In this document: positions 1 through 64,000 of the stretch, piece by piece
Position numbering within the stretch: the stretch's first letter is position 1
Layout of the letters: each line of letters starts with the position of its first letter
NCBI GenBank assembly: GCA_963728945.1
Contig: CAVSMA010000001.1
Coordinates: 837,572-901,571 of the forward strand
Origin: an uncultured Actinomycetota bacterium
GTDB taxonomy: Bacteria; Actinomycetota; Actinomycetes; Mycobacteriales; CADCTP01
Direction of reading: 5' to 3'
DNA: 64,000 bases
The notes under the pieces: generated by a model
Seen by the model: the letters and a program-made list of their open reading frames with translations, nothing else
The model's database searches: none
What the model was told of the DNA's origin: nothing
Position numbers and translations under genes: made by a program

Positions 1-354
1 ACCGGGCGGGACAAGACGAGCCTGGTCGCGTTCATCCGGGACGACCACACCGGCGCGCTGCTCGAGGTGCTGACCGAGTTCGCCGTCCGCGGGGTCAACC
101 TGACCCGGATCGAGTCGCGGCCGACCGGCGAGCTGCTGGGCCGCTACTGCTTCTCGGTCGACTGCGAGGGTCATCTCGCCGACGCCAGGGTCGGTGACGC
201 GCTGGCCGCGCTGCACCGGATCTGCGCCGACGTCCGCTACCTCGGCTCCTACCCGCGGGCCGGTGCGGCGCAGAACAAGCCGCTCCCGCCCGGCCGCGAC
301 GACACCGACTTCGCCGCTGCCGCCGACTGGGTCCGGTCCCTCGGCGGCGGGTGA
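1..354 (+). CDS. pheA: prephenate dehydratase, C-terminal ACT regulatory domain (5' part outside the window)
   Basis: Frame 1 is open from base 1. Translation TGRDKTSLVAFIRDDHTGALLEVLTEFAVRGVNLTRIESRPTGELLGRYCFSVD matches the PheA ACT-domain signature (GAL..L..F....NLT.IESRP). Stop at 352-354. Confidence 0.8.
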   Translation, partial: TGRDKTSLVAFIRDDHTGALLEVLTEFAVRGVNLTRIESRPTGELLGRYCFSVDCEGHLADARVGDALAALHRICADVRYLGSYPRAGAAQNKPLPPGRDDTDFAAAADWVRSLGGG

Positions 355-400
355 CGTCTTCCTGCAATACGGGGCCCGGGATGCGGGGAAGGGTGGAGTC

Positions 401-847
401 ATGTCGCACTACCCGCCGATCACCCCGCACCTGGCCATCGACGACGTCGCTGCCGCGCTCGAGTTCTATCCGCGCGCGTTCGGCGCGATCGAGCGGCTGC
501 GGCTGTCGCTTCCGGACGGGTCGATCGCGCACGCCGAGCTGGAGCTCAACGGCGCGCTGGTCACGCTCGGCGCGGCCATCAAGGAGTACGGGCTGGTCGC
601 GCCGGACAAGGACGGGCCGGTCCAGGTCGCGATCACGCTGTCCGTCGACGACGTCGACGCCGCGTACCGGAGAGCGATCGAGGCCGGCGCGACCAGCATG
701 TCCGAACCCGCCGACCAGTTCCACGGCGACCGCACCGCCGCGCTGCGCTGCCCGTTCGGGCACAAGTGGATCCTGCAGAAGCACCTGCGGGACGTCTCCC
801 CGGAAGAGGCCCAGCAGCTGCTCACCGAGATGATGTCGGGAGCATAG
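401..847 (+). CDS. VOC/glyoxalase-family protein (PhnB-like)
   Basis: Internal ATG at 401 of ORF 194..847. MSHYPPITPHLAIDDVAAALEFY...FHGDRTAALRCPFGHKWIL is typical of the VOC fold. The upstream part of the ORF is Arg/Pro-rich overlap with the pheA tail. Confidence 0.8.
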   Translation: MSHYPPITPHLAIDDVAAALEFYPRAFGAIERLRLSLPDGSIAHAELELNGALVTLGAAIKEYGLVAPDKDGPVQVAITLSVDDVDAAYRRAIEAGATSMSEPADQFHGDRTAALRCPFGHKWILQKHLRDVSPEEAQQLLTEMMSGA

Positions 848-1022
848 GCCGCCCGTCTCAGCCGTCGGCGGATGCGGACGGCGTCCAGGCGGCGTCCGGC
901 AAGGCGGAGGGGTCGGCCGATACCGGGGTTGTATCGGTCGATCCCCGACAACGCCGCCGGTCGTCGTTTGGGCGTCGGCCCGCGCCGCCAGATGGTTGGG
1001 AGGGGCGGCCTAGAGTCGCCAT

Positions 1023-1811
1023 GTGACCGAGTTGCCCGCGGTGGTGCTCAGGGCCGCCGCGGGCGACCGCCCGTTCCGGCTGGCCCGCCGTCCGGCGGCG
1101 AGCGAGCTGGCCCGGATCGTGGACCACTTCTGGTCGGTGGAGTGGTCCCTTCCTCCGGGCACGCACCACGACCAGGCCGTGGTTTCCCACCCGTGCGGCC
1201 ACCTCACCGTCGAGGACGACGGTTGCTGGCTGCACGGCGTGGTCACCCGGCGGTTCGAGGTCCGTCTGGAGGGATCCGGCCGGGCGGTCGGGGCGAACCT
1301 GCGGCCGGGAGCGATGAGTGCACTCACCGAGCCGCCGTTGGCCCGGCTCACCGACACCAGGCTGCCGCTGGCCGAGGTCATGCCGGGCGCGCCCGAGCCG
1401 GCCAAGGTCGCCGCGGCCGAGAGCCAGGCCGCCGGCATGGACGCCCTGGAGGACTGGTTCCGCCGGCTCGGCCCGTCCCGCCGCCGCGGCGCCGAGCTCG
1501 TCGACGAGGCGGTCGACCTCATCGTCGCCCGCACCGACCTGACCAGGGTGGACGTGCTGGCCGCCGAGCTCGGCGGGACCGTACGGACCCTGCAGCGCCG
1601 GTTCGACCGGCACCTCGGCGTCGGCCCCAAGTGGGTGCTGCGCCGTTGCCGTATCCAGGACGCGCTCGGGGTGATCGAGGACGGTGGCGAGGTGGACTGG
1701 GCCGCTCTCGCGATCGAGCTGGGGTTCGCCGACCAGTCCCACTTCACCAACGCGTTCACGGCGCTGGTCGGCAGCCCGCCTGGCGAGTACACGAAGCGGC
1801 CTCAGAGGTAG
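1023..1811 (+). CDS. AraC-family transcriptional regulator
   Basis: 262 aa with a GTG start. The C-terminal HTH has the AraC signature LAIELGFADQSHFTNAFTALVGSPPGEY. Confidence 0.85.
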   Translation: MTELPAVVLRAAAGDRPFRLARRPAASELARIVDHFWSVEWSLPPGTHHDQAVVSHPCGHLTVEDDGCWLHGVVTRRFEVRLEGSGRAVGANLRPGAMSALTEPPLARLTDTRLPLAEVMPGAPEPAKVAAAESQAAGMDALEDWFRRLGPSRRRGAELVDEAVDLIVARTDLTRVDVLAAELGGTVRTLQRRFDRHLGVGPKWVLRRCRIQDALGVIEDGGEVDWAALAIELGFADQSHFTNAFTALVGSPPGEYTKRPQR

Positions 1812-2140
1812 AGGCCGGTCGCCTCCTCGATCCGGGCCGCCGCGACCGCGTGCACGTCCCGCTCGCGGAGGATCAGGTAGAGCTGGCCCTGCACCTCGAC
1901 CTCACTCGGGTCGTCCGGGCTGAACAGCACGCGGTCACCGACCTCGATCACCCGCACGTGGTTGCCGACGGCGAGCACCTCGGCCCACACCAGCCTGGTG
2001 GCGGCGACCTGCGCAGTGGGCGGGATGAGGATGCCGCCGGTGGAGCGGCGCTCGCCGTCCTCGCCGGGGGTCCTGACCAGCACCCGGTCGTGCAGCATCC
2101 GGATCGGCAGCCGGCCCGAGCCGGACAGTGGTTCCGCCAC
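1802..2140 (-). CDS. GroES-family (Cpn10-like) protein, divergent paralog
   Basis: LPIRMLHDRVLVRT...STGGILIPPTA...AEVLAVG...VGDRVLF...YLILRERDVHAV aligns with the GroES pattern (IKPL.DRVLV...SGL.IP...G.V.AVG...GD.V.F). GTG 2140 was chosen so the conserved N-terminal strand is included. No clear SD, so the start is uncertain (alternative ATG 2098). Confidence 0.65.
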   Translation of the reverse strand: MAEPLSGSGRLPIRMLHDRVLVRTPGEDGERRSTGGILIPPTAQVAATRLVWAEVLAVGNHVRVIEVGDRVLFSPDDPSEVEVQGQLYLILRERDVHAVAAARIEEATGLYL

Positions 2141-2153
2141 GGAAGAAAGGTAG

Positions 2154-2501
2154 TCAACCCCAGCCCAACTCGTGCAGCCGGGCGTCGTCGATGCCGAAGT
2201 GGTGGGCGATCTCGTGCACGACGGTGACCGCGACCTCGTCGACCACGTCGTCCTCGGTCTCACAGATCGCCAGGATCGCCTGCCGGTAGAGGGTGATCCG
2301 GTCCGGCAGCAGGCCGCCGTAGTCGTGCCCGCGCTCGGTCAGCGCGACGCCTTCGTACAGACCGAGCAGGTCCGGGTCGTCCGGGTCGCGCTCCTCGACC
2401 AGCACGACCACGTTGTCCATCAGCCGGGTCAGCTGCTCGGGCACCTCGTCCAGGGCGTCGCCGACGAGCTCCTCGAACCGGCGCCTGGAGACCTCGACCA
2501 C
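2154..2501 (-). CDS. zinicin-like metallopeptidase-family protein (DUF1025-type)
   Basis: 115 aa with the acidic N-terminal half and C-terminal HEIAHHFG (HExxH) motif characteristic of this small actinobacterial family. Confidence 0.8.
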   Translation of the reverse strand: MVEVSRRRFEELVGDALDEVPEQLTRLMDNVVVLVEERDPDDPDLLGLYEGVALTERGHDYGGLLPDRITLYRQAILAICETEDDVVDEVAVTVVHEIAHHFGIDDARLHELGWG

Positions 2502-2574
2502 GGATCAAGAAAACCACGCGGAGCGGGGCGGGACCCCGGCGACTCGGGTCCCGCCCCGCTCCGGTGTGCGGAGG

Positions 2575-3882
2575 CTACTTCTTGAACGCTCCGACCGGCG
2601 TGAAGCGATGGTCGGCGAACACCGAGGCAGCGTTGCGCACGCCGAGCCAGGTGAGGCCCTCGGTCAGCACGTCGCGCAGGTCGTTGGTGCCCTTGGTCTC
2701 GTTGTCCGGACCGGACGTCCCGATGATCGGGTCGCCGCCGCGGACGCCGCCGGTGGAGCCGCCGCCGAGCACCATGACGCCCTGGGCGTGGCCGTGGTCG
2801 GTGCCCTGGCCGCCGTTCTCTCCGGCCGTCCGGCCGAACTCGGTGGTCGTCAGCAGCGACACGAACGGCCGCAGCTCGGCGCCGAGGTCCTGGAAGAACG
2901 CGTTGAGCGCCCCGGCCGCCTCGTTCGCGTGGTCGTGCAGCTGGCCCTTCGAGTTGGTGTGGGTGTCGAACCCGCCCATGTCGATGTTGACGAACCGGAG
3001 CCCGACCTTGGCCTTGATCAGCTGGGCCGCGGTCTTGAACGCCTGCGCCAGCCCGGTGTCCGGGTACGGCGAGGCGGGCTGGTATTCGCTCTTGCTCAGC
3101 GTGTTGATCGTCTTGATCGCGTTCAGCGTCTCCAGCGCGGTCGTCGCCACCGGGTCCTTGTATTGCGTGTAGAACTTCTGCAACGCCGTCGCCGACTTGG
3201 CCTTGACCTCGTCGCCGCCGTTGAGGCCGAACGACTCGATCCGGTCCAGGGTCAGCGCCGACGAGCCGGACAGCGACTTCGGCAGCGTGCCGCCGACCAT
3301 CACCGCGCTGAGCACGGCCGGGTTCGGCAGCAGCCGCAGCGCCCTGGCCGCCCAGCCGTCCGAGGAGGGCGTGTTCATCCCGCCCTCGAGCAGGTCCATG
3401 GCCTCGAAGTGGCTGTGCGTCCGGTCCTGCGAGTCGGCCGCCGGTACGTAGCCGAAGCCGGCCGCGCCGAGCGTCGTGCGCAGGTCCTTGAACTCGTTGA
3501 GCGCGGCGACGCCGCGCGAGAGCGGGAACGCGGTCTGCGCCGTCTCTGCGATCGTCGGCCGGAGCTGGGCGTACTTCGAGTTGCCCAGCAGCGGGAACCA
3601 GGTGTGCTGGTCGAGCCCGCCGCGGAAGCAGAGGTTGATCAGCACCCGCTGCGTCGGGGTGGCCGCCGGCGCGGCGAACGCGTAGCGGGCCATCAGCGGC
3701 TGCACGGCCAGCCCGGCCGCGAAGGCGGTCGAGCCCTGCAGCACCCTGCGCCGGGTGAAGCCCCGCTTGAACGGCTCGGCGAACGAGATGCTGTCGTCGC
3801 CGCATTCGCACCCGGAGTGCAGCCCTTGCGGCCTCTCCTCGTGCGGGATCGGTCCCTCGCCGAGGGACTGCTTCTTCGTCAT
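2575..3882 (-). CDS. DUF1501 domain protein (sulfatase-like fold), Tat-exported
   Basis: Start ATG 3882 inside the 689-aa track ORF. Twin-arginine signal FTRRRVLQGSTAFAAGLAV. Motifs MGGFDTH and GTDHGH are typical of DUF1501. Confidence 0.85.
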   Translation of the reverse strand: MTKKQSLGEGPIPHEERPQGLHSGCECGDDSISFAEPFKRGFTRRRVLQGSTAFAAGLAVQPLMARYAFAAPAATPTQRVLINLCFRGGLDQHTWFPLLGNSKYAQLRPTIAETAQTAFPLSRGVAALNEFKDLRTTLGAAGFGYVPAADSQDRTHSHFEAMDLLEGGMNTPSSDGWAARALRLLPNPAVLSAVMVGGTLPKSLSGSSALTLDRIESFGLNGGDEVKAKSATALQKFYTQYKDPVATTALETLNAIKTINTLSKSEYQPASPYPDTGLAQAFKTAAQLIKAKVGLRFVNIDMGGFDTHTNSKGQLHDHANEAAGALNAFFQDLGAELRPFVSLLTTTEFGRTAGENGGQGTDHGHAQGVMVLGGGSTGGVRGGDPIIGTSGPDNETKGTNDLRDVLTEGLTWLGVRNAASVFADHRFTPVGAFKK

Positions 3883-3896
3883 CGTGGCGGAGCCCC

Positions 3897-5768
3897 TCAG
3901 GTGTAGTTCAGGTGCGGCGCGGACAGGACCGTGCGTACGACCGTGGGAACGTCCTGCACCTGGCCGGCGGGCGTGGTCATCGGGCTGCCGATCGACTGGT
4001 GCACCGCCGTTACGAAGCCCGGCTGCAGCGCCTGCCCGGTCAGCTGCCGGCCCAGGTTGGCGACCAGCCCGGCCTGGTTGCCCGGCCGGCCGGCGAGCGT
4101 GACACCGTCCGGGACCGTGATGCCCTTCCAGAACCCGCCCGCGGTGACGGAGTTCTGGTTCCAGCGGTCGAGCATGCCCTTGCCGGACAGCCAGGCGGCC
4201 TGGAAGTCCGGCTGCCCGTCCGGGGTGCCGCGGCCGTGCGGGCCGCCGCCGGCCTGCTCGACCTGGTAGCGCAGGTCGCGGACGCCCTGGATGGTGCCCT
4301 GGCGCTCGGCGATCGCGTCCTTCCCGTTCGGGTCGAGCTGCGACTGGGTGGCCCGCAGCGTGGCGGCCAGGTATTCCCAGCCGGTCCGGTATTTCTGCCC
4401 GACCGACTTGCGGAAGTCCTCGGAGGCGAACAGCGCCCGCAGCATCGGCTTGATGTCCGTGCCGGCCTTGGTGAACTCGGCGGCGAGCGTGGCGATCAGC
4501 TGCGGCCGCGGGGTGTCGGACACGAAGTGCCGGGCGAACGCGGTCGCGACCGTCCTGGCCGTCGCCGGGTGGTGGGCCAGGTAGCTGATCAGACTGTTGA
4601 TGACCGCGACGCCCTGCTCCGGGTCGGTGTTCGGGTGCCGCCACGTCATCACCTTCAGCGGCCCGCGGTAGCGCATGTCCGGGTCGAACTTCATGATCAG
4701 CGTGTCCCGGTCGACCGTCAGCCCGGTCAGCGCGTACGCGGACTGCACGACGTCGAGCCGCCCGTCGTAGTTGGGCCGGCCCGTGATCGGGTCAAGCGCG
4801 CCGACGCTGAACAGCTCCAGCAGCTCGCGGCCGAGGTTCTCGTTGATCGCCGGCCGGCCGTCCTTCTGCTTCGCGTTGCCGTTGGACTCCGGCTGGTCCA
4901 GGTAGACCAGCATCGCCGGGTGGAAGATCATCGCCTTGAGCATGTCGCTGAACTTGCCGAAGGCGTGCTTGCGCACCACGTCCCGGTCGTATGCGGCGGT
5001 CAGCAGCCTGGTCTTGTCCCCGATCGGCACGTGCACGTACGCCGTCCAGACGTCGTGCACCTTCTCGAACAGCTGGTTGACGCTCCAGACGGTACGGATG
5101 ATCTTCATCTCGACCAGCTGGTCCTCGGTGGCCATGTAGTCGAGCTTCTGGTCGTCCGGCTTCTCGTCGTTGCCGTCGAAGAGCTGCTTGAGCTGGGTCG
5201 TGCTCATCTTCAGCAGCGGGTAGCGGTCGCTGACCGCGTCGACGACCGGGTCCGGCCGCACCGTCAGCTGCTTGTCCAGGTACGCGTCCCGGCCCGCGGC
5301 CTTGAGCTCGCGCAGCGCGGGTGCGCTGATCCCGTACGTCAGCCGGCGGGCCCAGTGCAGGTCCTGGTCGAGGGAGAGGATGGTCGGTCGCTGCAGCAGC
5401 GCCTGCGCGGCGACGCCGGGCGGCTTGGCCGACCGGTAGCCGGTCTTGTCGTACGCCTTGGCGCTCGCCTTGTCCGACGTGGGCGCCGTGATGCCGGCGA
5501 TGCCGGCGGCGAGACCGATCGGCTTCGCGGGTGGCCCTTCGGCCGCGCCGTCCGAGCCGGCGTCGTCACCGGCCTTGTTCGCCACCACCGAGACACCCGC
5601 GCTGCAGGCGGCCGCGGCCCCGGCGACGCCGAGCATGCCGAGCAGCTGGCGCCGGGTGACCGGGCTGTGCCCCGGCCTCCGATCGGCCTCCCGAACCGCG
5701 CCCTCGGTCCAGGGCTCGGGTCTCCACTCGTCGGGAGCGTCGTACGCGTCCCCGGAGTGCCTTCCCAT
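3897..5768 (-). CDS. DUF1800 domain protein
   Basis: Start ATG 5768 (MGRHSGDAY...). Signal/anchor TRRQLLGMLGVAGAAAA. Long helical protein with FHPAMLVYLD and ENLGRELLELFS-type DUF1800 motifs, sitting in the canonical DUF1800-DUF1501 pair. Confidence 0.8.
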   Translation of the reverse strand: MGRHSGDAYDAPDEWRPEPWTEGAVREADRRPGHSPVTRRQLLGMLGVAGAAAACSAGVSVVANKAGDDAGSDGAAEGPPAKPIGLAAGIAGITAPTSDKASAKAYDKTGYRSAKPPGVAAQALLQRPTILSLDQDLHWARRLTYGISAPALRELKAAGRDAYLDKQLTVRPDPVVDAVSDRYPLLKMSTTQLKQLFDGNDEKPDDQKLDYMATEDQLVEMKIIRTVWSVNQLFEKVHDVWTAYVHVPIGDKTRLLTAAYDRDVVRKHAFGKFSDMLKAMIFHPAMLVYLDQPESNGNAKQKDGRPAINENLGRELLELFSVGALDPITGRPNYDGRLDVVQSAYALTGLTVDRDTLIMKFDPDMRYRGPLKVMTWRHPNTDPEQGVAVINSLISYLAHHPATARTVATAFARHFVSDTPRPQLIATLAAEFTKAGTDIKPMLRALFASEDFRKSVGQKYRTGWEYLAATLRATQSQLDPNGKDAIAERQGTIQGVRDLRYQVEQAGGGPHGRGTPDGQPDFQAAWLSGKGMLDRWNQNSVTAGGFWKGITVPDGVTLAGRPGNQAGLVANLGRQLTGQALQPGFVTAVHQSIGSPMTTPAGQVQDVPTVVRTVLSAPHLNYT

Positions 5769-6050
5769 GCGACCACCTTCGTCCGCGCCCACACGCGGAT
5801 AGTCGTCGCTCCGACCCCCCGTGCGCCCACTCCGCCCGTCGGCGGAACAAACGTGGATCGACGAGACAACCATGACCTGACAGTGCTGCACCGTCAGCAC
5901 CGGGCGGGAGGGTTCCGAAGGTCACGACTCGCTGTCAACCCTTACCCGCAAGCCTTCACTCGTTTGGAGCACTTACTTGTCGATCTTGCTGACGCCGCGT
6001 GACGCCGGTGCAGCGCAACGCGCCTGACCTGCACCGGTACCCTGGCTGGG

Positions 6051-7319
6051 GTGATCGATCTGAGGCTGCTCCGGGCCGACCCGGATCGGGTCCGTGCCTC
6101 GCAGCGGATCCGCGGCGAGGACCCGGCGTTGGTGGACGACCTGCTGGCGGCGGACGAGCGGCGGCGCTCCGCCGTGTCCGCCGCCGACGCGTTGCGGGCC
6201 GAGCAGAAGACGATCTCCAAGCAGGTGCCGAAGGCCTCCGGCGAGCAGCGGGAGGAACTGCTGCGCCGGGCCAAGGGGCTGGCCGACGACGTCCGCGCCG
6301 CCGAGGCCGCGCTCGCCGCCGCCGACCAGGCGGTCCAGGCCGCGCACCGGGCCATCCCCAACGTCGTCGCGGACGGCGTGCCGGCCGGCGGCGAGGACGA
6401 CGCGGTCGTGCTGGAGCGGATCGGCACGGTGCCGGACTACCCGGAGCCGGTACGCGACCACGTCGAGATGGGCGAGCTGCTGCGCGCGATCGACATCGAG
6501 CGCGGGGCGAAGGTCTCGGGTGCCCGGTTCTACTTCCTCACCGGGGTCGGCGCCCAGCTCGAGCTGGCGCTGGTCAACCTCGCGATGGCGAAGGCGACCG
6601 AGCACGGGCTGACCCAGATGGTCGCGCCAGCACTGGTGAAGCCGGAGGCGATGGAGGGCACCGGCTTCCTCGGCGCGCACGCGGCCGAGGTCTACCGGGT
6701 GGACGCCGACGACCTCTATCTGGTCGGCACGTCGGAGGTCGCCCTGGCCGCATACCACACGGACGAGATCCTCGACCTGTCCGCCGGCCCGAAGCGCTAC
6801 GCGGGGTTCTCGCCGTGCTTCCGGCGCGAGGCCGGCTCGTACGGCAAGGACACCCGCGGCGTCTTCCGGGTGCACTGGTTCGACAAGGTCGAGATGTTCA
6901 CCTTCTGCCGCCCGGAGGAGGCCGAGGCCGAGCACCTGCGGCTGCTCGGCTGGGAGAAGGAGTTCCTCACCGCGCTCGAACTGCCGTTCCAGGTGGTCGA
7001 CATCGCGGCCGGCGACCTCGGCTCCAGCGCCGCCCGCAAGTACGACTGCGAGGCCTGGTTCCCGTCCCAGCAGCGCTACCGGGAGCTGACCTCGACCTCG
7101 AACTGCACGACCTTCCAGGCCCGCCGGCTCAACGTCCGCTACCGGGACGAGAACGGCAAGCCGCAGGTCGCGGCGACGCTCAACGGCACGCTGTGCGCGG
7201 TCACCCGGACCATCGCCTGCCTGCTCGAGGCGCACCAGCGGCCGGACGGCTCGGTCCGGGTGCCCGCGGCGCTGCGACCGTGGCTGGGAGGCCGGGAGGT
7301 GCTGGAGCCGGCCGGGTGA
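6051..7319 (+). CDS. serS: serine--tRNA ligase
   Basis: 422 aa. N-terminal coiled-coil arm ([12 protein letters not shown]...) and class II core ([36 protein letters not shown]). Confidence 0.95.
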
Positions 7320-8122
7320 GCGCCGCGCCCTACCGGCTGGCCGCGACCGACCTGGACGGCACGCTGATCCGCACCGACGGCACCGTCTCCCGGCGTACCT
7401 GCGAGGCGATGCGGGCCGCCGAGGCCGCCGGCATCGTGCTCGCGCTGGTCACCGGCCGGCCGCCGCGCTGGATGGCGCCGGTGGCGGAGGCGACCGGCCA
7501 CACCGGCATCGCCGTGTGCGCGAACGGTGCGCTGCTCTACGACCTGCACACCGAGACCGTCCTCGACGCCACCCTGATCGAGGCCGACACCCTGCGGAAG
7601 GTCGTCGCCCAACTGCGCGAGGTCGCGCCCGGCCTCACGTTCGCGGCCGAGTACGCGCCCGGATTCGGGCACGAGCCGGCATACCGGCATCACTGGGAGC
7701 TCGGCGACACCGACGTACGGGTCGGCCCGGCCGAGGAGATCCTCGACCGGCCGGCGGCCAAGCTGCTCGCCCGGCACCCGAGGATGGCCTGCGACGAGCT
7801 GCTCGCGCTGGCCGTCGAGGTGCTCGACGGCCAGGTCGCGGTCACCTCGTCGTCCAAGGAGGCGCTGCTGGAGATCTCCGCGCCCGGGGTGACGAAGGCG
7901 TCCGCGCTGGCCGGGCTGGCCACCCGGGCCGGGATCCCGGCGGCCGAGGTCGTCGCGTTCGGCGACATGCCCAACGACCTGCCGATGCTGGCCTGGGCCG
8001 GACGCGCGGTGGCGGTCGCGAACGCCCACCCCGAGGTGCTGGCGGTCGCCGACGAGGTCACCGCGAGCAACGACGAGGACGGAGTCGCCCTGGTGCTGGA
8101 GCGGCTGGCCGGGAGCAGGTGA
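7316..8122 (+). CDS. HAD-family hydrolase (Cof-type phosphatase)
   Basis: The GTG at 7316 overlaps the serS stop (GTGA). Motif I is TDLDGTL. LVTGRPP and C-terminal [11 protein letters not shown] are the HAD IIB motifs. Confidence 0.85.
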
Positions 8123-8145
8123 CCGGTCCGGCACGTTGTCGGGGC

Positions 8146-8853
8146 ATGCGACGCGCGGTGGTCGGCCTGGTGGCCCTGCTCGCGCTGACCGGCTGCACGG
8201 CGAGCGTCTCGGGCCGGGGCGCGATGGCCGCGCCGCAGCTGTGCCCGACCGCCGGGCAGGACGCGGCCAAGGTGGTGGCGTGCGTCGCGGACGACCTCAA
8301 CCGGTTCTGGCGGGCCAGGCTCGGCCGGTCGGTCGGGGTCGACGTCACCGTCGACCCGGCTCCGGCCAAGGTCGACAGGGCGTGCCGATCGTTCCTGGCA
8401 CTCGGCACGGCCTTCTACTGCCCGGCGGACTCCAGGGCCTACGTCACCGGCGCCTCGGTGGTGCGCACCAGAGCGGCGTTCGGCGACCGCCTTCCGTACG
8501 CGCTGGCCGTCGTCGTCGCGCACGAGGGCGGCCACCGGGTGCAGTACGTCGCCCGGCAGCCGGGCCTGGAGTTCACCGGCAACGCGGCCAGCCGGGTGGT
8601 CGAGCAGCAAGCGGACTGCCTCGCCGGTGTCTGGGCGCACGGGGCGGCCCGGCGCGGGCTGCTCGACCCGGCCGGCTTCCGGGCCGCGTACGCCGAGGAG
8701 ATGCGGCTGGTCAGCGAGCTGAAGCCGCCGGCGGGCTCAGGGCTGGGTGACTACGACGAGGTCGCCACGCACGGCACGCCCGCGCAGCGGGTGGCCGCGT
8801 TCGACCGCGGCGACAGCCCGACCGCCAACCCCTGCCGCCTGCGGGAGCCCTAG
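8146..8853 (+). CDS. putative neutral zinc metallopeptidase lipoprotein (YpfJ-like)
   Basis: ATG at 8146. Lipobox LLALTGC. HExxH as VVAHEGGHRVQY plus downstream EQQADCLAGVWA, as in the YpfJ/neutral zinc metallopeptidase family. Confidence 0.7.
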   Translation: MRRAVVGLVALLALTGCTASVSGRGAMAAPQLCPTAGQDAAKVVACVADDLNRFWRARLGRSVGVDVTVDPAPAKVDRACRSFLALGTAFYCPADSRAYVTGASVVRTRAAFGDRLPYALAVVVAHEGGHRVQYVARQPGLEFTGNAASRVVEQQADCLAGVWAHGAARRGLLDPAGFRAAYAEEMRLVSELKPPAGSGLGDYDEVATHGTPAQRVAAFDRGDSPTANPCRLREP

Positions 8854-9431
8854 AGATATTGCCCCGGGCCGCCCGGCTGCTGCGGTTGCTGCTGCTGGCC
8901 GCCGGGACCGAAGATCCCCGGCGGCTGCGGCCCCGGACCGCCCGGCAGCGCCCGCCGGCGCATCTCCTGCAACTGCGCCTGTGCCGCCATCTGCTGCGCG
9001 AACAGTGCGGTCTGGATGCCGTGGAACAGTCCCTCGAGCCAGCCGACCAGCTGTGCCTGCGCGATCCGCAGCTCGGCGTCGGTCGGGGTCGAGGTGTCCT
9101 CGAACGGCAAGGTCAGCCGGTCGAGCTCCTCGCGCAGCTCCGGGGACAGGCCGTCCTCCAGCTCCTTGATCGAGGTCTGGTGGATCTCCCGCAGCCGGGC
9201 GCGGCTGGCCTCGTCCAGCGGTGCGGCCCGCACCTCCTCCAGCAGCTGCTTGATCATCGTGCCGATCCGCATGACCTTCGCCGGCTGGGAGATCTGGCCG
9301 GTCGGGTCACCGCCCTCGTCGCCGTCGGTGTCGGCCACGACCTCCGCGGGCACCTCCATCTCGCCCATCGGCTGGCCGTCGGCGCCGACCACCACGACGC
9401 GGTGCTGTTGGGACTCGCTCATGCCTGCCAT
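8850..9431 (-). CDS. bpa: bacterial proteasome activator Bpa (PafE)
   Basis: QPAKVMRIGTMIKQLLEEVRAAPLDEASR...LRIAQAQLVGWLEGLFHGIQTALFAQQMAA and the C-terminal GQYL proteasome-docking motif closely match the M. tuberculosis Bpa sequence as I recall it. The start could be ATG 9422 (MSESQ). Confidence 0.93.
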   Translation of the reverse strand: MAGMSESQQHRVVVVGADGQPMGEMEVPAEVVADTDGDEGGDPTGQISQPAKVMRIGTMIKQLLEEVRAAPLDEASRARLREIHQTSIKELEDGLSPELREELDRLTLPFEDTSTPTDAELRIAQAQLVGWLEGLFHGIQTALFAQQMAAQAQLQEMRRRALPGGPGPQPPGIFGPGGQQQQPQQPGGPGQYL

Positions 9432-9574
9432 CCTTCCCCACTCCGCGCACTCGTGCTGCCGGGGCCTGCCCGCCCTGGGCCGCGGTCATGTCCGCCGCGG
9501 GCTGCTTGCTCGTCGTCCCGTCGCCCGACGAGGGGTCCGCCCACGTGATCGGCCGAACCTCGTAGGGTTGGGCC

Positions 9575-10777
9575 ATGCCCTTCGACGTTGCCCGCGTTCG
9601 CGGACTCTTCCCGACGCTGGGCGACGGCTACATCCACCTCGACGGGCCGGCCGGGACGCTGATCCCGGAGGGGGTGGCCCGCGCAGTGTCGGCGGCGTTG
9701 CGGGTGCCGCTGTCCAACCGGCACGGACCATTCCCGTCCTCGGCCCGGGCCGACGCGCTCGTCGATGCGGCCCGACGGGCCTTCGCCGACCTGGTCGGCG
9801 GCGAGCCGGCCGGAGTGGTCCTCGGCCCCAACATGACCACGCTGACCTACGCGATCTCCCGCGCCCTGGCCAAGACCTGGAAGGTCGGCGACGAGATCGT
9901 GGTCAGCCGGCTCGACCACGACGCCAACGTGCGGCCCTGGATCGCCGCGGCCAGGTCGGCCGGGGCGGTGGTGCGCTGGGCCGAGATCGACATCGAGACC
10001 TGCGAACTGCCCGAGTGGCAGTACGACGAGCTGATCAACCGGCGCACCCGGCTGGTCGCCGTGACCGCGGCCAGCAACGCCGTCGGCACCCGGCCGGACG
10101 TGCGGGCGATCGCCGAGCGGGCCCATCGGGTCGGCGCGCTGACCTACGTCGACGGCGTGCATGCGACCGCGCACGGCCCGGTCGACATGGCCGCGATCGG
10201 CGCCGACTTCTGGGCGACCAGCGCGTACAAGTGGGGCGGGCCGCACATCTCGGCCGTGATCGCGGCGCCGGCGGTGCTGGAGACGCTGTCCCCGGACAAG
10301 CTGGTGCCCTCGCCGGACGAGGTCCCGGACCGGTTCGAGACCGGGACGCCCGCGTTCGAGCTGATGGCCGGCGCGGTCGCCGCGGTCGACCACCTGGCGG
10401 CCCTGGACGACGCCGCGACCGGCTCGCGCCGGCAGCGAGTGCTCGCCTCGATGGCCGCGGTCAAGCGATACGAGGCCGCGGTGTTCTCCCGGCTCGACAA
10501 CGGGCTGCGCAGCCTGCTGCACGTGTACGTGCTGGGCTCGCCACAGGACCGGGCGCCGACCGTGTCGTTCTCGGTCGAGGGCTGGAAGCCGCGCGCGGTG
10601 ACCGAGGAGCTGGCCCGGCGCGGGATCTGCGCGTGGGACGGCGACTACTACGCGTACGAGCTGATGGAGAGCCTCGGCGTGGGTGAGCTCGGCGGCGCGG
10701 TCCGGGTGGGGCTGGTGCACTACAACACCGCGCACGAGGTCGACCGCCTGCTCGATGCCCTGGCCGAGCTGCGCTGA
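9575..10777 (+). CDS. class V aminotransferase / cysteine desulfurase-like protein
   Basis: 400 aa. The PLP-lysine region is ATSAYKWGGPH. Overall NifS/CsdA-like layout (IHLDGPAGTL..., VDGVHATAHG). Confidence 0.8.
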   Translation: MPFDVARVRGLFPTLGDGYIHLDGPAGTLIPEGVARAVSAALRVPLSNRHGPFPSSARADALVDAARRAFADLVGGEPAGVVLGPNMTTLTYAISRALAKTWKVGDEIVVSRLDHDANVRPWIAAARSAGAVVRWAEIDIETCELPEWQYDELINRRTRLVAVTAASNAVGTRPDVRAIAERAHRVGALTYVDGVHATAHGPVDMAAIGADFWATSAYKWGGPHISAVIAAPAVLETLSPDKLVPSPDEVPDRFETGTPAFELMAGAVAAVDHLAALDDAATGSRRQRVLASMAAVKRYEAAVFSRLDNGLRSLLHVYVLGSPQDRAPTVSFSVEGWKPRAVTEELARRGICAWDGDYYAYELMESLGVGELGGAVRVGLVHYNTAHEVDRLLDALAELR

Positions 10778-10824
10778 GTCATTCCGGCGCGCGACTCCGG
10801 CGGGGAGTCGGCGGTCGGCGTGGC

Positions 10825-11799
10825 TCAGACGGCGAGCAGGACCTTGCCGATGTTGTCGCCGGCTTCGACGACGCGGTGCGCTTCGGCGGCATCGCGCAGG
10901 GGAAGCACGCGGTCGATGACGGGGACGACCGCGCCGGACTCGACCAGCGGCCAGACCCGCTCCCGCACCGCGGCCACGATCGCCGCCTTCTCCGCCGCCG
11001 GCCGCGCCCGCAGGACCGTGCCGATGACCTGCGCCCGCTTGCGGGTCAGCATGCCGAGGTCGATCTCCGCCTTGGCGCCGCCCTGCAGGCCGATGATCGC
11101 CAGCCGGCCGTTGGCCGCGAGCGCCTCGATGTTGCGGGCCAGATACTTCGCGCCCATGAGGTCGAGGATCACGTCGACGCCGGCGACGGTCTCCTCGCGG
11201 ACCCGCTCGACGAAGTCCTCGGTCTTGTAGTCGATCGTGACGTCCGCGCCGAGCTCGCGGCAGCGGGCGAGCTTCTCCGGCGTACCGGCGGTGCACAGGA
11301 CGGTCGCACCGAGCGCCTTCGCGACCTGGATCGCGTGCGTCCCGATGCCTGAGCCACCACCGTGCACGAGAAACGTCTCGCCCTTGCTGAGGTGGGCGAG
11401 CTGGCCGACGTTCGACCAGACCGTGCAGGCGACCTCGGGCAGCCCGGCGGCGTCCCGCAGGCTCACCGGCGCCGGTTTCGGCAGCACCTGACCGGCCGGG
11501 ACCGCCACCCTGGTCGCATACCCGCCGCCGGAGAGCAGCGCGCACACCTCGTCGCCGACCTGCCAGCCGGTCACGCCGTCGCCGAGCGCGGCGATCCGGC
11601 CCGAGCACTCCAGTCCCGGGTACGGCGGAGCGCCCGGGGGCGGCGGGTAGAAGCCCTGGCGCTGCATGAGGTCGGCCCGGTTGACCGCGCTCGCGGTGAC
11701 GTCGACGAGCACCTCACCGGGCGCCGGCTCAGGGTCCGGCACGGTCTGCCAGGTCAGCACCTCGGGCCCGCCGCTGCGCGGGATCGTGATCGCGTCCAC
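10825..11799 (-). CDS. NAD(P)H:quinone oxidoreductase (zeta-crystallin/MDR family)
   Basis: 324 aa. GroES-like N-terminal domain (EVLVDVTASAVNRADLMQRQGFYPPPPG) and Rossmann motif VHGGGSGIGTHAIQ. Confidence 0.85.
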   Translation of the reverse strand: MDAITIPRSGGPEVLTWQTVPDPEPAPGEVLVDVTASAVNRADLMQRQGFYPPPPGAPPYPGLECSGRIAALGDGVTGWQVGDEVCALLSGGGYATRVAVPAGQVLPKPAPVSLRDAAGLPEVACTVWSNVGQLAHLSKGETFLVHGGGSGIGTHAIQVAKALGATVLCTAGTPEKLARCRELGADVTIDYKTEDFVERVREETVAGVDVILDLMGAKYLARNIEALAANGRLAIIGLQGGAKAEIDLGMLTRKRAQVIGTVLRARPAAEKAAIVAAVRERVWPLVESGAVVPVIDRVLPLRDAAEAHRVVEAGDNIGKVLLAV

Positions 11800-11892
11800 C
11801 GGCCCACCCTAGGAGGTTTGACAGCCAGCCACTGTGGTGAATACTGTTTACTAGTACGAACGCCGACAACCAACTCTGCACGGGAGGACGTC

Positions 11893-12369
11893 ATGGCTCA
11901 GTCGCCGGTCCGGGCGTCGGACGTCGATCGGGAGCGGGTCGCCGAGATCCTGCGCAGTGCCGCGGGGCAGGGCCTGCTGACGCTGGCCGAGGTCGACGAG
12001 CGGTTGGCCCAGGTCTACGGGGCGATGTACGTGGCGGACCTGGCGCCGCTCACCGCCGACCTGCCCGAGGGCGGCCGCCGGTTGGCGCCGGTCGACCCGC
12101 AGGTCCGGTTCCGGGCGCGCGCGGTCGCCCGCGCCCATCTGGTTGGCTACGCGGGCTTGGTGCTGCTGATGGTCGCGATCTGGGTCGCGACCGGCGCCGA
12201 CTACTACTTCTGGCCGGTGTGGCCGGCGATCGGCATGCTGCCCGCGCTCGTCTCCCATCTCGCGGCCGCCCGGTGGGCCGGCGACCCGTCGCGCACCTGG
12301 GTGCCACGCATCCCCGGCGGCTGCGGCGCCAAGGCCATCGCCCACCACCGCCCCCGCATCCCGGCCTGA
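11893..12369 (+). CDS. DUF1707 domain membrane protein
   Basis: ATG at 11893. VRASDVDRERVAEILRSAAGQGLLTLAEVDERL is the DUF1707 signature, followed by two hydrophobic helices. Confidence 0.7.
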   Translation: MAQSPVRASDVDRERVAEILRSAAGQGLLTLAEVDERLAQVYGAMYVADLAPLTADLPEGGRRLAPVDPQVRFRARAVARAHLVGYAGLVLLMVAIWVATGADYYFWPVWPAIGMLPALVSHLAAARWAGDPSRTWVPRIPGGCGAKAIAHHRPRIPA

Positions 12370-12390
12370 TCGGTCGGCCGAACGTGCCGG

Positions 12391-12430
12391 GTCGGCTGCG
12401 CGGCCGGGCCTGGTTGGCCGCGCAGCCGAC
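12391..12430. terminator. bidirectional stem-loop between convergent genes
   Basis: Perfect 15-bp inverted repeat GTCGGCTGCGCGGCC (12391-12405) / GGCCGCGCAGCCGAC (12416-12430) with a 10-nt loop, lying between the stop at 12369 (+) and the stop at 12509 (-). Confidence 0.55.
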
Positions 12431-12508
12431 CGGACGATCTCCCACGCCTGATCGTGCGTCAGCTCAGTAGGTCGCCAGTACGACGAGTGGCCCGGGGTGG
12501 CCGGGTGA

Positions 12509-13171
12509 TCAGGGGCGGCCGACGCCGACGGGGTGGCCGACCGAGCCGGCATCCGGCAGGAGCCGGAGGATCGCGGTGGCGACGTCGGCCCGCGTGATCG
12601 ACAGCCCCGGCACCAGCCGGTCCACTCCGAGCACCGGCTCTCCCGTCCCGGCCCCGTCGGTGAGCCGCTCCGGCCGAACCGTCGTCCAGTCCAGTCCGGA
12701 CTCCCGCAGGATCGTCTCCATCCGCTCCAGGTCGGCGTAGTGCGCGCCGAACAGCGCCCACGCCACCCGCCGGAGCACCGTCCGGAACAGCAGCGACCCG
12801 TCGGTGAACAGCGGCGCCGCGCTGACCGCGACGATCCTGGTGACCGCCGCCTCCTGCATCGCCATCACGGCTGCCCGCACCCCCCGCGAGTTGACGGTCG
12901 GGTCGCCGGAGCGCCCCTGCGGCCCGAGCGCCGACACCACGGCGTCCCGCCCGCTCACCGCGCCGATGAGCTCCCCGGGCGAGAGCGTGTCGACGACGGC
13001 GACCTGCAGGCGTCCCGGCCCGCCGACCGGCACCCGTTCCCACTCCCGCACCGCCGCGCCGCCGCGGGCGGAATCCCTGATCACTGCGGTGACTTCGTGA
13101 TCGGCGTCGATCGCCTGCCGCACGAACTCGCGCCCGATCCCGCCGCTGGCTCCGATCAGCGTCACCCGCAT
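12509..13171 (-). CDS. NAD(P)H-binding protein (atypical SDR)
   Basis: MRVTLIGASGGIGREFVRQAI glycine-rich Rossmann N-terminus. 220 aa. Divergent from a TetR gene. Confidence 0.8.
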   Translation of the reverse strand: MRVTLIGASGGIGREFVRQAIDADHEVTAVIRDSARGGAAVREWERVPVGGPGRLQVAVVDTLSPGELIGAVSGRDAVVSALGPQGRSGDPTVNSRGVRAAVMAMQEAAVTRIVAVSAAPLFTDGSLLFRTVLRRVAWALFGAHYADLERMETILRESGLDWTTVRPERLTDGAGTGEPVLGVDRLVPGLSITRADVATAILRLLPDAGSVGHPVGVGRP

Positions 13172-13244
13172 CGTGCCGCACCTCCAGTGAGTGAATGTTC
13201 ACTTACCGAGGAAGGGTGAGTGAATAACCACTAACCTGTCAAGC

Positions 13245-13841
13245 GTGAACGAGAGCACACGGGACCGGATCCTCGACGCCGCGGCGGACGTGATGACCCG
13301 GCTCGGGCTGGCCAGGGCGACCACCAAGGAGATCGCCCGCGCGGCCGGCTGCTCTGAGGCGCTGCTCTACAAGCACTTCCGGGAGAAGGAGGAGATCTTC
13401 CTCGGCGTGCTGAAGAACCGGCTGCCGAACCTCACCGCGACGCTCGCGACGCTGCCCGCGAAGGCCGGCACCGGGTCCGTACGGGAGCGCCTGATCGAGG
13501 TGGTCGACCTCGCGGTCCGCTTCTACGAGGGCGGGTTGGCGATCGGCAGCTCGATGCTCGGCGACCCGGAGCTGGTCCGCCGGCACCGCGACTGGCTGGT
13601 CAGCCGCGGCGTCGGCCCGCAGATGGCCAACCGGTGGCTGGCCGACTACCTGCGCGCCGAGCAGAAGGAGGGTCGGGTGGCGGGCGGCGTCGACGCCGAC
13701 GCGGCGGCGGCACTGCTGCTCGGCGCCAGCTACCAGCGGGCGTTCCTGCTCCGACTGATGGGGGAGGAGCCGCTCAGCCCGCCGTCCGCCGAGTTCACCG
13801 GCAGCGTGGTGGACGCGGCCCTGCGTGGACTCGATCCCTGA
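13245..13841 (+). CDS. TetR-family transcriptional regulator
   Basis: N-terminal HTH RILDAAADVMTRLGLARATTKEIARAAGCSEALLYKHF. 198 aa. Confidence 0.85.
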   Translation: MNESTRDRILDAAADVMTRLGLARATTKEIARAAGCSEALLYKHFREKEEIFLGVLKNRLPNLTATLATLPAKAGTGSVRERLIEVVDLAVRFYEGGLAIGSSMLGDPELVRRHRDWLVSRGVGPQMANRWLADYLRAEQKEGRVAGGVDADAAAALLLGASYQRAFLLRLMGEEPLSPPSAEFTGSVVDAALRGLDP

Positions 13842-14763
13842 TCTGATGGCGCGCATGCAGCGGGCCGAGATCAGCGAGATCGTGCAGCGGGCCGGCGACC
13901 TGGTCGCCGAGCACTACGTCTTCGCCGATGTCGGCGCGCGGCTGCGCGACCTGTTGACCGACCGGGCCTCCGACGGCGCGTACGGCGCGCTGGTCGACCC
14001 GCCGGCGCTGGCCGGCGTGGTGACCGAGGACCTGCAGTCCCTCAACGGCGACCTGCACCTGCGGCTGCGGCACCACGCCGGGCCGCTGCCGGAGCAGTGG
14101 GACGAGGCGGCCGACCGGGCGGCACGGGCCCGGGATGCGGCCCGCTCGCTCCACGGGGTCGCGAAGATCGACCGGCTCGACGGCAACGTCGTGCATCTCG
14201 TGATCGCGCCGCAGCTGTTCCCGGTGCAGCTTGCCGGGGCGACGCTCAGCCTGGCGATGCAACTGGTGGCCAGCGCCGACGCGCTGCTGCTCGACCTGCG
14301 GGAGAACCGCGGTGGCGATCCGCGCACGGTCGCGCTCCTCTGCGGCTACCTGATGGACGAGCCGACCCACCTGGTGACCATGCACCAGCGGGACACCGGC
14401 GAGACCGTGCAGTCGTGGTCGCTCGCGTACGTGCCCGGGCCGCGGTTCGGCCCCACCAAGCCGCTGTACGTGCTGGTCGGGCCGACCACGTTCTCCGGCG
14501 CGGAGGAGCTCGCCTACGACCTGCAGCAGCTGCGGCCCGGCAGCACCGTGGTCGGCGAGCGCACCCGCGGCGGCGCCCACCCGTGCGAGGGCTACCGCCT
14601 GCATCCCCAACTCGAGCTGACCGTCCCGGTCGCCCGCGCGATCGGCGCCACCACCGGCGCGAACTGGGAAGGCACCGGGATCACCCCCGACGTCCCGGTC
14701 CCCGCCGCCGACGCCCTCCCCACCGCCTACCGCCTCGCCCTCGCCGCCCTCGGAGCCCAGTAG
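13825..14763 (+). CDS. S41-family peptidase-like protein (IRBP/tail-specific protease type)
   Basis: LLLDLRENRGGD, VGPTTFSGAEELAYDL and GERTRGGAHP are S41 core motifs. GTG 13825 overlaps the TetR end; ATG 13846 is an alternative start. Confidence 0.78.
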   Translation: MDSIPDLMARMQRAEISEIVQRAGDLVAEHYVFADVGARLRDLLTDRASDGAYGALVDPPALAGVVTEDLQSLNGDLHLRLRHHAGPLPEQWDEAADRAARARDAARSLHGVAKIDRLDGNVVHLVIAPQLFPVQLAGATLSLAMQLVASADALLLDLRENRGGDPRTVALLCGYLMDEPTHLVTMHQRDTGETVQSWSLAYVPGPRFGPTKPLYVLVGPTTFSGAEELAYDLQQLRPGSTVVGERTRGGAHPCEGYRLHPQLELTVPVARAIGATTGANWEGTGITPDVPVPAADALPTAYRLALAALGAQ

Positions 14764-14766
14764 GCG

Positions 14767-15927
14767 TCAGTAGGAGCGGGGGAGGCCGAGGGTGTGGGTG
14801 CTGACGAAGTTGAGGATCATCTCGCGGCTGACCGGGGCGGTGCGCACGAGCCGGGTGGCACCCCACAGCGTCGCCAGGCCGTACTCGGTGGCAAGGCCGT
14901 TGCCGCCGTGCACCTGGATCGCCTGGTCCAGCGCCGCCAGCGCCGCCTCCGCCGCCGCGTACTTCGCCATGTTCGCGGCCTCGCCCGCCGCGGCATCGTC
15001 GCCGGTGTCGTAGAGCCAAGCCGCCTTCGACGTCATCAGCCGGGCCAGCTCGACCTGGATCGCCGCGTGCGCGAGCGGGTGCGCCAGGCCCTGGTGGCTG
15101 CCGATCGGCACGCCCCACACCTGCCGGGTGTTCGCGTACGCCGACGCCTTGTCGAGCGCGTACCGGCCGATCCCGTTGGCGAACGCGGCCCCGGTGATCC
15201 GTTCCGGGTTGAGCCCGGCGAACAGCGCCGCGAGCGCCGCGTCCGCGGTCTCGCCGACCATCGCGTCGGCCGGCAGCCGCACGTCGTCGAGGAACAGCGC
15301 GAACTGCTTCTCCGGGCCGGTGATCTCCACCGGGATCAACGTCTTCTCGAAGCCCGGCGCGTCCGTCGGCACGATCGCGAGTGCCGGCCGCAACGTCCCG
15401 GTCCGGGCGTCCTCGGCCCGCCCGACCACGAGCACCGCGTCGGCCTCGTCCACCCCCGAGATGTAGGTCTTCCGGCCGGCGAGGATCCAGTCGTCCCCGT
15501 CCCGCCTCGCGACGGTGGACAGCCGGTGCGAGTTGGAGCCGGCGTCCGGCTCGGTGATCGCGAACGCCATCTTCGTCGTGCCGCTGGCCAGCGCGGGCAG
15601 CCAGCGTTCCTTCTGCTCGGCCGTCCCCGACCGGCCGATGACGGACCCGCAGATGGCCGGCGAGACGACGATGAACAGCAGCGGGCAACCGGCGGCGGCC
15701 AGCTCCTCGGCGACGATCGCGAGCTCGACGATGCCGTGCCCGCCCCCGCCGTACTCCTCCGGGATGCTGACGCCGAGGTAGCCGAGCCGGCCGACCTCGT
15801 CCCACAGCTCGCGGGTCTTCTCGCCGGCCCTGGCCTTGCCCAGCCAGTACGGATGGCCGTAGCGCGCGGCAAGCTCGGCGACCGAGGAACGCAGCAGCAG
15901 CTGCTCGGCGGTCTCGGCGAAGTCCAT
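14767..15927 (-). CDS. acyl-CoA dehydrogenase
   Basis: 386 aa. Typical ACAD layout (LGYLGVSIPEEYGG..., ITEPDAGSN, C-terminal helical domain QVHGGNGLATEY). Its ATG overlaps the upstream stop (ATGA at 15925-15929). Confidence 0.9.
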   Translation of the reverse strand: MDFAETAEQLLLRSSVAELAARYGHPYWLGKARAGEKTRELWDEVGRLGYLGVSIPEEYGGGGHGIVELAIVAEELAAAGCPLLFIVVSPAICGSVIGRSGTAEQKERWLPALASGTTKMAFAITEPDAGSNSHRLSTVARRDGDDWILAGRKTYISGVDEADAVLVVGRAEDARTGTLRPALAIVPTDAPGFEKTLIPVEITGPEKQFALFLDDVRLPADAMVGETADAALAALFAGLNPERITGAAFANGIGRYALDKASAYANTRQVWGVPIGSHQGLAHPLAHAAIQVELARLMTSKAAWLYDTGDDAAAGEAANMAKYAAAEAALAALDQAIQVHGGNGLATEYGLATLWGATRLVRTAPVSREMILNFVSTHTLGLPRSY

Positions 15928-17924
15928 CAGCCCTCCTCGATCACGGCCAGCACGTCACCGGCGTCCACGTGGGACCCGGTCGTCACCCGCAACTCGGCCA
16001 GCACGCCGTGGGACGGCGCCAGCACCGGGTGCTCCATCTTCATCGCCTCCAGCGCGAGCAACTGCTGCCCGGCGCTGACCCGGTCGCCCTTGGCCACCCG
16101 CACCGCGACGACCTGACCCGGCATCGGCGCGGTCAGCGAGCCGGCCGGCAGCGCCGCCACCGGCTCCGGCAGCGGGTCCACCTCGCCCAGCGCGACCGCC
16201 CACCCCGGACCGTCCACATAGGACATCGGCCCGACCGCGTGCACCCGGTACCCGACCCGCACGCCGTCCTCGACGAGCACGACGGTGTCCGGGGTCGCGC
16301 TGACCACGGTCACCGGCGCCGGCCGGTAGCTGACGGTCACGTCCCCGTCCGGTCCGGCGTACGTGGCCGTGGCCGGCTGCGACGGGTTGTTCCGCCAGCC
16401 GGCCGGCACGCTGCGCTGCACGGCTGCGCTCGCCCGCCGCCGCGCCGACCCGGCCAGCGCCGCCACCAGCGCCGCGGTCGCCACCTCGGCCGGACCGGCC
16501 AGCGGTGCCCGCAGCTCGGGCTGCTCGTCCAGGAAGCCGGTGTGCGGGCCGGCCGCGAACCCGTCCGATCGCAGCACCCGCACCAGCAGGTCCCGGTTCG
16601 TGACCAGCCCGTGCAGCGAGGTGCCGGCCAGCGCGGCGGCGAGCTTCCGGGCGGCGGCCGCCCGGCTCGGCCCGTGCGCGACGACCTTGGCCAGCAGCGG
16701 GTCGTAGTGCGCGGACACCGCGTCCCCGTCGACCACGCCGGCGTCGACGCGCACGCCGCCGGGCACCGCGATCCGGTGCAGCGTGCCGGTGGACGGGCGC
16801 CAGCCGGCGGACAGTACGCCGGGGGTTCCCGGGGGTGTCCCCCGGGGGTCTGGGTCCTCGGCGTAGAGCCGGGCCTCGATCGCGTGCCCGCGCACGGGAG
16901 GCGGCGCGTCGAACGGCAGCGGACCCCCCTCGGCGATCGACAGCTGCAGCGCGACCAGGTCGAGGCCGGTGACCGCCTCGGTCACCGGGTGCTCGACCTG
17001 CAGCCGGGTGTTCATCTCCAGGAACGCCGGCTCGCCGCCGGCATCCTCGTCGGCACTGACGAGGAACTCGACCGTGCCGGCGCCGACGTAGCCGACCGAG
17101 CGGGCGGCCGCGACCGCGGCGGCGAACAGCCGCTGTCGCAGCGGGTCCGGGATCGCGGCCGGCGCCTCTTCGACGATCTTCTGGTGTCGGCGCTGCACGG
17201 AGCAGTCCCGCTCACCGACCGCGACGACGCTCCCGTGGCGGTCGGCGAGCACCTGCACCTCGATGTGCCGCGACCGCTCCAGCCAGCGCTCGACGAAGAC
17301 CAGCCCGTTGCCGAACGAGGCCGCCGCTTCGCGTTCCGCGGCCGCGACGGCGTCGGCCAGCTCGCCGGGAACCCGTACCACCCGCATTCCCCGGCCACCG
17401 CCGCCGTGGGCGGCCTTGACCAGCAGCGGGTAGCGTGCGTCCGCCGGCACCTCGCCCGGCGCCCAGGACGGCAGCACCGGCACCCCGGCCGCCGCGACCA
17501 GCGCCTTGGCGTCCACTTTGGACCCCATCGACGCGATCGCCGCCGGCGGCGGGCCCACCCAGACCAGGCCCGCGTCCAGCACCGCCTGCGCGAACACGGC
17601 GTCCTCGGCCAGGAACCCGTAGCCGGGATGGACGGCGTCCGCACCGGCCTGCCGGGCCGCGTCGACCAGCAGGTCGGCCCGCAGGTAGGTGTCCGCCGAC
17701 GCGGTGCCGGGAAGCTCGACCGCGGCGTCCGCCTCGGCGACCCAGGCGCCGCCACTGTCCACAGTGGAGTACACTGCGACCGGCGAGATCCCGAGCGAGC
17801 GGCAGGTCCGGATCACCCGCCGGGCGATCTCCCCCCGGTTGGCGATGAGCAGCCGCCGGATCTCCACCCGGTCCTCGGCGCTGGTTGCTCCCGGTTCGCG
17901 CTGCGAGCCCTCGCGCCCGCTCAT
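15927..17924 (-). CDS. acyl-CoA carboxylase alpha subunit (biotin carboxylase + biotin carboxyl carrier domain)
   Basis: Start ATG 17924 inside the 776-aa track ORF. IRRLLIANRGEIARRVIRTCR, ATP-grasp GGGGRGMRVV, and the C-terminal biotinylation motif LALEAMKMEH. Confidence 0.9.
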   Translation of the reverse strand: MSGREGSQREPGATSAEDRVEIRRLLIANRGEIARRVIRTCRSLGISPVAVYSTVDSGGAWVAEADAAVELPGTASADTYLRADLLVDAARQAGADAVHPGYGFLAEDAVFAQAVLDAGLVWVGPPPAAIASMGSKVDAKALVAAAGVPVLPSWAPGEVPADARYPLLVKAAHGGGGRGMRVVRVPGELADAVAAAEREAAASFGNGLVFVERWLERSRHIEVQVLADRHGSVVAVGERDCSVQRRHQKIVEEAPAAIPDPLRQRLFAAAVAAARSVGYVGAGTVEFLVSADEDAGGEPAFLEMNTRLQVEHPVTEAVTGLDLVALQLSIAEGGPLPFDAPPPVRGHAIEARLYAEDPDPRGTPPGTPGVLSAGWRPSTGTLHRIAVPGGVRVDAGVVDGDAVSAHYDPLLAKVVAHGPSRAAAARKLAAALAGTSLHGLVTNRDLLVRVLRSDGFAAGPHTGFLDEQPELRAPLAGPAEVATAALVAALAGSARRRASAAVQRSVPAGWRNNPSQPATATYAGPDGDVTVSYRPAPVTVVSATPDTVVLVEDGVRVGYRVHAVGPMSYVDGPGWAVALGEVDPLPEPVAALPAGSLTAPMPGQVVAVRVAKGDRVSAGQQLLALEAMKMEHPVLAPSHGVLAELRVTTGSHVDAGDVLAVIEEG

Positions 17925-19516
17925 CGGAACACCCCGTAGCCGCGGGTGCCCTGCCAGGCCGAGGAGTGCACGGCCGACAGGCACAGCCCGAGCACGGTCC
18001 TGGTGTCCCGCGGGTCGATCACGCCGTCGTCGTACAGCCGACCGGACATCGCGAACGCGACCGACTGCGCCTCGATCTGCTCCTCGACCGCCCGCCGCAT
18101 CGCCTCGTCGCCGGCCTCGTCGTAGACCTGCCCGCGCGCGGCCGCGGCTTGCCGGGCCACGATCGAGAGCACCCCGGCCAGCTGCGCCGGCCCCATCACC
18201 GCCGACTTGGCCCCCGGCCAGCTGAACAGGAACCGCGGGTCGTACGCCCGCCCGCACATGCCGTAGTTCCCGGCCCCGTACGAGGCACCCATCACCACGG
18301 TCAGGTGCGGCACCCGCGAGTTCGACACCGCGTTGATCATCAAGGCGCCGTCGCGGATGATCCCGGCCTGCTCGTACGCGCTGCCGACCATGTAGCCGGT
18401 CGTGTTCTGCAGGAACACCAGCGGCGTGTCGGTCTGGTTGGCCAGCTGGATGAACTGCTGCGCCTTCTGCGACTCCTCGCCGAACAGCACCCCGCGCACG
18501 TTGGCGAGGATGCCGACCGGGTAACCGTGGATCGACGCCCAGCCGGTCAGCAGCGACGGCCCGTACGCCGGCTTGTGCTCGTCGAACCGGGAACCGTCCA
18601 CCACCCGGGCCAGCACCTCCCGCGGATCGAACGGCACCCTGGGGTCGCCGCCGGCGATCCCGAGCAGCTCGTCCGGGTCGTACAGCGGCTCGTCCGGCGG
18701 TTCGGTGGGACCGGGGCCGGCCTTGCGCCAGTTGAACCGGGCGACGATCCGCCGGCCGATGCGCAGCGCGTCCCGCTCGTCGCTGGCGAGGTGGTCGGCA
18801 AGGCCCGAGACGCGGGCGTGCATCTCCGCCCCGCCGAGCGACTCGTCGTCCGCGTCCTCGCCGGTGGCCATCTTCACCAGCGGCGGACCGCCGAGGAACA
18901 CCTTCGACCGCTCCCGGATCATCACCACGTGGTCGCTCATGCCGGGCACGTACGCGCCGCCGGCGGTCGAGTTGCCGAAGACCAGCGCCACCGTCGGGAT
19001 CCCGGCCGCGGACAGCTGGGTGAGGTCACGGAACAGCCGGCCGCCGGGGACGAAGATCTCGGCCTGGCTGGGCAGGTCGGCACCGCCGGACTCGACGAGG
19101 TTGACCAGCGGCAGCCGGTTCTCCCGGGCGATGTCGTGGGCCCGGAACGCCTTGCGCACCGTCCACGGGTTGCTCGACCCGCCGCGTACGGTCGGGTCGT
19201 TGGCCGTGATCACACACTCCACACCGGACACCACGCCGATGCCGCTGACCAGCGAGGCGCCGACGGTGTAGTCGCTGCCCCAGGCGGCGAGCGGGGACAG
19301 CTCCAGGAAGGCAGAGTCGCGGTCGAGCAGCAGCTCGATCCGCTCCCGGGCCAGCAGCTTGCCCCGGCCCCGGTGCCGCTCGACGTACTTCGGCCCGCCA
19401 CCGGCGCGGGCCTTCGCCAGCTCGGCGGCCAGGCCGGCCAGCTGCCGCAGGCTGTTCTCGTACGCCTCGCCGTAGCCCGGTGCCGATCTGTCCACAGTGG
19501 AGGGTAGGACGGTCAC
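17921..19516 (-). CDS. acyl-CoA carboxylase carboxyltransferase (beta) subunit, methylcrotonyl/geranyl-CoA carboxylase-like
   Basis: The GTG at 19516 overlaps the upstream stop (GTGA). KLLARERIELLLD, ANDPTVRGGS and FGNSTAGGAYVPGM are carboxyltransferase motifs. Confidence 0.9.
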   Translation of the reverse strand: MTVLPSTVDRSAPGYGEAYENSLRQLAGLAAELAKARAGGGPKYVERHRGRGKLLARERIELLLDRDSAFLELSPLAAWGSDYTVGASLVSGIGVVSGVECVITANDPTVRGGSSNPWTVRKAFRAHDIARENRLPLVNLVESGGADLPSQAEIFVPGGRLFRDLTQLSAAGIPTVALVFGNSTAGGAYVPGMSDHVVMIRERSKVFLGGPPLVKMATGEDADDESLGGAEMHARVSGLADHLASDERDALRIGRRIVARFNWRKAGPGPTEPPDEPLYDPDELLGIAGGDPRVPFDPREVLARVVDGSRFDEHKPAYGPSLLTGWASIHGYPVGILANVRGVLFGEESQKAQQFIQLANQTDTPLVFLQNTTGYMVGSAYEQAGIIRDGALMINAVSNSRVPHLTVVMGASYGAGNYGMCGRAYDPRFLFSWPGAKSAVMGPAQLAGVLSIVARQAAAARGQVYDEAGDEAMRRAVEEQIEAQSVAFAMSGRLYDDGVIDPRDTRTVLGLCLSAVHSSAWQGTRGYGVFR

Positions 19517-21189
19517 AGCAGCTCCTCCGGTACGTCGACCAGCCGGGAGCGCAGCCACTCGCCGAGCGCCTTGCCCTGCGGGTCGAACCGGGTGCTGGCC
19601 GCGACGCCCTCGCCGAGGATGCCGTCGACGACGATGTTCACCGCGAGCAGGTTCGGCAGCTGCACGACGAACGAGCTCAGTCCGGCCACCTCCGGCAGCA
19701 GCTCCTGCAGCCGGTCGCGGGTCAGCCAGCGGGAGAACCACCGGTACGCCGCCTCGGTGCGGAACCAGACCCCGATGTTGGCCCGGCCGCCCTTGTCGCC
19801 GGACCGGGCGCCGGCGATCGTGCCCAGCGGCACCCGCCGGGTCGGCCCGGACCCGACCGGCGCCGGCCAGAACCCGCCCACCGGCACCAGCGGCCGGGTC
19901 GGCGGCGCCGGCACCCCGACCCTGGTCCCGTCCGGCAGCACCGCGACGTGGTCCACGTCGGACTGCGGCACGGTCGAGGCCGTGAACACCCCGTACGGGC
20001 TGGCGTCCGCGGGGGGCGCGGTGACGTGGAAGCCCGGGTACGACGCCAGCGCCAGCTCGATCGGCACCCGGGAGAACGCCCGGCCGACCAGGGCGGCCGA
20101 GGGATCCCGGACGGACAGGTGCAGCAGCGCGCTGGCCGCCTCCTCGGTGTCCGCGTCGGCGTGGTCGGTGCGGGCGAGCGTCCAGTCGACCTCGGCCGGC
20201 CGGTGGTCGCCGAGCGCCTGCTCGACCTGATCCCGGACCAGCGCCGCCTTCGCCGGGATGTCCAGCCCGGTGAGCACGAATGTGGTCGCGTTACGGAAGC
20301 CGGCCAGCCGCACCGTGCCGACCTTGAGATCGGGCGGCGGCGGCGCGCCGACGACGCCGGAGATCCGCACCCGGTCCGGGCCGACCTGGTCGAGGTGGAT
20401 CGTGTCGAACCGGGACACCACGTCCGGCCCGACGTACTCGGCCCGGTCGATCTCGTACAGCAGCTGCGCGGTGACGGTCTCGACGGTCACCGCGCCGCCG
20501 GTGCCGGGGTGCTTGGTGATCACCGCGGAGCCGTCGGCCGCCACCTCGGCGATCGGGAAGCCGGGGTGCCGCGGGTCGGCCAGCTCCCGGAAGAACGCGA
20601 AGTTGCCGCCGGCGGCCTGGGCGCCGCACTCCAGCACGTGCCCGGCCACGGTCGCGCCGGCCAGCTCGTCCCAGTCGTCCGCGGCCCAGTCGTGGTGCCA
20701 GGCCGCCGGGCCGACGAGCAGCGAGGCGTCGGTCACCCGGCCGGTCACGACCACGTCGGCACCGCCGCGGAGGCATTCGACGATCCCGCGGCAGCCCAGG
20801 TATGCGTTCGCGACACCGCCCTCGGCCGGCAGCTCGTCGCCGACGACGTGGCCGACCCTGGCCGTGACGCCGAGCACGCCGGCGAGCGTGCCGACCGCGT
20901 CCGCCAGCCCGGCCGGGTTGAGGCCGCCGGCGTTGACGACGATCGTCACGCCGCGGTCCATCGCCAGCCCGAGGCAGTCCTCGAGCTGGCGCAGGAACGT
21001 CTTCGCGTACCCGGCGGTGGGGTCGCGCAGCCGGTCCCGGACCAGGATCAGCATGGTCAGCTCGGCGAGGTAGTCGCCGGTGAGCACGTCGAGCGGCCCG
21101 CCGTCGAGCATCTCCCGCATCGCGGCGAGCCGGTCCCCGTAGAACCCGCTACAGTTCCCGATCCGGATCACCCCCGCCGGGCCGCTCAT
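19513..21189 (-). CDS. acyclic terpene utilisation AtuA-family protein (DUF1446) with fused DUF4387-like C-terminus
   Basis: The ATG at 21189 overlaps the TetR stop. IRIGNCSGFYGDRLAAMREML...LTGDYLAELTM is the AtuA N-terminal signature. The C-terminal ARSGDKGGRANIGVW resembles the small partner protein that is often encoded separately. Confidence 0.82.
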   Translation of the reverse strand: MSGPAGVIRIGNCSGFYGDRLAAMREMLDGGPLDVLTGDYLAELTMLILVRDRLRDPTAGYAKTFLRQLEDCLGLAMDRGVTIVVNAGGLNPAGLADAVGTLAGVLGVTARVGHVVGDELPAEGGVANAYLGCRGIVECLRGGADVVVTGRVTDASLLVGPAAWHHDWAADDWDELAGATVAGHVLECGAQAAGGNFAFFRELADPRHPGFPIAEVAADGSAVITKHPGTGGAVTVETVTAQLLYEIDRAEYVGPDVVSRFDTIHLDQVGPDRVRISGVVGAPPPPDLKVGTVRLAGFRNATTFVLTGLDIPAKAALVRDQVEQALGDHRPAEVDWTLARTDHADADTEEAASALLHLSVRDPSAALVGRAFSRVPIELALASYPGFHVTAPPADASPYGVFTASTVPQSDVDHVAVLPDGTRVGVPAPPTRPLVPVGGFWPAPVGSGPTRRVPLGTIAGARSGDKGGRANIGVWFRTEAAYRWFSRWLTRDRLQELLPEVAGLSSFVVQLPNLLAVNIVVDGILGEGVAASTRFDPQGKALGEWLRSRLVDVPEELL

Positions 21190-21785
21190 CGGAGCACTCC
21201 GCGCAGGTGGGCGGTCCAGTCGGCGAGCAGGCGGGCACGCCGGGCGGAGTCGTCGGTCAGCAGGCTGGCCACCCCGAGCCCGCGCATGAGGTCCAGGGTG
21301 GTCTGCACCGCCTCGCGCACACCGGGGCGGGACTCGTTCGCGCCGAGCAGCTCGACGGTGAGCCGGTGCACTTCCCGGCCGAACCGCGCCTCCACCGGGA
21401 CCAGCGCGCTGCGCAGCGCCGGGTCGGTGCGGGCGGCGACCCAGACCTCGATCGCGGCGGCGAACAGCGGCCCGGTGAACAGCGAGGCCAGCAGGTCGAT
21501 CGTCGCCTCGAGCCGGTCGCCGTCCGGCGGCAGCCCGGCGGCCTCGGCCCGCAGCTCCGTGCTGCGCCGCTCGGCCAGGTGCTCGACCGCGGCGATGAGC
21601 AGCGCCGACTTGGTCCGGTAGTGGTGCAGCTGGGCGCCGCGGGAGACGCCGGCCCGGTCGGCGACCAGCGTGGTCGTGGTGCCGGCCCAGCCGCGCTCGA
21701 CCAGACAGGCGACCGCGGCGTCCAGCAGCCGGTGCTGGGTCCACCGGCTGCGCTGCTGCTGCCGGGTTCCGGCGGGTGCGGTCAC
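21186..21785 (-). CDS. TetR-family transcriptional regulator (first gene of the Atu/Liu-like operon)
   Basis: HRLLDAAVACLVERGWAGTTTTLVADRAGVSRGAQLHHY HTH. 199 aa. Confidence 0.85.
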   Translation of the reverse strand: MTAPAGTRQQQRSRWTQHRLLDAAVACLVERGWAGTTTTLVADRAGVSRGAQLHHYRTKSALLIAAVEHLAERRSTELRAEAAGLPPDGDRLEATIDLLASLFTGPLFAAAIEVWVAARTDPALRSALVPVEARFGREVHRLTVELLGANESRPGVREAVQTTLDLMRGLGVASLLTDDSARRARLLADWTAHLRGVLR

Positions 21786-21810
21786 GCACCGCAGCCTCCC
21801 GGACAGCCAT

Positions 21811-21832
21811 ACAAACAGTCAAGACTGAATGT
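21811..21832. promoter_or_regulatory. candidate TetR operator (imperfect palindrome) upstream of the operon
   Basis: ACAAACAGTC-AA-GACTGAATGT. The core CAGTC/GACTG and outer ACA/TGT arms are inverted repeats. It sits 26 nt upstream of the TetR start in a locally AT-richer stretch. Confidence 0.4.
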
Positions 21833-21970
21833 TTCGGCGGCCTAGTTCGGTAATCGGTAAGGGCCGAATGGGTGAAACCAGTGTTAGGGGGCAGCGGAAC
21901 TGCGGGGGTTGTGCCCTATGCTTCAGGCCTCCGGTTCCGATCCCCCCACGGCGCCGGAGACCCCACCAGA

Positions 21971-22002
21971 GGGCGGGGGACGCCTCACCGCGTCCCCCGC
22001 CC
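21971..22002 (-). terminator. stem-loop downstream of the histidine kinase gene
   Basis: Perfect 13-bp inverted repeat GGGCGGGGGACGC / GCGTCCCCCGCCC with a 6-nt loop, about 85 nt past the kinase stop. No U-tract, which is common in actinobacteria. Confidence 0.5.
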
Positions 22003-22087
22003 TCCCCATTTGTCCTCTGGCGGCCCTGGTTGGGCAAGCCGGACGCCGATCAGCCTCCGCCGACTGGCCTCCCTTGTGCACGGCCGG

Positions 22088-23593
22088 TCAGGGGGTGGTC
22101 GCTGTGTGCGGCGTACGGGCGCCGGTCGGGTCGATCGGGGGATCCGGGAAGTGGACGGTGACGACCAGACCGGGGGAGCCGTCGCTGAGAGTGACCGATC
22201 CACCGTGCGCAGCGACCAGCTCCCGGACGATCGCCAGACCGAGCCCGGCGCCCCCTGACTCGCGGCCGCGGTCCCAGTCGAGCCGGGTGAACCGGTCGAA
22301 CACGCGCGCCCGGTCGCCGGGCGGGATCCCCGGCCCGTCGTCGGCCACCGTGAGCGTGCGCGGCGCGACGGTCACCGTCACCCGGGACCGTGCGTGCCGG
22401 ACGGCGTTGTCGACGAGGTTGACCAGCACGCGCCGGACCGCGCCCGCCTCGGCCAGCACCGTGCAGTCCTGATCGCACGGGTCGAGCACGACCGGCACCC
22501 TGGCCGCCGCGTACCGGTCGGTCACCTCCTGAGCCAGCGCGTAGAGGTCAAGCGGAGCCCGCAGCCGGCGGGGGGCCTCGTCCAGCCGGGCCAGCAGCAG
22601 CAGGTCGTCGACCAGCCGGCCGAGCCGCTCGACGTCGACCAGCACGTCGCTGGCGAGCTCGCCGGCCGGCGTACCCGCGTCGACCGCCGCGGCGACCTCG
22701 AGCTGGGTGCGCGCACTGGCCAGCGGCGAGCGCAGCTCGTGCGCGGCGTCCGAGACGAACGCGCGCTGCCGGGCGCCGGCCGCGTCCAGCCGGGCCAGCA
22801 TGTCGTTGAGCGTCTCGGCGAGCCGGCGGATCTCGTCCTGTGCGGGCGGCACCGGCAGCCGGCCGGGCCCGCTGATCGCCAGCGCGCCCCGGCGCAGCTG
22901 TTCCACCGGCCGCAGCGCCCGCCCGGTGACCCACCACATCGCCAGCGCCACCACCGTCAGCAGCAGCGGCGCGCCGATCGCGAGCCCGACCAGCAGCACC
23001 CTGGTCCCGGACCGGGCCCCGCCGAAGTCGACTGCGACGATCACCGTCTGCGGGTAGTACGCCGGCCCGGCCGGCACCCCGACCACCCGCAGCGGGCCGG
23101 ACAGGCCGAGCCGGGACCCGGGCACGACCAGCCGTTCGCCGGACCGTACGGCGGCGATCTCGGCCGGCCGGAGCACCGGCACCAGCCGGTCGGTGCCGGT
23201 GGACGCGGCCACCACCCGGTTCTGGGCGTCGACCACCTGGATCGCCGCGGTGCCCTCGCCGCCCTCCGGCACCGGGTCGGGCAGCCGGTTGCTGTCGACG
23301 AGCGCGCCGACCTCGCGGGCGCTCTGCAGCGCGCCGGCGTCGACCGCAGCCTGCAGCGTGCGCGACCCGGTGATCACCAGCAGCACCGCGCCGGCGGCGA
23401 TCCCGACGCCCAGCAGCGCGGTGGCGAAGACCGTCAACCGCGCGCGCAGACTCCAGTTGGGCGCCACACCGGCCCAGCTGGCGGCGCGGGCCACGACCGG
23501 CTGCCGACCGGGCTCGGTCGACCCCGTCGCCGTGCTGGACGACATCGGGACCTCGTCCGCATCCACCGACGACCTCGCGGCGCGCCTAACCAC
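22088..23593 (-). CDS. sensor histidine kinase (HAMP-HisKA-HATPase)
   Basis: Two TM helices, H-box SDAAHELRSPL, N-box LVDNAVRHA, G-boxes DDGPGIP and GGAGLGLAIV. GTG 23593 overlaps the regulator stop by 8 nt. ATG 23545, preceded by GAGG, is an alternative start. Confidence 0.88.
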   Translation of the reverse strand: MVRRAARSSVDADEVPMSSSTATGSTEPGRQPVVARAASWAGVAPNWSLRARLTVFATALLGVGIAAGAVLLVITGSRTLQAAVDAGALQSAREVGALVDSNRLPDPVPEGGEGTAAIQVVDAQNRVVAASTGTDRLVPVLRPAEIAAVRSGERLVVPGSRLGLSGPLRVVGVPAGPAYYPQTVIVAVDFGGARSGTRVLLVGLAIGAPLLLTVVALAMWWVTGRALRPVEQLRRGALAISGPGRLPVPPAQDEIRRLAETLNDMLARLDAAGARQRAFVSDAAHELRSPLASARTQLEVAAAVDAGTPAGELASDVLVDVERLGRLVDDLLLLARLDEAPRRLRAPLDLYALAQEVTDRYAAARVPVVLDPCDQDCTVLAEAGAVRRVLVNLVDNAVRHARSRVTVTVAPRTLTVADDGPGIPPGDRARVFDRFTRLDWDRGRESGGAGLGLAIVRELVAAHGGSVTLSDGSPGLVVTVHFPDPPIDPTGARTPHTATTP

Positions 23594-24275
23594 CGTCGGC
23601 GGCGAGGCGGTAGCCGGCTCCGCGCACCGTCTGCACCGCCCGCCGGCCGAACGGGGCGTCGATCTTGCGCCGCAGGTAGCCGACGTATACCTCGACGACG
23701 TTGAGGTCGCCCTCGTGGTGCGGATCCCAGACGTTACGCAGTATGTCGATCTTCGGTACGACCTCGCCGGCCCGGCGCAGCAGGTATTCCAGCAGCGAGA
23801 ACTCCCGCGGCGTCAGCTCGATCTCCGTCTCCCCGCGGACGACCTGGTGCTTGGCCGGGTCGAGGGACAGGTCGCCGGCGGCCAGCACGGCCGGCCGGGG
23901 TGGCGCGCCGCGCCGCAGCAGCGCACGCAGCCTGGCCACCAGCACCACGTACGAGAACGGCTTGGTCAGGTAGTCGTCGGCGCCGACGTCGAGCCCGTCG
24001 GCCTCGTCGTACTCGCCGTCCTTCGCCGAGAGCATCAGCACCGGCACCCAGTTGCCCTCGGCCCGCAGCCGCTCACACACCCGGTAGCCGGAGAGCCCGG
24101 GCAGCATGATGTCCAGCACGATCGCGGCGTATCCGCCGTCGTGGGCGCCCTCACGCGCCTTGTGCAGGCCCGAGACACCGTCGTGGGCGATGTCGACGGT
24201 GAACCCCTCGGCCTGCAGCCCGCGCTTGAGCGCAGCGGCCAGCCGCACCTCGTCCTCCACCACCAGCAGCCGCAC
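23586..24275 (-). CDS. OmpR-family response regulator
   Basis: MRLLVVEDE receiver domain and C-terminal winged helix (LTPREFSLLEYLL...VWD...VEVYVGYLRRKI). Confidence 0.92.
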   Translation of the reverse strand: MRLLVVEDEVRLAAALKRGLQAEGFTVDIAHDGVSGLHKAREGAHDGGYAAIVLDIMLPGLSGYRVCERLRAEGNWVPVLMLSAKDGEYDEADGLDVGADDYLTKPFSYVVLVARLRALLRRGAPPRPAVLAAGDLSLDPAKHQVVRGETEIELTPREFSLLEYLLRRAGEVVPKIDILRNVWDPHHEGDLNVVEVYVGYLRRKIDAPFGRRAVQTVRGAGYRLAADGG

Positions 24276-24353
24276 CGTTCACCTCCCGAGCACCGGCACC
24301 CTCCCCCAGCGCGGCTGTGAGCCGGCTGAGTATCTGTCCGAGGGTGCCACTAC

Positions 24354-26540
24354 ATGGTCTCGTACCGGGCACACCCGCGTCGCCGGCGACGTTGGCACGG
24401 GTGTACGGCGACGAGGGGACTGGTAGGCGTGGCGGAGCGAGCGAACGAGCCCGGGGAGAAGGCGATCGCCGGTCGGGCGACCGAGGCGCCGCCGCGGCCG
24501 GGGAGCCCACCCCGCCCGAGCGACCGGCCCGCCGACCCGGACCGGCCGGCCGACCGACCGCCGTGGAAGGTCGAGGGCGCCCCTCCGGCCGGCCCCGGCG
24601 GCCCGGACGCCACCAAGCCCAACTGGGGCCGCGTCATCCGGCGCACCTGGTGGCTGGTCCTGCTGGCGCTGGTCGTCAACTGGATCATCGCGTCGACCCT
24701 GATGGGCACGTCCCGGACGACCGTGTCGTACACGTTCTTCCGCGACCAGGTGCAGGCCGGCAACGTCAGCGAGGTCACCTCGACCGGCGACACGATCGAG
24801 GGCCAGTTCCGCAAGGCGGCGAAATACCCGCCGAACGACGGCAACGCCAAGGACGTCACCGATTTCACCACCCAGCGGCCGGCCTTCGGCGACGACGGGC
24901 TGACCCAGCTGCTGCTGGACAAGAACGTCACCGTCAACGCCAAGCCGCCGGACCAGGTGTCGCTGCTGACCCAGATCCTGGTGGGCTTCGGCCCGACGCT
25001 GCTGTTCATCGGATTGGGGATCTGGTTCTTCCGGCGGATGGCGGCGGCCGGCGGCGGCCTCGGCGGCCTGGGCGGGATCGGCCGATCGCGGGCCAAGCGA
25101 TACGAGCCGGAGCAGGGTCCGCGGACCACGTTCGCCGACGTCGCCGGCATCGACGAGGTGAAGAACGAGCTCACCGAAGTCGTCGACTTCCTCAGCAACC
25201 CCGGCAAATACACAGCGCTCGGCGCGTCCATCCCGAAGGGCGTCCTGCTGGCCGGCGCGCCGGGCACCGGGAAGACGCTGCTGGCCCGGGCGGTGGCCGG
25301 CGAGGCCAACGTGCCGTTCTTCCACCTGTCGGCGTCCGAGTTCATCGAGTTCATCGTCGGCGTCGGCGCGTCCCGGGTGCGCGACCTGTTCGAGACGGCG
25401 AAGAAGGCCGCCCCGGCGATCATCTTCATCGACGAACTGGACGCGATCGGCCGGGCCCGCGGCGGCGGCAGCCTTGGCGGCGTGGACGAGCGGGAGCAGA
25501 CGCTCAACCAGATTCTCACCGAGATGGACGGCTTCTCCGGCAACGAGGGCGTGGTCGTGCTGGCCGCGACGAACCGGCCGGACGTGCTCGATTCGGCCCT
25601 GCTGCGGCCGGGCCGGTTCGATCGCCGGGTCACCGTCAGCCCGCCGGACCAGGAGGGCCGGCGCAAGATCCTCGAGGTGCACACCCGGCGGGTGCCGCTC
25701 GGGCCCGACGTCGACCTGGCCGCGCTGGCCGCGACCACGCCAGGGATGGTCGGCGCCGACCTGCGCAACCTGGTCAACGAGGCGGCCCTGACCGCCGCCC
25801 GGCGCGGGCACGCCCAGGTGCAGCAGGCCGACTTCACCGATGCGCTGGAGAAGGTGGTTCTCGGCACGCCGCGCAAGATCATGCTGACGGTGGACGAGCG
25901 CCGGCGGACCGCGCACCACGAGGGCGGTCACGCGCTGCTCGGCATGCTGACCCCGGGCGCCGACCCGGTGCGGAAGGTGTCGATCACCCCGCGCGGGCAT
26001 GCGCTCGGCGTCACCTTCCAGAGCCCCGAGTCGGACCAGTACGCCTACTCGGAGGAATACCTGCGCGGCCGGATCGTCGGCGCGCTCGGCGGCAAGGCCG
26101 CGGAGGAGGTCGTATACGGGACGACCTCGACCGGGGCCGAGTCCGACCTCGACCAGGTCAGCCGGATCGCCCGGCAGATGGTCGGCCGGTGGGGCATGTC
26201 GCCGAAGATCGGGCCGATCGCGGTGCTGCCGGCCGAGGGCACCGAGCAGCCGTTCCTCGGCGACTCGAACGGGCCGTCCCAGGCGACCAGGGAGCTGGTC
26301 GACGCGGAGGCGCGGCGGATCGTCGACGAGTGCTACGCGCGGGCACTCGAGGTGCTGCGGGACAACCGCGACCGGCTGGAGCGGCTGGCCGACGCGCTGC
26401 TCCGGCACGAGACGCTGGACGCGGACGCGGCGTACGAGGCGGCCGGAGTGGAGCGGACGGCGCGGCCGGACTTCCGCCCGGACGAGCCCGACGCCGCGCA
26501 CGTCCCCGCGGCCCTCCGCGACGCCACCCGCCACCCCTGA
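24354..26540 (+). CDS. ftsH: ATP-dependent zinc metalloprotease, FtsH family (probable paralog)
   Basis: TM helices, AAA+ Walker A GAPGTGKT, Walker [13 protein letters not shown] region, and protease HExxH as [10 protein letters not shown]. The Pro-rich N-terminal extension makes the exact start uncertain. Confidence 0.85.
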
Positions 26541-26803
26541 CCCACCCGCACCCCACCGTCCGGGCCCGCGGCCCCGGCCCCGCGCGAGTCTCGGCCCGCG
26601 CAGTGCGGGCCCCGCACGGTCCGGGCCCGCGCCGGCGGCCCTACTCGGGGCGGTCGCCTGGCCCGAGAGGCGCCCGACCCGGCTGGGCGGCGGCGCGAGT
26701 TGCGCGGGGATCAAGGGGGAGTGGCTGTGGGAATGGTGTGGGTAGCTGAGCTGGTGATGTGCATCTCAGGGTGCTCTCAGTAGGCCGGACGGAGGATCAC
26801 CTC

Positions 26804-27883
26804 ATGACTGCACCGACCCACCTGCGCCTGCTCCGCTGGGGCGCGCCCGTCGTCGCGGCGGCGGCCGTCGCGGCCGTCGCCTCCGGCGTGTTCACCGCCG
26901 AGGCGAACCCGTCGCTGCCGGCCAAGAGCGCCGGCCAGCTGCTGGTCGACCTGCAGCGCGCGAGCGTCGACGGACTGTCCGGCACGGTGGTGCAGGACTC
27001 CGACCTCGGCCTCCCGCAGCTGCCCCAGGTCGGCAGCGGCAGCTCATCGCTGACCTCGTTGCTGACCGGCTCGCACACCCTCCGGGTCTGGTACGCCGGG
27101 GACGACAAGCAGCGGGTCGCCCTGCTCGGCTCGCTCGGCGAGACCGACGTCGTCCGTAACGGCACCAATGCCTGGGTCTGGTCCAGCGAGTCCAACTCGG
27201 CCACCCACTTCACCGTCCCGGCCGGCAAGGCCGGCAAGCACGAGGCCGACGGCCTGCCCGCCGGGGTCACCCCGCAGCAGGCCGCGGACGCCGCGCTCAA
27301 GGCGCTCGACCCGACCACCAAGGTCAGCACGTCCTCGACCACGTCGGTCGCCGGGCGCAGCGCGTACGAGCTGGTGCTGGCGCCGAAGGACAACCGGTCG
27401 CTGGTGGGCCAGGTCAGGCTGGCGGTCGACTCGAAGACCTCGTTGCCGCTGCGGGTGCAGGTCTTCGGCAAGAACAGCGGCAACGGGCCCGCGTTCTCGG
27501 TCGGCTTCAGCTCGGTGAGCTTCGAGGTGCCGCCGGCGGCGCAGTTCTCCTTCAACCCACCGCCCGGCACGAAGGTGACCGAGGGCACGCTGCCGGTCCA
27601 CCAGGGGCCGTCGCCGGGTGAGGCGAAGCGCGCCCGCGACGCGATCAGGACGGTCGGCTCGGGCTGGACCACGGTGGCGGTGCTGCCGGCGCCGACCCCG
27701 TCGGACACCGGCCGGGACAGCGGCTCGCTGGGTGGGTTCCTCGCGCAGCTGCCGCGGGTCGAGGGCAGCTGGGGCAGCGGCCGGCTGATGACCTCGACGC
27801 TGGTATCGGCACTGATCACGGACGACGGCCGGCTGATCGTCGGGATGGTGCCGCCGGACCTGCTCTACGCGGCGGCGAAGTGA
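26804..27883 (+). CDS. secreted LolA-like / DUF2092-type protein
   Basis: ATG at 26804 with a signal peptide (LLRWGAPVVAAAAVAAVASGVFTA). SAGQLLVDLQRA...GTVVQDSDLGLPQL...HTLRVWYAG resembles the actinobacterial LolA/RseB-like family that precedes ABC-2 exporters. Assigned from recalled family patterns only. Confidence 0.55.
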   Translation: MTAPTHLRLLRWGAPVVAAAAVAAVASGVFTAEANPSLPAKSAGQLLVDLQRASVDGLSGTVVQDSDLGLPQLPQVGSGSSSLTSLLTGSHTLRVWYAGDDKQRVALLGSLGETDVVRNGTNAWVWSSESNSATHFTVPAGKAGKHEADGLPAGVTPQQAADAALKALDPTTKVSTSSTTSVAGRSAYELVLAPKDNRSLVGQVRLAVDSKTSLPLRVQVFGKNSGNGPAFSVGFSSVSFEVPPAAQFSFNPPPGTKVTEGTLPVHQGPSPGEAKRARDAIRTVGSGWTTVAVLPAPTPSDTGRDSGSLGGFLAQLPRVEGSWGSGRLMTSTLVSALITDDGRLIVGMVPPDLLYAAAK

Positions 27884-28899
27884 CGGCGCGGGCTCTCGAG
27901 CCGGCCGTGCCCCAGCAGGGTGCGGCCGGCTCCGCCGTGTCCGGACCGGCTCCCGGCGTCGACCCGGGCGCCACGGCGGTGACCACGACCGGGTTGGCGA
28001 AGCGGTTCCGCGGCGGCCAGCTCGCCGTCGCCGGGATCGACCTGCTCGTCCCGCACGGCGCGGTCTACGGCTTCCTCGGCCCCAACGGCTCGGGCAAGAC
28101 CACGACGATCCGGATGCTGCTCGGCCTGGTCAGCCCGACTGCCGGCAGCCACACCCTGCTCGGCCGGTCGATGCCGGCGAGCGCGGCGCAGGTGCTGCCC
28201 CGGGTCGGCGCGCTGGTGGAGGGCCCGGCCTTCCACCCATACCTGTCCGGTCGGGCGAACCTGGCCCGGCTGGACGCGGCGGACCGCACCGCCGACCCGT
28301 CCACCGCGCGCCGCCGGATCGACACCGCGCTCGACCGCGTCGGCCTGACCGCGGCGGCGAAGAAGCGCTACCGGGCTTACTCGCTGGGCATGCGGCAGCG
28401 GCTCGGCATCGCCGCCGCCCTGCTGCAGCCGCGGGAGCTGCTCGTGCTCGACGAGCCGACCAACGGCCTCGACCCGCAGGGCACCCGGGAGGTCCGCACG
28501 CTGGTCCAGGAGCTCGCCTCCGACGGCGTCACCGTGCTGATCTCCTCCCACCTGCTGTCCGAGGTCGAGCAGATCTGCACGCACGTCGGCGTCATGCACG
28601 TCGGCAAGCTGGTCGCCCAGGGCACCCTCGACGAGCTGCGCCGCAGCCAGCAGCCCCGGGTCGCGGTCGAGACCACCGCCCCGGCCGCGGCCGTCCGCGC
28701 GCTGGCCGAGCTCGGCCTGACCCCGGGGCCGATCGAGGGCCGGCACGTCACCGCCGCACTCGGCGAGGCAGAGCCGGAGAAGGTGCTGGCCGCGCTGGTG
28801 CACGCCGGCGTGCCGGTACGGCAGTTCACCCTCGACGAGGCCGGCCTCGAGGACGTGTTCGTGGCGCTGACCGGGGAGGGCTTCGATGTCAGCGGCTGA
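27880..28899 (+). CDS. ABC transporter ATP-binding protein
   Basis: The GTG overlaps the upstream stop (GTGA). Walker A GPNGSGKTT, signature YSLGMRQRL, Walker B LLVLDEPTNGLD. Confidence 0.88.
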   Translation: MTARALEPAVPQQGAAGSAVSGPAPGVDPGATAVTTTGLAKRFRGGQLAVAGIDLLVPHGAVYGFLGPNGSGKTTTIRMLLGLVSPTAGSHTLLGRSMPASAAQVLPRVGALVEGPAFHPYLSGRANLARLDAADRTADPSTARRRIDTALDRVGLTAAAKKRYRAYSLGMRQRLGIAAALLQPRELLVLDEPTNGLDPQGTREVRTLVQELASDGVTVLISSHLLSEVEQICTHVGVMHVGKLVAQGTLDELRRSQQPRVAVETTAPAAAVRALAELGLTPGPIEGRHVTAALGEAEPEKVLAALVHAGVPVRQFTLDEAGLEDVFVALTGEGFDVSG

Positions 28900-29761
28900 G
28901 ATGTCGGCGGTCGCCACCGCCCCTGCGGTCCGCCGGCCGCCCGTGGTCAGCACCCGGTTCCTGCGTTCGGAGCTGGGCATGGTGTTCGGGCGCCGGCGCA
29001 ACCTGGCGATCCTGGCCGTGCTGGCCGGGATCCCGATCGTCATCGCGATCGCGATCAAGGTGACCGCGCCGGTGAACGACGGCCGGGACGGGCCGCCGTT
29101 CCTGTTCTCGATCACCGCCAACGGGATCTTCGTCGCGCTCACCGCACTGACCGTGGTGCTGCCGCTGTTCATGCCGCTGGCAGTCGCGGTGGTGGCCGGC
29201 GAGTCGGTGGCCGGCGAGGCCTCCCTCGGCACGCTGCGCTACCTGCTGGTGGTGCCGGTGTCCCGGACCCGCCTGCTCGCGGTGAAGTACGCCGGCGCAC
29301 TGGCCTACTGCCTCGCCGCCGCGTTCGTCGTCGCGGTCGTGGGCACGCTGATGGGCGCGCTGCTGTTCCCGATCGGGCCGGTGACGTTGCTGTCCGGCAC
29401 CCAGGTGTCGTACGGGGCGGGGCTGGCCCGGCTGCTGCTGGTGGCGCTCTACATCGCCGCGATGATGGCCGGCCTGGCCGCGATCGGCCTGTTCGTCTCC
29501 ACCCTCACCGAGTCGGCGATCGCCGCGATGGCCACGACCGCGGTGCTGGCCGTGCTGAGCCAGGTGCTCAACCAGGTCCCGCAGCTCGACTGGCTGGCGC
29601 CCTGGCTGTTCAGCCACTACTGGCTCGACTACGGCGACCTGCTGCGCGACCCGATCGCCACCGGCGCGGTCACCAAGGGCCTCGCGGCCACCGCCGCGTA
29701 CGTGCTGATCTTCGGTTCGCTGGCCTGGTCGCGGATCACGACCAAGGACGTGAGCTCCTGA
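28886..29761 (+). CDS. ABC-2 type transporter permease
   Basis: 291 aa with six hydrophobic segments. Overlaps the ATPase stop (alternative ATG at 28901). Confidence 0.8.
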   Translation: MSAAEMSAVATAPAVRRPPVVSTRFLRSELGMVFGRRRNLAILAVLAGIPIVIAIAIKVTAPVNDGRDGPPFLFSITANGIFVALTALTVVLPLFMPLAVAVVAGESVAGEASLGTLRYLLVVPVSRTRLLAVKYAGALAYCLAAAFVVAVVGTLMGALLFPIGPVTLLSGTQVSYGAGLARLLLVALYIAAMMAGLAAIGLFVSTLTESAIAAMATTAVLAVLSQVLNQVPQLDWLAPWLFSHYWLDYGDLLRDPIATGAVTKGLAATAAYVLIFGSLAWSRITTKDVSS

Positions 29762-29781
29762 CCCGAAGGCGTGCCGGGCAC

Positions 29782-30030
29782 CTACTGCAGGTAGGTCTCG
29801 ACCTCGCCCGGCGGCCGCTCGGCCGCGCCCTCCGGGTCGTCGCCGTACTCGGACCTGGCCCGGCGCTGCCGCAACAGGTCCCAGGCCTGGTCGAGCTGCA
29901 CCTCGAGCTCGGCCATCCGCTCCCGCTCGGCGTCGGTCAGCCCCTGGCCGCCGGTGTGGCGGGAGCGCAGCATGTGCTCCTCGGCGACCAGCTCGTCGAT
30001 GTGGTTGAGGATCGAACGCTCGCTCGTCAT
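29782..30030 (-). CDS. DUF2630 family protein
   Basis: ATG at 30030. ILNHIDELVAEEHMLRSR...LTDAERERMAELEVQLDQAWDLLRQRRA is the DUF2630 signature. 82 aa. Its ATG overlaps the upstream MFS stop (ATGA at 30027-30030). Confidence 0.75.
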   Translation of the reverse strand: MTSERSILNHIDELVAEEHMLRSRHTGGQGLTDAERERMAELEVQLDQAWDLLRQRRARSEYGDDPEGAAERPPGEVETYLQ

Positions 30031-31523
30031 GGTGTCCCCTGCACTCCTGCGGATTGGGCCGCTTCCGCGTGCGGTCCGTCGATCGGGCAGTAGTAGTGGT
30101 GCTCGGCCGGCTGGCGTTTCGCCCCCTCGGGCTGGTTGCTGATGCCCACCGCGGACAGTAACCCACCGGCCGCGAGCATCCCGGCGCCGATCCAGACCGC
30201 CATGTGGAAGCCGCTGCTGAACGCCGTCGGGTCCCGGTAGACGGTGCCGGTGAGCCCCGCGACCGGCGGCACCACCGCGACCGCGAGAAGCCCGGCGCTG
30301 CGGGCCACGGCGTTGTTGACCCCGGAGGCGGCGCCCGCGTGCTTGGTCGGCGCGGCCGCGAGCACGGTCGAGGTCAGCGGCGCGACCAGCGTGGTCATCC
30401 CCGCCCCGAAGACCACGACCGCGGGCAGCACGTCGGTCACGTACGACGCGTCCGCGCCGATCCGGAGCATGAGCAGCAGGCCGAGGGCGGCGATCAGCGG
30501 GCCCGCGGTCATCTGCAGCCGCGGCCCGATCTTGTCCGCCAGCGCCCCCGACTGCGCCGACAGGGCCAGCATGATCAGCGTGAACGGCAACAGCGAGGCG
30601 CCCGCCGCCAGCGGGCTGAAGCCGGAGACCACCTGCAGCTGGAGGACCAGCAGGAACAGCACCGCTCCGAGCGCGCCGTACACGACGAACGTCACGATGT
30701 TGGCCACCGTGAACTGCCGGGAGCGGAACAGGCCGGTCGGCACCAGCGGGTGTTTGCTGGTCCGCTCGACCCAGACGAACCCGGCCAGTGCGAGCACGCC
30801 GAGCACGCCGGTGGCGACGACCATCGGGTCGGCTCCGTGCTCGCCGCCGGCGATCGATGCGTAGGTCAGCCCGGCCAGGCCGAGCGCTCCGAGCAGCGTG
30901 CCGGGCACGTCGAACCTGGAGCCGGCGGTCGGGTCGACGGACTCCGGCACGTGCCGGACGGAGATCCAGACCACCAGTGCCGCGAGCGGCAGGTTGACCA
31001 GGAACACCAGCCGCCAGCTCCAGGCCTGGATCAGCCAGCCGCCGATGAAAGGGCCGGCCGCGCCGGCGATGCCGCCCAGACCCGACCAGGCCCCGATCGC
31101 CCGGGAGCGGTCGGTCGCGACGAACGAGGCGGAGATGATCGCCAGGCTGCCCGGCGTCATCAACGCGCCGCCGACGCCCTGCAGCAGGCGGGCGCCGACC
31201 AGCATGTCGATGTTCGGGGCGATTCCGCACAGCGCCGAGGCGAGCGCGAACCAGATCGTGCCGAGCACGAACACCCGGCGCCGGCCGAGCCGGTCGCCGA
31301 GCGAACCGCCGAGCAGGATGAAGGACGCCAGGGTCAACGTGTAGCCGTTCAGCGTCCACTGCAGGCCACCGAGGTCGGCACCGAGGTCGTCGCCGATGGT
31401 CGGCAGCGCGACGTTGACCACCGTGGCGTCGAGGAACGCCATGCCGGAGCCGAGCACGGTGGCCAGCAGGACCCAGCGGCCGGGGGCCTCGCCGAGGCGC
31501 ACCTGGGCGGCCGGCGCGGTCAC
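30027..31523 (-). CDS. MFS transporter, DHA2 (EmrB/QacA, 14-TMS) type
   Basis: 498 aa, about 14 hydrophobic segments. LGGSLGDRLGRRRVF is MFS motif A. Confidence 0.85.
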   Translation of the reverse strand: MTAPAAQVRLGEAPGRWVLLATVLGSGMAFLDATVVNVALPTIGDDLGADLGGLQWTLNGYTLTLASFILLGGSLGDRLGRRRVFVLGTIWFALASALCGIAPNIDMLVGARLLQGVGGALMTPGSLAIISASFVATDRSRAIGAWSGLGGIAGAAGPFIGGWLIQAWSWRLVFLVNLPLAALVVWISVRHVPESVDPTAGSRFDVPGTLLGALGLAGLTYASIAGGEHGADPMVVATGVLGVLALAGFVWVERTSKHPLVPTGLFRSRQFTVANIVTFVVYGALGAVLFLLVLQLQVVSGFSPLAAGASLLPFTLIMLALSAQSGALADKIGPRLQMTAGPLIAALGLLLMLRIGADASYVTDVLPAVVVFGAGMTTLVAPLTSTVLAAAPTKHAGAASGVNNAVARSAGLLAVAVVPPVAGLTGTVYRDPTAFSSGFHMAVWIGAGMLAAGGLLSAVGISNQPEGAKRQPAEHHYYCPIDGPHAEAAQSAGVQGTP

Positions 31524-31599
31524 GATGTCTCAGACACGACGACGCCCACCACGGGAACACTGCCCCGGGTGGGCGTCGTCGGCAAGCGAACGACTCGGA

Positions 31600-31884
31600 T
31601 CAGCGGCGGGCCAGCCGGGCGAGCAGCGCGCCCACGATCAGGTACACGACCGCGGCGATGCCCCAGTTGACCAGGATGTCCTGACGCGGGTTGTCCTGCG
31701 GGAAGAGATTGTGGAACGGCGTGGTCAGGAACCGGCCGACGTCGAGGATGACATTGACGATCTCGTTGTTCGGGTTCGCCTTGATCAACACAAGGACGAT
31801 CCCGAGGATGATGATGGCGGCGACGATGCCGGCGATCGTGGAAATCACGCTGCCCGGCGATCGGTACCGCGTGCGGGTGACCAC
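31600..31884 (-). CDS. small membrane protein (hypothetical)
   Basis: GTG at 31884 is preceded by AGGAGG with a 6-nt spacer. 94 aa with two hydrophobic helices (ISTIAGIVAAIIILGIVLVLI; WGIAAVVYLIVGALLARL). Confidence 0.5.
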   Translation of the reverse strand: MVTRTRYRSPGSVISTIAGIVAAIIILGIVLVLIKANPNNEIVNVILDVGRFLTTPFHNLFPQDNPRQDILVNWGIAAVVYLIVGALLARLARR

Positions 31885-32058
31885 GGTGAACCTCCTGATT
31901 TCTCCCGACCCCCGTGGCTCGTTGTCGGTCCGAGTTGTTCCCGATTCCGGGTGTCGCCCAAACGCTGCCCTGTCGTTACCCAATTGCACACAGCGAGCAC
32001 ATAGCGTCCCTGCCTCGTACGAAGCCCGAAGCAAGTCCACGTACGAGCAGGAGGGCTC

Positions 32059-33585
32059 ATGACACGCTTCCGCCTCGCCGCGGCGGCCGGATCACTCGTC
32101 GCCGCTCTGACAGCGGGCATGGTCGCCGGCCTCGCGCCGGCCGCCTCCGCCGCGCCGGCGCGGCCGGTCCCGGGTGCGCCCGGGATCGGCGACCCCCTGT
32201 TCCCGGGGCTCGGCAACGGTGGCTACGACGTCACCCACTACTCGATCGGCATGACGTATCACGCCGGCACGAAGCTGGTGGACGCGGTGACCACGATCCG
32301 GGCCAGGGCGGACCAGGCGCTGACCAGGTTCGATCTCGACTTCGACGGAAACACGATCACGTCCGTACGGTTCGACGGCAGGCCGGTCACGTTCTCCCGG
32401 GAGGGCGCCGAGCTGGTCATCACCCCGCGCAAGCCCATCCGGCAGAACCAGCGGTTCTCGGTGACGGTGCGATACGTGGCGGATCCGCGCGGCCCGCACA
32501 ACTGCCCGACGCCGCCACCGCTCACGGGCACGGCCTGGTTCCCGAGCGCCGACGGTTTCGTCATCGCCGGCCAGCCGAACTGCTCGCACACGGTGTTCCC
32601 GTCCAACGACCACCCGCGGGACAAGGCGTCGTACGACTTCACGCTGACCGCGCCGAGCGACCTCACCGCGGTGGCGAACGGCGCGCTGGTGAAGAAGGTC
32701 TCGCACGGTGCGACCACCACGTGGACCTACCGGGAGAACCCGCCGATGGCGACCGAGCTCGCCCAGATCGCGGTCGGGCACTACACGGTGCTGACGCGCC
32801 GCGGGCCGGGGGGCGTGCTGCTGCGGGACGTGGTGCCGACGGCGGAGGCCGCGGTGGTCGGCGCCAAGCTGCAGAACGAGGCCGAGCACCTGCGGTTCAT
32901 GACCGCGCGGGTCGGGCCGTACCCGTTCGGCGAGTACGGCGTGCTGGCCGCGCCGCTGGTGTTCGGGTTCGCGCTGGAGACGCAGACGCTGTCGCTGTTC
33001 CCGGACTTCGTGTTCACCGGCAACGCGCCGGAGGCGGGCTACGCGCCGGTCCAGGTGCACGAGCTGGCGCACCAGTGGTTCGGGGACGACGTGTCGCCGG
33101 AGAAGTGGGCGGACGTCTGGCTGAACGAGGGCCACGCGACCTGGTATGAGGGCACGTTCGCGGACGCCAAGGGGTTCGAGTCGTTCGAGGCGCGGATGCG
33201 GCAGGCGTACGCGCTCGGTGACCAGTGGCGGCACGACTTCGGTCCGGTCGCCTCGCCGCCGGCGGACAACCTGTTCAACAACAACGTCTACGACGGCGGC
33301 GCGCTGGTGCTGTTCGCGCTGCGGGAGCGGATCGGGACCGCCGCGTTCAACCGGCTGGAGCGGGCCTGGGTGACGAAGTACGGCGGCAGCACGGCGGGCA
33401 CCCCGGACTTCATCGCGCTGGCCTCGAAGGTGTCCGGGCACGACCAGACCGCGTTCCTCACCGACTGGCTGTTCGGCACGAAGACCCCGCCGATGCCGGG
33501 GCACCCGGACTGGACCGTCGACCCGGTGCAGTCCACCGCCGGCGTGGCCGCCGCGAAGGTCGCGGTCGCGCTGATCCGCCGCTAG
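32059..33585 (+). CDS. M1-family metallopeptidase (aminopeptidase N-like), secreted
   Basis: Signal peptide present. Zinc motif VHELAHQWFGD with distal WLNEGHATW. The GAMEN-equivalent region is ALETQTL. Confidence 0.85.
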   Translation: MTRFRLAAAAGSLVAALTAGMVAGLAPAASAAPARPVPGAPGIGDPLFPGLGNGGYDVTHYSIGMTYHAGTKLVDAVTTIRARADQALTRFDLDFDGNTITSVRFDGRPVTFSREGAELVITPRKPIRQNQRFSVTVRYVADPRGPHNCPTPPPLTGTAWFPSADGFVIAGQPNCSHTVFPSNDHPRDKASYDFTLTAPSDLTAVANGALVKKVSHGATTTWTYRENPPMATELAQIAVGHYTVLTRRGPGGVLLRDVVPTAEAAVVGAKLQNEAEHLRFMTARVGPYPFGEYGVLAAPLVFGFALETQTLSLFPDFVFTGNAPEAGYAPVQVHELAHQWFGDDVSPEKWADVWLNEGHATWYEGTFADAKGFESFEARMRQAYALGDQWRHDFGPVASPPADNLFNNNVYDGGALVLFALRERIGTAAFNRLERAWVTKYGGSTAGTPDFIALASKVSGHDQTAFLTDWLFGTKTPPMPGHPDWTVDPVQSTAGVAAAKVAVALIRR

Positions 33586-33590
33586 GACCG

Positions 33591-33619
33591 GGGCGGCGCC
33601 GGCACTTCCGGCGCCGCCC
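33591..33619 (+). terminator. stem-loop right after the M1 peptidase stop
   Basis: 12-bp perfect stem GGGCGGCGCCGG / CCGGCGCCGCCC with a 5-nt loop, followed by TT. It starts 6 nt after the stop codon. Confidence 0.55.
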
Positions 33620-33781
33620 TTCCGGGCGCCGGCCGGACGGCCGCACGACCGGCCGGCGCCCACCCACCCCGCACGACCCGTGCCCCCATGACTCGGCGGG
33701 CGGCCACGCGCCCTACGACCCGTGCCCAACGGGCCGGCACCCGTGCGATCCCGTGCCCGGTCGGTCAGCCGGGCCGGGTGG

Positions 33782-36745
33782 TCAGCCGGCCTGGGAGGAC
33801 TCGACCGGGACCAGGCCGCGGCGGGAGGCGATCGCGACCGCCTCGGTGCGCCCGGACGCGCCGAGCTTGCTGAGGATGTTGGACACGTGCACGCTCGCCG
33901 TCTTCTCGGAGATGAACAGCGTGCGGCCGATCTGCCGGTTGGTGCGGCCGCGGGCGAGCAGCGCCAGCACGTCGCGCTCCCGGGCGGTCAGCGTCTGGTC
34001 GACCCGTACCGGCACCGGCAGCCCGGCCTCGAGCCGCCCGCGCCGGGCCAGCGCCTCCAGCGCTTCCTTCAGCGGCGTCGCCCCGAGCCGGACCGCGATC
34101 TCGTACGCCGCGCCGACCTCGGCCGCCGCCTCGTCCCGCCGGTCCTGGGCCAGCAGCGCCTCGGCCAGCCGCCACCGGCAGCGCGCCTCCTCGTACGGGT
34201 AGCCGTAGCCGAAGATCCGCAGCGCCTCGCGCCACAGGTCGGGGTCGGACGGGCCGGACAGCCGGGACCACTCGGCCTCGGCCCTGGCCAGCCACGCCAG
34301 CCCCTCCGGGCCGATCCGCCCGTGCCGCGGCCGGCCGCGCTTGGCCGTCGTCCGGGCCCGTTCGATCAACCCCTCGCCGCGCCGTACGGTCGCCGCGACC
34401 GCGTCGTCCTCACCGCGCAGCCGCTCGCCGTCGGCCCGGTCGGCCAGCGCGGCGAGGCCGAGCGCGGACAGCCAGATGCCGCCGAGATACCACTTGTCCC
34501 AGCGCCGCGTGACGTACTCGATCGCGCGGTCGGCGGCGTCCGCGGCCCCGTCCAGGTCACCGCGCCAGCGCAGCAGGTCGACCTCGCAGCCACCGGCGAC
34601 CAGCGCGAGGCTGGCGTCCTTGCTCCAGGAGCCGCGCAGCTGCGCGACCCGTTCGATCGCGGTCGGCAGCCCCCGACCGACCTCGACGTAGAGCGCGGCG
34701 GCGGCCAGCCGGGCCAGCACGATGTCGGGTGCGGCGTCGCCGGCGAGCTCGGCCGCCTCCAGGCTGCCGTCCCAGTCACCGGTCACGTACCGGGCGATGA
34801 CCTGCAGCACCCGGATCTCCAGCCCGTACACGCTGAACGTGAGGCCGGTCTCGGTCGCCCGGGCGACCCCGGCGTCCATGCAGGCCAGCGCGGTGGTGAT
34901 GTCGCCGGCGTAGTAGTAGCTGGCGGCGAGGTTGTAGTGGGCGCGCCCCTCGACCGACAGGTCGCCGGCCTCCCGGGCGCGGTCGCGCGCCTCCGCCAGC
35001 CGGGTCTGCGACTCGGCCGAGTCGCCCTCGATCTCGGCCACCAGAGCGAGGCTGGTCAGCGCGTCGGCCTCGGCGTCGGGCAGCCCGAGGGCGCGGGCGC
35101 CGGCCAGCGCCTCCTCGGCCCAGCCCTTCCCCTCGGTGTGCCGGTCGAGGTTGACCGCCGAGCGGGCCCGGGTCGCCGCGGCCCACACCCTGGCCCACGA
35201 CGGCGGGTCGGCCGGAACCGTGTCGAGCACCTCGCCGGTGGCCACGTATGCCTCCTTGGGCCGATCGGCGCCGAGCAGGTGCAGCGCCAGCATCTCCCGC
35301 GCGCCGGCGGCCCGCGCGCTGCCCGGGGACTCGCGGTCGGCCAGCGCGGTCGCGTCGGCGGCCAGGGCCACCGCCCGGCTCAGCTCGCCGGCGCTGGCCG
35401 CGGCCTGCGCCGCGGTGAGCTGCAGCGTGACCAGGTCGCTGCCGGCCCGCTGCTCGGCGTCGGGCACCGCGGCCCACAGCTGCAGTGCCCGCTCCAGCTG
35501 GCGCAGCGCCTCGACCGGCGCGTGCAGGTCCATCGCCTCGGTCGCCGCCTGCACCGACGCGGACAGCGCCCGGGGCAGGTCGTGGCTCTCCAGCGAGTGG
35601 TAGGCGAGCTCGGCCGCGCTGCTCTCCACCCCCTCGGCGAACAGCTTCGCGTAGGTGCCGTGCAGCCGGACCCGCTCGCCGGGCAGCAGGTCGCCGTAGA
35701 CCGCCTCCTGCAGCAGGGCGTGCTGGAACACGTACGACCCGCCGTCGGCGACGAGCACGTGGTGGGTGACGGCCTCGCGCAGCGCCTCCTCCAGCTCGAC
35801 CTCGGGCATCCCGGTCGCGGCCTGCAGCAGCGAGTGGCTGACCCGCCGCCCGGCGACCGAGGCGACCCGGGCCACCCGCTGCACCGCCGCCGGCAGCCGC
35901 TCGAGCCGGGCCAGCAGCACGTCGGCCAGCGCGGTCGGCAGACCTGGGTCGGCGGCCAGGCCGGCCGCCAGCAGCTCCTCGGCGAAGTAGGCGTTCCCCT
36001 CGGAGCGGGCGAGCACGTCGCGCACCAACGGGTCGGGCACCGGCCCGCCGGACAGCGTCCGCAGGTAGTCACCGAGCTCGGCCGGCGTGAACGGGGACAG
36101 CTCCAGCCGCTCGACGATCGGCAGCCGGAGCAGCTCGCCCAGCAGCGGGCGCAGCGGGTGGCGGCGGTGCAGGTCGTCGGCCCGGTAGGAGGCGATGACG
36201 GCCGCCCGCTCGGACCGCAGCCGGGCCAGCAGGAACGCGAGCAGGTCGCGGGTGGACTGGTCGGCCCAGTGCAGGTCTTCGATGACCAGCAGCAGCGGCG
36301 GGGCGATCTCGGCCGCGTCGCCGAGCGCGCCGGCGACCGCGTCGAACAGCTGCAGCCGGGCCGCATCGTCGTCGGCCGCCGGTGCCGCGGCCGGACGGCC
36401 GGGCCGGGTGATCAGCCGGTCGAGGGCGGGGCGGTCGCGCAGCGCCTCGGCGAGCGGCCCGTCCTCGCCGGCCAGGTCGGCGAGCTGGCGCAGCGCCTCG
36501 GCGAACGGCAGGTAGGGCAGGCCGACCGCGCCGAGGTCGACGCAGTGCCCGACGACGACGGTGGCGCCGCTCTGGCGGGCCTGCCGGCACAGCTCCGTGA
36601 GCAGCCGGGTCTTGCCCACGCCGGCGTCGCCGGAGAGAAGCACCGCCGCCGGCGAACCGGCCCGGGCGCGCTCCACCGCCGCGGACAGCCGGGCGAGCTC
36701 CGCGCCCCGGCCGATCAGCGGCTTCTCCGACCCCATCCTGGACAC
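33782..36745 (-). CDS. LAL-type regulator (N-terminal AAA/STAND ATPase, TPR-like middle, C-terminal LuxR HTH)
   Basis: 987 aa. Walker A GDAGVGKTRLL, Walker B LLLVIEDLHWAD, C-terminal LTARERDVLALLARGRTNRQIGRTLFISEKTASVHVSNILSKLG. Confidence 0.88.
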   Translation of the reverse strand: MSRMGSEKPLIGRGAELARLSAAVERARAGSPAAVLLSGDAGVGKTRLLTELCRQARQSGATVVVGHCVDLGAVGLPYLPFAEALRQLADLAGEDGPLAEALRDRPALDRLITRPGRPAAAPAADDDAARLQLFDAVAGALGDAAEIAPPLLLVIEDLHWADQSTRDLLAFLLARLRSERAAVIASYRADDLHRRHPLRPLLGELLRLPIVERLELSPFTPAELGDYLRTLSGGPVPDPLVRDVLARSEGNAYFAEELLAAGLAADPGLPTALADVLLARLERLPAAVQRVARVASVAGRRVSHSLLQAATGMPEVELEEALREAVTHHVLVADGGSYVFQHALLQEAVYGDLLPGERVRLHGTYAKLFAEGVESSAAELAYHSLESHDLPRALSASVQAATEAMDLHAPVEALRQLERALQLWAAVPDAEQRAGSDLVTLQLTAAQAAASAGELSRAVALAADATALADRESPGSARAAGAREMLALHLLGADRPKEAYVATGEVLDTVPADPPSWARVWAAATRARSAVNLDRHTEGKGWAEEALAGARALGLPDAEADALTSLALVAEIEGDSAESQTRLAEARDRAREAGDLSVEGRAHYNLAASYYYAGDITTALACMDAGVARATETGLTFSVYGLEIRVLQVIARYVTGDWDGSLEAAELAGDAAPDIVLARLAAAALYVEVGRGLPTAIERVAQLRGSWSKDASLALVAGGCEVDLLRWRGDLDGAADAADRAIEYVTRRWDKWYLGGIWLSALGLAALADRADGERLRGEDDAVAATVRRGEGLIERARTTAKRGRPRHGRIGPEGLAWLARAEAEWSRLSGPSDPDLWREALRIFGYGYPYEEARCRWRLAEALLAQDRRDEAAAEVGAAYEIAVRLGATPLKEALEALARRGRLEAGLPVPVRVDQTLTARERDVLALLARGRTNRQIGRTLFISEKTASVHVSNILSKLGASGRTEAVAIASRRGLVPVESSQAG

Positions 36746-36829
36746 GAGGCCATCGTCCCACCGCGGTACGACAGAACCTCAGCGCTTTCCTGTGGGCTGA
36801 AGTCGGGCCGGAGCCCGGCGAGCCGCGGA

Positions 36830-36874
36830 CACCACGACGGCCCGGCGAGCACCCCTCGCCGGGCCGTCGTGGTG
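36830..36874 (-). terminator. long perfect stem-loop
   Basis: 20-bp perfect inverted repeat CACCACGACGGCCCGGCGAG / CTCGCCGGGCCGTCGTGGTG with a 5-nt loop, about 60 nt downstream of the small ORF ending at 36933. Confidence 0.55.
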
Positions 36875-36932
36875 TGGAGGTCAGTTGTCCGCGCGATCTC
36901 CCGAGCCGGTTCCCCTTCGCCGGCCCCCGGAG

Positions 36933-37085
36933 TCAGTGGGCCGTGCGCCGGCCGAAGTGGCGGCCGGTGCGAGCGGCGCGGCGCGCGGTCCGGGCCAGCC
37001 GGAAGTCCGCGGCCTCGCGGCGCAGGTTCGCGCGGCGGTAGTCGAGCTCGGTGTCGAGCGCGGGACCGTAGTAGTAACCAGACAT
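36933..37085 (-). CDS. small basic hypothetical protein (50 aa)
   Basis: ATG at 37085 is preceded by GAGGAG (8-nt spacer). MSGYYYGPALDTELDYRRANLRREAADFRLARTARRAARTGRHFGRRTAH. I recognise no family. Confidence 0.3.
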   Translation of the reverse strand: MSGYYYGPALDTELDYRRANLRREAADFRLARTARRAARTGRHFGRRTAH

Positions 37086-37245
37086 CGTGTGCGCTCCTCG
37101 GATGACTCTCTCTCGTTGACGTGATCGAGAATCGTCCTGAGGTGGCACCTGCGGCATCGGAAGGTCACGCAGTCTCGCGGCCCGGCTCGGCCTGAGGTGG
37201 CCTAAGGTCCTTAGACAGCGGCATCCGAGCAGCTCAGCGGCATAG

Positions 37246-37281
37246 CCGGACCCCGGGAGCACGATCGCTCCCGGGGTCCGG
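37246..37281 (-). terminator. stem-loop downstream of the antitoxin-like gene
   Basis: 15-bp perfect inverted repeat CCGGACCCCGGGAGC / GCTCCCGGGGTCCGG with a 6-nt loop, 13 nt beyond the stop at 37294. Confidence 0.55.
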
Positions 37282-37293
37282 AAAGTATCAACG

Positions 37294-37476
37294 TTACGTC
37301 TGGGTGTCGCCGTCGCCCGTATGCTCCTGGGCCGCGTCCACCCCCCGGTCGATCTGCTCGCCGTACTTGCCGCCGGTCTTCTCGTCGGCGAAGTCCCCGG
37401 CCTTCTCCATGCCCTGGTCGACCTGCTCGTCGTGCTGGTCGGCGAACTCCTTCGCCTTGTCCATGAAGCCACCCAT
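37294..37476 (-). CDS. Rv0909/MT0933-like 'antitoxin' family small protein
   Basis: ATG at 37476. MGGFMDKAKEFADQHDEQVDQGMEKAGDFADEKTGGKYGEQIDRGVDAAQEH matches the repeated K/D/E-rich pattern of the MT0933-like antitoxin family (PF14013, from memory). Confidence 0.7.
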   Translation of the reverse strand: MGGFMDKAKEFADQHDEQVDQGMEKAGDFADEKTGGKYGEQIDRGVDAAQEHTGDGDTQT

Positions 37477-37724
37477 GGTCGGCTCCTCCCGTGTGAGTGA
37501 TTTCACCCTCCTCCCCCTGTTCACCGCTCGCAACCGGACCGGAACGGACCGATTCGGGCGCCCGGCACTCGTCGGCCGGCTCGTCCCGGCGCCGCATAGC
37601 CGGCCCAGCGGCAGCCGGTCAGCCACGCCGGCGCGCCGGCCGCGACACGGGCAATATCAGGACACTCGCACCGAACCCGGGCGACATAGCATCTCCACCG
37701 CCGGCTCCTGCGGCGCGCGGCCCC

Positions 37725-38303
37725 TCAGACGTCGAAGTCCGGCGGAATGAAGGAGAAGACAGCCATGTCGTAGCTCTGTCCACCCCAGCGGGCCTTGTTC
37801 CGCAGCACGCCCTCGGCGACCGCTCCGGATCCCGCCGCAGCCGCCCGGCTAGCCGCGTTCGCCGTGACCATCGAGATCTCCACGCGATGCAGACTCAGCT
37901 GGCCGACACCCCAGCCGGCGAGCAACCGCGCGGCGGTCCGGGCGACGCCGCGACCCGTCGCCGACGTCCGTACCCAGTAACTCAGATTCGCCGACGAGCG
38001 CCGCCGGTCGACTCCCTCCAGCGAGCAAGTCCCGAGCAGGGTCCCGTCATCGCCGAGGACGACGAACGCGTAGAGCGTTCCCTTCGCCCAGGCGTCCCGG
38101 GCGAAGCGCGCCCACTCCTCCTGATCGGCGACGGTGGCATCCGGCCGCCACCAGGGCACCGTCCCCTTCAACTCCGCCGCCGACTCGAGCACCGCCTCGT
38201 GCAACGCGGCAGCGTGGTCCACGTCCAGCGGCCGCAACTCGATCCCGGCGCCACCCAGACGGACGTCGCGCGACACCTGCTGCTGGACTTCGGCTGAGGA
38301 CAT
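37725..38303 (-). CDS. GNAT-family N-acetyltransferase (RimJ/RimL-like)
   Basis: 192 aa. IELRPLDVDHAAALHEAV... and the acetyl-CoA motif WVRTSATGRGVARTAARLL. Confidence 0.85.
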   Translation of the reverse strand: MSSAEVQQQVSRDVRLGGAGIELRPLDVDHAAALHEAVLESAAELKGTVPWWRPDATVADQEEWARFARDAWAKGTLYAFVVLGDDGTLLGTCSLEGVDRRRSSANLSYWVRTSATGRGVARTAARLLAGWGVGQLSLHRVEISMVTANAASRAAAAGSGAVAEGVLRNKARWGGQSYDMAVFSFIPPDFDV

Positions 38304-38449
38304 CGCTGGATGCTAGCGATTCACATGGTGGGCCGGTGATCGACGTAGTAACGCCATTCGGTCGGGCTGCCGTCGATACGCAGAGCAGGGGCGGCTGCAT
38401 CACGTGGCGGGTCCGGCCCAGCCCGGACAGACCTTGCTAGGGTCGGGCC

Positions 38450-39655
38450 GTGCACGGCGACCGCTATTACGTTCCTGGATTGGATGGCGTTCGTGCCGTG
38501 GCAATTCTTCTGGTCCTCGGCCAACATGCTCCGACCAGGCCGCTCATCGACGGTTTCGTCGGTGTGACGGTGTTCTTCTGCCTGTCGGGGTTCCTCATCA
38601 CCACCCTATTGGTCCGCGAACTCGACGGCGGCACGATCGATGTGCGCGCGTTCTATCGCCGGCGCGTGGCGCGCCTCTGGCCGGCGTTGCTGACGGTCGT
38701 CGCGGTGACGGTCGTGGTGCTGCTCATAGATCGACGAGCATTTCCCGATCCGGTGCATCTCAGTGTCGGCCAGATCTTCGCACCCGCCGGTGCGGCGGTC
38801 GTATATACGACGAGCCTCTTCGACTGGTCCGGTCACTTCTTCGCTACGCAGGACTACCTCAACTTCACCTGGTCGCTGTCGATCGAAGAGCAGTACTACC
38901 TGCTGTGGGCATTCGCACTGCTCTTGGCCTATCGCCGCAACCCTAGGCTGTTCGCCGCGCTCACCGCGACGTTCATCGGGATCACCCTGGCGCTCAACCT
39001 CTACCTCGGACTGAGCCGAGAGGTGTTCTTCGATCGGCACGAGTACGTCGGGAGTGACACGAACGCTCTGCCTATCCTGGTCGGCTCATTGCTCGCGATC
39101 GTCGTTCACAACCATTGGTTGCCTCGTACGCTCCGATATCTTGCGCCCGGCGCGCTGCTGGCCGTTTTCCTCCTGCCCGTCCTCGCCTACCGGAACGACA
39201 CCGAGCGCACCTCCCTGGTGACCGTCGCTGGGACCGTGCTGGCGCTCGTCATGTTGATCGGAGTCCTGATACGACCGGGATCGGCAATTGGTTCGATGCT
39301 GGCGAGCGGCCCGATGCGGTGGCTCGGCGAGCGGTCGTATTCCATCTATCTCTGGAACGATCTGGCGCGCATCCTCATACTCAAGGCGCTTGGATATACG
39401 CTGCTCGGTGACGTCGTGTGGATCGTGGTGTTCGTCGTGGTGGCCGAGACCAGCTTCCGGTTCGTCGAGCGCCCGCTGCGGGCCAAATTCGCGCGGAGAT
39501 CCGGTGTGCCACGAACTCGGAGCGCCACGCCGCCGCGGCGGATGCGCCTGCCGCAGCTCACACACCGCCTCCATCTCCCGGCGAAGCCTGGCGCGGACAC
39601 CAGCCCGGCCGCCGTGGCCGATCCCTCGGAGCAGCTAGGCCAGGTACGGCCGTAG
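38450..39655 (+). CDS. acyltransferase family 3 (membrane O-acyltransferase)
   Basis: 401 aa. YVPGLDGVRAVAILLVLGQH...VTVFFCLSGFLIT signature and about 10 TM segments. GC is visibly lower than in the flanks. Confidence 0.85.
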   Translation: MHGDRYYVPGLDGVRAVAILLVLGQHAPTRPLIDGFVGVTVFFCLSGFLITTLLVRELDGGTIDVRAFYRRRVARLWPALLTVVAVTVVVLLIDRRAFPDPVHLSVGQIFAPAGAAVVYTTSLFDWSGHFFATQDYLNFTWSLSIEEQYYLLWAFALLLAYRRNPRLFAALTATFIGITLALNLYLGLSREVFFDRHEYVGSDTNALPILVGSLLAIVVHNHWLPRTLRYLAPGALLAVFLLPVLAYRNDTERTSLVTVAGTVLALVMLIGVLIRPGSAIGSMLASGPMRWLGERSYSIYLWNDLARILILKALGYTLLGDVVWIVVFVVVAETSFRFVERPLRAKFARRSGVPRTRSATPPRRMRLPQLTHRLHLPAKPGADTSPAAVADPSEQLGQVRP

Positions 39656-39850
39656 ATCAGGTTGCCCGCTCACGCCGTCCCAACCTGCCACCGGCTTCCG
39701 TTCGGGCGTCGCGTCGGCACGTACGCGGGTGCGGGTCGTGGGACACTGACGGCGGCTCCGGACGCCGACGAGGGACCAGAGCCGGCCTGTGGACCAGACG
39801 TGGACCAGAGCGGGTACGCGAGCGATGGTCGAGCGTGAAAGCCGCAGGTG

Positions 39851-39935
39851 GGAGGGCTCGCCTAGTGGCCGATGGCGGCGGTCTTGAAAACCGCTAGGAG
39901 CTTGCTCCTCGTGGGTTCGAATCCCACGCCCTCCG
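39851..39935 (+). tRNA. tRNA-Ser (anticodon TGA)
   Basis: Hand-folded. Acceptor GGAGGGC/GCCCTCC; anticodon stem GCGGT/ACCGC with loop CTTGAAA (anticodon TGA); long variable arm; T-arm GTGGGTTCGAATCCCAC. CCA is not encoded. Confidence 0.9.
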
Positions 39936-40589
39936 CACTTCGGACCATGTCAGCTCCAGCGCCGAGTCCAGGTCCAGAGCGCGCAGGCGGTCGGCTGTCG
40001 CCCCGGCCCATCTGCGGGCCAGCGCGAGCACCTGCGGCATGGTCGCGGCGTGGCATTCCTGGACGGACTCGACTCCTCGTTCGACTGCTGAGAGCAGCGG
40101 CAGCAGAGCGGCCCAGGTCTGCAGGTGACCACCGAGCGGGCCGTCGCGCTCCGGCCATCGCCGCGCCATCTGATCGTTGAGCTGTGGCAACCGCTCCACG
40201 CCGCGCCACATCGGGTCCGGGGCGGCGTACCGGACGACGCCGAGATGGCTGTGCAGCACTGCCGCGGTGCAGAGGAAGCACGGCTCGAGGGTGGTGTAAA
40301 GGGTGTGGTGGCGGTAGTCACCGGGCGGCACTGTGGCGAGCGCGTTGATCTCGGCGTGGGCGATGTAGCTGCCGGCGACGTGCCCCGCAGGGCCGGTCCT
40401 CTCGTTACTCCGATTTCGACCGGAGCTGACCTTCTCGCCGTTCGGATCGACGAGAACCGCTCCTACCGGGATGCTCCCGGTTTGGAACGCCTGCCATGCC
40501 AGCAGAAAGCATGGTCGCCACACCGGGTCCACGCATGCGAACGGGTCCGTCGGCGTCGCCACCACCACAGGAGCGTCCCACGGCCCCAC
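39894..40589 (-). CDS. nucleoside/tRNA-adenosine deaminase-like protein (CDA superfamily)
   Basis: IPVGAVLVDPNG...HAEINAL...LYTTLEPCFLCTAAV is the H(A)E / PCxxC zinc-deaminase signature with TadA-like spacing. There is a roughly 80-aa C-terminal extension whose last 14 codons run antisense through the tRNA-Ser gene. Confidence 0.75.
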   Translation of the reverse strand: MGPWDAPVVVATPTDPFACVDPVWRPCFLLAWQAFQTGSIPVGAVLVDPNGEKVSSGRNRSNERTGPAGHVAGSYIAHAEINALATVPPGDYRHHTLYTTLEPCFLCTAAVLHSHLGVVRYAAPDPMWRGVERLPQLNDQMARRWPERDGPLGGHLQTWAALLPLLSAVERGVESVQECHAATMPQVLALARRWAGATADRLRALDLDSALELTWSEVRRAWDSNPRGASS

Positions 40590-40627
40590 CGCGCCGAAGC
40601 CCAGGCGGTCATAGCTAGGGTTCCGGG

Positions 40628-40765
40628 ATGGATCAGCAGGGCGGCGCAGCCGACGGCCCGGCTCCGATCGTGGAGTTGGCGGCGATCACGGTGGACTGTC
40701 TGGACCTGCGGCCGATGATCGACTTCTACGCGCACGCGTTCGGCGCGCGGACCTTGCCGAGATGA
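40628..40765 (+). pseudogene. possible truncated N-terminal fragment of a VOC/glyoxalase gene
   Basis: A hand-translated 45-codon ORF, MDQQGGAADGPAPIVELAAITVDCLDLRPMIDFYAHAFGARTLPR*, looks like the first beta-alpha-beta unit of a VOC protein and then stops abruptly. Confidence 0.35.
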
Positions 40766-40827
40766 CCGCCGCCGCTGACCCAGTGAATGCGGCCGCGTCA
40801 GCCCCGTTGGGATGACGCGGCCGGTCG

Positions 40828-41430
40828 TCACGGGATGGCGGTCGCCCGGGCGTCCTCGGCGTCGAGTTGGCGCCCGGCGTGGCGGAGTGAGAAGGCCAGC
40901 ATGATCTGCGTGAATCCGCGGATCAGTGCCATGAAGCCGACCCAGAACAGGATCAGGAACGCCCGGTTCGCCAGGTTGAACTCGCGGTCCGAACTGGACA
41001 CCCAGAAGGCCAGCAGGATCAGCAGGATCCCGGTGACCAGGCCTATCCACCAGAACCGGTTCTCGTCCCGCGAGGCCACGCCCCGCACGATCTCGAAGGC
41101 CCCGTAGAACAGCAGGATGAGACCAAGTACGGACGCGAGAGCGAAGAACGTGTTGATCGGCCGGATGAACGCCCACAGACCACCGAGCAGGAAGATGACC
41201 CCCATCGCGTAGTGCAGGAACTTCCAGCCTCCGCCGACGGCGCCGGCGAAGACCACCTCGTTGATCCCGGCCGCGATGAACAGGATGCCCAGCAGTATGC
41301 CGACCGTCGTCAGCGAGGTGATGTTCGCGCGCAGCACCAGCCACGCGACCACCAGCCAGGCGAGGCCGGATATCAGCAGGACCCACCAGTAGCGGCTGCC
41401 TTCCCGCAGGAGCACGCGTCCCTCGAACAT
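40828..41430 (-). CDS. HdeD-family (DUF308) membrane protein
   Basis: 200 aa with six TM helices in the repeated DUF308 pattern (WWVLLISGLAWLVVAWLVL; LGILFIAAGINEVV; LLFYGAFEIVRG). Confidence 0.8.
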   Translation of the reverse strand: MFEGRVLLREGSRYWWVLLISGLAWLVVAWLVLRANITSLTTVGILLGILFIAAGINEVVFAGAVGGGWKFLHYAMGVIFLLGGLWAFIRPINTFFALASVLGLILLFYGAFEIVRGVASRDENRFWWIGLVTGILLILLAFWVSSSDREFNLANRAFLILFWVGFMALIRGFTQIMLAFSLRHAGRQLDAEDARATAIP

Positions 41431-41590
41431 GGTCTCTCCTCGACCTCACGAGCGCTGTGACACGGTGCGGGTGATGATCGCGCGTTCGGTCACCGCACGA
41501 CAACGACCGGTGGGCGAACAACTGCCGTGTCGGGCCGCGCGGCACTGCTACCGTTTCCGCCCGCGATCATGGGATACGAGGGGGAAGCCG

Positions 41591-42304
41591 GTGCGGAAAG
41601 GCGTTGTGGCCGTGACCGTCGCTGCCGCGCTGGCACTGGTCGGTGCGCTGGTGGCCGGGCCGTCGAGTCCGGCCGGGGCGGCCGCGACCACGGCCGGTCA
41701 GGTGGTCACCGTCTCCGCGCCGAGCGCGACGAGCACCGTGGCGACCGTGGAGGCGTGGGCCCGCCAGCCCGACGGGCGCTACAAGCGGGTCGCCCGCTTC
41801 CCGAACGCGCGGATCGGCTCCCAGGGCATGGGCGCGACCTCCGAGGGCCTGTCCCGGACGCCCACCGGCCGCTACAAGCTGAGCCAGCCGTTCGGGATCA
41901 AGCCCAACCCCGGCGTCAGCACCTCCTACTTCCAGGTCGACCGGAACGACGTGTGGACCGGGTCCACCGGCACCGTGATCAACCAGCACCGCCGCTGCGC
42001 CCCCGGCACCTGCCCGGCCGGCTACGGCTCCATCGAGCGGCTGAGCAGCTTCCCCGGCTCGTACGACTACGGCGTGTTCATCGGCTACAACGCGCCGGCC
42101 CCGTACGGGACGGGTGCGGTCCGCGGCAAGGGGTCGGCGTTCTTCCTGCACGTGAAGAACTCCTCCGCGACCGCCGGCTGCGTCGCCGTCGCGGCGTCGG
42201 AGCTGGTCTGGCTGATGCGCTGGTTCCGGTCCGCCGCCGGCCCGATCATCGCGATCGGCGTCGGTGCCAACGCCTACAACCCGATCCCGAACCGCTACGT
42301 CTGA
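41591..42304 (+). CDS. L,D-transpeptidase-family protein (YkuD-like), secreted
   Basis: GTG at 41591 with a signal peptide. The catalytic region GSAFFLHV...SATAGCVAV has the His...Gly-Cys arrangement of YkuD domains. Confidence 0.75.
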   Translation: MRKGVVAVTVAAALALVGALVAGPSSPAGAAATTAGQVVTVSAPSATSTVATVEAWARQPDGRYKRVARFPNARIGSQGMGATSEGLSRTPTGRYKLSQPFGIKPNPGVSTSYFQVDRNDVWTGSTGTVINQHRRCAPGTCPAGYGSIERLSSFPGSYDYGVFIGYNAPAPYGTGAVRGKGSAFFLHVKNSSATAGCVAVAASELVWLMRWFRSAAGPIIAIGVGANAYNPIPNRYV

Positions 42305-42326
42305 GGCGTCGACGGACCAGGCCTGC

Positions 42327-42974
42327 CTACCCGAGCGCGGGCGTCTTGGCCAGGACCCGGCCCGCCTCGCCGGCCGCGGACAGCGCCGAGGCGTGCATCT
42401 CGTGCGCCAGGTCGCGGAACCCGTCCAGCGCGGGGTTGACGCCGACCAGCGTGAACTCCCGCTCCACCACGGTCAGGTCGGCACCCCAGACGTCGGCCAG
42501 CATCCGCCGCAGGTATCCGGTCGAATGGTCCCAGCCCTCCCGTGGCGTGCCGGTCCCGTACGCGCCGCCGCGGACCGTGGCCAGCACGACCGGACTGCCG
42601 GCCAGCAGCTGTCCCTGCTTGGCCCGCGGGTCGGTCATCACCAGGTCGAACCAGGCCTTGGCGTGCTGCGAGACGCCGAAGTTGTACAGCGGGACGGCGA
42701 GCAGGATCGCGTCGGCGTGGAGCAGCTCGTCGGTCAACTGCGCCGCCAGCGCGAGCGCCGCGTGCTGCTCCGGCGTCCGCTGCTCGTCGGGCACGAAGCC
42801 GGCCGCGACCGCCAGCGGCCACGCGGTGGACGGGAGCGGGTCGACGCCCAGGTGCCGGCGGACGACCGGGTCGCCGGGGTGGGTGGCGACCCACTCCTCC
42901 TCGACGATGTCGGCGATCTCGCGGCTGGCGGAACCGTCGACGCGGATGCTCGCGTCCAGGCGGAACAGTGACAT
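42327..42974 (-). CDS. azoR: FMN-dependent NADH-azoreductase
   Basis: ATG at 42974. MSLFRLDASIR...SREIAD... and LLAVPLYNFGVSQHAKAWFD are AzoR/flavodoxin-like fold signatures. Divergent from an HxlR regulator. Confidence 0.85.
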   Translation of the reverse strand: MSLFRLDASIRVDGSASREIADIVEEEWVATHPGDPVVRRHLGVDPLPSTAWPLAVAAGFVPDEQRTPEQHAALALAAQLTDELLHADAILLAVPLYNFGVSQHAKAWFDLVMTDPRAKQGQLLAGSPVVLATVRGGAYGTGTPREGWDHSTGYLRRMLADVWGADLTVVEREFTLVGVNPALDGFRDLAHEMHASALSAAGEAGRVLAKTPALG

Positions 42975-43055
42975 GGTCGGTGTCTCCACTTCGAGAGTAC
43001 GTGCCGCTTCGTTTTCCAAAGTAACATGCCGAAGGGGAGTCGGTACGATGTGACT

Positions 43056-43406
43056 ATGGCGACGCACGAGCCGGAGCAGGGCGTACACACGCCTGCGATC
43101 TGCGACGCTGCGTTGACTCAGGCGTTCGGCCTGCTCGGCAAGCGGTGGAACGGGATGATCCTCGGCGCGCTCATGGGCGGCCCGGCCGGCTTCTCCGAGC
43201 TGCGGCGCGCGCTGGGCGGGATCAGCGACTCGGTGCTGTCCGAGCGGCTGTCCGAGCTCACCACCGCCGACCTGCTGATACGCGAGGTCGATCCGGGCCC
43301 ACCGGTGGGAGTCCGCTACCGGCTGGCCCCGCGGGGCGAGGCGCTCGTGCCGGTGCTGCGCGACCTCATGGTGTGGGCCAGGGGCAACCTGCAGCCGACC
43401 GAGTGA
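43056..43406 (+). CDS. HxlR-family transcriptional regulator
   Basis: AFGLLGKRWNGMILGALMGGPAGFSELRRALGGISDSVLSERLSEL...VRYRLAPRGEAL is the HxlR winged-helix signature. Confidence 0.85.
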   Translation: MATHEPEQGVHTPAICDAALTQAFGLLGKRWNGMILGALMGGPAGFSELRRALGGISDSVLSERLSELTTADLLIREVDPGPPVGVRYRLAPRGEALVPVLRDLMVWARGNLQPTE

Positions 43407-43464
43407 TCCACTCGTCACAGTAGGCCCGGTCACATACCGGGCGGTCCCGGGCACTGCTAACCTC

Positions 43465-43560
43465 GGTGGTGAAGGGGAGTAGCCCTAATTCCCGGATCGA
43501 CATGCTGGCGCCGCGGCGCCCGGTCCGGGAAGCCGCCAGGCGGGCGAGACCTTCGACCTG
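43465..43560 (+). promoter_or_regulatory. yybP-ykoY (Mn2+) riboswitch aptamer
   Basis: 5' GAAGGGGAGUAGCC ... UCGACAUGC ... GGCGAGACCUUC 3' reproduces the conserved GGGGAGUAG, GACAU(A/G)C and (A/G)AGACCUU(U/C)C blocks and the P1 pairing GAAGG/CCUUC. It lies directly upstream of a UPF0016/GDT1 cation exporter gene. Confidence 0.75.
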
Positions 43561-43633
43561 TCAGCCCATGTCGGGCCGGGTCGAAGGCGGGCGTGCCCTT
43601 CGACCCGGACCGGCGCGAGCGGAAGAGAGTTTC

Positions 43634-44212
43634 GTGCTCGGAGCGGTCCTGCTCAGCTTCGGCGTCATCTTCGTCGCCGAGCTCGGCGACAAGAGCCAGC
43701 TGATGGCGCTGGCGTTCGCGACCCGATACCGCGCGGTGCCGGTGTTGATCGGGATCACCATCGCCACCGCGGTGGTGCACCTGATCAGCGTGCTCATCGG
43801 TGCCGGGCTCGGCGCGACGTTGCCGACCACCTGGATCACCCTGGCCGCCGGCCTCGCGTTCTTCGGCTTCGCCGCCTGGACGCTGCGCGGCGACGAGCTG
43901 TCCAGCGATGAGGCCGGCAAGGCCAACCGCTCCACCCGGTCGGCGGTGATCGCCGCGTCGGCCGCGTTCTTCCTGGCCGAGCTCGGCGACAAGACGATGC
44001 TCGCCACCATCACGCTCGCCACCACCGAGGGCTTCCTCGGCACCTGGATCGGCTCGACCGTCGGCATGGTCGCCGCCGACGCGCTCGCCATCCTGGTCGG
44101 CCAGCAGCTGGCCAAGCGGGTCTCCGAGAAGGTGATCCGGTATGCGGCGGCCGCCTCGTTCGTCGTCTTCGGTGCCCTCCTGGTGGCGGAGGCGGTCCGC
44201 GACCTCGCGTAG
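43634..44212 (+). CDS. TMEM165/GDT1 (UPF0016) family cation (Mn2+/Ca2+) transporter
   Basis: GTG at 43634 after GGAAGAGAG. Two copies of the E-x-G-D-K-(S/T) motif (AELGDKSQL, AELGDKTML). Six TM helices. Confidence 0.85.
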   Translation: MLGAVLLSFGVIFVAELGDKSQLMALAFATRYRAVPVLIGITIATAVVHLISVLIGAGLGATLPTTWITLAAGLAFFGFAAWTLRGDELSSDEAGKANRSTRSAVIAASAAFFLAELGDKTMLATITLATTEGFLGTWIGSTVGMVAADALAILVGQQLAKRVSEKVIRYAAAASFVVFGALLVAEAVRDLA

Positions 44213-44264
44213 GACGTACGGGTTGACGTGACAGGCGTCGACCCCGACAACCGGTCCGGACTCC

Positions 44265-45017
44265 TCAGAGCAGGTCGGCCTGCAGCACCGCGCGCATCGT
44301 CGCCAGCGTCGCGGTGCCGCCGAGGTCGGCGAACAGCTCCGCGCTGGTGATGCCCATCGCGTCCAGGTCGGGCAGCGCCCGGGTGGCGGCCGCGGCCGGG
44401 AGCACGCACTTGGTCAGCGCGACGCCCTCGGCGTTCTGCTCGACGTACTCTTCCAGGCTCCCGACCGACGCCCGGCACAGCGTGAACCGGCCGCCCTGGG
44501 CTCGGAGCCGGTCGTTGCGGATCGGCGGCACGGTCACCACCTCGACCCCGTCCGCCCGCGACCACACCGGGTTGTCCAGGTGCAGCACCCAGATCGCCAC
44601 GTGCGCGAACCGTTCCGGCGTACGGGTCAGGTGGTCGGCGAAGGCGAAGAACGCGGCCACGTACGGGCTGGTGGACCAGTCGAGCAGCCGGGTCGGCAGC
44701 CCGTAGTGCTGGCCGAGGGCCCAGAGCGTGCGGTCCTCGGCCAGCAGCGCCGGGTCGACGCCGGCCTCCTCGCAGCCACGCCGCCACTCCTGCACCAGCC
44801 GGTGCCAGAGCGCCATCCGGCGCTCGGTCGGCACGGTCGCGAAGCGACGGTCGAAATGGGACCGAAGGTCGTAGTCGGCGTCGGCGGAGCCGCGGAACAG
44901 GTACCGGCCGTGCCGGAAGATGCCGTCGCCGAACAGCTCGACGAACGCGTCCCGGGTGAACTCGGTCCAGTCGCCGAACTTCAGCACCCGGACCGCTGAC
45001 CCTGGCCGGATGGTCAC
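44265..45017 (-). CDS. FRG-domain protein
   Basis: 250 aa. YLFRGSADADYDL (the name-giving FRG motif), GLPTRLLDWSTSPYVAAFFA and NDRLRAQGGRFT are the conserved FRG-domain blocks (PF08867, from memory). The GTG start overlaps the upstream stop (GTGA at 45014-45017). Confidence 0.72.
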   Translation of the reverse strand: MTIRPGSAVRVLKFGDWTEFTRDAFVELFGDGIFRHGRYLFRGSADADYDLRSHFDRRFATVPTERRMALWHRLVQEWRRGCEEAGVDPALLAEDRTLWALGQHYGLPTRLLDWSTSPYVAAFFAFADHLTRTPERFAHVAIWVLHLDNPVWSRADGVEVVTVPPIRNDRLRAQGGRFTLCRASVGSLEEYVEQNAEGVALTKCVLPAAAATRALPDLDAMGITSAELFADLGGTATLATMRAVLQADLL

Positions 45018-46576
45018 GACGCGCTCCGCACCGAGGTCAGCCCGACGCTGCGGGCCAGCACCGGGTGCACGACGTAGTTGTCGACCTCCGGGGGCAGGGT
45101 GAACTCCTCCACGTCGCCGAGCGCGTAGAACCGCCGCTCGCCGCGCTCGTCGAGATAGCCGAGCAGGCCGTTCTGCCAGAGCACCGAGCTGATCTCGGTC
45201 GCGCTCTCGAAGTGCGGGTTGGCGATCTCCTTGAGGCTGTCGAGGTCCGCCCGCGGGATCACGTCCGCCTTCACCAGCCGCAGGAACGAGCGCATGTCCT
45301 CGACGATCGTCGTGAGGTATGCCTGGTCGCCGGTGAACGCGCCGGAGAAGTCATACCGGCCCGCGTTGGCCGGCATCAGGTCGGCGGCGATCTGGTTCGC
45401 GCACTGGGCCAGCTGGGAGTCGCCGAACTGCTTGGCGCATCGGGCGACCGTGTCCTTGAGCACCAGCTCGGGCAGCTCGTCCCGGCCGGCCTTGCGGTGC
45501 CTGAGCACCTCCTGGGACAGCGCGTTGCCGAGCGAGACCACGTCGCGGGGGATCATCCGGGTGTGCCGGAGCAGGTAGTCCTCGATCGCCTCCGTGCCGC
45601 CCCAGTCGTCGGCGACCGAGCCGATGCCGAGCCAGTCCCGCACCGACACCGCGTGCGGCGGCTGGCGCATCAGCGCGCTGCGCGGCAGCCGCTCGAGCTT
45701 CTGCCGGAGCAGGTGCAGCAGTGCGTCCTTGTCCCAGGACAGCAGCCGGATGTGTGGCTCGTTCAGGTAACGCGGCGCGTGCTCGGACCGGTAGACCGCG
45801 GACATCACGATGTCCCGGATGGACACCACCACGTGCAGCCGGCCGCCCAGGCGCGGATCCCGCAGCAGCCGCATCACCTGGTAGAACAGGCCCTCCTGGC
45901 AGCGCAGCCAGTGCATCGGCGCGTGCCCGAACTCCTCGTCCACGGCGTCCAGGTAGAAGTAGACCGGCTTGGTCGTGCCGAGCACCTCCGCCAGCAGGTC
46001 CTTCAGGTCGTCCCAGAGCGGGTCGTTGAGGTAGGCGGTCAGCTGCCGAGCGGTGTCCTGTTCGTTGACCACGTTGGCCAGCTCGGAGTAGACGTCCCGG
46101 GGCCGGCGCACCTCGCCGAGCAAGCGGCCGTAGCCGTCCAGGAGCTCCTGCCGGTGCTCCTCGCTGACCTGGTGGCGCAGCTCCCGGTGCAGCAGCAGGT
46201 GGGTGGTCAGCGCCCGCAGGATCGCCCGGTCCCAGACCTGCGCCCACTTCTCGGCGAGCACCTGGCCGCTGAACCACTGTCCGGCGGTGACGATCACCTC
46301 GGTGGTCGGCGGGTCGTACTCGGGCAGGTGCGCGTAGACCGACTCCTCGTGCGCCTGGTGGTCCTGCAGCCGTCGCATGTAGACGGTCTTGCCGGCGCCG
46401 AGCTTGCCGGCGATCACCCGCACCTTGGAGTCGTCGGCCCGGGTGGCCAGCCCGCCGAACCCGGGGTCCGCGTCGAACTCGACGAACTCGCTGAGCACGT
46501 CGTCCAGCTCGGCCCGCGATCCGTCCGGGCTGCCGAACAGGCCGGCGACATCGACAGTCCCCTGGTTGGCCTTCAT
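45014..46576 (-). CDS. P-loop NTPase (STAND/NACHT-like), uncharacterised
   Basis: 520 aa. Walker A IAGKLGAGKTVY, Walker B PVYFYLDAVDEEF, then HVVVSIRD (sensor-like strand) and a roughly 250-aa helical C-terminal region. No TM segments or repeats recognised. Confidence 0.75.
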   Translation of the reverse strand: MKANQGTVDVAGLFGSPDGSRAELDDVLSEFVEFDADPGFGGLATRADDSKVRVIAGKLGAGKTVYMRRLQDHQAHEESVYAHLPEYDPPTTEVIVTAGQWFSGQVLAEKWAQVWDRAILRALTTHLLLHRELRHQVSEEHRQELLDGYGRLLGEVRRPRDVYSELANVVNEQDTARQLTAYLNDPLWDDLKDLLAEVLGTTKPVYFYLDAVDEEFGHAPMHWLRCQEGLFYQVMRLLRDPRLGGRLHVVVSIRDIVMSAVYRSEHAPRYLNEPHIRLLSWDKDALLHLLRQKLERLPRSALMRQPPHAVSVRDWLGIGSVADDWGGTEAIEDYLLRHTRMIPRDVVSLGNALSQEVLRHRKAGRDELPELVLKDTVARCAKQFGDSQLAQCANQIAADLMPANAGRYDFSGAFTGDQAYLTTIVEDMRSFLRLVKADVIPRADLDSLKEIANPHFESATEISSVLWQNGLLGYLDERGERRFYALGDVEEFTLPPEVDNYVVHPVLARSVGLTSVRSAS

Positions 46577-46624
46577 GCGCGCACCCTCGACCCCGGCTAC
46601 CGGCGTTCGCAGATTACTCTACGG

Positions 46625-48034
46625 ATGTGTCCGTATCCCGCCGCTCGTCGGGTTAGCGTGCAGTCTGAGGTGCCGCCCCGGTCGTACGTGCTGACGACCT
46701 CGGAGCGGTTGCGCCGGCACATCCGGGCCAACGGGACACGGGCGGTCCTGGGCGGAGTCAGCTTCAGCGCGATCGTCGCCGGTTTCCTGGACGCCACCCA
46801 GCGCCAGTGGTCCCTGCTCGAGTACGTTGCGCTGGCCGCCGCGGTCACGGTGCTGATCCTGCTCGGCCTGGCTGCCGCCGGAGCGCGGCTGCGGTTGCTG
46901 CTGCTCGTCCCGGGCGCCCGCCTGGCCCGGGCGGCGCCGGGCCGGCCGGTCCAGCTGCAGCTGGTCGCCACCGGCCGGGGCGCCCCGATCCGCCAGGTCG
47001 CGGCGGCCCGCTGCGACGACCCGGTCTACGGCGCCGGCCTGCGGGTGCTGCTCGACCCCGGCTCGCGGCCGATGCTGGTCATCCCGAGCAACCACCGGGA
47101 CGTGGCCAGGGAGCACGAGCTGCTGCTGCCGATGTTCGCCGACCGGGAGCGGCGGTCCCGGGTCGAGGTCGACCTGCGCCCGCTCGGGATGGCGATCCCG
47201 CCGTACACGTTCGCGCGCGAGCTGCCCGAGGGCGTCCAGGACACCGACCACACCCTGGCCGTGAAGGACCTCGTCTACCTGCCCGAGCTCGCCGCGGTCC
47301 TGGGCGCGAGCGAGCCGCCGGCGATGTGGCCGGAGCACTGCGTCGACCCGCTGCTGCTGGCCGACCGGGACGTGGTCGTGGTCGGCGGACCGGACACCAA
47401 CTTCTGGCACGGGGCGCTGTTCGAGCCGGTGGCCCGCGAGTTCGCCGCGCCGGAGAGCTCGGTGCCGCTGGCGATCGACATGCGCGAGCCGGGCGAGCTG
47501 CCGACCTACGGGTCGCGGATGCTCACCGCGCAGCTGTCCGGGTCGGGCGCGGTGTTCCCGCACAGCCGGGCCGAGCAGGTGCAGCTGGACGAGCGCCTCT
47601 ACCCGACGCACGCGATGGTCCTGGCCTGCCGCAACCCCTTCGCGGCCGCCGCCGGGCGGTCCCGCTGGGTGGTCTTCGTCGCCGGCACCCGTAGCCTCGG
47701 GACCAGCGGAGCGGTGCTCGCGCTCACCCTGATGCTGCACCGGATGCGGACCGACCCCGAGGCGAACTTCTACAGCGAGGTACCGACGTCGGCCCGGCGG
47801 GTGCGGGCGCCGGTCTCCGCCGTGCTGATCCGGGTGGCCGAGGTCGAGCAGGCGGTGCTGCGCCGGGACGGCGAGATCCTGCCGCGGCAACGGCGCCGGA
47901 TGGCGCCGGAGGGGCTCGATCCGCACTACAGCGACAGCTACGTACCCACCGAGGTGGACGTGCTCGCCTACGGCACCGGCGACACTCCACAGTGGACGAC
48001 CTTGGGCCGGCTCGGTCGGCCGCCCACCGGCTAG
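46625..48034 (+). CDS. hypothetical membrane-anchored protein
   Basis: C-terminal part of track ORF 45065..48034 (the upstream part is antisense to the NTPase). One TM helix, LLEYVALAAAVTVLILLGLAAAG. The C-terminal domain has VVVVGGPDTNFW and WVVFVAGTRSLGTSGAVLAL. The start is uncertain (ATG 46625 or downstream GTGs). Confidence 0.55.
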   Translation: MCPYPAARRVSVQSEVPPRSYVLTTSERLRRHIRANGTRAVLGGVSFSAIVAGFLDATQRQWSLLEYVALAAAVTVLILLGLAAAGARLRLLLLVPGARLARAAPGRPVQLQLVATGRGAPIRQVAAARCDDPVYGAGLRVLLDPGSRPMLVIPSNHRDVAREHELLLPMFADRERRSRVEVDLRPLGMAIPPYTFARELPEGVQDTDHTLAVKDLVYLPELAAVLGASEPPAMWPEHCVDPLLLADRDVVVVGGPDTNFWHGALFEPVAREFAAPESSVPLAIDMREPGELPTYGSRMLTAQLSGSGAVFPHSRAEQVQLDERLYPTHAMVLACRNPFAAAAGRSRWVVFVAGTRSLGTSGAVLALTLMLHRMRTDPEANFYSEVPTSARRVRAPVSAVLIRVAEVEQAVLRRDGEILPRQRRRMAPEGLDPHYSDSYVPTEVDVLAYGTGDTPQWTTLGRLGRPPTG

Positions 48035-50052
48035 CCGGTGGCAGCCGCGGCGAGGTGCTTGCGGCCGGTGAGGAACGCCAGGCCGTACAGGAGCGCGACC
48101 ACGACCAGCAGCGAGCGGTAGCCGCTGATCAGGGCCAGATACTCCAGCGTCCCACCGAGCATCGCACCGAGCAGGTTCGCGCCGAACGCGACCGTGGTCG
48201 AGCCGGTCCTGGCGAACCGCTGGGCGAAGACCAGGTTGGCCAGGTAGATCGGGGCGAACGCGAGCGCGACGCCGGCCAGGAACCGCGGCACCACCGGCAG
48301 CGACAGCAGCGCCGCCGGCGGGATCACCCAGGCCAGCACCAGCGCGGCCAGCAACGCGACGTAGAGCAGCACCGGTCTGGGCAGTCTGACCCGCCGCGCC
48401 GTCTCGATCGCGGCCAGCACCGACAGCAGCACGCCGGCGAAGACCGCGGCGTTCACCACCCACGTGGTCCCGAACAGCAGCGCGAACTGCACCACGTTCT
48501 TCGTCTCCAGCAGCAGGAACGCCGCGCCCATGAAGAACAGGTCGACGTACGGGCGCATCTGCCGCAGCGGGCCGGCGGTGACCCGCACCAGCAGGAGCGA
48601 CGCGGCCAGGATCAGTCCCAGCATCTCCAGGTAGAAGCGCGGGATCGTGCGTTCGGTCAGGTAGGGGAACGGCCGGTCGTCGGTGGTCGGCTGCATCGTC
48701 TGGGTCGTCGACGGCCGCCAGGTCGTGGTGCATCCACCGGCGCTGCCGTCCGCCCGCAGGCTCAGCACCGCTTCCCGGCGGCTGCCGATCGTCCGTCCCA
48801 CGTGGACACAGGGCGGCGCGCCGTACACCGCCTGGATCGTGTTCGCGTACCGGTCGACCAACCAGTTCTCGTAGTAGTTGTACATCGCGAACGTGCCGCC
48901 CGGCTTGAGCAGCGACCGCGCGCGGGTCAGCGCCTCGGTGGTGAACAGGTAGTTCTCCAGCCGCAGCGCCGCCTGCCCGGTCACGATCGTGGCCGAGTCG
49001 GGCAGGGCCAGCAGGATCAGGTCGTAGCGGCGGTTCGTCCGCTCCAGGTACGCCCGCCCGTCGTCGACGTGCGCCACCACCCGCGGGTCCGCGTACGGCC
49101 GCTCGGGGTGGCGCTGCGTGCCGATCTGCTGGAGCACCGGGTCGATCTCGACCGCGTCCACCCGCTTCGCGCCCTCGTCCAGGGCCACCGCGACGTCGTT
49201 GCCGGTGCCGGCGCCGATGATCAGCACGTCGTCGCGCGCGCCGGCGTACGTGTAGGGGTAGCGGTAGAACGGGTCGGAGTCGTCGAGGTGCTGCAGCCGG
49301 TGGGCGGTCTGGTGCGGCGTGTTGTTCACGTCGACCTTGACGCTGCCGTCGGCGTTGGACACCGCGCGGATCTTGTAATACGGCGACCAGTAGTAGCCGC
49401 CGAGCAGCGACTGCGCCCCGAGCAGCACGACGACCAGCGCCACCCCGACCCCGGCCACCGGGAGCAGCCGCCGGCCGAGCAGCGGCACGAACGCGGCCGC
49501 GACGATGACCGCCCAGCCCAGCGGCGGCAGCCGGACGAAGGACACGCCGGCGAACAGCACGATGCCCGCGAGGCTGCCCAGCACGTCGAGCCGGTAGGCC
49601 TCCAGCGCCGGGAACCGGCTGAACGTGCGCCCGACCTCCTGGCCGAGGCAGGCCAGCACCGCGACGGTGAGCAGGAAGACGGCCGACAGGCTCACCCAGC
49701 GCGGCAGCGCCGGCATGCCCAGCGCTCCGCCAGGCATCCATCCGTGCGGTCCGTCGACGGTCTGCGCCGGGAACGCGAGCAGGAAGCCCACCAGCACCGC
49801 CAGCGCCAGCGGACCGAACGGGAACAGGTCACGCTCGCGCCGGGCCAGCAGGAAGCCGATGCCGATGCCGAGGAAGCTCGCCAGCAGCACGAAGTTCGTG
49901 AGGTGGGCCAGGTAGATGTCGTTGGCGGCGGTCCACCGGATCAGCGCCAGCTCGACGAAGAGCATGAGGAAGCTGGCCAGCACCAGCCGCGGCCGGTCAG
50001 CGAGCACCGGACCGCGCCGGCCGGTGGTCTCTTCCCGCAGGTCCTCGCTCAC
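48031..50052 (-). CDS. polytopic membrane protein fused to a spermidine-synthase-like (class I SAM-dependent) domain
   Basis: 673 aa. N- and C-terminal TM bundles flank DDVLIIGAGTGNDVAVALDEGAKRVDAVEIDP (SpeE/methyltransferase glycine loop). Confidence 0.8.
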   Translation of the reverse strand: MSEDLREETTGRRGPVLADRPRLVLASFLMLFVELALIRWTAANDIYLAHLTNFVLLASFLGIGIGFLLARRERDLFPFGPLALAVLVGFLLAFPAQTVDGPHGWMPGGALGMPALPRWVSLSAVFLLTVAVLACLGQEVGRTFSRFPALEAYRLDVLGSLAGIVLFAGVSFVRLPPLGWAVIVAAAFVPLLGRRLLPVAGVGVALVVVLLGAQSLLGGYYWSPYYKIRAVSNADGSVKVDVNNTPHQTAHRLQHLDDSDPFYRYPYTYAGARDDVLIIGAGTGNDVAVALDEGAKRVDAVEIDPVLQQIGTQRHPERPYADPRVVAHVDDGRAYLERTNRRYDLILLALPDSATIVTGQAALRLENYLFTTEALTRARSLLKPGGTFAMYNYYENWLVDRYANTIQAVYGAPPCVHVGRTIGSRREAVLSLRADGSAGGCTTTWRPSTTQTMQPTTDDRPFPYLTERTIPRFYLEMLGLILAASLLLVRVTAGPLRQMRPYVDLFFMGAAFLLLETKNVVQFALLFGTTWVVNAAVFAGVLLSVLAAIETARRVRLPRPVLLYVALLAALVLAWVIPPAALLSLPVVPRFLAGVALAFAPIYLANLVFAQRFARTGSTTVAFGANLLGAMLGGTLEYLALISGYRSLLVVVALLYGLAFLTGRKHLAAAATG

Positions 50053-50151
50053 TCGGGCCTCCGTCCTGAGCCGGTGGGGACGCGGACGCTACCCCATGGC
50101 CGTTCTGCCCCGGCCCTGTCGCGTCTACCCGGCCGATGCCACCCTGACCCG

Positions 50152-50637
50152 GTGACCGCGGGGCCGACCGTCCGGGTGGCGGCGGACGCCGACCTGCCGG
50201 CACTGGACCGGGGGCTGCCGACCGGGCGCAACGACGCGCACCGGGCGTTCCTGGCTCGGCAGGCCGCAGGTGAGGTGACCTACCTGGTCGCGTGGCGCGG
50301 TGACGCGCCGGTCGGGGTCGGCGTCGTCCGGTGGACCGGTCGCGGCGGCTCGCCCTACCCGGAGCTGAGCAACCTGCACGTGCCGCCGCCGCTGCAGAGC
50401 CAGGGCATCGGCACCGCGATCGTGCACTTCGCCGAGGACGTCGCCCGCTCCCGGGGGCGGGCAGGGCTGGCGATCGGCGTGGACGAGGACAACGTCCGGG
50501 CCGCGGCCCTGTACGAGCGGCTCGGCTACGTCGACACCGGCCGCCGCTGGACGGGCTCGTACACCTGGTATGACGAGTCCGGCGTCGAGCACGCGGAGAC
50601 CGAGCACGTGCGGGTGCTCACCCTCCTGCTGCACTGA
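50152..50637 (+). CDS. GNAT-family N-acetyltransferase
   Basis: GTG at 50152. LHVPPPLQSQGIGTAIVHFAEDVARSRG (acetyl-CoA binding Q/RxxGxG/A) and ALYERLGY. Confidence 0.8.
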   Translation: MTAGPTVRVAADADLPALDRGLPTGRNDAHRAFLARQAAGEVTYLVAWRGDAPVGVGVVRWTGRGGSPYPELSNLHVPPPLQSQGIGTAIVHFAEDVARSRGRAGLAIGVDEDNVRAAALYERLGYVDTGRRWTGSYTWYDESGVEHAETEHVRVLTLLLH

Positions 50638-52336
50638 GGCAGCGGGCCGGCAGCTCGAACCAGCGCAGGTGCTCGAAGTCGGCGGAGACCAGGTCGCCCG
50701 GACCCGGCAGGTCCACTGTGGACGGTTCGGCTAGGAGGCGCCGCGCCTCGGCCAGGTAGCCGCTCAGCGCCGTGTCCGGTGCCCGGTCGTCGTGCCGCGG
50801 GTAGCGCATCTCCCCGTCCGGCCCGTAGGTCACGTGCGCCAGCCGCAGCGGCGGCTCGGCCGCGGCCCGCCGGTGTCGCCACAGCCCGGTCTCCGGCTCG
50901 AACCGGTAGTCCGGCAGCAGCCGCCAGCCCTCCCGCGCCACCAGCGCGACCGCCTCGAGGATGTAGTCGAAGACGGTCTCGGAGATGAAGTAGTTGAAGT
51001 TCACCCGCACCCAGCCCGGCTTGATCCCCTCGCAGCCGCCGGCGATCTCCCGCTCGAACTCGTGCGAGCGGTCGAGGTCGATGCCCAGCAACCGGTGCCC
51101 GTACGGCCCGGCGCAGGAACAGCCGCCCCGGGACTGGATGCCGAACAGGTCGTTGAGCACGGCGACGACGAAGTTGTGGTGCAGGTAGCGCCCGCTCGGC
51201 GCGCGGACCACGAACGAGACGATCGACAGCCGCTCCGCCGCCAGGTTGCCGAGGATCTCGATCGCCGGCTCGTCCCGCCACGCCTCGACCGCGCGGCGCA
51301 GGTAGTACTCCTCGTGGGCGCGGATCGTCTCCAGCCCGACGGCCTCCTTGAGCTGGAAGACCAGCCCGGCCCGGATCGAGTCGACGATCGCCGGCGTGCC
51401 GCCCTCCTCCCGCAGCACCGGGTCGGTCAGGTAGCGGTGCTCGGTCGGGTTGACGTACGCGACCGTGCCGCCGCCGGGGGTGTCGGGCACCCGGTTGGTC
51501 ACCAGCTCCCGGCGGACCACGAGCACGCCGGGTGTGGACGGGCCGCCGATGAACTTGTGCGGGCTGAGGAACACCGCGTCCTTGCCGGCCATGTCGATCC
51601 GGACGTACGGCGCCGCCGCGGCGAAGTCGTAGAAGGACAGTGCGCCGTGCCGGTGCAGCAGCGTGGAGATCGCCGTGGTGTTGCTGACGATCCCGGTCAC
51701 GTTGCTCGCCGCCGAGAACGAGCCGATCCGCAGCGGCCGGCCGGCGTGCGCGGCCAGCTCGGCGTCGAGCCGGTCGAGGTCGATGTGGCCGTCGGCGTCC
51801 TCCGGGATCACCACGACGTCGGCGATCGACTCGCGCCAGGGCAGCTCGTTGGAGTGGTGCTCGTACGGGCCGATGAACACGACCGGACGCCGCTCCGGCG
51901 GGAGGATCTCGGCCGGCCGGTAGCGCTCGTCCGCCGCGCGCAGGCCGAGGATCCCGACCAGCTTGTTGATCGCGCCGGTCGAGCCGGAGCCGCAGAAGAT
52001 GACCAGCGTGTCGTCGTCGCCGCCGACCGCGTCCCGGATGATCCGGCGGGCGTCCTCCCGCAGCCGCGTGGTCTGCAGCCCGGTGCCGCTGGACTCGGTG
52101 TGCGTGTTCGCGTAGCGGGGCAGCACCTCGCAGCGGATGAAGTCCTCCAGGAAGCCGAGCGCCCGTCCGGAGGCGGTGTAGTCGGCGTACGTCACCCGCC
52201 GTGGACCGTACGGACCGGGCACGACCTGGTCGTCGCCGATGACCGACTCGCGGATCCGGCGCAGCAGCGCGGACTCGGCCGGTGGGGTCTCCGGGGGGTG
52301 GGCGCCCCGGAGGTGGGTCTCGGCTGGCGTGCTCAT
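50618..52336 (-). CDS. class V aminotransferase-fold PLP enzyme (NifS-like, long form)
   Basis: ATG at 52336 inside the 1010-aa track ORF. YADYTASGR, HHSNELPW, and the PLP-lysine region FLSPHKFIGGP. Confidence 0.85.
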   Translation of the reverse strand: MSTPAETHLRGAHPPETPPAESALLRRIRESVIGDDQVVPGPYGPRRVTYADYTASGRALGFLEDFIRCEVLPRYANTHTESSGTGLQTTRLREDARRIIRDAVGGDDDTLVIFCGSGSTGAINKLVGILGLRAADERYRPAEILPPERRPVVFIGPYEHHSNELPWRESIADVVVIPEDADGHIDLDRLDAELAAHAGRPLRIGSFSAASNVTGIVSNTTAISTLLHRHGALSFYDFAAAAPYVRIDMAGKDAVFLSPHKFIGGPSTPGVLVVRRELVTNRVPDTPGGGTVAYVNPTEHRYLTDPVLREEGGTPAIVDSIRAGLVFQLKEAVGLETIRAHEEYYLRRAVEAWRDEPAIEILGNLAAERLSIVSFVVRAPSGRYLHHNFVVAVLNDLFGIQSRGGCSCAGPYGHRLLGIDLDRSHEFEREIAGGCEGIKPGWVRVNFNYFISETVFDYILEAVALVAREGWRLLPDYRFEPETGLWRHRRAAAEPPLRLAHVTYGPDGEMRYPRHDDRAPDTALSGYLAEARRLLAEPSTVDLPGPGDLVSADFEHLRWFELPARCLSAAGG

Positions 52337-52495
52337 GCCCTGACGGTAGAACCCCGGGAAACCGTCCGGGGCCGCCTCCTTCCGTGCCGTCCCCGCCGTC
52401 CTCATTACCAACTTGTGTCCGGGTCCTGACAGATGCTTCACCTCCGGTAGGAAATACTCCGGAACTGACCGGCCACTCCCCGTCTTGGAGGCGAC

Positions 52496-53521
52496 ATGGC
52501 ACCGCCCGCGAGCTCCGGCCGCGGTACGGCCCGATTCGCCCGGGTGAGGCGCACGGTCACCACGCTCGCCGCGTTCCTCGGACTGGTCGTGCTCGCGGTC
52601 GCCGGCACACCGGGCGGCGCCGGTGACAACCCGACCGCCGTTCCCGAGGCGGCGGCGGCGGAGCCGAGCCCGACACCGTCGCCGTCGGCCTCCACGCCGG
52701 CCCACCCGCTCGCGGCGCCGGCGCCGACCACTCCGGTCACCACCTCGGCGCCGAAGCCGCGGCCGGTCGACCCGTACGAGGCCGTGCAGACCGCGGCCCG
52801 GCGGATCACCTCCGGCGCCGACGGGTTCGCCTCGTTCACGCTGCTCGACCGGGTCAACGGCAGGCGGATCGGCGACCCGCGCTCGACCCAGCCGACGTTC
52901 TCCGAGTCGACCATCAAAGCCTGGCTGGCTGCCGACCTGCTCGCCACCCGCGCGGCCGCCGGTGTGCGCCTGACCCCGTACGAGACCGCGCGGATGACCG
53001 CGATGATCCAGCGGTCCGACGACAACGCGGCCGAGGTGATCTGGCGCTGGCTCGGTGCGGACGAGTCGATCGAGGACATGATCAGGATCTGCCGGCTGCA
53101 GGACACCACGGTGTATCCGGACTGGTGGTCGAAGACCGAGATCTCCGCGCGCGACCTCGCCCGGCTGGGGGACTGCATCGTCCCGGGGAAGAACAAGTTC
53201 CTCTCGCCGACCGTGGGCGCGCCGCTGCTCGCGCTGATGCGCAGCGTCGACCCGACCAACGCGTTCGGCATCCAGCAGGCGCACCCGGCCGGTCCCGGCG
53301 TACGGATCGCGGTGAAGAACGGCTGGACCTTGCACGGCAGCTCCGAGGGCACCGTGTGGAACGTCAACTGCCTCGGCATCTGGGGCGCCGGCAACCGCTG
53401 GGTGCTCGCGGTGACCACCCGCTTCCCGGCCACCCGGGGCCTCGACTACGGGGCCGGCCTCTGCCGCCGGATCACCACCGCGGTCCTCCCGCTCACCCAC
53501 CCGGTCAGACCGTCCAATTAG
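52496..53521 (+). CDS. class A beta-lactamase-related serine hydrolase, secreted/anchored
   Basis: N-terminal anchor plus a Pro/Ala/Thr linker. S-x-x-K as SESTIK, SDN-like QRSDDNAA, and KTG-like VKNGWT. Confidence 0.7.
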   Translation: MAPPASSGRGTARFARVRRTVTTLAAFLGLVVLAVAGTPGGAGDNPTAVPEAAAAEPSPTPSPSASTPAHPLAAPAPTTPVTTSAPKPRPVDPYEAVQTAARRITSGADGFASFTLLDRVNGRRIGDPRSTQPTFSESTIKAWLAADLLATRAAAGVRLTPYETARMTAMIQRSDDNAAEVIWRWLGADESIEDMIRICRLQDTTVYPDWWSKTEISARDLARLGDCIVPGKNKFLSPTVGAPLLALMRSVDPTNAFGIQQAHPAGPGVRIAVKNGWTLHGSSEGTVWNVNCLGIWGAGNRWVLAVTTRFPATRGLDYGAGLCRRITTAVLPLTHPVRPSN

Positions 53522-53575
53522 GAGAGTCGACCTCGGATGATGCGATCCAACATCACGTGGCACTAGTCTGACATC

Positions 53576-53857
53576 GTGCAGAGCAGGAGTGTGGACACGG
53601 CGTACCGGCGGGCGGTCGGCAAGCGGATCCGGGTGTGGCGGGTGCTGCACGAGCGGTCCCAGGACGAGCTGGCCGCCGAGGCGGGCGTGACGAGAAACTT
53701 CGTCAGCGCGATCGAGCGCGGCGCGCAGGGACTGGACGCGGTGCGGCTGCGCCGGCTGGCCATGGCGATGGACATGAGCCTCGGCGAGCTGCTGGCCGAC
53801 CCGGAGCCGGTCGGCGGCCCCGTCCCGAGCAGCCCGGGCCGGCCCGGCCGGCGCTGA
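53576..53857 (+). CDS. XRE-family helix-turn-helix regulator
   Basis: GKRIRVWRVLHERSQDELAAEAGVTRNFVSAIERGAQ is the HTH_3 signature. 93 aa. Confidence 0.8.
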   Translation: MQSRSVDTAYRRAVGKRIRVWRVLHERSQDELAAEAGVTRNFVSAIERGAQGLDAVRLRRLAMAMDMSLGELLADPEPVGGPVPSSPGRPGRR

Positions 53858-53891
53858 CCGAGCGCGCGGCGATCACGGCCCCTCACCTCAC

Positions 53892-55085
53892 GTGCACCGG
53901 CGCGGGGAGTGGGGGGCCGTCGTGCGACCATGGGGCGCACTCGCAATCGGGAGGCTCAGGCAGGTGACCGACGCCGGCGCGCCAACGCCATGGTGGGACC
54001 AGGCCCACGCTGCCTCCTTCCGACCCGGTCCGGTGCGACCGAGTCCGCCGCAGGCGGTCCCGGCGCAGCCTGGTCCGCCGCAGCCCGTTCCGGCGCAGCC
54101 TGGTCCGGCCGAGGCTGGTCGGGGGCACTTTGGCCGGGAGCCTGGTCCGGCGGAGGCCGCTCGGGCGCATCTTGGCCGGGAGCCTGGTCCGGCTCGGCCG
54201 GGGGTGCCGCCCGCGTACCAGCCCCCGGTGGTCGAGGCCCCGCCGCCGGGCACCGGCGCGCTCAGCCTCGGGCTCGGCCGGGGATCGCGGGAGCGGGAGC
54301 TGATCCGCCAGGTCGGCGCCCCGCTCCCGGGCACCCGCCGGGTGGTCGTGCTGAGCATCAAGGGCGGCGTCGGCAAGACGACGACGGTCGCGGTGACCGG
54401 GTCGCTGCTGGCCGGGCTCCGCCGGGACAAGGTGGTCGCGCTCGACGCCTCATCCGACTGGGGGACGCTGGCGACCCGGCTGTCGGTGGTGCCCCGGCAG
54501 AGCGTGCGGGAGCTGGCGGCGAACGGGCGGCACGCGGTGTCCGAGCGCGGTGTGCTCGCGCAGCTGGCCGCAGCGCCGTCCGGGCTGCTGGTGGTCGGCA
54601 GCGATCCGCAGACGCTGGTGTCCGCGGCGCTGACCGAGGAGGAGTACGTCCAGACGCTGCGGTTGCTGGAATACGTCGGCAACCTCATCGTCACCGACGT
54701 CGGCGCCGGCCTGCAGCAGCCGTTCCTGCCGGCCGCGCTGGCCGGGTGCGACCAGCTGGTCGTCGCCAGCGCGGCGACCTGGGACGCCGCGCAGAGCGCC
54801 GGGGCCGCGCTGGACTGGCTGGCCGCCCGCGGGTTCGGGCGGCTGGTCGAGCGCAGCATCGTCGTCGTGAACAACCTCTACCCCGCGCGGCGACGCCGCT
54901 CGGCCTACGTCCGGGACATCAAGGCCGACCTGGCGCGGCGGGCCCGGGCAGTGCACGAGATCCCGTTCGACGCGGCGCTCCAGCCGGGTGGGCGGATCCT
55001 GCTGCGCAAGCTGTCCGCGTCCGCGCGGCAGGCCTACCTGGAGGTAGCCGCCGATCTGGTCGCCGGCCTCGCGACTGCACGCTGA
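53892..55085 (+). CDS. MinD/ParA-family ATPase with Pro-rich N-terminal region
   Basis: Deviant Walker A VLSIKGGVGKTTT and Walker B-like LIVTDVGAG. The N-terminal third is Pro-rich repeats, so the start is uncertain. Confidence 0.75.
   Translation: MHRRGEWGAVVRPWGALAIGRLRQVTDAGAPTPWWDQAHAASFRPGPVRPSPPQAVPAQPGPPQPVPAQPGPAEAGRGHFGREPGPAEAARAHLGREPGPARPGVPPAYQPPVVEAPPPGTGALSLGLGRGSRERELIRQVGAPLPGTRRVVVLSIKGGVGKTTTVAVTGSLLAGLRRDKVVALDASSDWGTLATRLSVVPRQSVRELAANGRHAVSERGVLAQLAAAPSGLLVVGSDPQTLVSAALTEEEYVQTLRLLEYVGNLIVTDVGAGLQQPFLPAALAGCDQLVVASAATWDAAQSAGAALDWLAARGFGRLVERSIVVVNNLYPARRRRSAYVRDIKADLARRARAVHEIPFDAALQPGGRILLRKLSASARQAYLEVAADLVAGLATAR
54045..54188 (+). repeat. in-frame tandem repeats (2 x 30 nt followed by 2 x 42 nt) inside the ParA-like gene
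   Basis: 54045-54074 / 54075-54104 (ccgccgcag.c.gt.ccggcgcagcctggt) and 54105-54146 / 54147-54188 (ccggc.gaggc.g.tcggg.gca..ttggccgggagcctggt). They encode PPQAVPAQPG/PPQPVPAQPG and PAEAGRGHFGREPG/PAEAARAHLGREPG. Confidence 0.85.
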
Positions 55086-55113
55086 TCCGCACCGGGCGGC
55101 CGTGCGGCGGCGT

Positions 55114-55806
55114 TCATGCGCAGGCGGGGCGGAGCTTGCGCAGGTGCTCCCGGATGGCTTCGCGGGCCGAGGTCGGGTCCTGCGCTTCGACCGCGTCGAA
55201 GATCGCCTCGTGATCACCGGCGATCCGGGCCCAGAAGCCGGCCGGCGCCTCCCACTCGAGCACGTGGTCGTACACGATCTCGAAGACCGGCTGGCTGAGC
55301 ATCTCGACGATCGGGCTGCCGGTCGCCCGGACCAGCGCCGCGTGGAACATCTTGCTCGACGCGATGGCATCGGCGAGGCTCGTCTGCCCGCGGTCGAACA
55401 ACGTCCCCTTGAGGTCCAGCAGCTGCTGCTCGGATCGGCGCTGCGCGGCCAGCCCGGCCGCGGGCACCTCGAGCAGGTCACGGGCCTCGGCGATCTGGCC
55501 GATCGTGAGGCTCTGCGCCTGGGAGAGCAGCCGCAGGCTCGCCTCGAGATAGCCGGCGACCTGTTGCGGTTTGGGGTAGGCGACGAACGACCCGCCGGCC
55601 ACGCCGCGGGTGGTGATGATGAGGTTCTGGCTGGCCAACAGCCGCAGCGCCTCACGCACCGTCGAGCGGCTCACTCCGTACTGCGTCGACAAGTCGGGTT
55701 CGACAGGCAACTTCTCGCCCGGTTTGAGCTCACCAGTGATGATCCGTGCGCGCAACGCATCTGATAGCAGCTGGTAAGCAGGCACGGACCCCCGTCCCGC
55801 AGTCAC
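55114..55806 (-). CDS. GntR-family (FadR/FCD subfamily) transcriptional regulator
   Basis: LKPGEKLPVEPDLSTQYGVSRSTVREALRLLASQNLI winged helix plus a C-terminal FCD helical domain. Confidence 0.87.
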   Translation of the reverse strand: MTAGRGSVPAYQLLSDALRARIITGELKPGEKLPVEPDLSTQYGVSRSTVREALRLLASQNLIITTRGVAGGSFVAYPKPQQVAGYLEASLRLLSQAQSLTIGQIAEARDLLEVPAAGLAAQRRSEQQLLDLKGTLFDRGQTSLADAIASSKMFHAALVRATGSPIVEMLSQPVFEIVYDHVLEWEAPAGFWARIAGDHEAIFDAVEAQDPTSAREAIREHLRKLRPACA

Positions 55807-55987
55807 AGAGACACCCTAGGTGTACGCGCTCGCGAGAGTCGAACCGGGTTGCACCACCATGTAGCAGGTTCGCCCACCCTGGGTAACGAACCTCCGGTCC
55901 CGGCCGGTCCGGTCGGCGCTCGGCTGCCGTACCGGGGCCCGCGGGGCAGCCGGTACACTGCCCCATCGGCGCCGTCCGCGGTCGCCA

Positions 55988-56077
55988 GGAGGCTTCGCCT
56001 AGTCCGGTCTATGGCGCCGCACTGCTAATGCGGTTTGGGTTAACTGCCCATCCCGGGTTCGAATCCCGGAGCCTCCG
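55988..56077 (+). tRNA. tRNA-Ser (anticodon GCT)
   Basis: Hand-folded. Acceptor GGAGGCT/AGCCTCC; anticodon stem CCGCA/TGCGG with loop CTGCTAA (anticodon GCT); long variable arm; T-arm CCGGGTTCGAATCCCGG. Confidence 0.9.
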
Positions 56078-56374
56078 CCCTCACCAGCACGCTGTCCCTC
56101 ACCCAAACGGAGCCGAAGAGGCGACGGAGAAGCTGCGGTTGCAGTTCTGGTTGCAGTCTCCTCGTGTCGTCGGACAAGGCCTTTCCCGATCGGCCGCACG
56201 CGACGTCGAGGAGTCAACGCCCGCCGGTCAGGCCGACGATCCATGCGGACCTTGCCCAAGCCCACCTTCAGGCGTAGGTCGACTGCCGTGTCGTCAGACG
56301 CTCACCACGCTTCATGACGAAGAGCCACCCGAGGGCGAGATATCCAGCGTAGTGTTTCCATACGCTGCAGTCTG

Positions 56375-57439
56375 ATGGCCCTGGCAACGGAGTGGCCCGT
56401 GACAACGCTACTGGTCCATCCTTCGAGCGGAAGGAACGACGGACGCATCAACGCGAAGCGGTCGCTCCACGCTCCCGTTGACTTCCTCCGGTCGGAGCTT
56501 GCGCGGACGCTCACGTCCGGCCAACTCCAGGAGCTGCGCCGTCGCCATCCCGACGGTCGGGCCCGATTCTGGGGCACCTACCAGCACAACGCGGACAAGA
56601 TCGCGAACGTACACGAGGGCGATGTGGTTCTCTTTACCGGCCAAGGCGGCGCCTGGGCCGTCGGAGTTGTCGGCTATCGTTTCGAGAACCCCGGCTTTGC
56701 AAGGAGCTTGTGGGTCGAAACCGCCGGCAAGGGAACCTATCGTCACGTGTACGCGCTCGCCCGGTACCAAGAAGTCGAGATCCCATATGCCGACATCAAC
56801 GGGCCGCTCGGACACAAGCTGAACAATCACTTCCAAGGTATGGCTGTCTACGAAGGCGAGCGAGCCGACGCCGTCATCGAAGCCCTGCGAATCGACATTA
56901 CACCGCAGGAGGATGCGGCGTATGAAGCCGCGGACGCCGACCTCGCGGTCGAACTGGAGGAAGAGCTTCAACAGACGACGCCACTGTCGCCGATCGAGGC
57001 CGTGGGAGGCACGTCGGTCATAAGGCGGGTCGATGGCGGCGACCGGGTCGTTCGACGTGGTGAGGGCCTACTTGTCGCCGCCTACGTCGCGAGCCTTCCG
57101 AGCGACGTCGAGTTTGGGCGCAACTTCACGCCTGCAGGGGTCACCGACCTCTATATACGACACCCCGACGGCGGCGAACTCATCGAGGCGAAGAGTGTAG
57201 AGACGCACCTCTACGTAAGGCAGGCACTCGCCCAGCTGCTCGACTACGCTCCCGCGATACAACCGACCCCAAGGCTCGTATCTGCTCTATTTCCTCGAAG
57301 GCCGACCCTCAGGGGAATTCGACTGCTCCATCGATACGGCATCGACTGCATCTACCGCACCGGTCCCGGACAGTACCAGAGGTTGGAAGCGCCTGCCTCC
57401 GCAAGGGAACGCCTTGGGTCCGCCCTGACAGGAAGTTAG
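56375..57439 (+). CDS. hypothetical two-domain protein: N-terminal small barrel-like domain plus C-terminal PD-(D/E)xK nuclease-like domain
   Basis: 354 aa. The C-terminal GVTDLYIRHPDGGELIEAKSVETHLYVRQALAQLLDY fits D...E-x-K...Q of restriction-endonuclease-fold proteins. The N-terminal RARFWGT...VHEGDVVLFTGQGGAWAVGVV resembles PUA/EVE/ASCH-type readers, but this is a weak assignment. GC is lower than the core genome. Confidence 0.5.
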   Translation: MALATEWPVTTLLVHPSSGRNDGRINAKRSLHAPVDFLRSELARTLTSGQLQELRRRHPDGRARFWGTYQHNADKIANVHEGDVVLFTGQGGAWAVGVVGYRFENPGFARSLWVETAGKGTYRHVYALARYQEVEIPYADINGPLGHKLNNHFQGMAVYEGERADAVIEALRIDITPQEDAAYEAADADLAVELEEELQQTTPLSPIEAVGGTSVIRRVDGGDRVVRRGEGLLVAAYVASLPSDVEFGRNFTPAGVTDLYIRHPDGGELIEAKSVETHLYVRQALAQLLDYAPAIQPTPRLVSALFPRRPTLRGIRLLHRYGIDCIYRTGPGQYQRLEAPASARERLGSALTGS

Positions 57440-57715
57440 GCCTGTCCAGTCGAGAGGAAACGACGCCAGGGAGACGGATGCCGAGTGCAGCCCGCCGGGG
57501 TGCGTCGGCGCCGCAGTGCCCCTGAGCGGCACTGGGTGCCGCGCGCCACATCACCGCATCACCTGCGGACTCGGCGCAAGTTGCGGCAGGATGTGCGGGT
57601 GCCAAGGGGTCGGTATGCATCCAGCCGTACCCGGCGACCGGTACGCAACTATCCGGCGCGCGATCCCACCCGAGGTTTGTCCGGGGTTTCCGGTGCGCAA
57701 CTGTACGTCTCGCGT

Positions 57716-58999
57716 ATGCGGAAGCCCGAGAAGAAGCAGTACGCGCAGGCCCTACTCGACTCACGTGCGAAGGGAGGACCAGCTCCGCTTAGAGCACACC
57801 GGGTCTACGAGGTCGAGGTCGAGCGCAATCTCGATAAGATCCTCGACTGGCCCTCGTCGCAGTGTGTTGCCTGCCGACGTCGGATCGCGACGACGCAGGG
57901 TCCGTCCGAGAAGGGCTCAAACGCGCCCTTGTGCAGTCCCTGTGATGCACAAGTTCCCTGCATCGACTGCGGCAAGCCGCGTGGTTCGAGCCGGCCCGCC
58001 ACTCCTCCCGACACTCGCCGAGATCCTCGAATCGACAGGCGGGCGCAGTGTGCGTCCTGTGCGGAGGCCGAAGACCTCGGAGCCACCCCGGCCACGGTCC
58101 GACGGGCACGTCTGCGTCGACGCATGAGGGCGCTCGCCGTGCGTACCTTGGGATGGGCTGCGACGATCGCCTTGGTCGCGGGCGTTGGAGTGGCGATCGC
58201 TCGACCCTGGGAGAACGACCACAGGGATGTGGCTGGGAGCCGACCCATCGGAGGCTCGACGGCCCTCGGCAGCCACAGGACCGGCGGTGGCTCCGGCGGT
58301 ACTGGGCATATAGGTGGCGGCGACAGCGGCGCCGGCTCGGGTACGACCAGCGGGTCCGGAGGTACGTCGTACGGGCCCGGACTCGTGCCGACCTTCCGAT
58401 GCCGGGACGGCTCGCTGAGTTACGCCCAACACAGCCAAGGAGCGTGCTCCCACCACGGTGGAATCGGAGGTCCGGCGAGCGCAGCCGTACCCACGTCGAC
58501 CTACGCCTCGCCCGAGACGTCCGATCCCTCTTCGGGGGATATTGGCCTCGACTTCTGCGACGACTCTGTGGACGTATGCCTCGATCAGCCCGGACTTGAC
58601 GAGGTACCGCGAGCTCGGGCCGCCGCCGAAGTCCTGCACAGCTACTACGCCGCCCTGAACAAGCGTGACTACTCGTTCGCATACTCGCTGCTTAACGAGC
58701 AACGACGGCGTCAGATCACCGAGCAGGACTGGTCGGCGTCTCAGGTGGGATTGACCTACTCGCACGTCCACATCCTGGAGTTCAGGACCGCAGGCTCGGC
58801 GGCTGTGGTGTCGCTGTCGTATCTGTCGAATCTGTCGAGCGCCGATATGCCAGCGGACACCTGTTGGGCGTGGACACTGACCCGGGACATCACCAGCGAG
58901 AGCGATTCTCCGCGGATCGGGCCGCCGATCGAAGTCAAGAAGGTCGCATGCACCGCAGCCCAGGAAGCACTCAGTCTTCAGTCTCTCGGCTCCCCTTGA
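57716..58999 (+). CDS. membrane-anchored protein with Cys-rich (Zn-ribbon-like) N-terminus, Gly-rich linker and DUF3761 domain
   Basis: ATG at 57716. CVACRR...CSPCD...CIDCG...CASC cysteine pairs. TM helix WAATIALVAGVGVAIA. CRDGSLSYAQHSQGACSHHGG matches the DUF3761 motif. Confidence 0.6.
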   Translation: MRKPEKKQYAQALLDSRAKGGPAPLRAHRVYEVEVERNLDKILDWPSSQCVACRRRIATTQGPSEKGSNAPLCSPCDAQVPCIDCGKPRGSSRPATPPDTRRDPRIDRRAQCASCAEAEDLGATPATVRRARLRRRMRALAVRTLGWAATIALVAGVGVAIARPWENDHRDVAGSRPIGGSTALGSHRTGGGSGGTGHIGGGDSGAGSGTTSGSGGTSYGPGLVPTFRCRDGSLSYAQHSQGACSHHGGIGGPASAAVPTSTYASPETSDPSSGDIGLDFCDDSVDVCLDQPGLDEVPRARAAAEVLHSYYAALNKRDYSFAYSLLNEQRRRQITEQDWSASQVGLTYSHVHILEFRTAGSAAVVSLSYLSNLSSADMPADTCWAWTLTRDITSESDSPRIGPPIEVKKVACTAAQEALSLQSLGSP

Positions 59000-61325
59000 C
59001 GTAGGTGTGAAGAATTCCTTTTGCCGGCGTCCGGACGCTCCCAGACCTCGTGGCCGTACGCCTTGAGCCGCTGCCGAGCTGTTTCCAGCTCGTCTTCAGT
59101 AAAGAGGACAGGGAACGGCTCTCGCAGAACAAGCGCCTCCATCGTGAGGTCCAGGCGGCCCCGTTCCCACAGCGCGGTGAATCCCTGCGAGACCGCGGGC
59201 GCGTGCAACAGTTGCCTCGCCGCCGCTAGGCCGCCATGGTCTGTAACCATTCGCAAGAACAGCGTCGCATTGTACCCAGCCTCACTCCTTGCCTTCCTGT
59301 ATACGTCCACCATGGCTGCGTGAAAGGCTCGCTCGATGTCAATATCGACTGAGTCAGGTGGGTGGTGAAGAGCGCGCTTGGAGGTTGCAGCCGCTGTCGG
59401 CCTCTCCGACGCGTCATCTCCAGGTTCGCCAGCGAGCGACTCGGCTGGGGAGACTGCGTCGCTCTCCGGCGATCCTGCATCATCATTCGTATCTGCGTCC
59501 GCGTCGGTCAATTCATCGTCCTCGGGAACGTAAGAGGACGGCGTGTCCGGGTCCGGGTCGAAGAGCGGCTTGTCCATAACCTTGCCAATTAAATGAAGCA
59601 TACGCGAGCGACGATCCGAAAAGAACGAGTCGAAATCTGCCCTGCGTAGGGCCGATGGGTCCAGTAGATGTGTGCTGAGCACCGCGTCGAGCTCGGCGCC
59701 GGACAAACCTGATGTCGACTCGACCGTCCGGACATACTCTCGGGGCGACCGGCCCCCAATCTTTCGGTTGGTCGTGGCTGAGAGTGGAGTCTTGTTCACT
59801 ATGCTCTCGCACCGGGCGTGGTCTATCCCGTTCTTCTGGCACCATGCCTTCGGAAAGATGTGGTGGATATCTACAGCTAGGTCCAGGAATGAAGCGAGAT
59901 GGATCGGCTGCCGGTAACCCAATCCATGCAGCCTTCGCGCATGAGCAGCGCATAGATCCCCTTGTAAGCGGCGCTGTTCCGTGTGCGCAAGGTGAGCAAT
60001 CGTGAGGCCTGGAAGTTTGCCTCGGCTGCCGTCGCTGGCTCCGGTTCCCCGTCGCGAATCCAAGGAACCACTTGTTCCAGGTCGCGCGCGAAGCGGGTCT
60101 CCGTGGTCCCCCCGTAGAGCTCACCCAAGACACCTCGCCAGTACCAGATCTGCACTTCCGCGCCGCCGCATGCTCGTCAGCTCTGGAGCCAAGGGTGGCT
60201 CGGATTGCGGCGAGCGGAACGAGCTGCGTCTGGTATGGCAGGTCAGAGGCGAGGAAGATGTGTTCTTGCGCCAGAAAGCCGGCTGCCCAGAGCAGCGCGG
60301 CCTCCACCTTGGTGCCTGTTCGATGTACTCGGCGAGTGTTAGTCGAAGAATATCCTTTCGCTTGCAAGTGATGCCCGGTGCCTGACTAGGGTCCTTGCCC
60401 GCGGCCAGGCGTTGCTCACGTCGTGCTCGTGAAGCGAGGAGAGTGACCGCTTGCAGGAAGTCCGTGTTCTCCACTGCTCGAAGTACGGGCTTGGCGGCGA
60501 GCCGCGCCTTCCGCGCCTTCCAGTCATCATTGAGGCGGAAGTCCTTGTGCGTCTTGTCGCCTGCGAAGGTCGCGGTCAACAACTCGAAGACGTTGAGGGC
60601 AACGCCTCCGGTATTGACCTTCTCGAAGACGGTACAAACGGCCTCTTTTGGGGTCGACTTCTTCAGCACAATGACCGGCAGGGTGTAACTAATTATGTTG
60701 TTGAGGACCTTGTCGTAGAAGCTGTTCCATAGGTCGATTCTATGTGGATCGTGTGCCGTGTACTGTCCCATCCAATGGAAGATCTTCGGCATGTCGAAGG
60801 CAAGCCAAAGAGGAAATACACCGGAGGCACATTGCTTCTCGGTAGTGGAATAGTCTTCTTTGATGCCCCGACCGAAATCCTCACGCAGAACCAGGTCTCG
60901 GGGTGCCGAAACGATAGCTTCCTCGCGGTCACCCTCGTCACCCAAGGCGCGCTCGATGTCAATCAGATACCATCGTTCCAGCTTCTTGCCACGGGGATCC
61001 GTCGTCGATACAGACTTCTGGGACTTGAGCGCTTGGTAGAGTGACGTCAGCCGCTGCTGGCCATCAAGTAAGGAGATGGTCGGGTCGAGACCGTCGAGGG
61101 GCCGACTCCGGCCAGCGGCTTGGGCGCGAAGTCGAAGTCCTCTCCACCGGTCTCGAGCATCATGATGACGCCGACGGGATAGCCGAGCGTGATGGTGGCT
61201 AGAAGGCTAACGATTCGGGGATCGTCCCATTTCCACTCCCGTTGAAAATCCGGAAGTTGAACCTTGCCCATGTCGACGTCGGTCAACATCGTGCCGAGGT
61301 TCAGGTCAGGACTGTCGAAGGGCAC
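58978..61325 (-). pseudogene. GmrSD-family type IV restriction enzyme (DUF262 + DUF1524 His-Me finger), disrupted by at least 4 frameshifts
   Basis: Five consecutive reading-frame segments join into about 780 aa. QLPDFQREWKWDDPRIVSLL (61325-~61105); LLDGQQRLTSLYQAL...FEKVNTGGVALNVFELL (~61105-~60312); VEAALLWAAGFLAQEHIF (~60312-~60157); QIWYWRGVLGELYGG (~60157-~59912); DIHHIFPKAWC...NKTPLSATTNRKIG (~59912-58978). Confidence 0.78.
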
Positions 61326-61600
61326 GAGTTCTCCCTGCCGTGAGGGTCCGCCGAGGCTGTCGAGTTCGATCTAGTGCTGTGGTCGTGTCGTACGCAGGGC
61401 ATGCGTAGAGTGGCTAACCGTAACTAACGGACGGTGCGATCGCAGCCAAATGACGCGTAGGAGCCCAGGTCACCCGACCGGTGCCGCTTCGCGGAGACTT
61501 TGCGTGACTGCCTCCGCGGGCGGGACGAGTTTGACAGGATCGGCTGTCGCGTCAGACCTGGTGCTGCCGCGCGTCGGATCGATGAGGGGGTAGCGCAAGG

Positions 61601-64000
61601 ATGCGTGCGGACAGCGACCGGTGGGTCGAGGTCACGCCGTCCGAGTTCGCACACGAGCGTGCGGGGCTTGCTCTCGTCCGTGAGCTGCTGCCTGACCGTG
61701 CGCCGTACCGAGCCTGGTCCAACTTCGAGTTCCGGGATACTTCAGGCAAATGGCACGAGGTCGACCTGCTCGTGCTGGGGGAGTCCCGACTGCATCTGGT
61801 CGAGCTGAAGTCGTACGCGGGCCGGATCGAGGGTGACGCTTACCGGTGGCGGCGCGGTCGACGGTCTGAGGACTCGCCGCTGCTGCTTACCCGGAGAAAG
61901 GCCCAGCGGCTGTCCAGCGTGCTCAAGGATGCGCTGCGGGAGATCGATCCGACGGTCAGCACGCGGGTGATTCCCTGGGTCCAGGAGTGCGTCTTCCTGC
62001 ACCACCCGGACACCAGAGTGGCGTTGCCACCGGCTCACCTGACCGACCTCTACGGCATTGACGGGCAGGAGCGCCGGTCGGGCCTTCCCTCGATCCGGGA
62101 CCGGCTGCTGGAGCCGGCGACGGACCGGCTCGCGCCGCGACTGATGCAGAACGACGGCCAGCTCCTAGTCGCGCTATTCCGCCGGATCGGCCTGGCTCAG
62201 CGGCGCGAACAGGAGGTCGGTTCCTGGCGGATCATCGGGCCGGCGGAGGCAGAGGGCGACGGCTGGCAGGACTGGCCGGCCGAGCAGCGGATCGCCCGGG
62301 ACCCAGTCCGGATCCGGTTCACGGTGACGCCGCCTGGCACGTCCCGCGAGGACGCTGACCGCAGCCGGGAGCTAGTCGAGCGGGAGTACCGGCTGACCTC
62401 TCGCCTGTCGCACGACGGCCTGCTCCGGCCGCGCGATCTTGTCGAGCACGAGCTCGGTGTCGGCCTGGTCTACGAGCGGGACGACTCCTTCCGACGGCTC
62501 GACTTGTGGCTGAGCGACCGCAGCGATGCCTTGACGCTCCCAGTCCGGCTCCAGCTCGTCCGCCGGGTGGCGGAGGCGCTCGGCTACGCCCATGCGAATC
62601 ACGTGGTCCACCGGGGGTTGACTCCGACCGCGGTCCAAGTCAAGGAAGAAGCGAACGGGCGTGTCCGGGCACTCCTCGGTGACTGGCGGCTCGTGGGCAG
62701 CGACGTGCCGGGCACTCGCTCGACTGGCGGCGCCACCAGACTGTTCGCGGCGTTGGAGGGACCGCAACGGCCCGACCCCGAAGCGGTGAGAGCCGAGGTG
62801 TACCGGGCGCCGGAGGAACGCTGGGACCCCGCTGCCGACCGGGTTCGGCTTGACGTCTTCTCCCTCGGTGCACTGGCCTACTTCGTCATCTCGGGCCGGC
62901 CGCCCGCGTCGGACCAGGCGGACCTGCGTAGCCGGCTGGCCCGCGAGGGCGGACTCGACCTGGCCGGCGATGCCCCGGACGCGCCGTACGCGGTACGGCG
63001 GCTGGTGCTCGAGGCCACCCGAGGTGTGGTCAGTGAGCGACTGCCGGACGTCGCCGCGTTCCTGCACCGGCTGGACGACGCCGAGCGGGCCGCTGACCCC
63101 GAGCCGGCGGACGACGACGACCCGCTGGAAGCGGTCAAGGGCCGGCTGCTCGCCGGCCGGTTCGAGATGCTCGGCCGGTTGGGTACCGGCTCGACCGCCG
63201 CCGGCCTGCTCGTCGCGGACCATCGCGCTGACGGCGAGAAGCGAGTGCTCAAGGTGGCGCTCGACGACGCGGCTGCCCGCCGGCTGGAGAGCGAGGCCGA
63301 GGTGCTGGCGCCGCTGCGGCACCCCCGGCTGGTGCGGTTGATCGAGGGACCGCTGTGGATCGGCGGCCGTACGGCGCTCCTGCTCGAGCAGGCCGGCGAT
63401 CAGACTCTCGCCGACGTCCTCCGGGAGCGGCCACGGCTGTCGCTTGACCTGCTGGAGCGCTGGGGTGTCGACCTGCTCGAGGCGGTGGTCGAGCTGGACC
63501 GGGCCGGCGTGGATCACCGGGACCTCAAGCCGGCGAATTTGGGCGTGCGGGAGCAGCGAGGCAATCGGACGAAGCATCTGGTGCTCTTCGACTTCTCGTT
63601 GGCCCGGGCCGGCGCGTCCGCGGTGGACGCTGGCACGCCGCCGTATCTGGATCCGTTCATCGGGACCTCCGAGCGCCCCCGGTGGGACTCCGCGGCCGAG
63701 CGGTACGCGGCGGCGGTGACGCTGTACGAGATGGCGACCGGCCGGATGCCGGTGTACGGCGATGGTCGGACCCCTCCGGACATGACCCGGGCGGAGGCGC
63801 GGGTGGAGCCGGGCGCGTTCGATCCGAGTGTGGCCGGCGCTCTGAGCGCCTTCTTCCGCCGTGCGCTCCGGCAGGACTTTCGGGAGCGGCACGGGACCGC
63901 AGCCGACATGCTCGCCGAATGGCGCGCCGCCTTCAGCGCGCCGATCGCCACGGTTCCGGACGATGCCGACTCCCGGGCGGCGGCGGCCACTCTGACGACG
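61601..64000 (+). CDS. pglW: NERD domain + degenerate kinase + Ser/Thr kinase protein, PglW-like (BREX type 2 / Pgl); 3' end outside the window
   Basis: Absent from the ORF track (no stop before the window end). Hand translation from ATG 61601 is open for 800 codons. NERD: WHEVDLLVLGESRLHLVELKSYAG. Kinase-like 1: VVHRGLTPTAV, YRAPEE, DVFSLGALAY (no catalytic Asp). Kinase 2: LGTGSTA..RVLKVA, VDHRDLKPANLG, LFDFSLA, GTPPYLDPF. Confidence 0.7.
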   Translation, partial: MRADSDRWVEVTPSEFAHERAGLALVRELLPDRAPYRAWSNFEFRDTSGKWHEVDLLVLGESRLHLVELKSYAGRIEGDAYRWRRGRRSEDSPLLLTRRKAQRLSSVLKDALREIDPTVSTRVIPWVQECVFLHHPDTRVALPPAHLTDLYGIDGQERRSGLPSIRDRLLEPATDRLAPRLMQNDGQLLVALFRRIGLAQRREQEVGSWRIIGPAEAEGDGWQDWPAEQRIARDPVRIRFTVTPPGTSREDADRSRELVEREYRLTSRLSHDGLLRPRDLVEHELGVGLVYERDDSFRRLDLWLSDRSDALTLPVRLQLVRRVAEALGYAHANHVVHRGLTPTAVQVKEEANGRVRALLGDWRLVGSDVPGTRSTGGATRLFAALEGPQRPDPEAVRAEVYRAPEERWDPAADRVRLDVFSLGALAYFVISGRPPASDQADLRSRLAREGGLDLAGDAPDAPYAVRRLVLEATRGVVSERLPDVAAFLHRLDDAERAADPEPADDDDPLEAVKGRLLAGRFEMLGRLGTGSTAAGLLVADHRADGEKRVLKVALDDAAARRLESEAEVLAPLRHPRLVRLIEGPLWIGGRTALLLEQAGDQTLADVLRERPRLSLDLLERWGVDLLEAVVELDRAGVDHRDLKPANLGVREQRGNRTKHLVLFDFSLARAGASAVDAGTPPYLDPFIGTSERPRWDSAAERYAAAVTLYEMATGRMPVYGDGRTPPDMTRAEARVEPGAFDPSVAGALSAFFRRALRQDFRERHGTAADMLAEWRAAFSAPIATVPDDADSRAAAATLTT

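What the first reader, a model, noticed from the sequence alone, without database searches (positions are those of the whole stretch)
56375..57439. Stand-alone two-domain protein at the island edge: possible modified-base reader fused to a PD-(D/E)xK nuclease
Seen in the sequence:
- This is the first gene after the tRNA. Its C-terminal ~120 aa carry a convincing restriction-endonuclease-fold core: TDLYI, then 9 residues, then ELIEAKS, then YVRQALAQLLDY.
- A linker rich in acidic residues (AAYEAADADLAVELEEELQQ) separates it from an N-terminal ~170-aa domain. That domain's strand pattern (RFWGT..., GDVVLFTGQGGAWAVGVVGYRF, YRHVYALARYQEVEIPY) is reminiscent of small beta-barrel readers (PUA/EVE/ASCH/SRA-like).

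Established knowledge: type IV restriction enzymes are frequently reader-nuclease fusions.

Inference: this may be a single-protein modification-dependent nuclease. I cannot match the domain combination to a named family from memory.
Basis: partly seen in the sequence, partly recalled or inferred. Interest (0 to 1): 0.55.

Follow-up and report, generated by a model that had tools for sequence, protein, structure and literature searches.

The report
Modified-DNA reader fused to nuclease
This is an intact stand-alone defence-island gene that most likely joins a YTH/EVE-like pocket for a chemically modified DNA base to a DNA-cutting domain, making it an uncharacterised family within the well-known class of modification-dependent (type IV) restriction enzymes.

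Summary
The ORF is real (56375-57439, +; probable true start GTG 56399, 346 aa). It lies in a 6-kb low-GC island directly after tRNA-Ser(GCT). Pfam, NCBIfam, PADLOC and PDB sequence searches find nothing. A confident AlphaFold model (pLDDT 88.7) shows two domains. The N-domain's best structural match, and its best profile match in the PDB, is the YTH-like N-terminal domain of Thermococcus gammatolerans McrB, a published N6-methyladenine DNA reader. VcaM4I (EVE-HNH) and YTH domains follow. The C-domain has the PD-(D/E)xK fold with invariant E230, D258, E271-x-K273 and Q287xxxY291. Both domains are exchangeable modules. The nuclease also occurs behind the phosphorothioate-binding SBD of ScoMcrA and a McrB-N-like reader. 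The family is rare (218 of about 185,600 species genomes, all Actinomycetota), has no conserved partner gene and sits among defence genes. It is most likely a single-chain type IV restriction enzyme. The ligand is unproven; 6mA is favoured and modified cytosine is possible. It is a new member of a known kind, of moderate interest.

The parts
55988..56079 (+). tRNA-Ser (anticodon GCT); left edge of the low-GC island
   Evidence: ARAGORN. GC drops immediately downstream.
56080..62000 (.). Low-GC island (GC 0.63 against 0.73 for the rest of the window) that carries the gene. No integrase and no att-like direct repeat were found.
   Evidence: composition; no repeat of the tRNA 3' end; ORF content.
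56389..56392 (+). GGAG Shine-Dalgarno-like motif 6 nt upstream of GTG 56399, the probable true start
   Evidence: Sequence read. The homolog N-termini align to MTTLLVHP.
56375..57439 (+). Coding sequence of the two-domain protein (354 aa from ATG 56375; probably 346 aa from GTG 56399)
   Evidence: ORF; 104 homologs; 2884 relatives at E<=1e-3; 218 species genomes.
56408..56884 (+). N-terminal reader domain (residues 12-170), a YTH/EVE-like PUA-superfamily beta-barrel
   Evidence: AF2 model with pLDDT above 90 over this range. Foldseek hits: 6p0f TgaMcrB-NTD E 3.1e-6, TMt 0.69; VcaM4I; MJECL36; YTHDC1; Mmi1. A profile of the domain finds 6p0f as the best PDB sequence hit, E 0.014.
56564..56575 (+). 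RFWG motif (R64-G67). W66 is invariant and aligns with W53 in YFWG of TgaMcrB-NTD. It is a candidate wall of the base pocket.
   Evidence: invariance; alignment to 6p0f.
56618..56635 (+). GDVVLF motif (G82-F87). G82 and F87 are invariant. It aligns with GDMVLF of TgaMcrB-NTD and GDKLVIY of the EVE protein PH1033.
56711..56752 (+). W113 (invariant) to Y126 (at least 90% conserved), further conserved aromatics proposed to complete an aromatic cage
   Evidence: conservation. The role in a pocket is inferred and was not checked in 3D.
56909..56974 (+). Acidic alpha-helical linker (residues 179-200)
   Evidence: helix 179-200, lower pLDDT. This segment is variable in the family alignment.
57014..57430 (+). 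C-terminal PD-(D/E)xK nuclease domain (residues 214-352)
   Evidence: The secondary-structure order of the core is alpha(229-239)-beta(246-248)-beta(259-263)-beta(266-272)-alpha(278-294)-beta(301-306). Foldseek hits: PaqCI, McrC, NucS/EndoMS, AF1548, SfsA and SPARDA DREN nuclease domains.
57062..57064 (+). E230, the invariant glutamate on the first core helix
57146..57193 (+). D258 ... E271-A-K273, the invariant D...ExK catalytic motif on adjacent strands
57233..57247 (+). Q287-x-x-x-Y291 on the helix after ExK (RecB/Cas4-type motif order), invariant together with R282
   Evidence: The family assignment of this motif rests on my own knowledge.

Best explanation
The gene encodes a single-chain, modification-dependent (type IV) restriction endonuclease. 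The N-terminal YTH/EVE-like domain scans DNA. By inference, it flips a modified base into a pocket lined by the conserved aromatics W66, F87, W113 and Y126. The helical linker tethers a C-terminal PD-(D/E)xK nuclease (E230, D258, E271, K273, plus R282 and QxxxY). By inference, this nuclease cuts DNA near the recognised site using divalent metal, probably as a dimer or after two sites are bound, as in other type IV enzymes. The host would lack the target modification, so only incoming phage or plasmid DNA that carries it is cut. The ligand is not established. N6-methyladenine is favoured (about 45% within this model), because the closest solved relative is the 6mA-preferring TgaMcrB N-domain. 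Modified cytosines (5mC, 5hmC, glucosyl-hmC) get about 35%, and other hypermodified bases the rest. Shown here: the two folds, the intact invariant motifs, modular domain swapping with known type IV parts, stand-alone defence-island context and foreign composition. Inferred: base flipping, ligand identity, cleavage geometry and the immunity logic.
For: The model is confident (pLDDT 88.7) and has two domains. For the N-domain, the top Foldseek hit is 6p0f TgaMcrB-NTD (E 3.1e-6, prob 1.00, TMt 0.69). It is followed by VcaM4I, a type IV EVE-HNH enzyme, then MJECL36 and the YTHDC1 and Mmi1 YTH domains. Independently, a broad profile of the N-domain ranks 6p0f/6p0g first among 177,635 PDB sequences (E 0.014), aligning RFWG and GDVVLF with YFWG and GDMVLF. 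TgaMcrB-N binds 6mA-containing DNA preferentially and flips the base into an aromatic pocket (PMC7544203; PMC7641849). The C-domain hits PD-(D/E)xK nucleases and has invariant E...D...ExK...QxxxY. The reader domain is also fused to HNH, to Shedu SduA_C nuclease and HsdM plus NACHT, and to an SRA-like domain plus this same nuclease. The nuclease domain is also fused to the phosphorothioate-binding SBD and the head domain of ScoMcrA/SprMcrA and to MrcB_N. One member adds a TIR domain. No neighbour is conserved; the flanks hold GmrSD, Wadjet-like genes, Z1/DUF4420, Schlafen-type helicase, AbiGi and TerD. No methyltransferase lies in the window island. Distribution is patchy, 218 of about 185,600 species, and the gene's GC3 is foreign to its host.
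Against: There is no biochemical evidence for any member of this family. No Pfam, NCBIfam or PADLOC model recognises either domain, so assignment rests on a predicted structure and one borderline profile hit (E 0.014). I could not inspect the model coordinates, so whether W66, W113 and Y126 line one pocket is unverified. EVE-type relatives (VcaM4I; PH1033 at E 0.83) read cytosine modifications, so 6mA is not secure. The adjacent GmrSD gene is broken, so the island may be decaying, although this gene keeps every invariant residue.
Confidence: 0.65

Rival explanations
1. A nucleotide-triggered abortive-infection nuclease. The PUA-like pocket binds a free modified nucleotide or short degradation product (for example m6-dAMP released when DNA is degraded during infection). 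Binding then switches on the nuclease, which degrades DNA indiscriminately.
For: A PUA-like domain has been shown to sense free m6-dAMP in the PUA-Cal-HAD system (bioRxiv 10.64898/2026.01.15.699771). A MazG-like nucleotide pyrophosphohydrolase sits directly upstream in L004, L007 and L010, and accompanies the gene in 6 of 80 genome loci.
Against: The closest relative (TgaMcrB-N) reads the base in DNA. The PUA-Cal motif VWWGWW is unlike RFWG. The same nuclease is driven by readers that bind DNA itself, namely SBD, MrcB_N and SRA-like domains. The MazG partner is absent from the window and from about 90% of loci.
Confidence: 0.12
2. An RNA-directed toxin. The YTH-like domain reads m6A or another mark in RNA, as eukaryotic YTH domains do, and the nuclease cleaves RNA.
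For: YTH domains of YTHDC1 and Mmi1 are among the structural hits. Some type IV-like systems have been predicted to target RNA (PMC11090510, listed).
Against: TgaMcrB-N, the best match, shows little affinity for RNA. The eukaryotic YTH hits are much weaker (E 0.08-0.2). The partner nuclease modules (PD-(D/E)xK of NucS/PaqCI/McrC type, HNH, Shedu) and co-readers (SBD, SRA, McrB-N) are DNA-directed.
Confidence: 0.05
3. A housekeeping repair nuclease of the NucS/EndoMS kind, with an N-terminal beta-barrel DNA-binding domain plus a C-terminal RecB-like nuclease acting on mismatches or lesions.
For: NucS (2vld) and EndoMS (5gke) are among the Foldseek hits. Their overall two-domain plan is similar, and actinobacteria use NucS for mismatch repair (the last point from my own knowledge).
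Against: The NucS hits cover only about 100 residues, i.e. the nuclease core. The N-domain matches YTH/EVE readers instead. The gene is present in only 218 of about 185,600 species genomes, in variable islands with foreign GC3, and also on plasmids, which does not fit a housekeeping gene.
Confidence: 0.03
4. A non-functional remnant of a decaying island with no present activity.
For: The neighbouring GmrSD gene is split over at least two reading frames. No sigma-70-type promoter was found upstream. No mobility genes remain.
Against: The ORF is uninterrupted and full length relative to its family. It keeps every invariant residue of both domains and has a plausible GGAG-GTG start. The promoter scan does not cover actinobacterial promoter types.
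Confidence: 0.05

Closest known systems
[quoted passage not shown]
   Same: It is the best structural match (E 3.1e-6, TMt 0.69) and the best profile match (E 0.014) of the N-domain. The xFWG and GDxVLF motifs are shared. It serves as the modification sensor of a type IV restriction system.
   Different: There it is fused to an AAA+ GTPase motor that recruits a separate McrC nuclease. Here it is fused directly to a PD-(D/E)xK nuclease, with no NTPase in the protein or nearby. Sequence identity is about 19%. The host here is bacterial (Actinomycetota), not archaeal.
VcaM4I / TspA15I group (EVE-HNH type IV enzymes; PDB 6YEX)
   Same: It is a single-chain enzyme with an N-terminal PUA-superfamily reader and a C-terminal nuclease, with no methyltransferase. 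It is the second Foldseek hit (E 1.3e-3).
   Different: Its nuclease is HNH, not PD-(D/E)xK. Its reader is a Pfam-recognisable EVE domain specific for 5mC/5hmC (PMC7897488, PMC6765204). The present reader matches no Pfam model.
MspJI family and YenY4I (SRA or EVE reader plus PD-(D/E)xK nuclease)
   Same: They follow the same logic and domain order, with a PUA-superfamily reader followed by a PD-(D/E)xK cutter (PMC6765204).
   Different: They use different reader clades (SRA; EVE plus DUF3427) with cytosine-modification specificity. No detectable sequence relationship was found here.
ScoA3V (Sco5330) group: 'distantly PUA-like' N-domain plus HNH, 6mA-stimulated nicking, Actinomycetales only (Lutz et al. 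2019, PMC6765204)
   Same: I found a 430-cluster family of about 330-aa proteins with this same reader domain fused to HNH, in Streptomyces, Nocardiopsis, Kitasatospora and others. Its description matches that of the ScoA3V group.
   Different: The window protein has a PD-(D/E)xK domain, not an HNH domain. Whether ScoA3V's N-domain is this domain could not be tested, because the Sco5330 sequence was not obtainable.
ScoMcrA / SprMcrA (head-SBD-SRA-HNH, phosphorothioate- and 5mC-dependent type IV enzymes; PDB 5ZMM, 5ZMO, 7CCD)
   Same: Relatives of the window protein's nuclease domain sit behind ScoMcrA-type head and sulfur-binding domains (P0104, P0095). Some full-length family members carry a ScoMcrA-like head domain (precomputed PF26345). 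The host phylum is the same.
   Different: The window protein has neither head, SBD, SRA nor HNH. Only the modular logic and the shared partners connect them.
PUA-Cal-HAD (E. coli ECOR28; PUA-like sensor of free m6-dAMP)
   Same: It is a PUA-superfamily sensor with an aromatic pocket for a methylated adenine, used in phage defence.
   Different: Its effector is a phosphoesterase/HAD pair that depletes dNTPs. Its ligand is a free nucleotide. It has different pocket motifs and is a two-gene system.

Membership tests
PD-(D/E)xK nuclease superfamily | Core alpha-beta-beta-beta-alpha-beta fold | tested here: met
   The AF2 secondary-structure order is 229-239 / 246-248 / 259-263 / 266-272 / 278-294 / 301-306. 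Foldseek hits include PaqCI, McrC, NucS, EndoMS, AF1548 and SfsA.
PD-(D/E)xK nuclease superfamily | Acidic residue on strand 2 and (D/E)xK on strand 3, conserved across the family | tested here: met
   D258 and E271-A-K273 are invariant in 39 full-length and 22 mixed-architecture sequences. E230 on helix 1 is also invariant.
PD-(D/E)xK nuclease superfamily | Match to a curated sequence model of a named subfamily (RecB/Cas4, Mrr, NucS and so on) | tested here: not met
   There were no hits in Pfam, NCBIfam or PADLOC, and none for the C-domain profile against PDB sequences. Superfamily membership therefore rests on fold and motifs only.
PD-(D/E)xK nuclease superfamily | Metal-dependent phosphodiester cleavage | not testable with these tools
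   This needs a biochemical assay.
YTH/EVE-type readers (PUA superfamily) | PUA-like beta-barrel fold resembling solved YTH/EVE domains | tested here: met
   Foldseek hits: 6p0f E 3.1e-6, TMt 0.69; 6yex; 2p5d TMt 0.58; 6rt4; 5hfz. BFVD gives small viral proteins with TMt 0.73.
YTH/EVE-type readers (PUA superfamily) | Match to the Pfam YTH or EVE sequence models | tested here: not met
   There were no Pfam hits for the window protein or for 39 family members, even at E<=5. Only a borderline profile hit to TgaMcrB-N (E 0.014) and a non-significant one to PH1033 (E 0.83) were found.
YTH/EVE-type readers (PUA superfamily) | Aromatic cage that holds the flipped modified base | tested here: inconclusive
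   W66 and W113 are invariant and Y126 is at least 90% conserved across five architectures. W66 aligns with W53 of TgaMcrB-N. Model coordinates could not be inspected, so co-location in one pocket is unverified.
YTH/EVE-type readers (PUA superfamily) | Preferential binding of a modified base (6mA, 5mC, 5hmC) | not testable with these tools
   This needs EMSA or ITC with modified oligonucleotides.
Type IV (modification-dependent) restriction enzymes, single-chain reader-nuclease type | Modification-reader domain and nuclease domain in one polypeptide | tested here: met
Type IV (modification-dependent) restriction enzymes, single-chain reader-nuclease type | No cognate methyltransferase; stand-alone gene in variable defence contexts | tested here: met
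   No methyltransferase is in the window island. No neighbour is conserved in 80 loci. Defence genes flank it. One locus (L003) has a C5-methylase that belongs with a neighbouring Z1/DUF4420 cluster.
Type IV (modification-dependent) restriction enzymes, single-chain reader-nuclease type | Cleavage that requires modified DNA; restriction of modified phage or plasmid in vivo | not testable with these tools
   No member of this family has been characterised.
McrBC systems | AAA+ GTPase (McrB) plus a separate McrC nuclease | tested here: not met
   There is no NTPase domain in the protein and no McrB or McrC gene in the island. Only the reader domain resembles that of an archaeal McrB.
ScoA3V (Sco5330) group | C-terminal HNH nuclease | tested here: not met
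The window protein carries a PD-(D/E)xK domain.
ScoA3V (Sco5330) group | N-terminal domain homologous to that of Sco5330 | not tested
NucS/EndoMS | NucS-type N-terminal domain and near-universal presence within the lineage | tested here: not met
   Only the nuclease core aligns (about 100 columns). The family occurs in 218 of about 185,600 species genomes.

The most novel reading that the evidence does not exclude
The N-domain defines a previously unmodelled bacterial clade of YTH-like readers of N6-methyladenine in DNA. Actinomycetes, and some Bacillus, plug it into many effectors: this PD-(D/E)xK nuclease, HNH (possibly including the 6mA-stimulated ScoA3V), Shedu, SRA-nuclease combinations and HsdM-NACHT giants, sometimes with a MazG-like nucleotide hydrolase. 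If so, this module would be a main molecular basis of the long-known restriction of adenine-methylated DNA in Streptomyces and relatives. It would also be a new compact 6mA-DNA reader for tools.
Probability: 0.3. Interest if true: 0.55.

Novelty: new member of a known kind. Interest (0 to 1): 0.4.

Why it matters
Readers of N6-methyladenine in DNA are few (PMC11037411). Prokaryotic YTH-like domains were described as rare and mostly archaeal (PMC7641849). This family, together with its much larger HNH-fused sister family (430 clusters), shows such a reader-like domain to be widespread and heavily shuffled in Actinomycetota, yet invisible to Pfam, NCBIfam and PADLOC. If the ligand is 6mA, these enzymes would help explain why methylated DNA from E. 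coli is poorly accepted by many actinomycetes, a practical obstacle in genetic engineering of antibiotic producers. They could also serve as 6mA-dependent cutters or binders. Even if the ligand is a cytosine modification, adding profile models for both domains would improve defence-system annotation. It does not change the concept of type IV restriction.

Tried and rejected
(1) Direct searches of the protein against Pfam, PADLOC, NCBIfam and PDB sequences gave nothing. Scanning 39 members against Pfam and searching the full-length and C-domain profiles against PDB also gave nothing useful.

(2) I looked for an att-type direct repeat of the tRNA 3' end, or an integrase, to define a mobile element. 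None was found.

The paper's supplements are not held. No other paper mentions it. Two homolog searches seeded with reader-HNH proteins did not list an S. coelicolor entry. The link stays untested.

(4) The Hosford 2020 structure paper on TgaMcrB-N is not held, so the cage residues of the template could not be read.

(5) The phage collection has no homolog, so a phage origin is not supported.

(6) tRNA adjacency is not a family trait; 8 of 60 loci have a tRNA within 6 kb.

(7) The first all-against-all neighbour clustering timed out. It worked after filtering ORFs by codon-position GC.

(8) The precomputed PF26345 and PF26340 labels were not reproduced by the local Pfam copy. Direct PDB hits to ScoMcrA/SprMcrA replaced them. 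P0217's middle domain gave no PDB sequence hit, and its SRA-like nature rests on a weak Pfam hit in P0242 (E 0.0057) and on motif resemblance.

(9) The NucS-like repair reading was considered and rejected on distribution and on the N-domain fold.

(10) The promoter and terminator scan was uninformative.
Full report
OBSERVATION.

It is the first credible gene after tRNA-Ser(GCT) at 55988-56079. Every quoted peptide is present.

Three details need correction. The spacer between TDLYI and ELIEAKS is six residues (RHPDGG), not nine. The nuclease domain spans about 140 residues, not about 120. The true start is probably the GTG at 56399, which is preceded by GGAG at 56389-56392. That start yields MTTLLVHP, the N-terminus shared by the homologs.

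The gene lies in a low-GC stretch. GC is 0.629 for 56080-62000 against 0.728 for the rest of the window, and the gene's GC3 is 0.71 against 0.88 for the flanking GntR regulator. I found no integrase and no att-like repeat of the tRNA end. The island is therefore defined only by composition and the tRNA.

WHAT SEQUENCE SEARCHES SAY.

Pfam, PADLOC, NCBIfam and the PDB sequence set return nothing for the protein. Pfam also returns nothing meaningful for 39 family members scanned one by one.

Homologs do exist. A word-indexed search gave 104 proteins, nearly all annotated as actinobacterial hypothetical proteins of about 340 aa. An exhaustive profile search gave 2884 representatives at E<=1e-3 and 178 at E<=1e-30. 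A scan of one genome per species found the family in 218 of about 185,600 species, all Actinomycetota and none closer than 43% identity. One full-length copy lies on a Rhodococcus plasmid, and none was found in the phage collection.

STRUCTURE.

With the family alignment, AlphaFold2 gives a confident model (mean pLDDT 88.7). It has an N-domain (about residues 12-170), a helical acidic linker (179-200) and a C-domain (214-352).

Foldseek against the PDB puts the N-terminal domain of Thermococcus gammatolerans McrB first (6p0f; E 3.1e-6, probability 1.00, TM 0.69 on the target, 183 columns). It is followed by VcaM4I, an EVE-HNH type IV enzyme, then MJECL36 and, more weakly, the YTH domains of YTHDC1 and Mmi1.

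The C-domain collects PD-(D/E)xK nucleases: PaqCI, McrC, NucS/EndoMS, AF1548, SfsA and the SPARDA DREN domain. Its secondary-structure order is the canonical alpha-beta-beta-beta-alpha-beta.

A second, independent line supports the N-domain call. I built a broad N-domain profile of 23 sequences from five architectures. With it, the best hit among 177,635 PDB sequences is again the TgaMcrB N-domain. The hit is borderline (E 0.014) but ranks first, and it aligns RFWG and GDVVLF with YFWG and GDMVLF. A narrower profile touched the EVE-fold protein PH1033 at a non-significant E of 0.83.

According to the literature held here, TgaMcrB-N is a YTH-like domain. It binds DNA containing N6-methyladenine better than unmodified or 5mC DNA, has little affinity for RNA, and flips the base into an aromatic pocket (PMC7544203; PMC7641849).

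CONSERVATION.

In the C-domain, E230, D258, E271, K273, R282, Q287 and Y291 are invariant, even in proteins where this domain follows a different reader.

In the N-domain, P16, W66, G82, F87 and W113 are invariant across all architectures. T30, L54, G67, D83, N105, A109 and Y126 are at least 90% conserved.

The window protein keeps all of these except that it has S for T at position 30. Two invariant tryptophans plus a conserved tyrosine fit a YTH-type aromatic cage. I could not inspect the model coordinates, however, so this remains an inference.

DOMAIN NETWORK.

Both halves are exchangeable modules.

- HNH nucleases. One form has a CxxC...AHIKxR motif in about 330-415-aa proteins. This is a family of 430 clusters in Streptomyces, Kitasatospora, Nocardiopsis, Nonomuraea and the Bacillus cereus group. 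A second form has a McrA-like HNH (P0205).
- The Shedu SduA_C nuclease (P0180).
- An SRA-like middle domain followed by this same nuclease (P0217, P0225, P0231, P0242).
- HsdM-type N6-adenine methylase plus NACHT, in proteins of 1224 and 1819 aa.

The nuclease occurs behind the following.
- A McrB-N-like reader (MrcB_N, P0229).
- The phosphorothioate-binding SBD of ScoMcrA/SprMcrA. P0104 residues 187-352 match 7CCD and 5ZMO at E 3e-21 to 9e-13. P0095 also carries the ScoMcrA head.

One full-length member has an added C-terminal TIR domain. This pattern is typical of type IV restriction and related defence modules.

GENOMIC CONTEXT.

No partner gene is conserved. In 80 genome loci the commonest neighbours are a Schlafen-group-3/DUF2075 helicase (15 loci), an HTH_31-DUF5753 regulator (14 loci) and a MazG-like nucleotide pyrophosphohydrolase (6 loci, mostly directly upstream).

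Individual loci show other neighbours:
- GmrSD, Z1, DUF4420 and a C5-methylase (L003).
- Schlafen/AlbA, MazG-like, GmrSD, FRG and a DUF4411/M78 pair (L004).
- A Wadjet-like cluster (L006).
- HNH and DUF5343 (L002).
- TerD, AbiGi, HNH and a restriction endonuclease (L009).

tRNA adjacency is occasional (8 of 60 loci).

In the window itself the neighbour on the minus strand is a GmrSD-type gene whose GmrSD_N domain is split over two reading frames. No methyltransferase is present in the island.

MECHANISM.

The best-supported reading is a single-chain, modification-dependent restriction endonuclease. The YTH/EVE-like domain recognises a modified base in incoming DNA, and the tethered PD-(D/E)xK domain cuts nearby. 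The host is spared because it lacks the mark.

The folds, the motifs, the modularity and the context are shown. Base flipping, the ligand, the cleavage geometry and the immunity logic are inferred.

For the ligand I favour 6mA, because the closest solved relative prefers it. Two further observations are compatible with that. It is also fused to adenine methylases. Neither is proof, and EVE-type relatives read 5mC/5hmC.

I give the overall model 0.65. Within it, 6mA gets about 45%.

RIVALS.

- A free-nucleotide-triggered abortive nuclease, by analogy with PUA-Cal-HAD, which senses m6-dAMP. The MazG-like partner and the NACHT and TIR fusions give this some support (0.12).
- An RNA-directed toxin (0.05).
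- A NucS-like repair enzyme (0.03). I rejected this on the N-domain fold and the patchy distribution.
- A dead remnant (0.05). The intact motifs argue against this.

COMPARISON WITH THE KNOWN.

The logic is that of MspJI, VcaM4I/TspA15I and YenY4I, which join a PUA-superfamily reader to a nuclease (PMC6765204).

[quoted passage not shown] They described such domains as rare in prokaryotes and mostly archaeal. The combination is therefore anticipated in kind.

The published ScoA3V (Sco5330) has a 'distantly PUA-like' domain plus HNH, is confined to Actinomycetales and shows 6mA-stimulated nicking. This resembles the HNH-fused sister family found here. I could not obtain its sequence, so this remains a lead.

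Membership in Pfam's YTH or EVE families was tested and is not met at the sequence level. Membership in the PUA and PD-(D/E)xK superfamilies is met at the fold and motif level. It is not a McrBC system, because it has no NTPase and no McrC.

VERDICT.

It is a new, uncharacterised and unmodelled member of a known kind of system. Interest is moderate (0.4). It offers a plausible bacterial 6mA-DNA reader module and a candidate contributor to methyl-specific restriction in actinomycetes, but it does not change any concept.

Noticed in passing
window 58978-61325 (- strand): This is a GmrSD-type (DUF262/DUF1524) type IV restriction gene broken into several ORFs in different frames. 61047-61325 matches GmrSD_N profile positions 3-49 (E 1e-8). 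60121-60945 matches positions 141-198 (E 4.8e-6). 58978-60063 carries an 'HHIFPKAW...NKTPLSATTNRKIGG' His-Me-like motif but has no Pfam hit. It is probably a frameshifted pseudogene, or the frameshifts are sequencing errors.
   Followed up: partly
window 57485-58999 (+): This 504-aa ORF lies directly downstream of the gene. It has CxxC zinc-ribbon-like motifs, a hydrophobic segment, a Gly/Ser-rich stretch and a weak DUF3761 match (E 1.7e-6, just below the Pfam cut-off). A DUF3761 gene also lies near the homolog on the Rhodococcus qingshengii plasmid (L009 4112-4627). Its function is unknown.
   Followed up: partly
L004 7629-7997; L007 3582-3944; L010 2574-2930; L009 5390-5998; L030, L034, L036, L042, L043, L074: A small MazG-like nucleotide pyrophosphohydrolase lies immediately upstream of reader-nuclease genes, often overlapping by 4 bp. 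It occurs with both the PD-(D/E)xK and the HNH versions, and in 6 of 80 genome loci. This suggests an optional two-gene module. It is absent from the window.
   Followed up: partly
P0184 (1224 aa), P0211 (1819 aa), P0202 (fragment): These are giant proteins with this reader domain at the N-terminus, followed by an HsdM-type N6-adenine DNA methylase, a NACHT NTPase and, in P0211, pentapeptide and WD40 repeats. A reader-methylase-STAND fusion is an unusual architecture.
   Followed up: no
L007 3941-4942, L008 4001-4984, L010 2938-3930, L011 2953-3993; P0262-P0381: This is a large sister family (430 clusters) of about 330-aa proteins with the same reader domain fused to an HNH nuclease (CxxC...AHIKKRA). 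It is found in Streptomyces, Kitasatospora, Nocardiopsis, Nonomuraea and the Bacillus cereus group, and is mostly annotated 'hypothetical protein'. It may be the ScoA3V (Sco5330) group.
   Followed up: partly
P0053 (488 aa): This full-length family member has an extra C-terminal TIR_2 domain (residues 364-462, E 1.5e-8). That links the module to NAD-depleting or signalling effectors.
   Followed up: no
L012-L091 (for example L040 9414-11393): A Schlafen-group-3 / DUF2075 helicase gene is the most frequent neighbour of the family (15 of 80 loci, either orientation, about 1-3 kb away).
   Followed up: partly
window 37000-41000: A second stretch of lower GC (0.66-0.69 against about 0.73) surrounds a second tRNA-Ser (anticodon TGA, 39851-39936). 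It may be another small island.
   Followed up: no
BFVD hits M1HWH6, M1HZG2: Small (about 140 aa) unnamed viral proteins match the reader domain structurally (E 4.4e-7, TM 0.73 on the target). Stand-alone YTH/EVE-like domains therefore exist in viruses.
   Followed up: no

Follow-up and report, generated by a model that had tools for sequence, protein, structure and literature searches.

The open frame at the end of the window (the whole 64-kb stretch of DNA analysed here) belongs, with a probability of about 0.9, to pglW of a high-GC actinomycete and makes up the 5′ ~57% of this gene, which encodes the multidomain kinase peculiar to the type 2 BREX (phage growth limitation, Pgl) systems, by which actinomycetes defend themselves against phages. 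Translation from ATG 61601 on the + strand runs through 800 codons without a stop, as the sequence-only reading had found by hand, and the frame is still open at 64000. That reading had attributed the absence of the frame from the ORF listing to the want of a stop, and this explanation holds: the listing omits it because it runs past the window end, and any ORF caller that requires a stop would miss pglW, as the window ends inside the gene. The open stretch begins at 61586, right after a stop codon, and the first start codon in it is ATG 61601, preceded by GAGGGGG...AAGG. The GC content by codon position (0.78/0.51/0.86) fits a coding frame, and ~0.003 open frames as long as 800 codons would be expected from base composition over the whole window. 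Since high-GC DNA often contains long antisense frames, real proof of a gene comes from the domain matches. An antisense ORF of 506 aa at 62372-63892 was rejected as a GC-rich shadow frame, as both the PglW profile matches and the codon-position GC favour the + strand frame.

The NERD, protein-kinase and PglW HMMs proposed as a check were run on the 800-aa fragment, and PF08378, Pkinase and NF033442 all matched. NCBIfam NF033442 (BREX_PglW) gave 934 bits against a cutoff of 990, with residues 6-792 lying colinearly on model positions 1-784 of 1391; the score falls below the cutoff because the window ends about 56-57% through the protein. Full-length scoring was done with intact orthologues (1395-1399 aa, 63-86% identical to the window product), three of which (P0001, P0002 and P0003; 86%, 80% and 63% identical) scored 1308, 1288 and 1306 bits. 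A composite of the window and its closest copy, a metagenomic contig referred to here as L081, was dropped because the called L081 pglW product is out of frame over ~360 aa. The PADLOC PglW model matched at E=5.8e-285, against 1e-34 or weaker for PADLOC models other than PglW. At E<=1e-20 we found 256 homologues, many of which NCBI names PglW, with a typical length of 1380-1400 aa; the closest are all PglW proteins of that length with a BREX-2 pglX downstream. Identity to any full-length public protein is at most 86%, in addition to the one near-identical but fragmentary copy in L081; the top amino acid identities were 66% in the genome-collection scan and 63% in the metagenome scan, and the nearest named genomes of the clade are Micromonospora and Catellatospora (64%). 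Together with the pglX, pglY and pglZ genes that follow the L081 copy, the profile matches and the orthologues above the cutoff bear out the earlier identification of the frame as pglW.

Table 1. Features of the pglW region, in window positions.
Feature	Positions	Strand	Evidence
Conserved leader of 228 nt, presumed promoter region	61373..61600	+	95.6% identical to L081 (10 mismatches/228 nt)
pglW, N-terminal 800 codons of an expected ~1400	61601..64000	+	Stop-free translation, NF033442, PADLOC PglW, orthologues
NERD (PD-(D/E)xK-type nuclease-related) domain, aa 17-127	61649..61981	+	Pfam PF08378, E=2.3e-14
Pseudokinase, kinase-fold, ~aa 196-500	62186..63100	+	Segment alone matches solved kinase domains
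Hanks-type Ser/Thr kinase domain, ~aa 514-785	63140..63955	+	Pfam Pkinase, E=2.2e-26 (aa 522-725)

The domain order given in the sequence-only reading was recovered (Table 1), and the motifs it quoted are all in place: EVDLLVLGESRLHLVELKSYAG at residue 53, HRGLTPTAV at 337, GDW at 360, APE at 403, VLKV at 549, HRDLKPANL at 639 and DFS at 664. The frame does begin with a NERD-type domain, in which E53, D55, E68 and K70 are present; in an alignment of 59 family sequences, which also supplied the other residue columns given here, they are invariant wherever a family member has the residue (58-59 of 59 aligned rows). The kinase-fold segment that follows (aa 196-500) found its best match among solved kinases in M. 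tuberculosis PknI (E=1.8e-6), with the catalytic loop and the DFG region aligned, and Pfam gave a weak Kdo match at aa 261-359. Here the HRD Asp is replaced by Gly, the catalytic-loop Lys by Thr and the catalytic-loop Asn by Ala, while APE is kept. The earlier description of an HRGLTPTAV loop with Asp and Lys replaced and of a retained APE therefore stands, but its placing of the DFG equivalent at GDW does not: in the alignment to solved kinases, PknI among them, LLGDWR pairs with LLADFG, so that the equivalent is D361-W362-R363 and not G360-D361-W362. The Asp of the DFG position is thus kept in the window copy, as it is in 37 of the 59 family members; Gly takes the place of the HRD Asp in 49 of 59.

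In the second kinase domain the catalytic motifs are all intact (LGTGSTA loop, K551, E565, HRDLKPANL with D641, K643 and N646, and D664-F-S), in agreement with the VLKV lysine, HRDLKPANL and DFS first read from the sequence and with the Pfam match. Across the 59 aligned sequences K551, E565, D641, K643, N646 and D664 do not vary or hardly vary (D641 is kept in 58). Its PDB matches include StkP and PknB at about 1e-13 to 1e-14; no PglW structure was found in the PDB, the matches being generic kinase domains only. With every catalytic residue present, domain 2 is predicted to be an active Ser/Thr kinase, and, judging from the alignment, the degeneracy of domain 1 and the intactness of domain 2 are family-wide features. 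PglW of S. coelicolor A3(2) has the same N-terminal order, with NERD at 12-130, an atypical kinase at 195-490 and a Ser/Thr protein kinase at 537-704 (PMC4365076), against 17-127, ~196-500 and 514-785 in the window product; SCO6628 was compared by its published coordinates. Its first kinase domain is atypical and without an ATP site, and the protein autophosphorylates, a K677A mutant being devoid of both autophosphorylation and phage resistance (PMC4365076). The PglW architecture, inactive kinase domain included, has been described in a 2026 NAR survey together with a proposal that the protein acts as a sensor hub (PMC12839542). Streptomyces PglW copies are only ~37% identical to the window product; for a RefSeq-annotated plasmid copy the alignment takes in residues 6-793, with 37% identity.

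The rest of the system had been expected beyond the window, and the relatives point to the same arrangement. None of pglX, pglY and pglZ occurs upstream within the window, and Pfam, PADLOC and NCBIfam found no PglX, PglY, PglZ, BrxD or BrxHI among the plausible ORFs of 40.8-61.3 kb. L081, which was reached via a protein search and is the only near-identical locus available, shares 97.3% nucleotide identity with window positions 61373-64000, and its pglW is directly followed by pglX, then pglY, then pglZ. The pglX matches NF033451 (BREX-2 PglX; 739 and 532 bits for two fragments), the PglY fragments have NF047891 as their best match, and PglZ reaches 578 bits with NF033446 (PglZ_2) against a cutoff of 200. 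In relatives at least 45% identical, and at loci with enough sequence, pglX was found in 38/40, pglY in 29/30 and pglZ in 20/26, the order pglW-X-Y-Z being kept in nearly all of them. The C-terminal half of the protein is colinear in P0001 and also in L081, though there across frame changes.

A true PglW orthologue may nevertheless be an orphan or a decaying gene, in a system incomplete or rearranged beyond the window that no longer works as BREX type 2; we consider this quite unlikely. All that is left of pglY behind pglX in the second-closest relative (L082, 86% amino acid identity) is a remnant of 54 aa; hipBA comes next, and after it a convergent brxHI and a kinase-BrxD fusion gene, so system completeness varies among lineages, and pglX is absent from the examined sequence of two further loci (L018 and L024). 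In L081, ~10 frame changes are spread across pglW, pglX and pglY; they resemble long-read assembly errors and could also be real decay. A GmrSD-type gene adjoining pglW is frameshifted, which indicates some decay in the island. Against such a reading, the 800 codons in the window are intact and the invariant catalytic residues are all present, and of the L081 frameshifts only that at window position 62774 can be checked, where the frame of the window is unbroken. Moreover, 50 of the 60 coding substitutions between the window and L081 (83%) fall at third codon positions, indicating ongoing purifying selection, and pglX lies directly downstream in nearly all of the relatives counted above.

A NERD-tandem-kinase from some other defence system, such as MADS Mad6, a variant of DndF or an MkoA-like protein, is a very improbable identity for the gene, and so is a defence kinase that stands alone, the alternative that the sequence-only reading had kept. 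NERD, pseudokinase and kinase do occur together in the Mad6, MkoA and PD-T4-6 models and in some DndF proteins (PMC12839542), and a second gene of L082 joins a NERD/pseudokinase-like part to a BrxD-like C-terminus. Mad6 and the NERD-kinase DndF variants have the module of NERD, inactive kinase and active kinase in common with the window gene (PMC12839542), but their C-terminal halves and partner genes are different; among relatives of the window gene, the C-termini are of the PglW type and the partners belong to BREX-2. The Mad6 model (NF047741) gave 228 bits, below its cutoff of 460, and 225-239 bits with the full-length orthologues. The PglW models are ahead by at least four-fold (in NCBIfam, 934 bits against 228), with the wide gap in PADLOC E values given above and an alignment to the PglW model that is colinear from 1 to 784. 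With PglW-specific models so far ahead and relatives that carry pglX, pglY and pglZ, the stand-alone alternative was set aside. Actinomycetes encode many Hanks kinases and spurious long frames are common at 72% GC, as the 506-aa antisense frame illustrates, yet a housekeeping Ser/Thr kinase or a chance frame is hardly credible, being refuted by the NERD, pseudokinase and kinase domains with their PglW-specific profile match and by the third-position bias against L081, as well as running counter to the coding-type GC by codon position and the low-GC island beside a tRNA gene.

The low-GC stretch in question starts at a tRNA-Ser(GCT) gene and has pglW at its end. Similarity to L081 ends abruptly upstream of ~61373, which marks the left edge of the shared segment and of the conserved leader (Table 1). 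A simple promoter and terminator scan of 61.0-61.7 kb, which takes in this leader, found nothing, and in particular no sigma-70 consensus. The search for att-like repeats of the tRNA-Ser 3′ end and for other repeats across 55.9-64 kb gave short, chance-level matches only. Two weak PADLOC matches upstream were rejected as defence genes: one to mad2, where Pfam gives only a weak match to a spermine-synthase-type methyltransferase, and one to DndA/SspA in a long frame at 50618-53650 which, by the GC3 plot, is not one frame but two different ones.

The accessory genes for the BrxD ATPase and the BrxHI helicase are found in about 90% of type 2 systems (PMC12839542). The plasmid NZ_CP130719.1 of Streptomyces sp. 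NBC_01334 exemplifies the six-gene form (pglW, pglX, pglY, pglZ, brxD and brxHI), and it has the same order of pglW followed by BREX-2-type pglX, pglY and pglZ as the closest relatives of the window gene. On this plasmid, brxD and a DEAD/DEAH helicase gene come right after pglZ, whereas in L081 the gene after pglZ is on the opposite strand and brxD/brxHI do not directly follow. A tblastn search with the plasmid BrxD and BrxHI and the L082 BrxHI had no match in the 64-kb window, and PADLOC found neither among the ORFs scanned in 45-61.6 kb. In S. coelicolor the pgl genes form two separated pairs (PMC4365076), in contrast to the colinear, single-strand pglW, pglX, pglY and pglZ of the window clade. 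It is possible, if doubtful, that this lineage makes do with four colinear genes, pglW-X-Y-Z, as a minimal system that lacks BrxD and BrxHI, or alternatively that it has an orphan sensor-kinase pglW. Such a four-gene system would lie in an island associated with tRNA-Ser that has no recognisable integrase and contains a decayed GmrSD-type auxiliary nuclease. Even if true, either arrangement would differ only modestly from type 2 BREX and would not amount to a new kind of system.

If the gene is pglW and continues as its relatives do, ~600 further codons would encode an RNAP alpha-CTD-like domain, three winged helix-turn-helix modules and an inactive STAND (iSTAND) module, followed on the same strand by pglX, pglY and pglZ, for a BREX-2 N6-adenine methyltransferase, a P-loop ATPase of the BrxC family and an alkaline-phosphatase-fold protein, respectively. 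From the literature, PglW may serve as a sensing and signalling hub, in which the C-terminal DNA-binding and iSTAND modules would sense phage DNA or the way it is modified. The predicted active kinase would then autophosphorylate and probably also phosphorylate partner proteins, and this phosphorylation may shift the PglX/PglY/PglZ machinery away from self-methylation and towards restricting phage replication. The pseudokinase is most likely a regulatory scaffold for the active kinase, and the NERD domain may supply a nuclease effector as a back-up.

PglW and type 2 BREX are already known and well described, so the finding is correct but ordinary; it has little importance beyond annotation and opens no new questions. 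The pglW identified here marks a tRNA-Ser locus of a high-GC actinomycete as the site of a BREX type 2 defence island, and one more intact and diverged PglW is a slight gain for comparative data on the constrained residues of the family.

The pglW fragment, the first 800 codons of a gene that is still open at the end of the window, keeps its reading frame intact and is under purifying selection. Translation bore out the uninterrupted 800 codons from ATG 61601 reported in the sequence-only reading, and each motif quoted there was found at the position given. The open stretch starts at 61586, right after a stop codon, and ATG 61601 is the earliest start codon in it, with a purine-rich GAGGGGG...AAGG on its 5′ side; the frame was missing from the ORF list only because it runs past the window end. 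GC by codon position was 0.78/0.51/0.86, the coding type for a 72% GC sequence, and base composition alone would give about 0.003 stop-free frames as long as this one in the window. As shadow frames are often long in such high-GC DNA, we place the main weight on the domain evidence.

Pfam detected a NERD domain (aa 17-127, E=2.3e-14), a protein kinase domain (aa 522-725, E=2.2e-26) and, between them, a weak kinase-like Kdo match (aa 261-359). Residues 6-792 were colinear with positions 1-784 of 1391 in the NCBIfam PglW equivalog NF033442, scoring 934 bits, just below the curated cutoff of 990 bits because 44% of the model falls past the window end; intact orthologues 86%, 80% and 63% identical scored 1308, 1288 and 1306 bits. 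The PADLOC PglW model matched at E=5.8e-285. The family that scored next after PglW was Mad6, the MADS kinase, with 228 bits (cutoff 460). The earlier proposal of a pglW from a BREX type 2 (Pgl) system is thus backed by the PglW models, the domain architecture and the synteny of relatives.

Residue conservation was assessed in an alignment of the fragment with 58 full-length homologues (59 rows). The NERD residues E53, D55, E68 and K70 were invariant, and in the second kinase domain the LGxGSTA loop, the VLK lysine K551, E565, the HRDxKPxN motif (D641, K643, N646) and DFS (D664) were invariant or nearly so and all present in the window, in agreement with the intact VLKV, HRDLKPANL and DFS motifs first described. 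The first kinase-like domain is degenerate family-wide, the HRD Asp being replaced by Gly in 49 of the 59 sequences; searched alone, it matched solved kinase structures, the top one being Mycobacterium tuberculosis PknI (E=1.8e-6). Its degeneracy had been recognized correctly, but the DFG equivalent is not GDW, since the PknI alignment gives D361-W-R, a small register shift. No PglW structure was found in the PDB copy searched. The fragment encodes the NERD, pseudokinase and kinase domains and retains every catalytic residue that is invariant in the family.

The same architecture has been published for Streptomyces coelicolor PglW (Hoskisson et al. 2015, PMC4365076), which has a NERD domain, an atypical kinase domain that lacks an ATP site, and a kinase of the Hanks type. 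That protein autophosphorylates, and its K677A variant loses both autophosphorylation and phage resistance (PMC4365076). K677 is probably the catalytic-loop lysine and the counterpart of K643 here, judging by position from a Streptomyces plasmid PglW, whose HRDIK lysine is K679, rather than from SCO6628. A 2026 survey (PMC12839542) gives the N-terminal part of PglW as NERD-REase, pseudokinase and active kinase; behind these come an alpha-CTD-like domain, a set of three wHTH modules and a STAND domain that is inactive. The feature is a standard member of a curated, previously described family.

Features in and around the low-GC stretch that reaches pglW
Feature	Position	Strand	Remarks
Second GC dip	37000-41000		66-68% GC
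tRNA-Ser(TGA)	39851-39936	+	Within second GC dip
FRG-domain protein gene and adjoining 520-aa ORF	44265-46576	-	FRG-domain protein 250 aa, E=3e-19
tRNA-Ser(GCT)	55988-56079	+	GC drop starts right after
Island ORF, 354 aa	56375-57439	+	Codon-position GC coding-like
Island ORF, 504 aa	57485-58999	+	Codon-position GC coding-like; sub-threshold DUF3761 match
GmrSD/DUF262-type gene	58978-61325	-	Divergent from pglW; N-terminal domain split over two frames
pglW fragment	61601-64000	+	Stop-free over 800 codons

Over 55.8-61.5 kb the GC content is 60-66%, down from about 73%. A GC drop right after a tRNA gene commonly marks an acquired island, and the stretch at tRNA-Ser(GCT) suggests one. Pfam found no integrase in its ORFs, and the tRNA 3′ end is not repeated within the window. 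Apart from the GmrSD-type gene and the DUF3761 match, Pfam, NCBIfam and PADLOC placed none of the island ORFs in a family. The GmrSD-type gene has the look of a pseudogene: positions 3-49 (QREWKW) of the GmrSD_N model match in one frame and positions 56-198 (DGQQR) in another, with one or more further frame changes beyond. Further on, a 'DIHHIFP...NKTPLS' segment looks HNH/DUF1524-like by eye, without a Pfam match. Enzymes of the GmrSD type are known to accompany BREX as auxiliary nucleases (PMC12839542). Elsewhere, in core-GC DNA, the FRG gene directly follows, with a 4-nt overlap, a 520-aa ORF that weakly matches AAA_16/NPHP3_N (STAND-like NTPase), and the pair might be a small defence-type module; the second GC dip may be another small acquired segment.

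Upstream of pglW, the window contains nothing similar to PglX, PglY, PglZ, BrxD or BrxHI. A protein search returned a 1004-aa product 99% identical to the C-terminal half of the query, encoded on a near-identical metagenomic contig (L081), whose DNA matches window 61373-64000 at 97.3% identity, with a gap of one base. Homology ends sharply at ~61373 (L081 ~1585), 228 nt 5′ of the pglW ATG, and to the left the two are unrelated even by tblastx, so the flanking cargo of the BREX module differs between two closely related strains. Downstream of pglW, L081 carries pglX in two fragments (BREX-2 PglX model, 739 and 532 bits), pglY in three, with the BREX-2 PglY model as top match, and a pglZ matching PglZ_2 (578 bits, cutoff 200). 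About 10 frame changes, roughly one per kb, affect pglW, pglX and pglY there (L081 1813-13346). The first, an additional G within a G/C run at window 62774, is the only one within the window's range, and at this site the window's frame, not that of L081, agrees with the family; moreover, 50 of 60 coding substitutions relative to the window fall at third codon positions. Both observations suggest that the fragmentation is probably a long-read assembly error rather than decay, although this is unproven. In L081, pglZ is followed by a gene of opposite orientation; brxD and brxHI may therefore be missing or lie elsewhere.

In 38 of 40 loci from relatives of at least 45% identity, taken from genomes and metagenomes, pglX begins ~1.8 kb past the counterpart of residue 800, and where enough sequence was available pglY was present in 29/30 and pglZ in 20/26, the misses being mostly loci where insertions move genes out of range. 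The annotated plasmid of Streptomyces sp. NBC_01334 (NZ_CP130719.1) has the full type 2 order of pglW, pglX, a PglY-sized gene, pglZ, brxD and a helicase. Three added genes (hypothetical, AAA family ATPase, hypothetical) lie between its pglW and pglX (20145-23559 of locus L163), and the PglY-sized gene is annotated only as "hypothetical protein". In the relative that ranks second in closeness (L082, 86% aa identity), the locus is rearranged (L082 11201-17614). There, pglX precedes a PglY remnant of 54 aa, a hipA/HTH toxin-antitoxin pair (hipBA) and two convergent genes, one encoding a BrxHI-like helicase 60% identical to a plasmid BrxHI, the other a kinase-BrxD fusion that joins a PglW-like NERD/pseudokinase region to a BrxD-like C-terminus. 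System completeness therefore differs between lineages. We retain a doubt of roughly one in ten that the system in the window's genome is complete. From the relatives, we infer that the window's pglW would have a C-terminal sensing half and pglX, pglY and pglZ as partners.

In the mechanism proposed for type 2 BREX from published work, the C-terminal DNA-binding and iSTAND modules of PglW would sense phage DNA or its modification state. The pseudokinase would serve as a scaffold with a regulatory role, and the NERD domain may provide a back-up nuclease. PglW would then signal by autophosphorylation, and probably also by phosphorylating partner proteins, and this signalling would control the methyltransferase, ATPase and phosphatase machinery.
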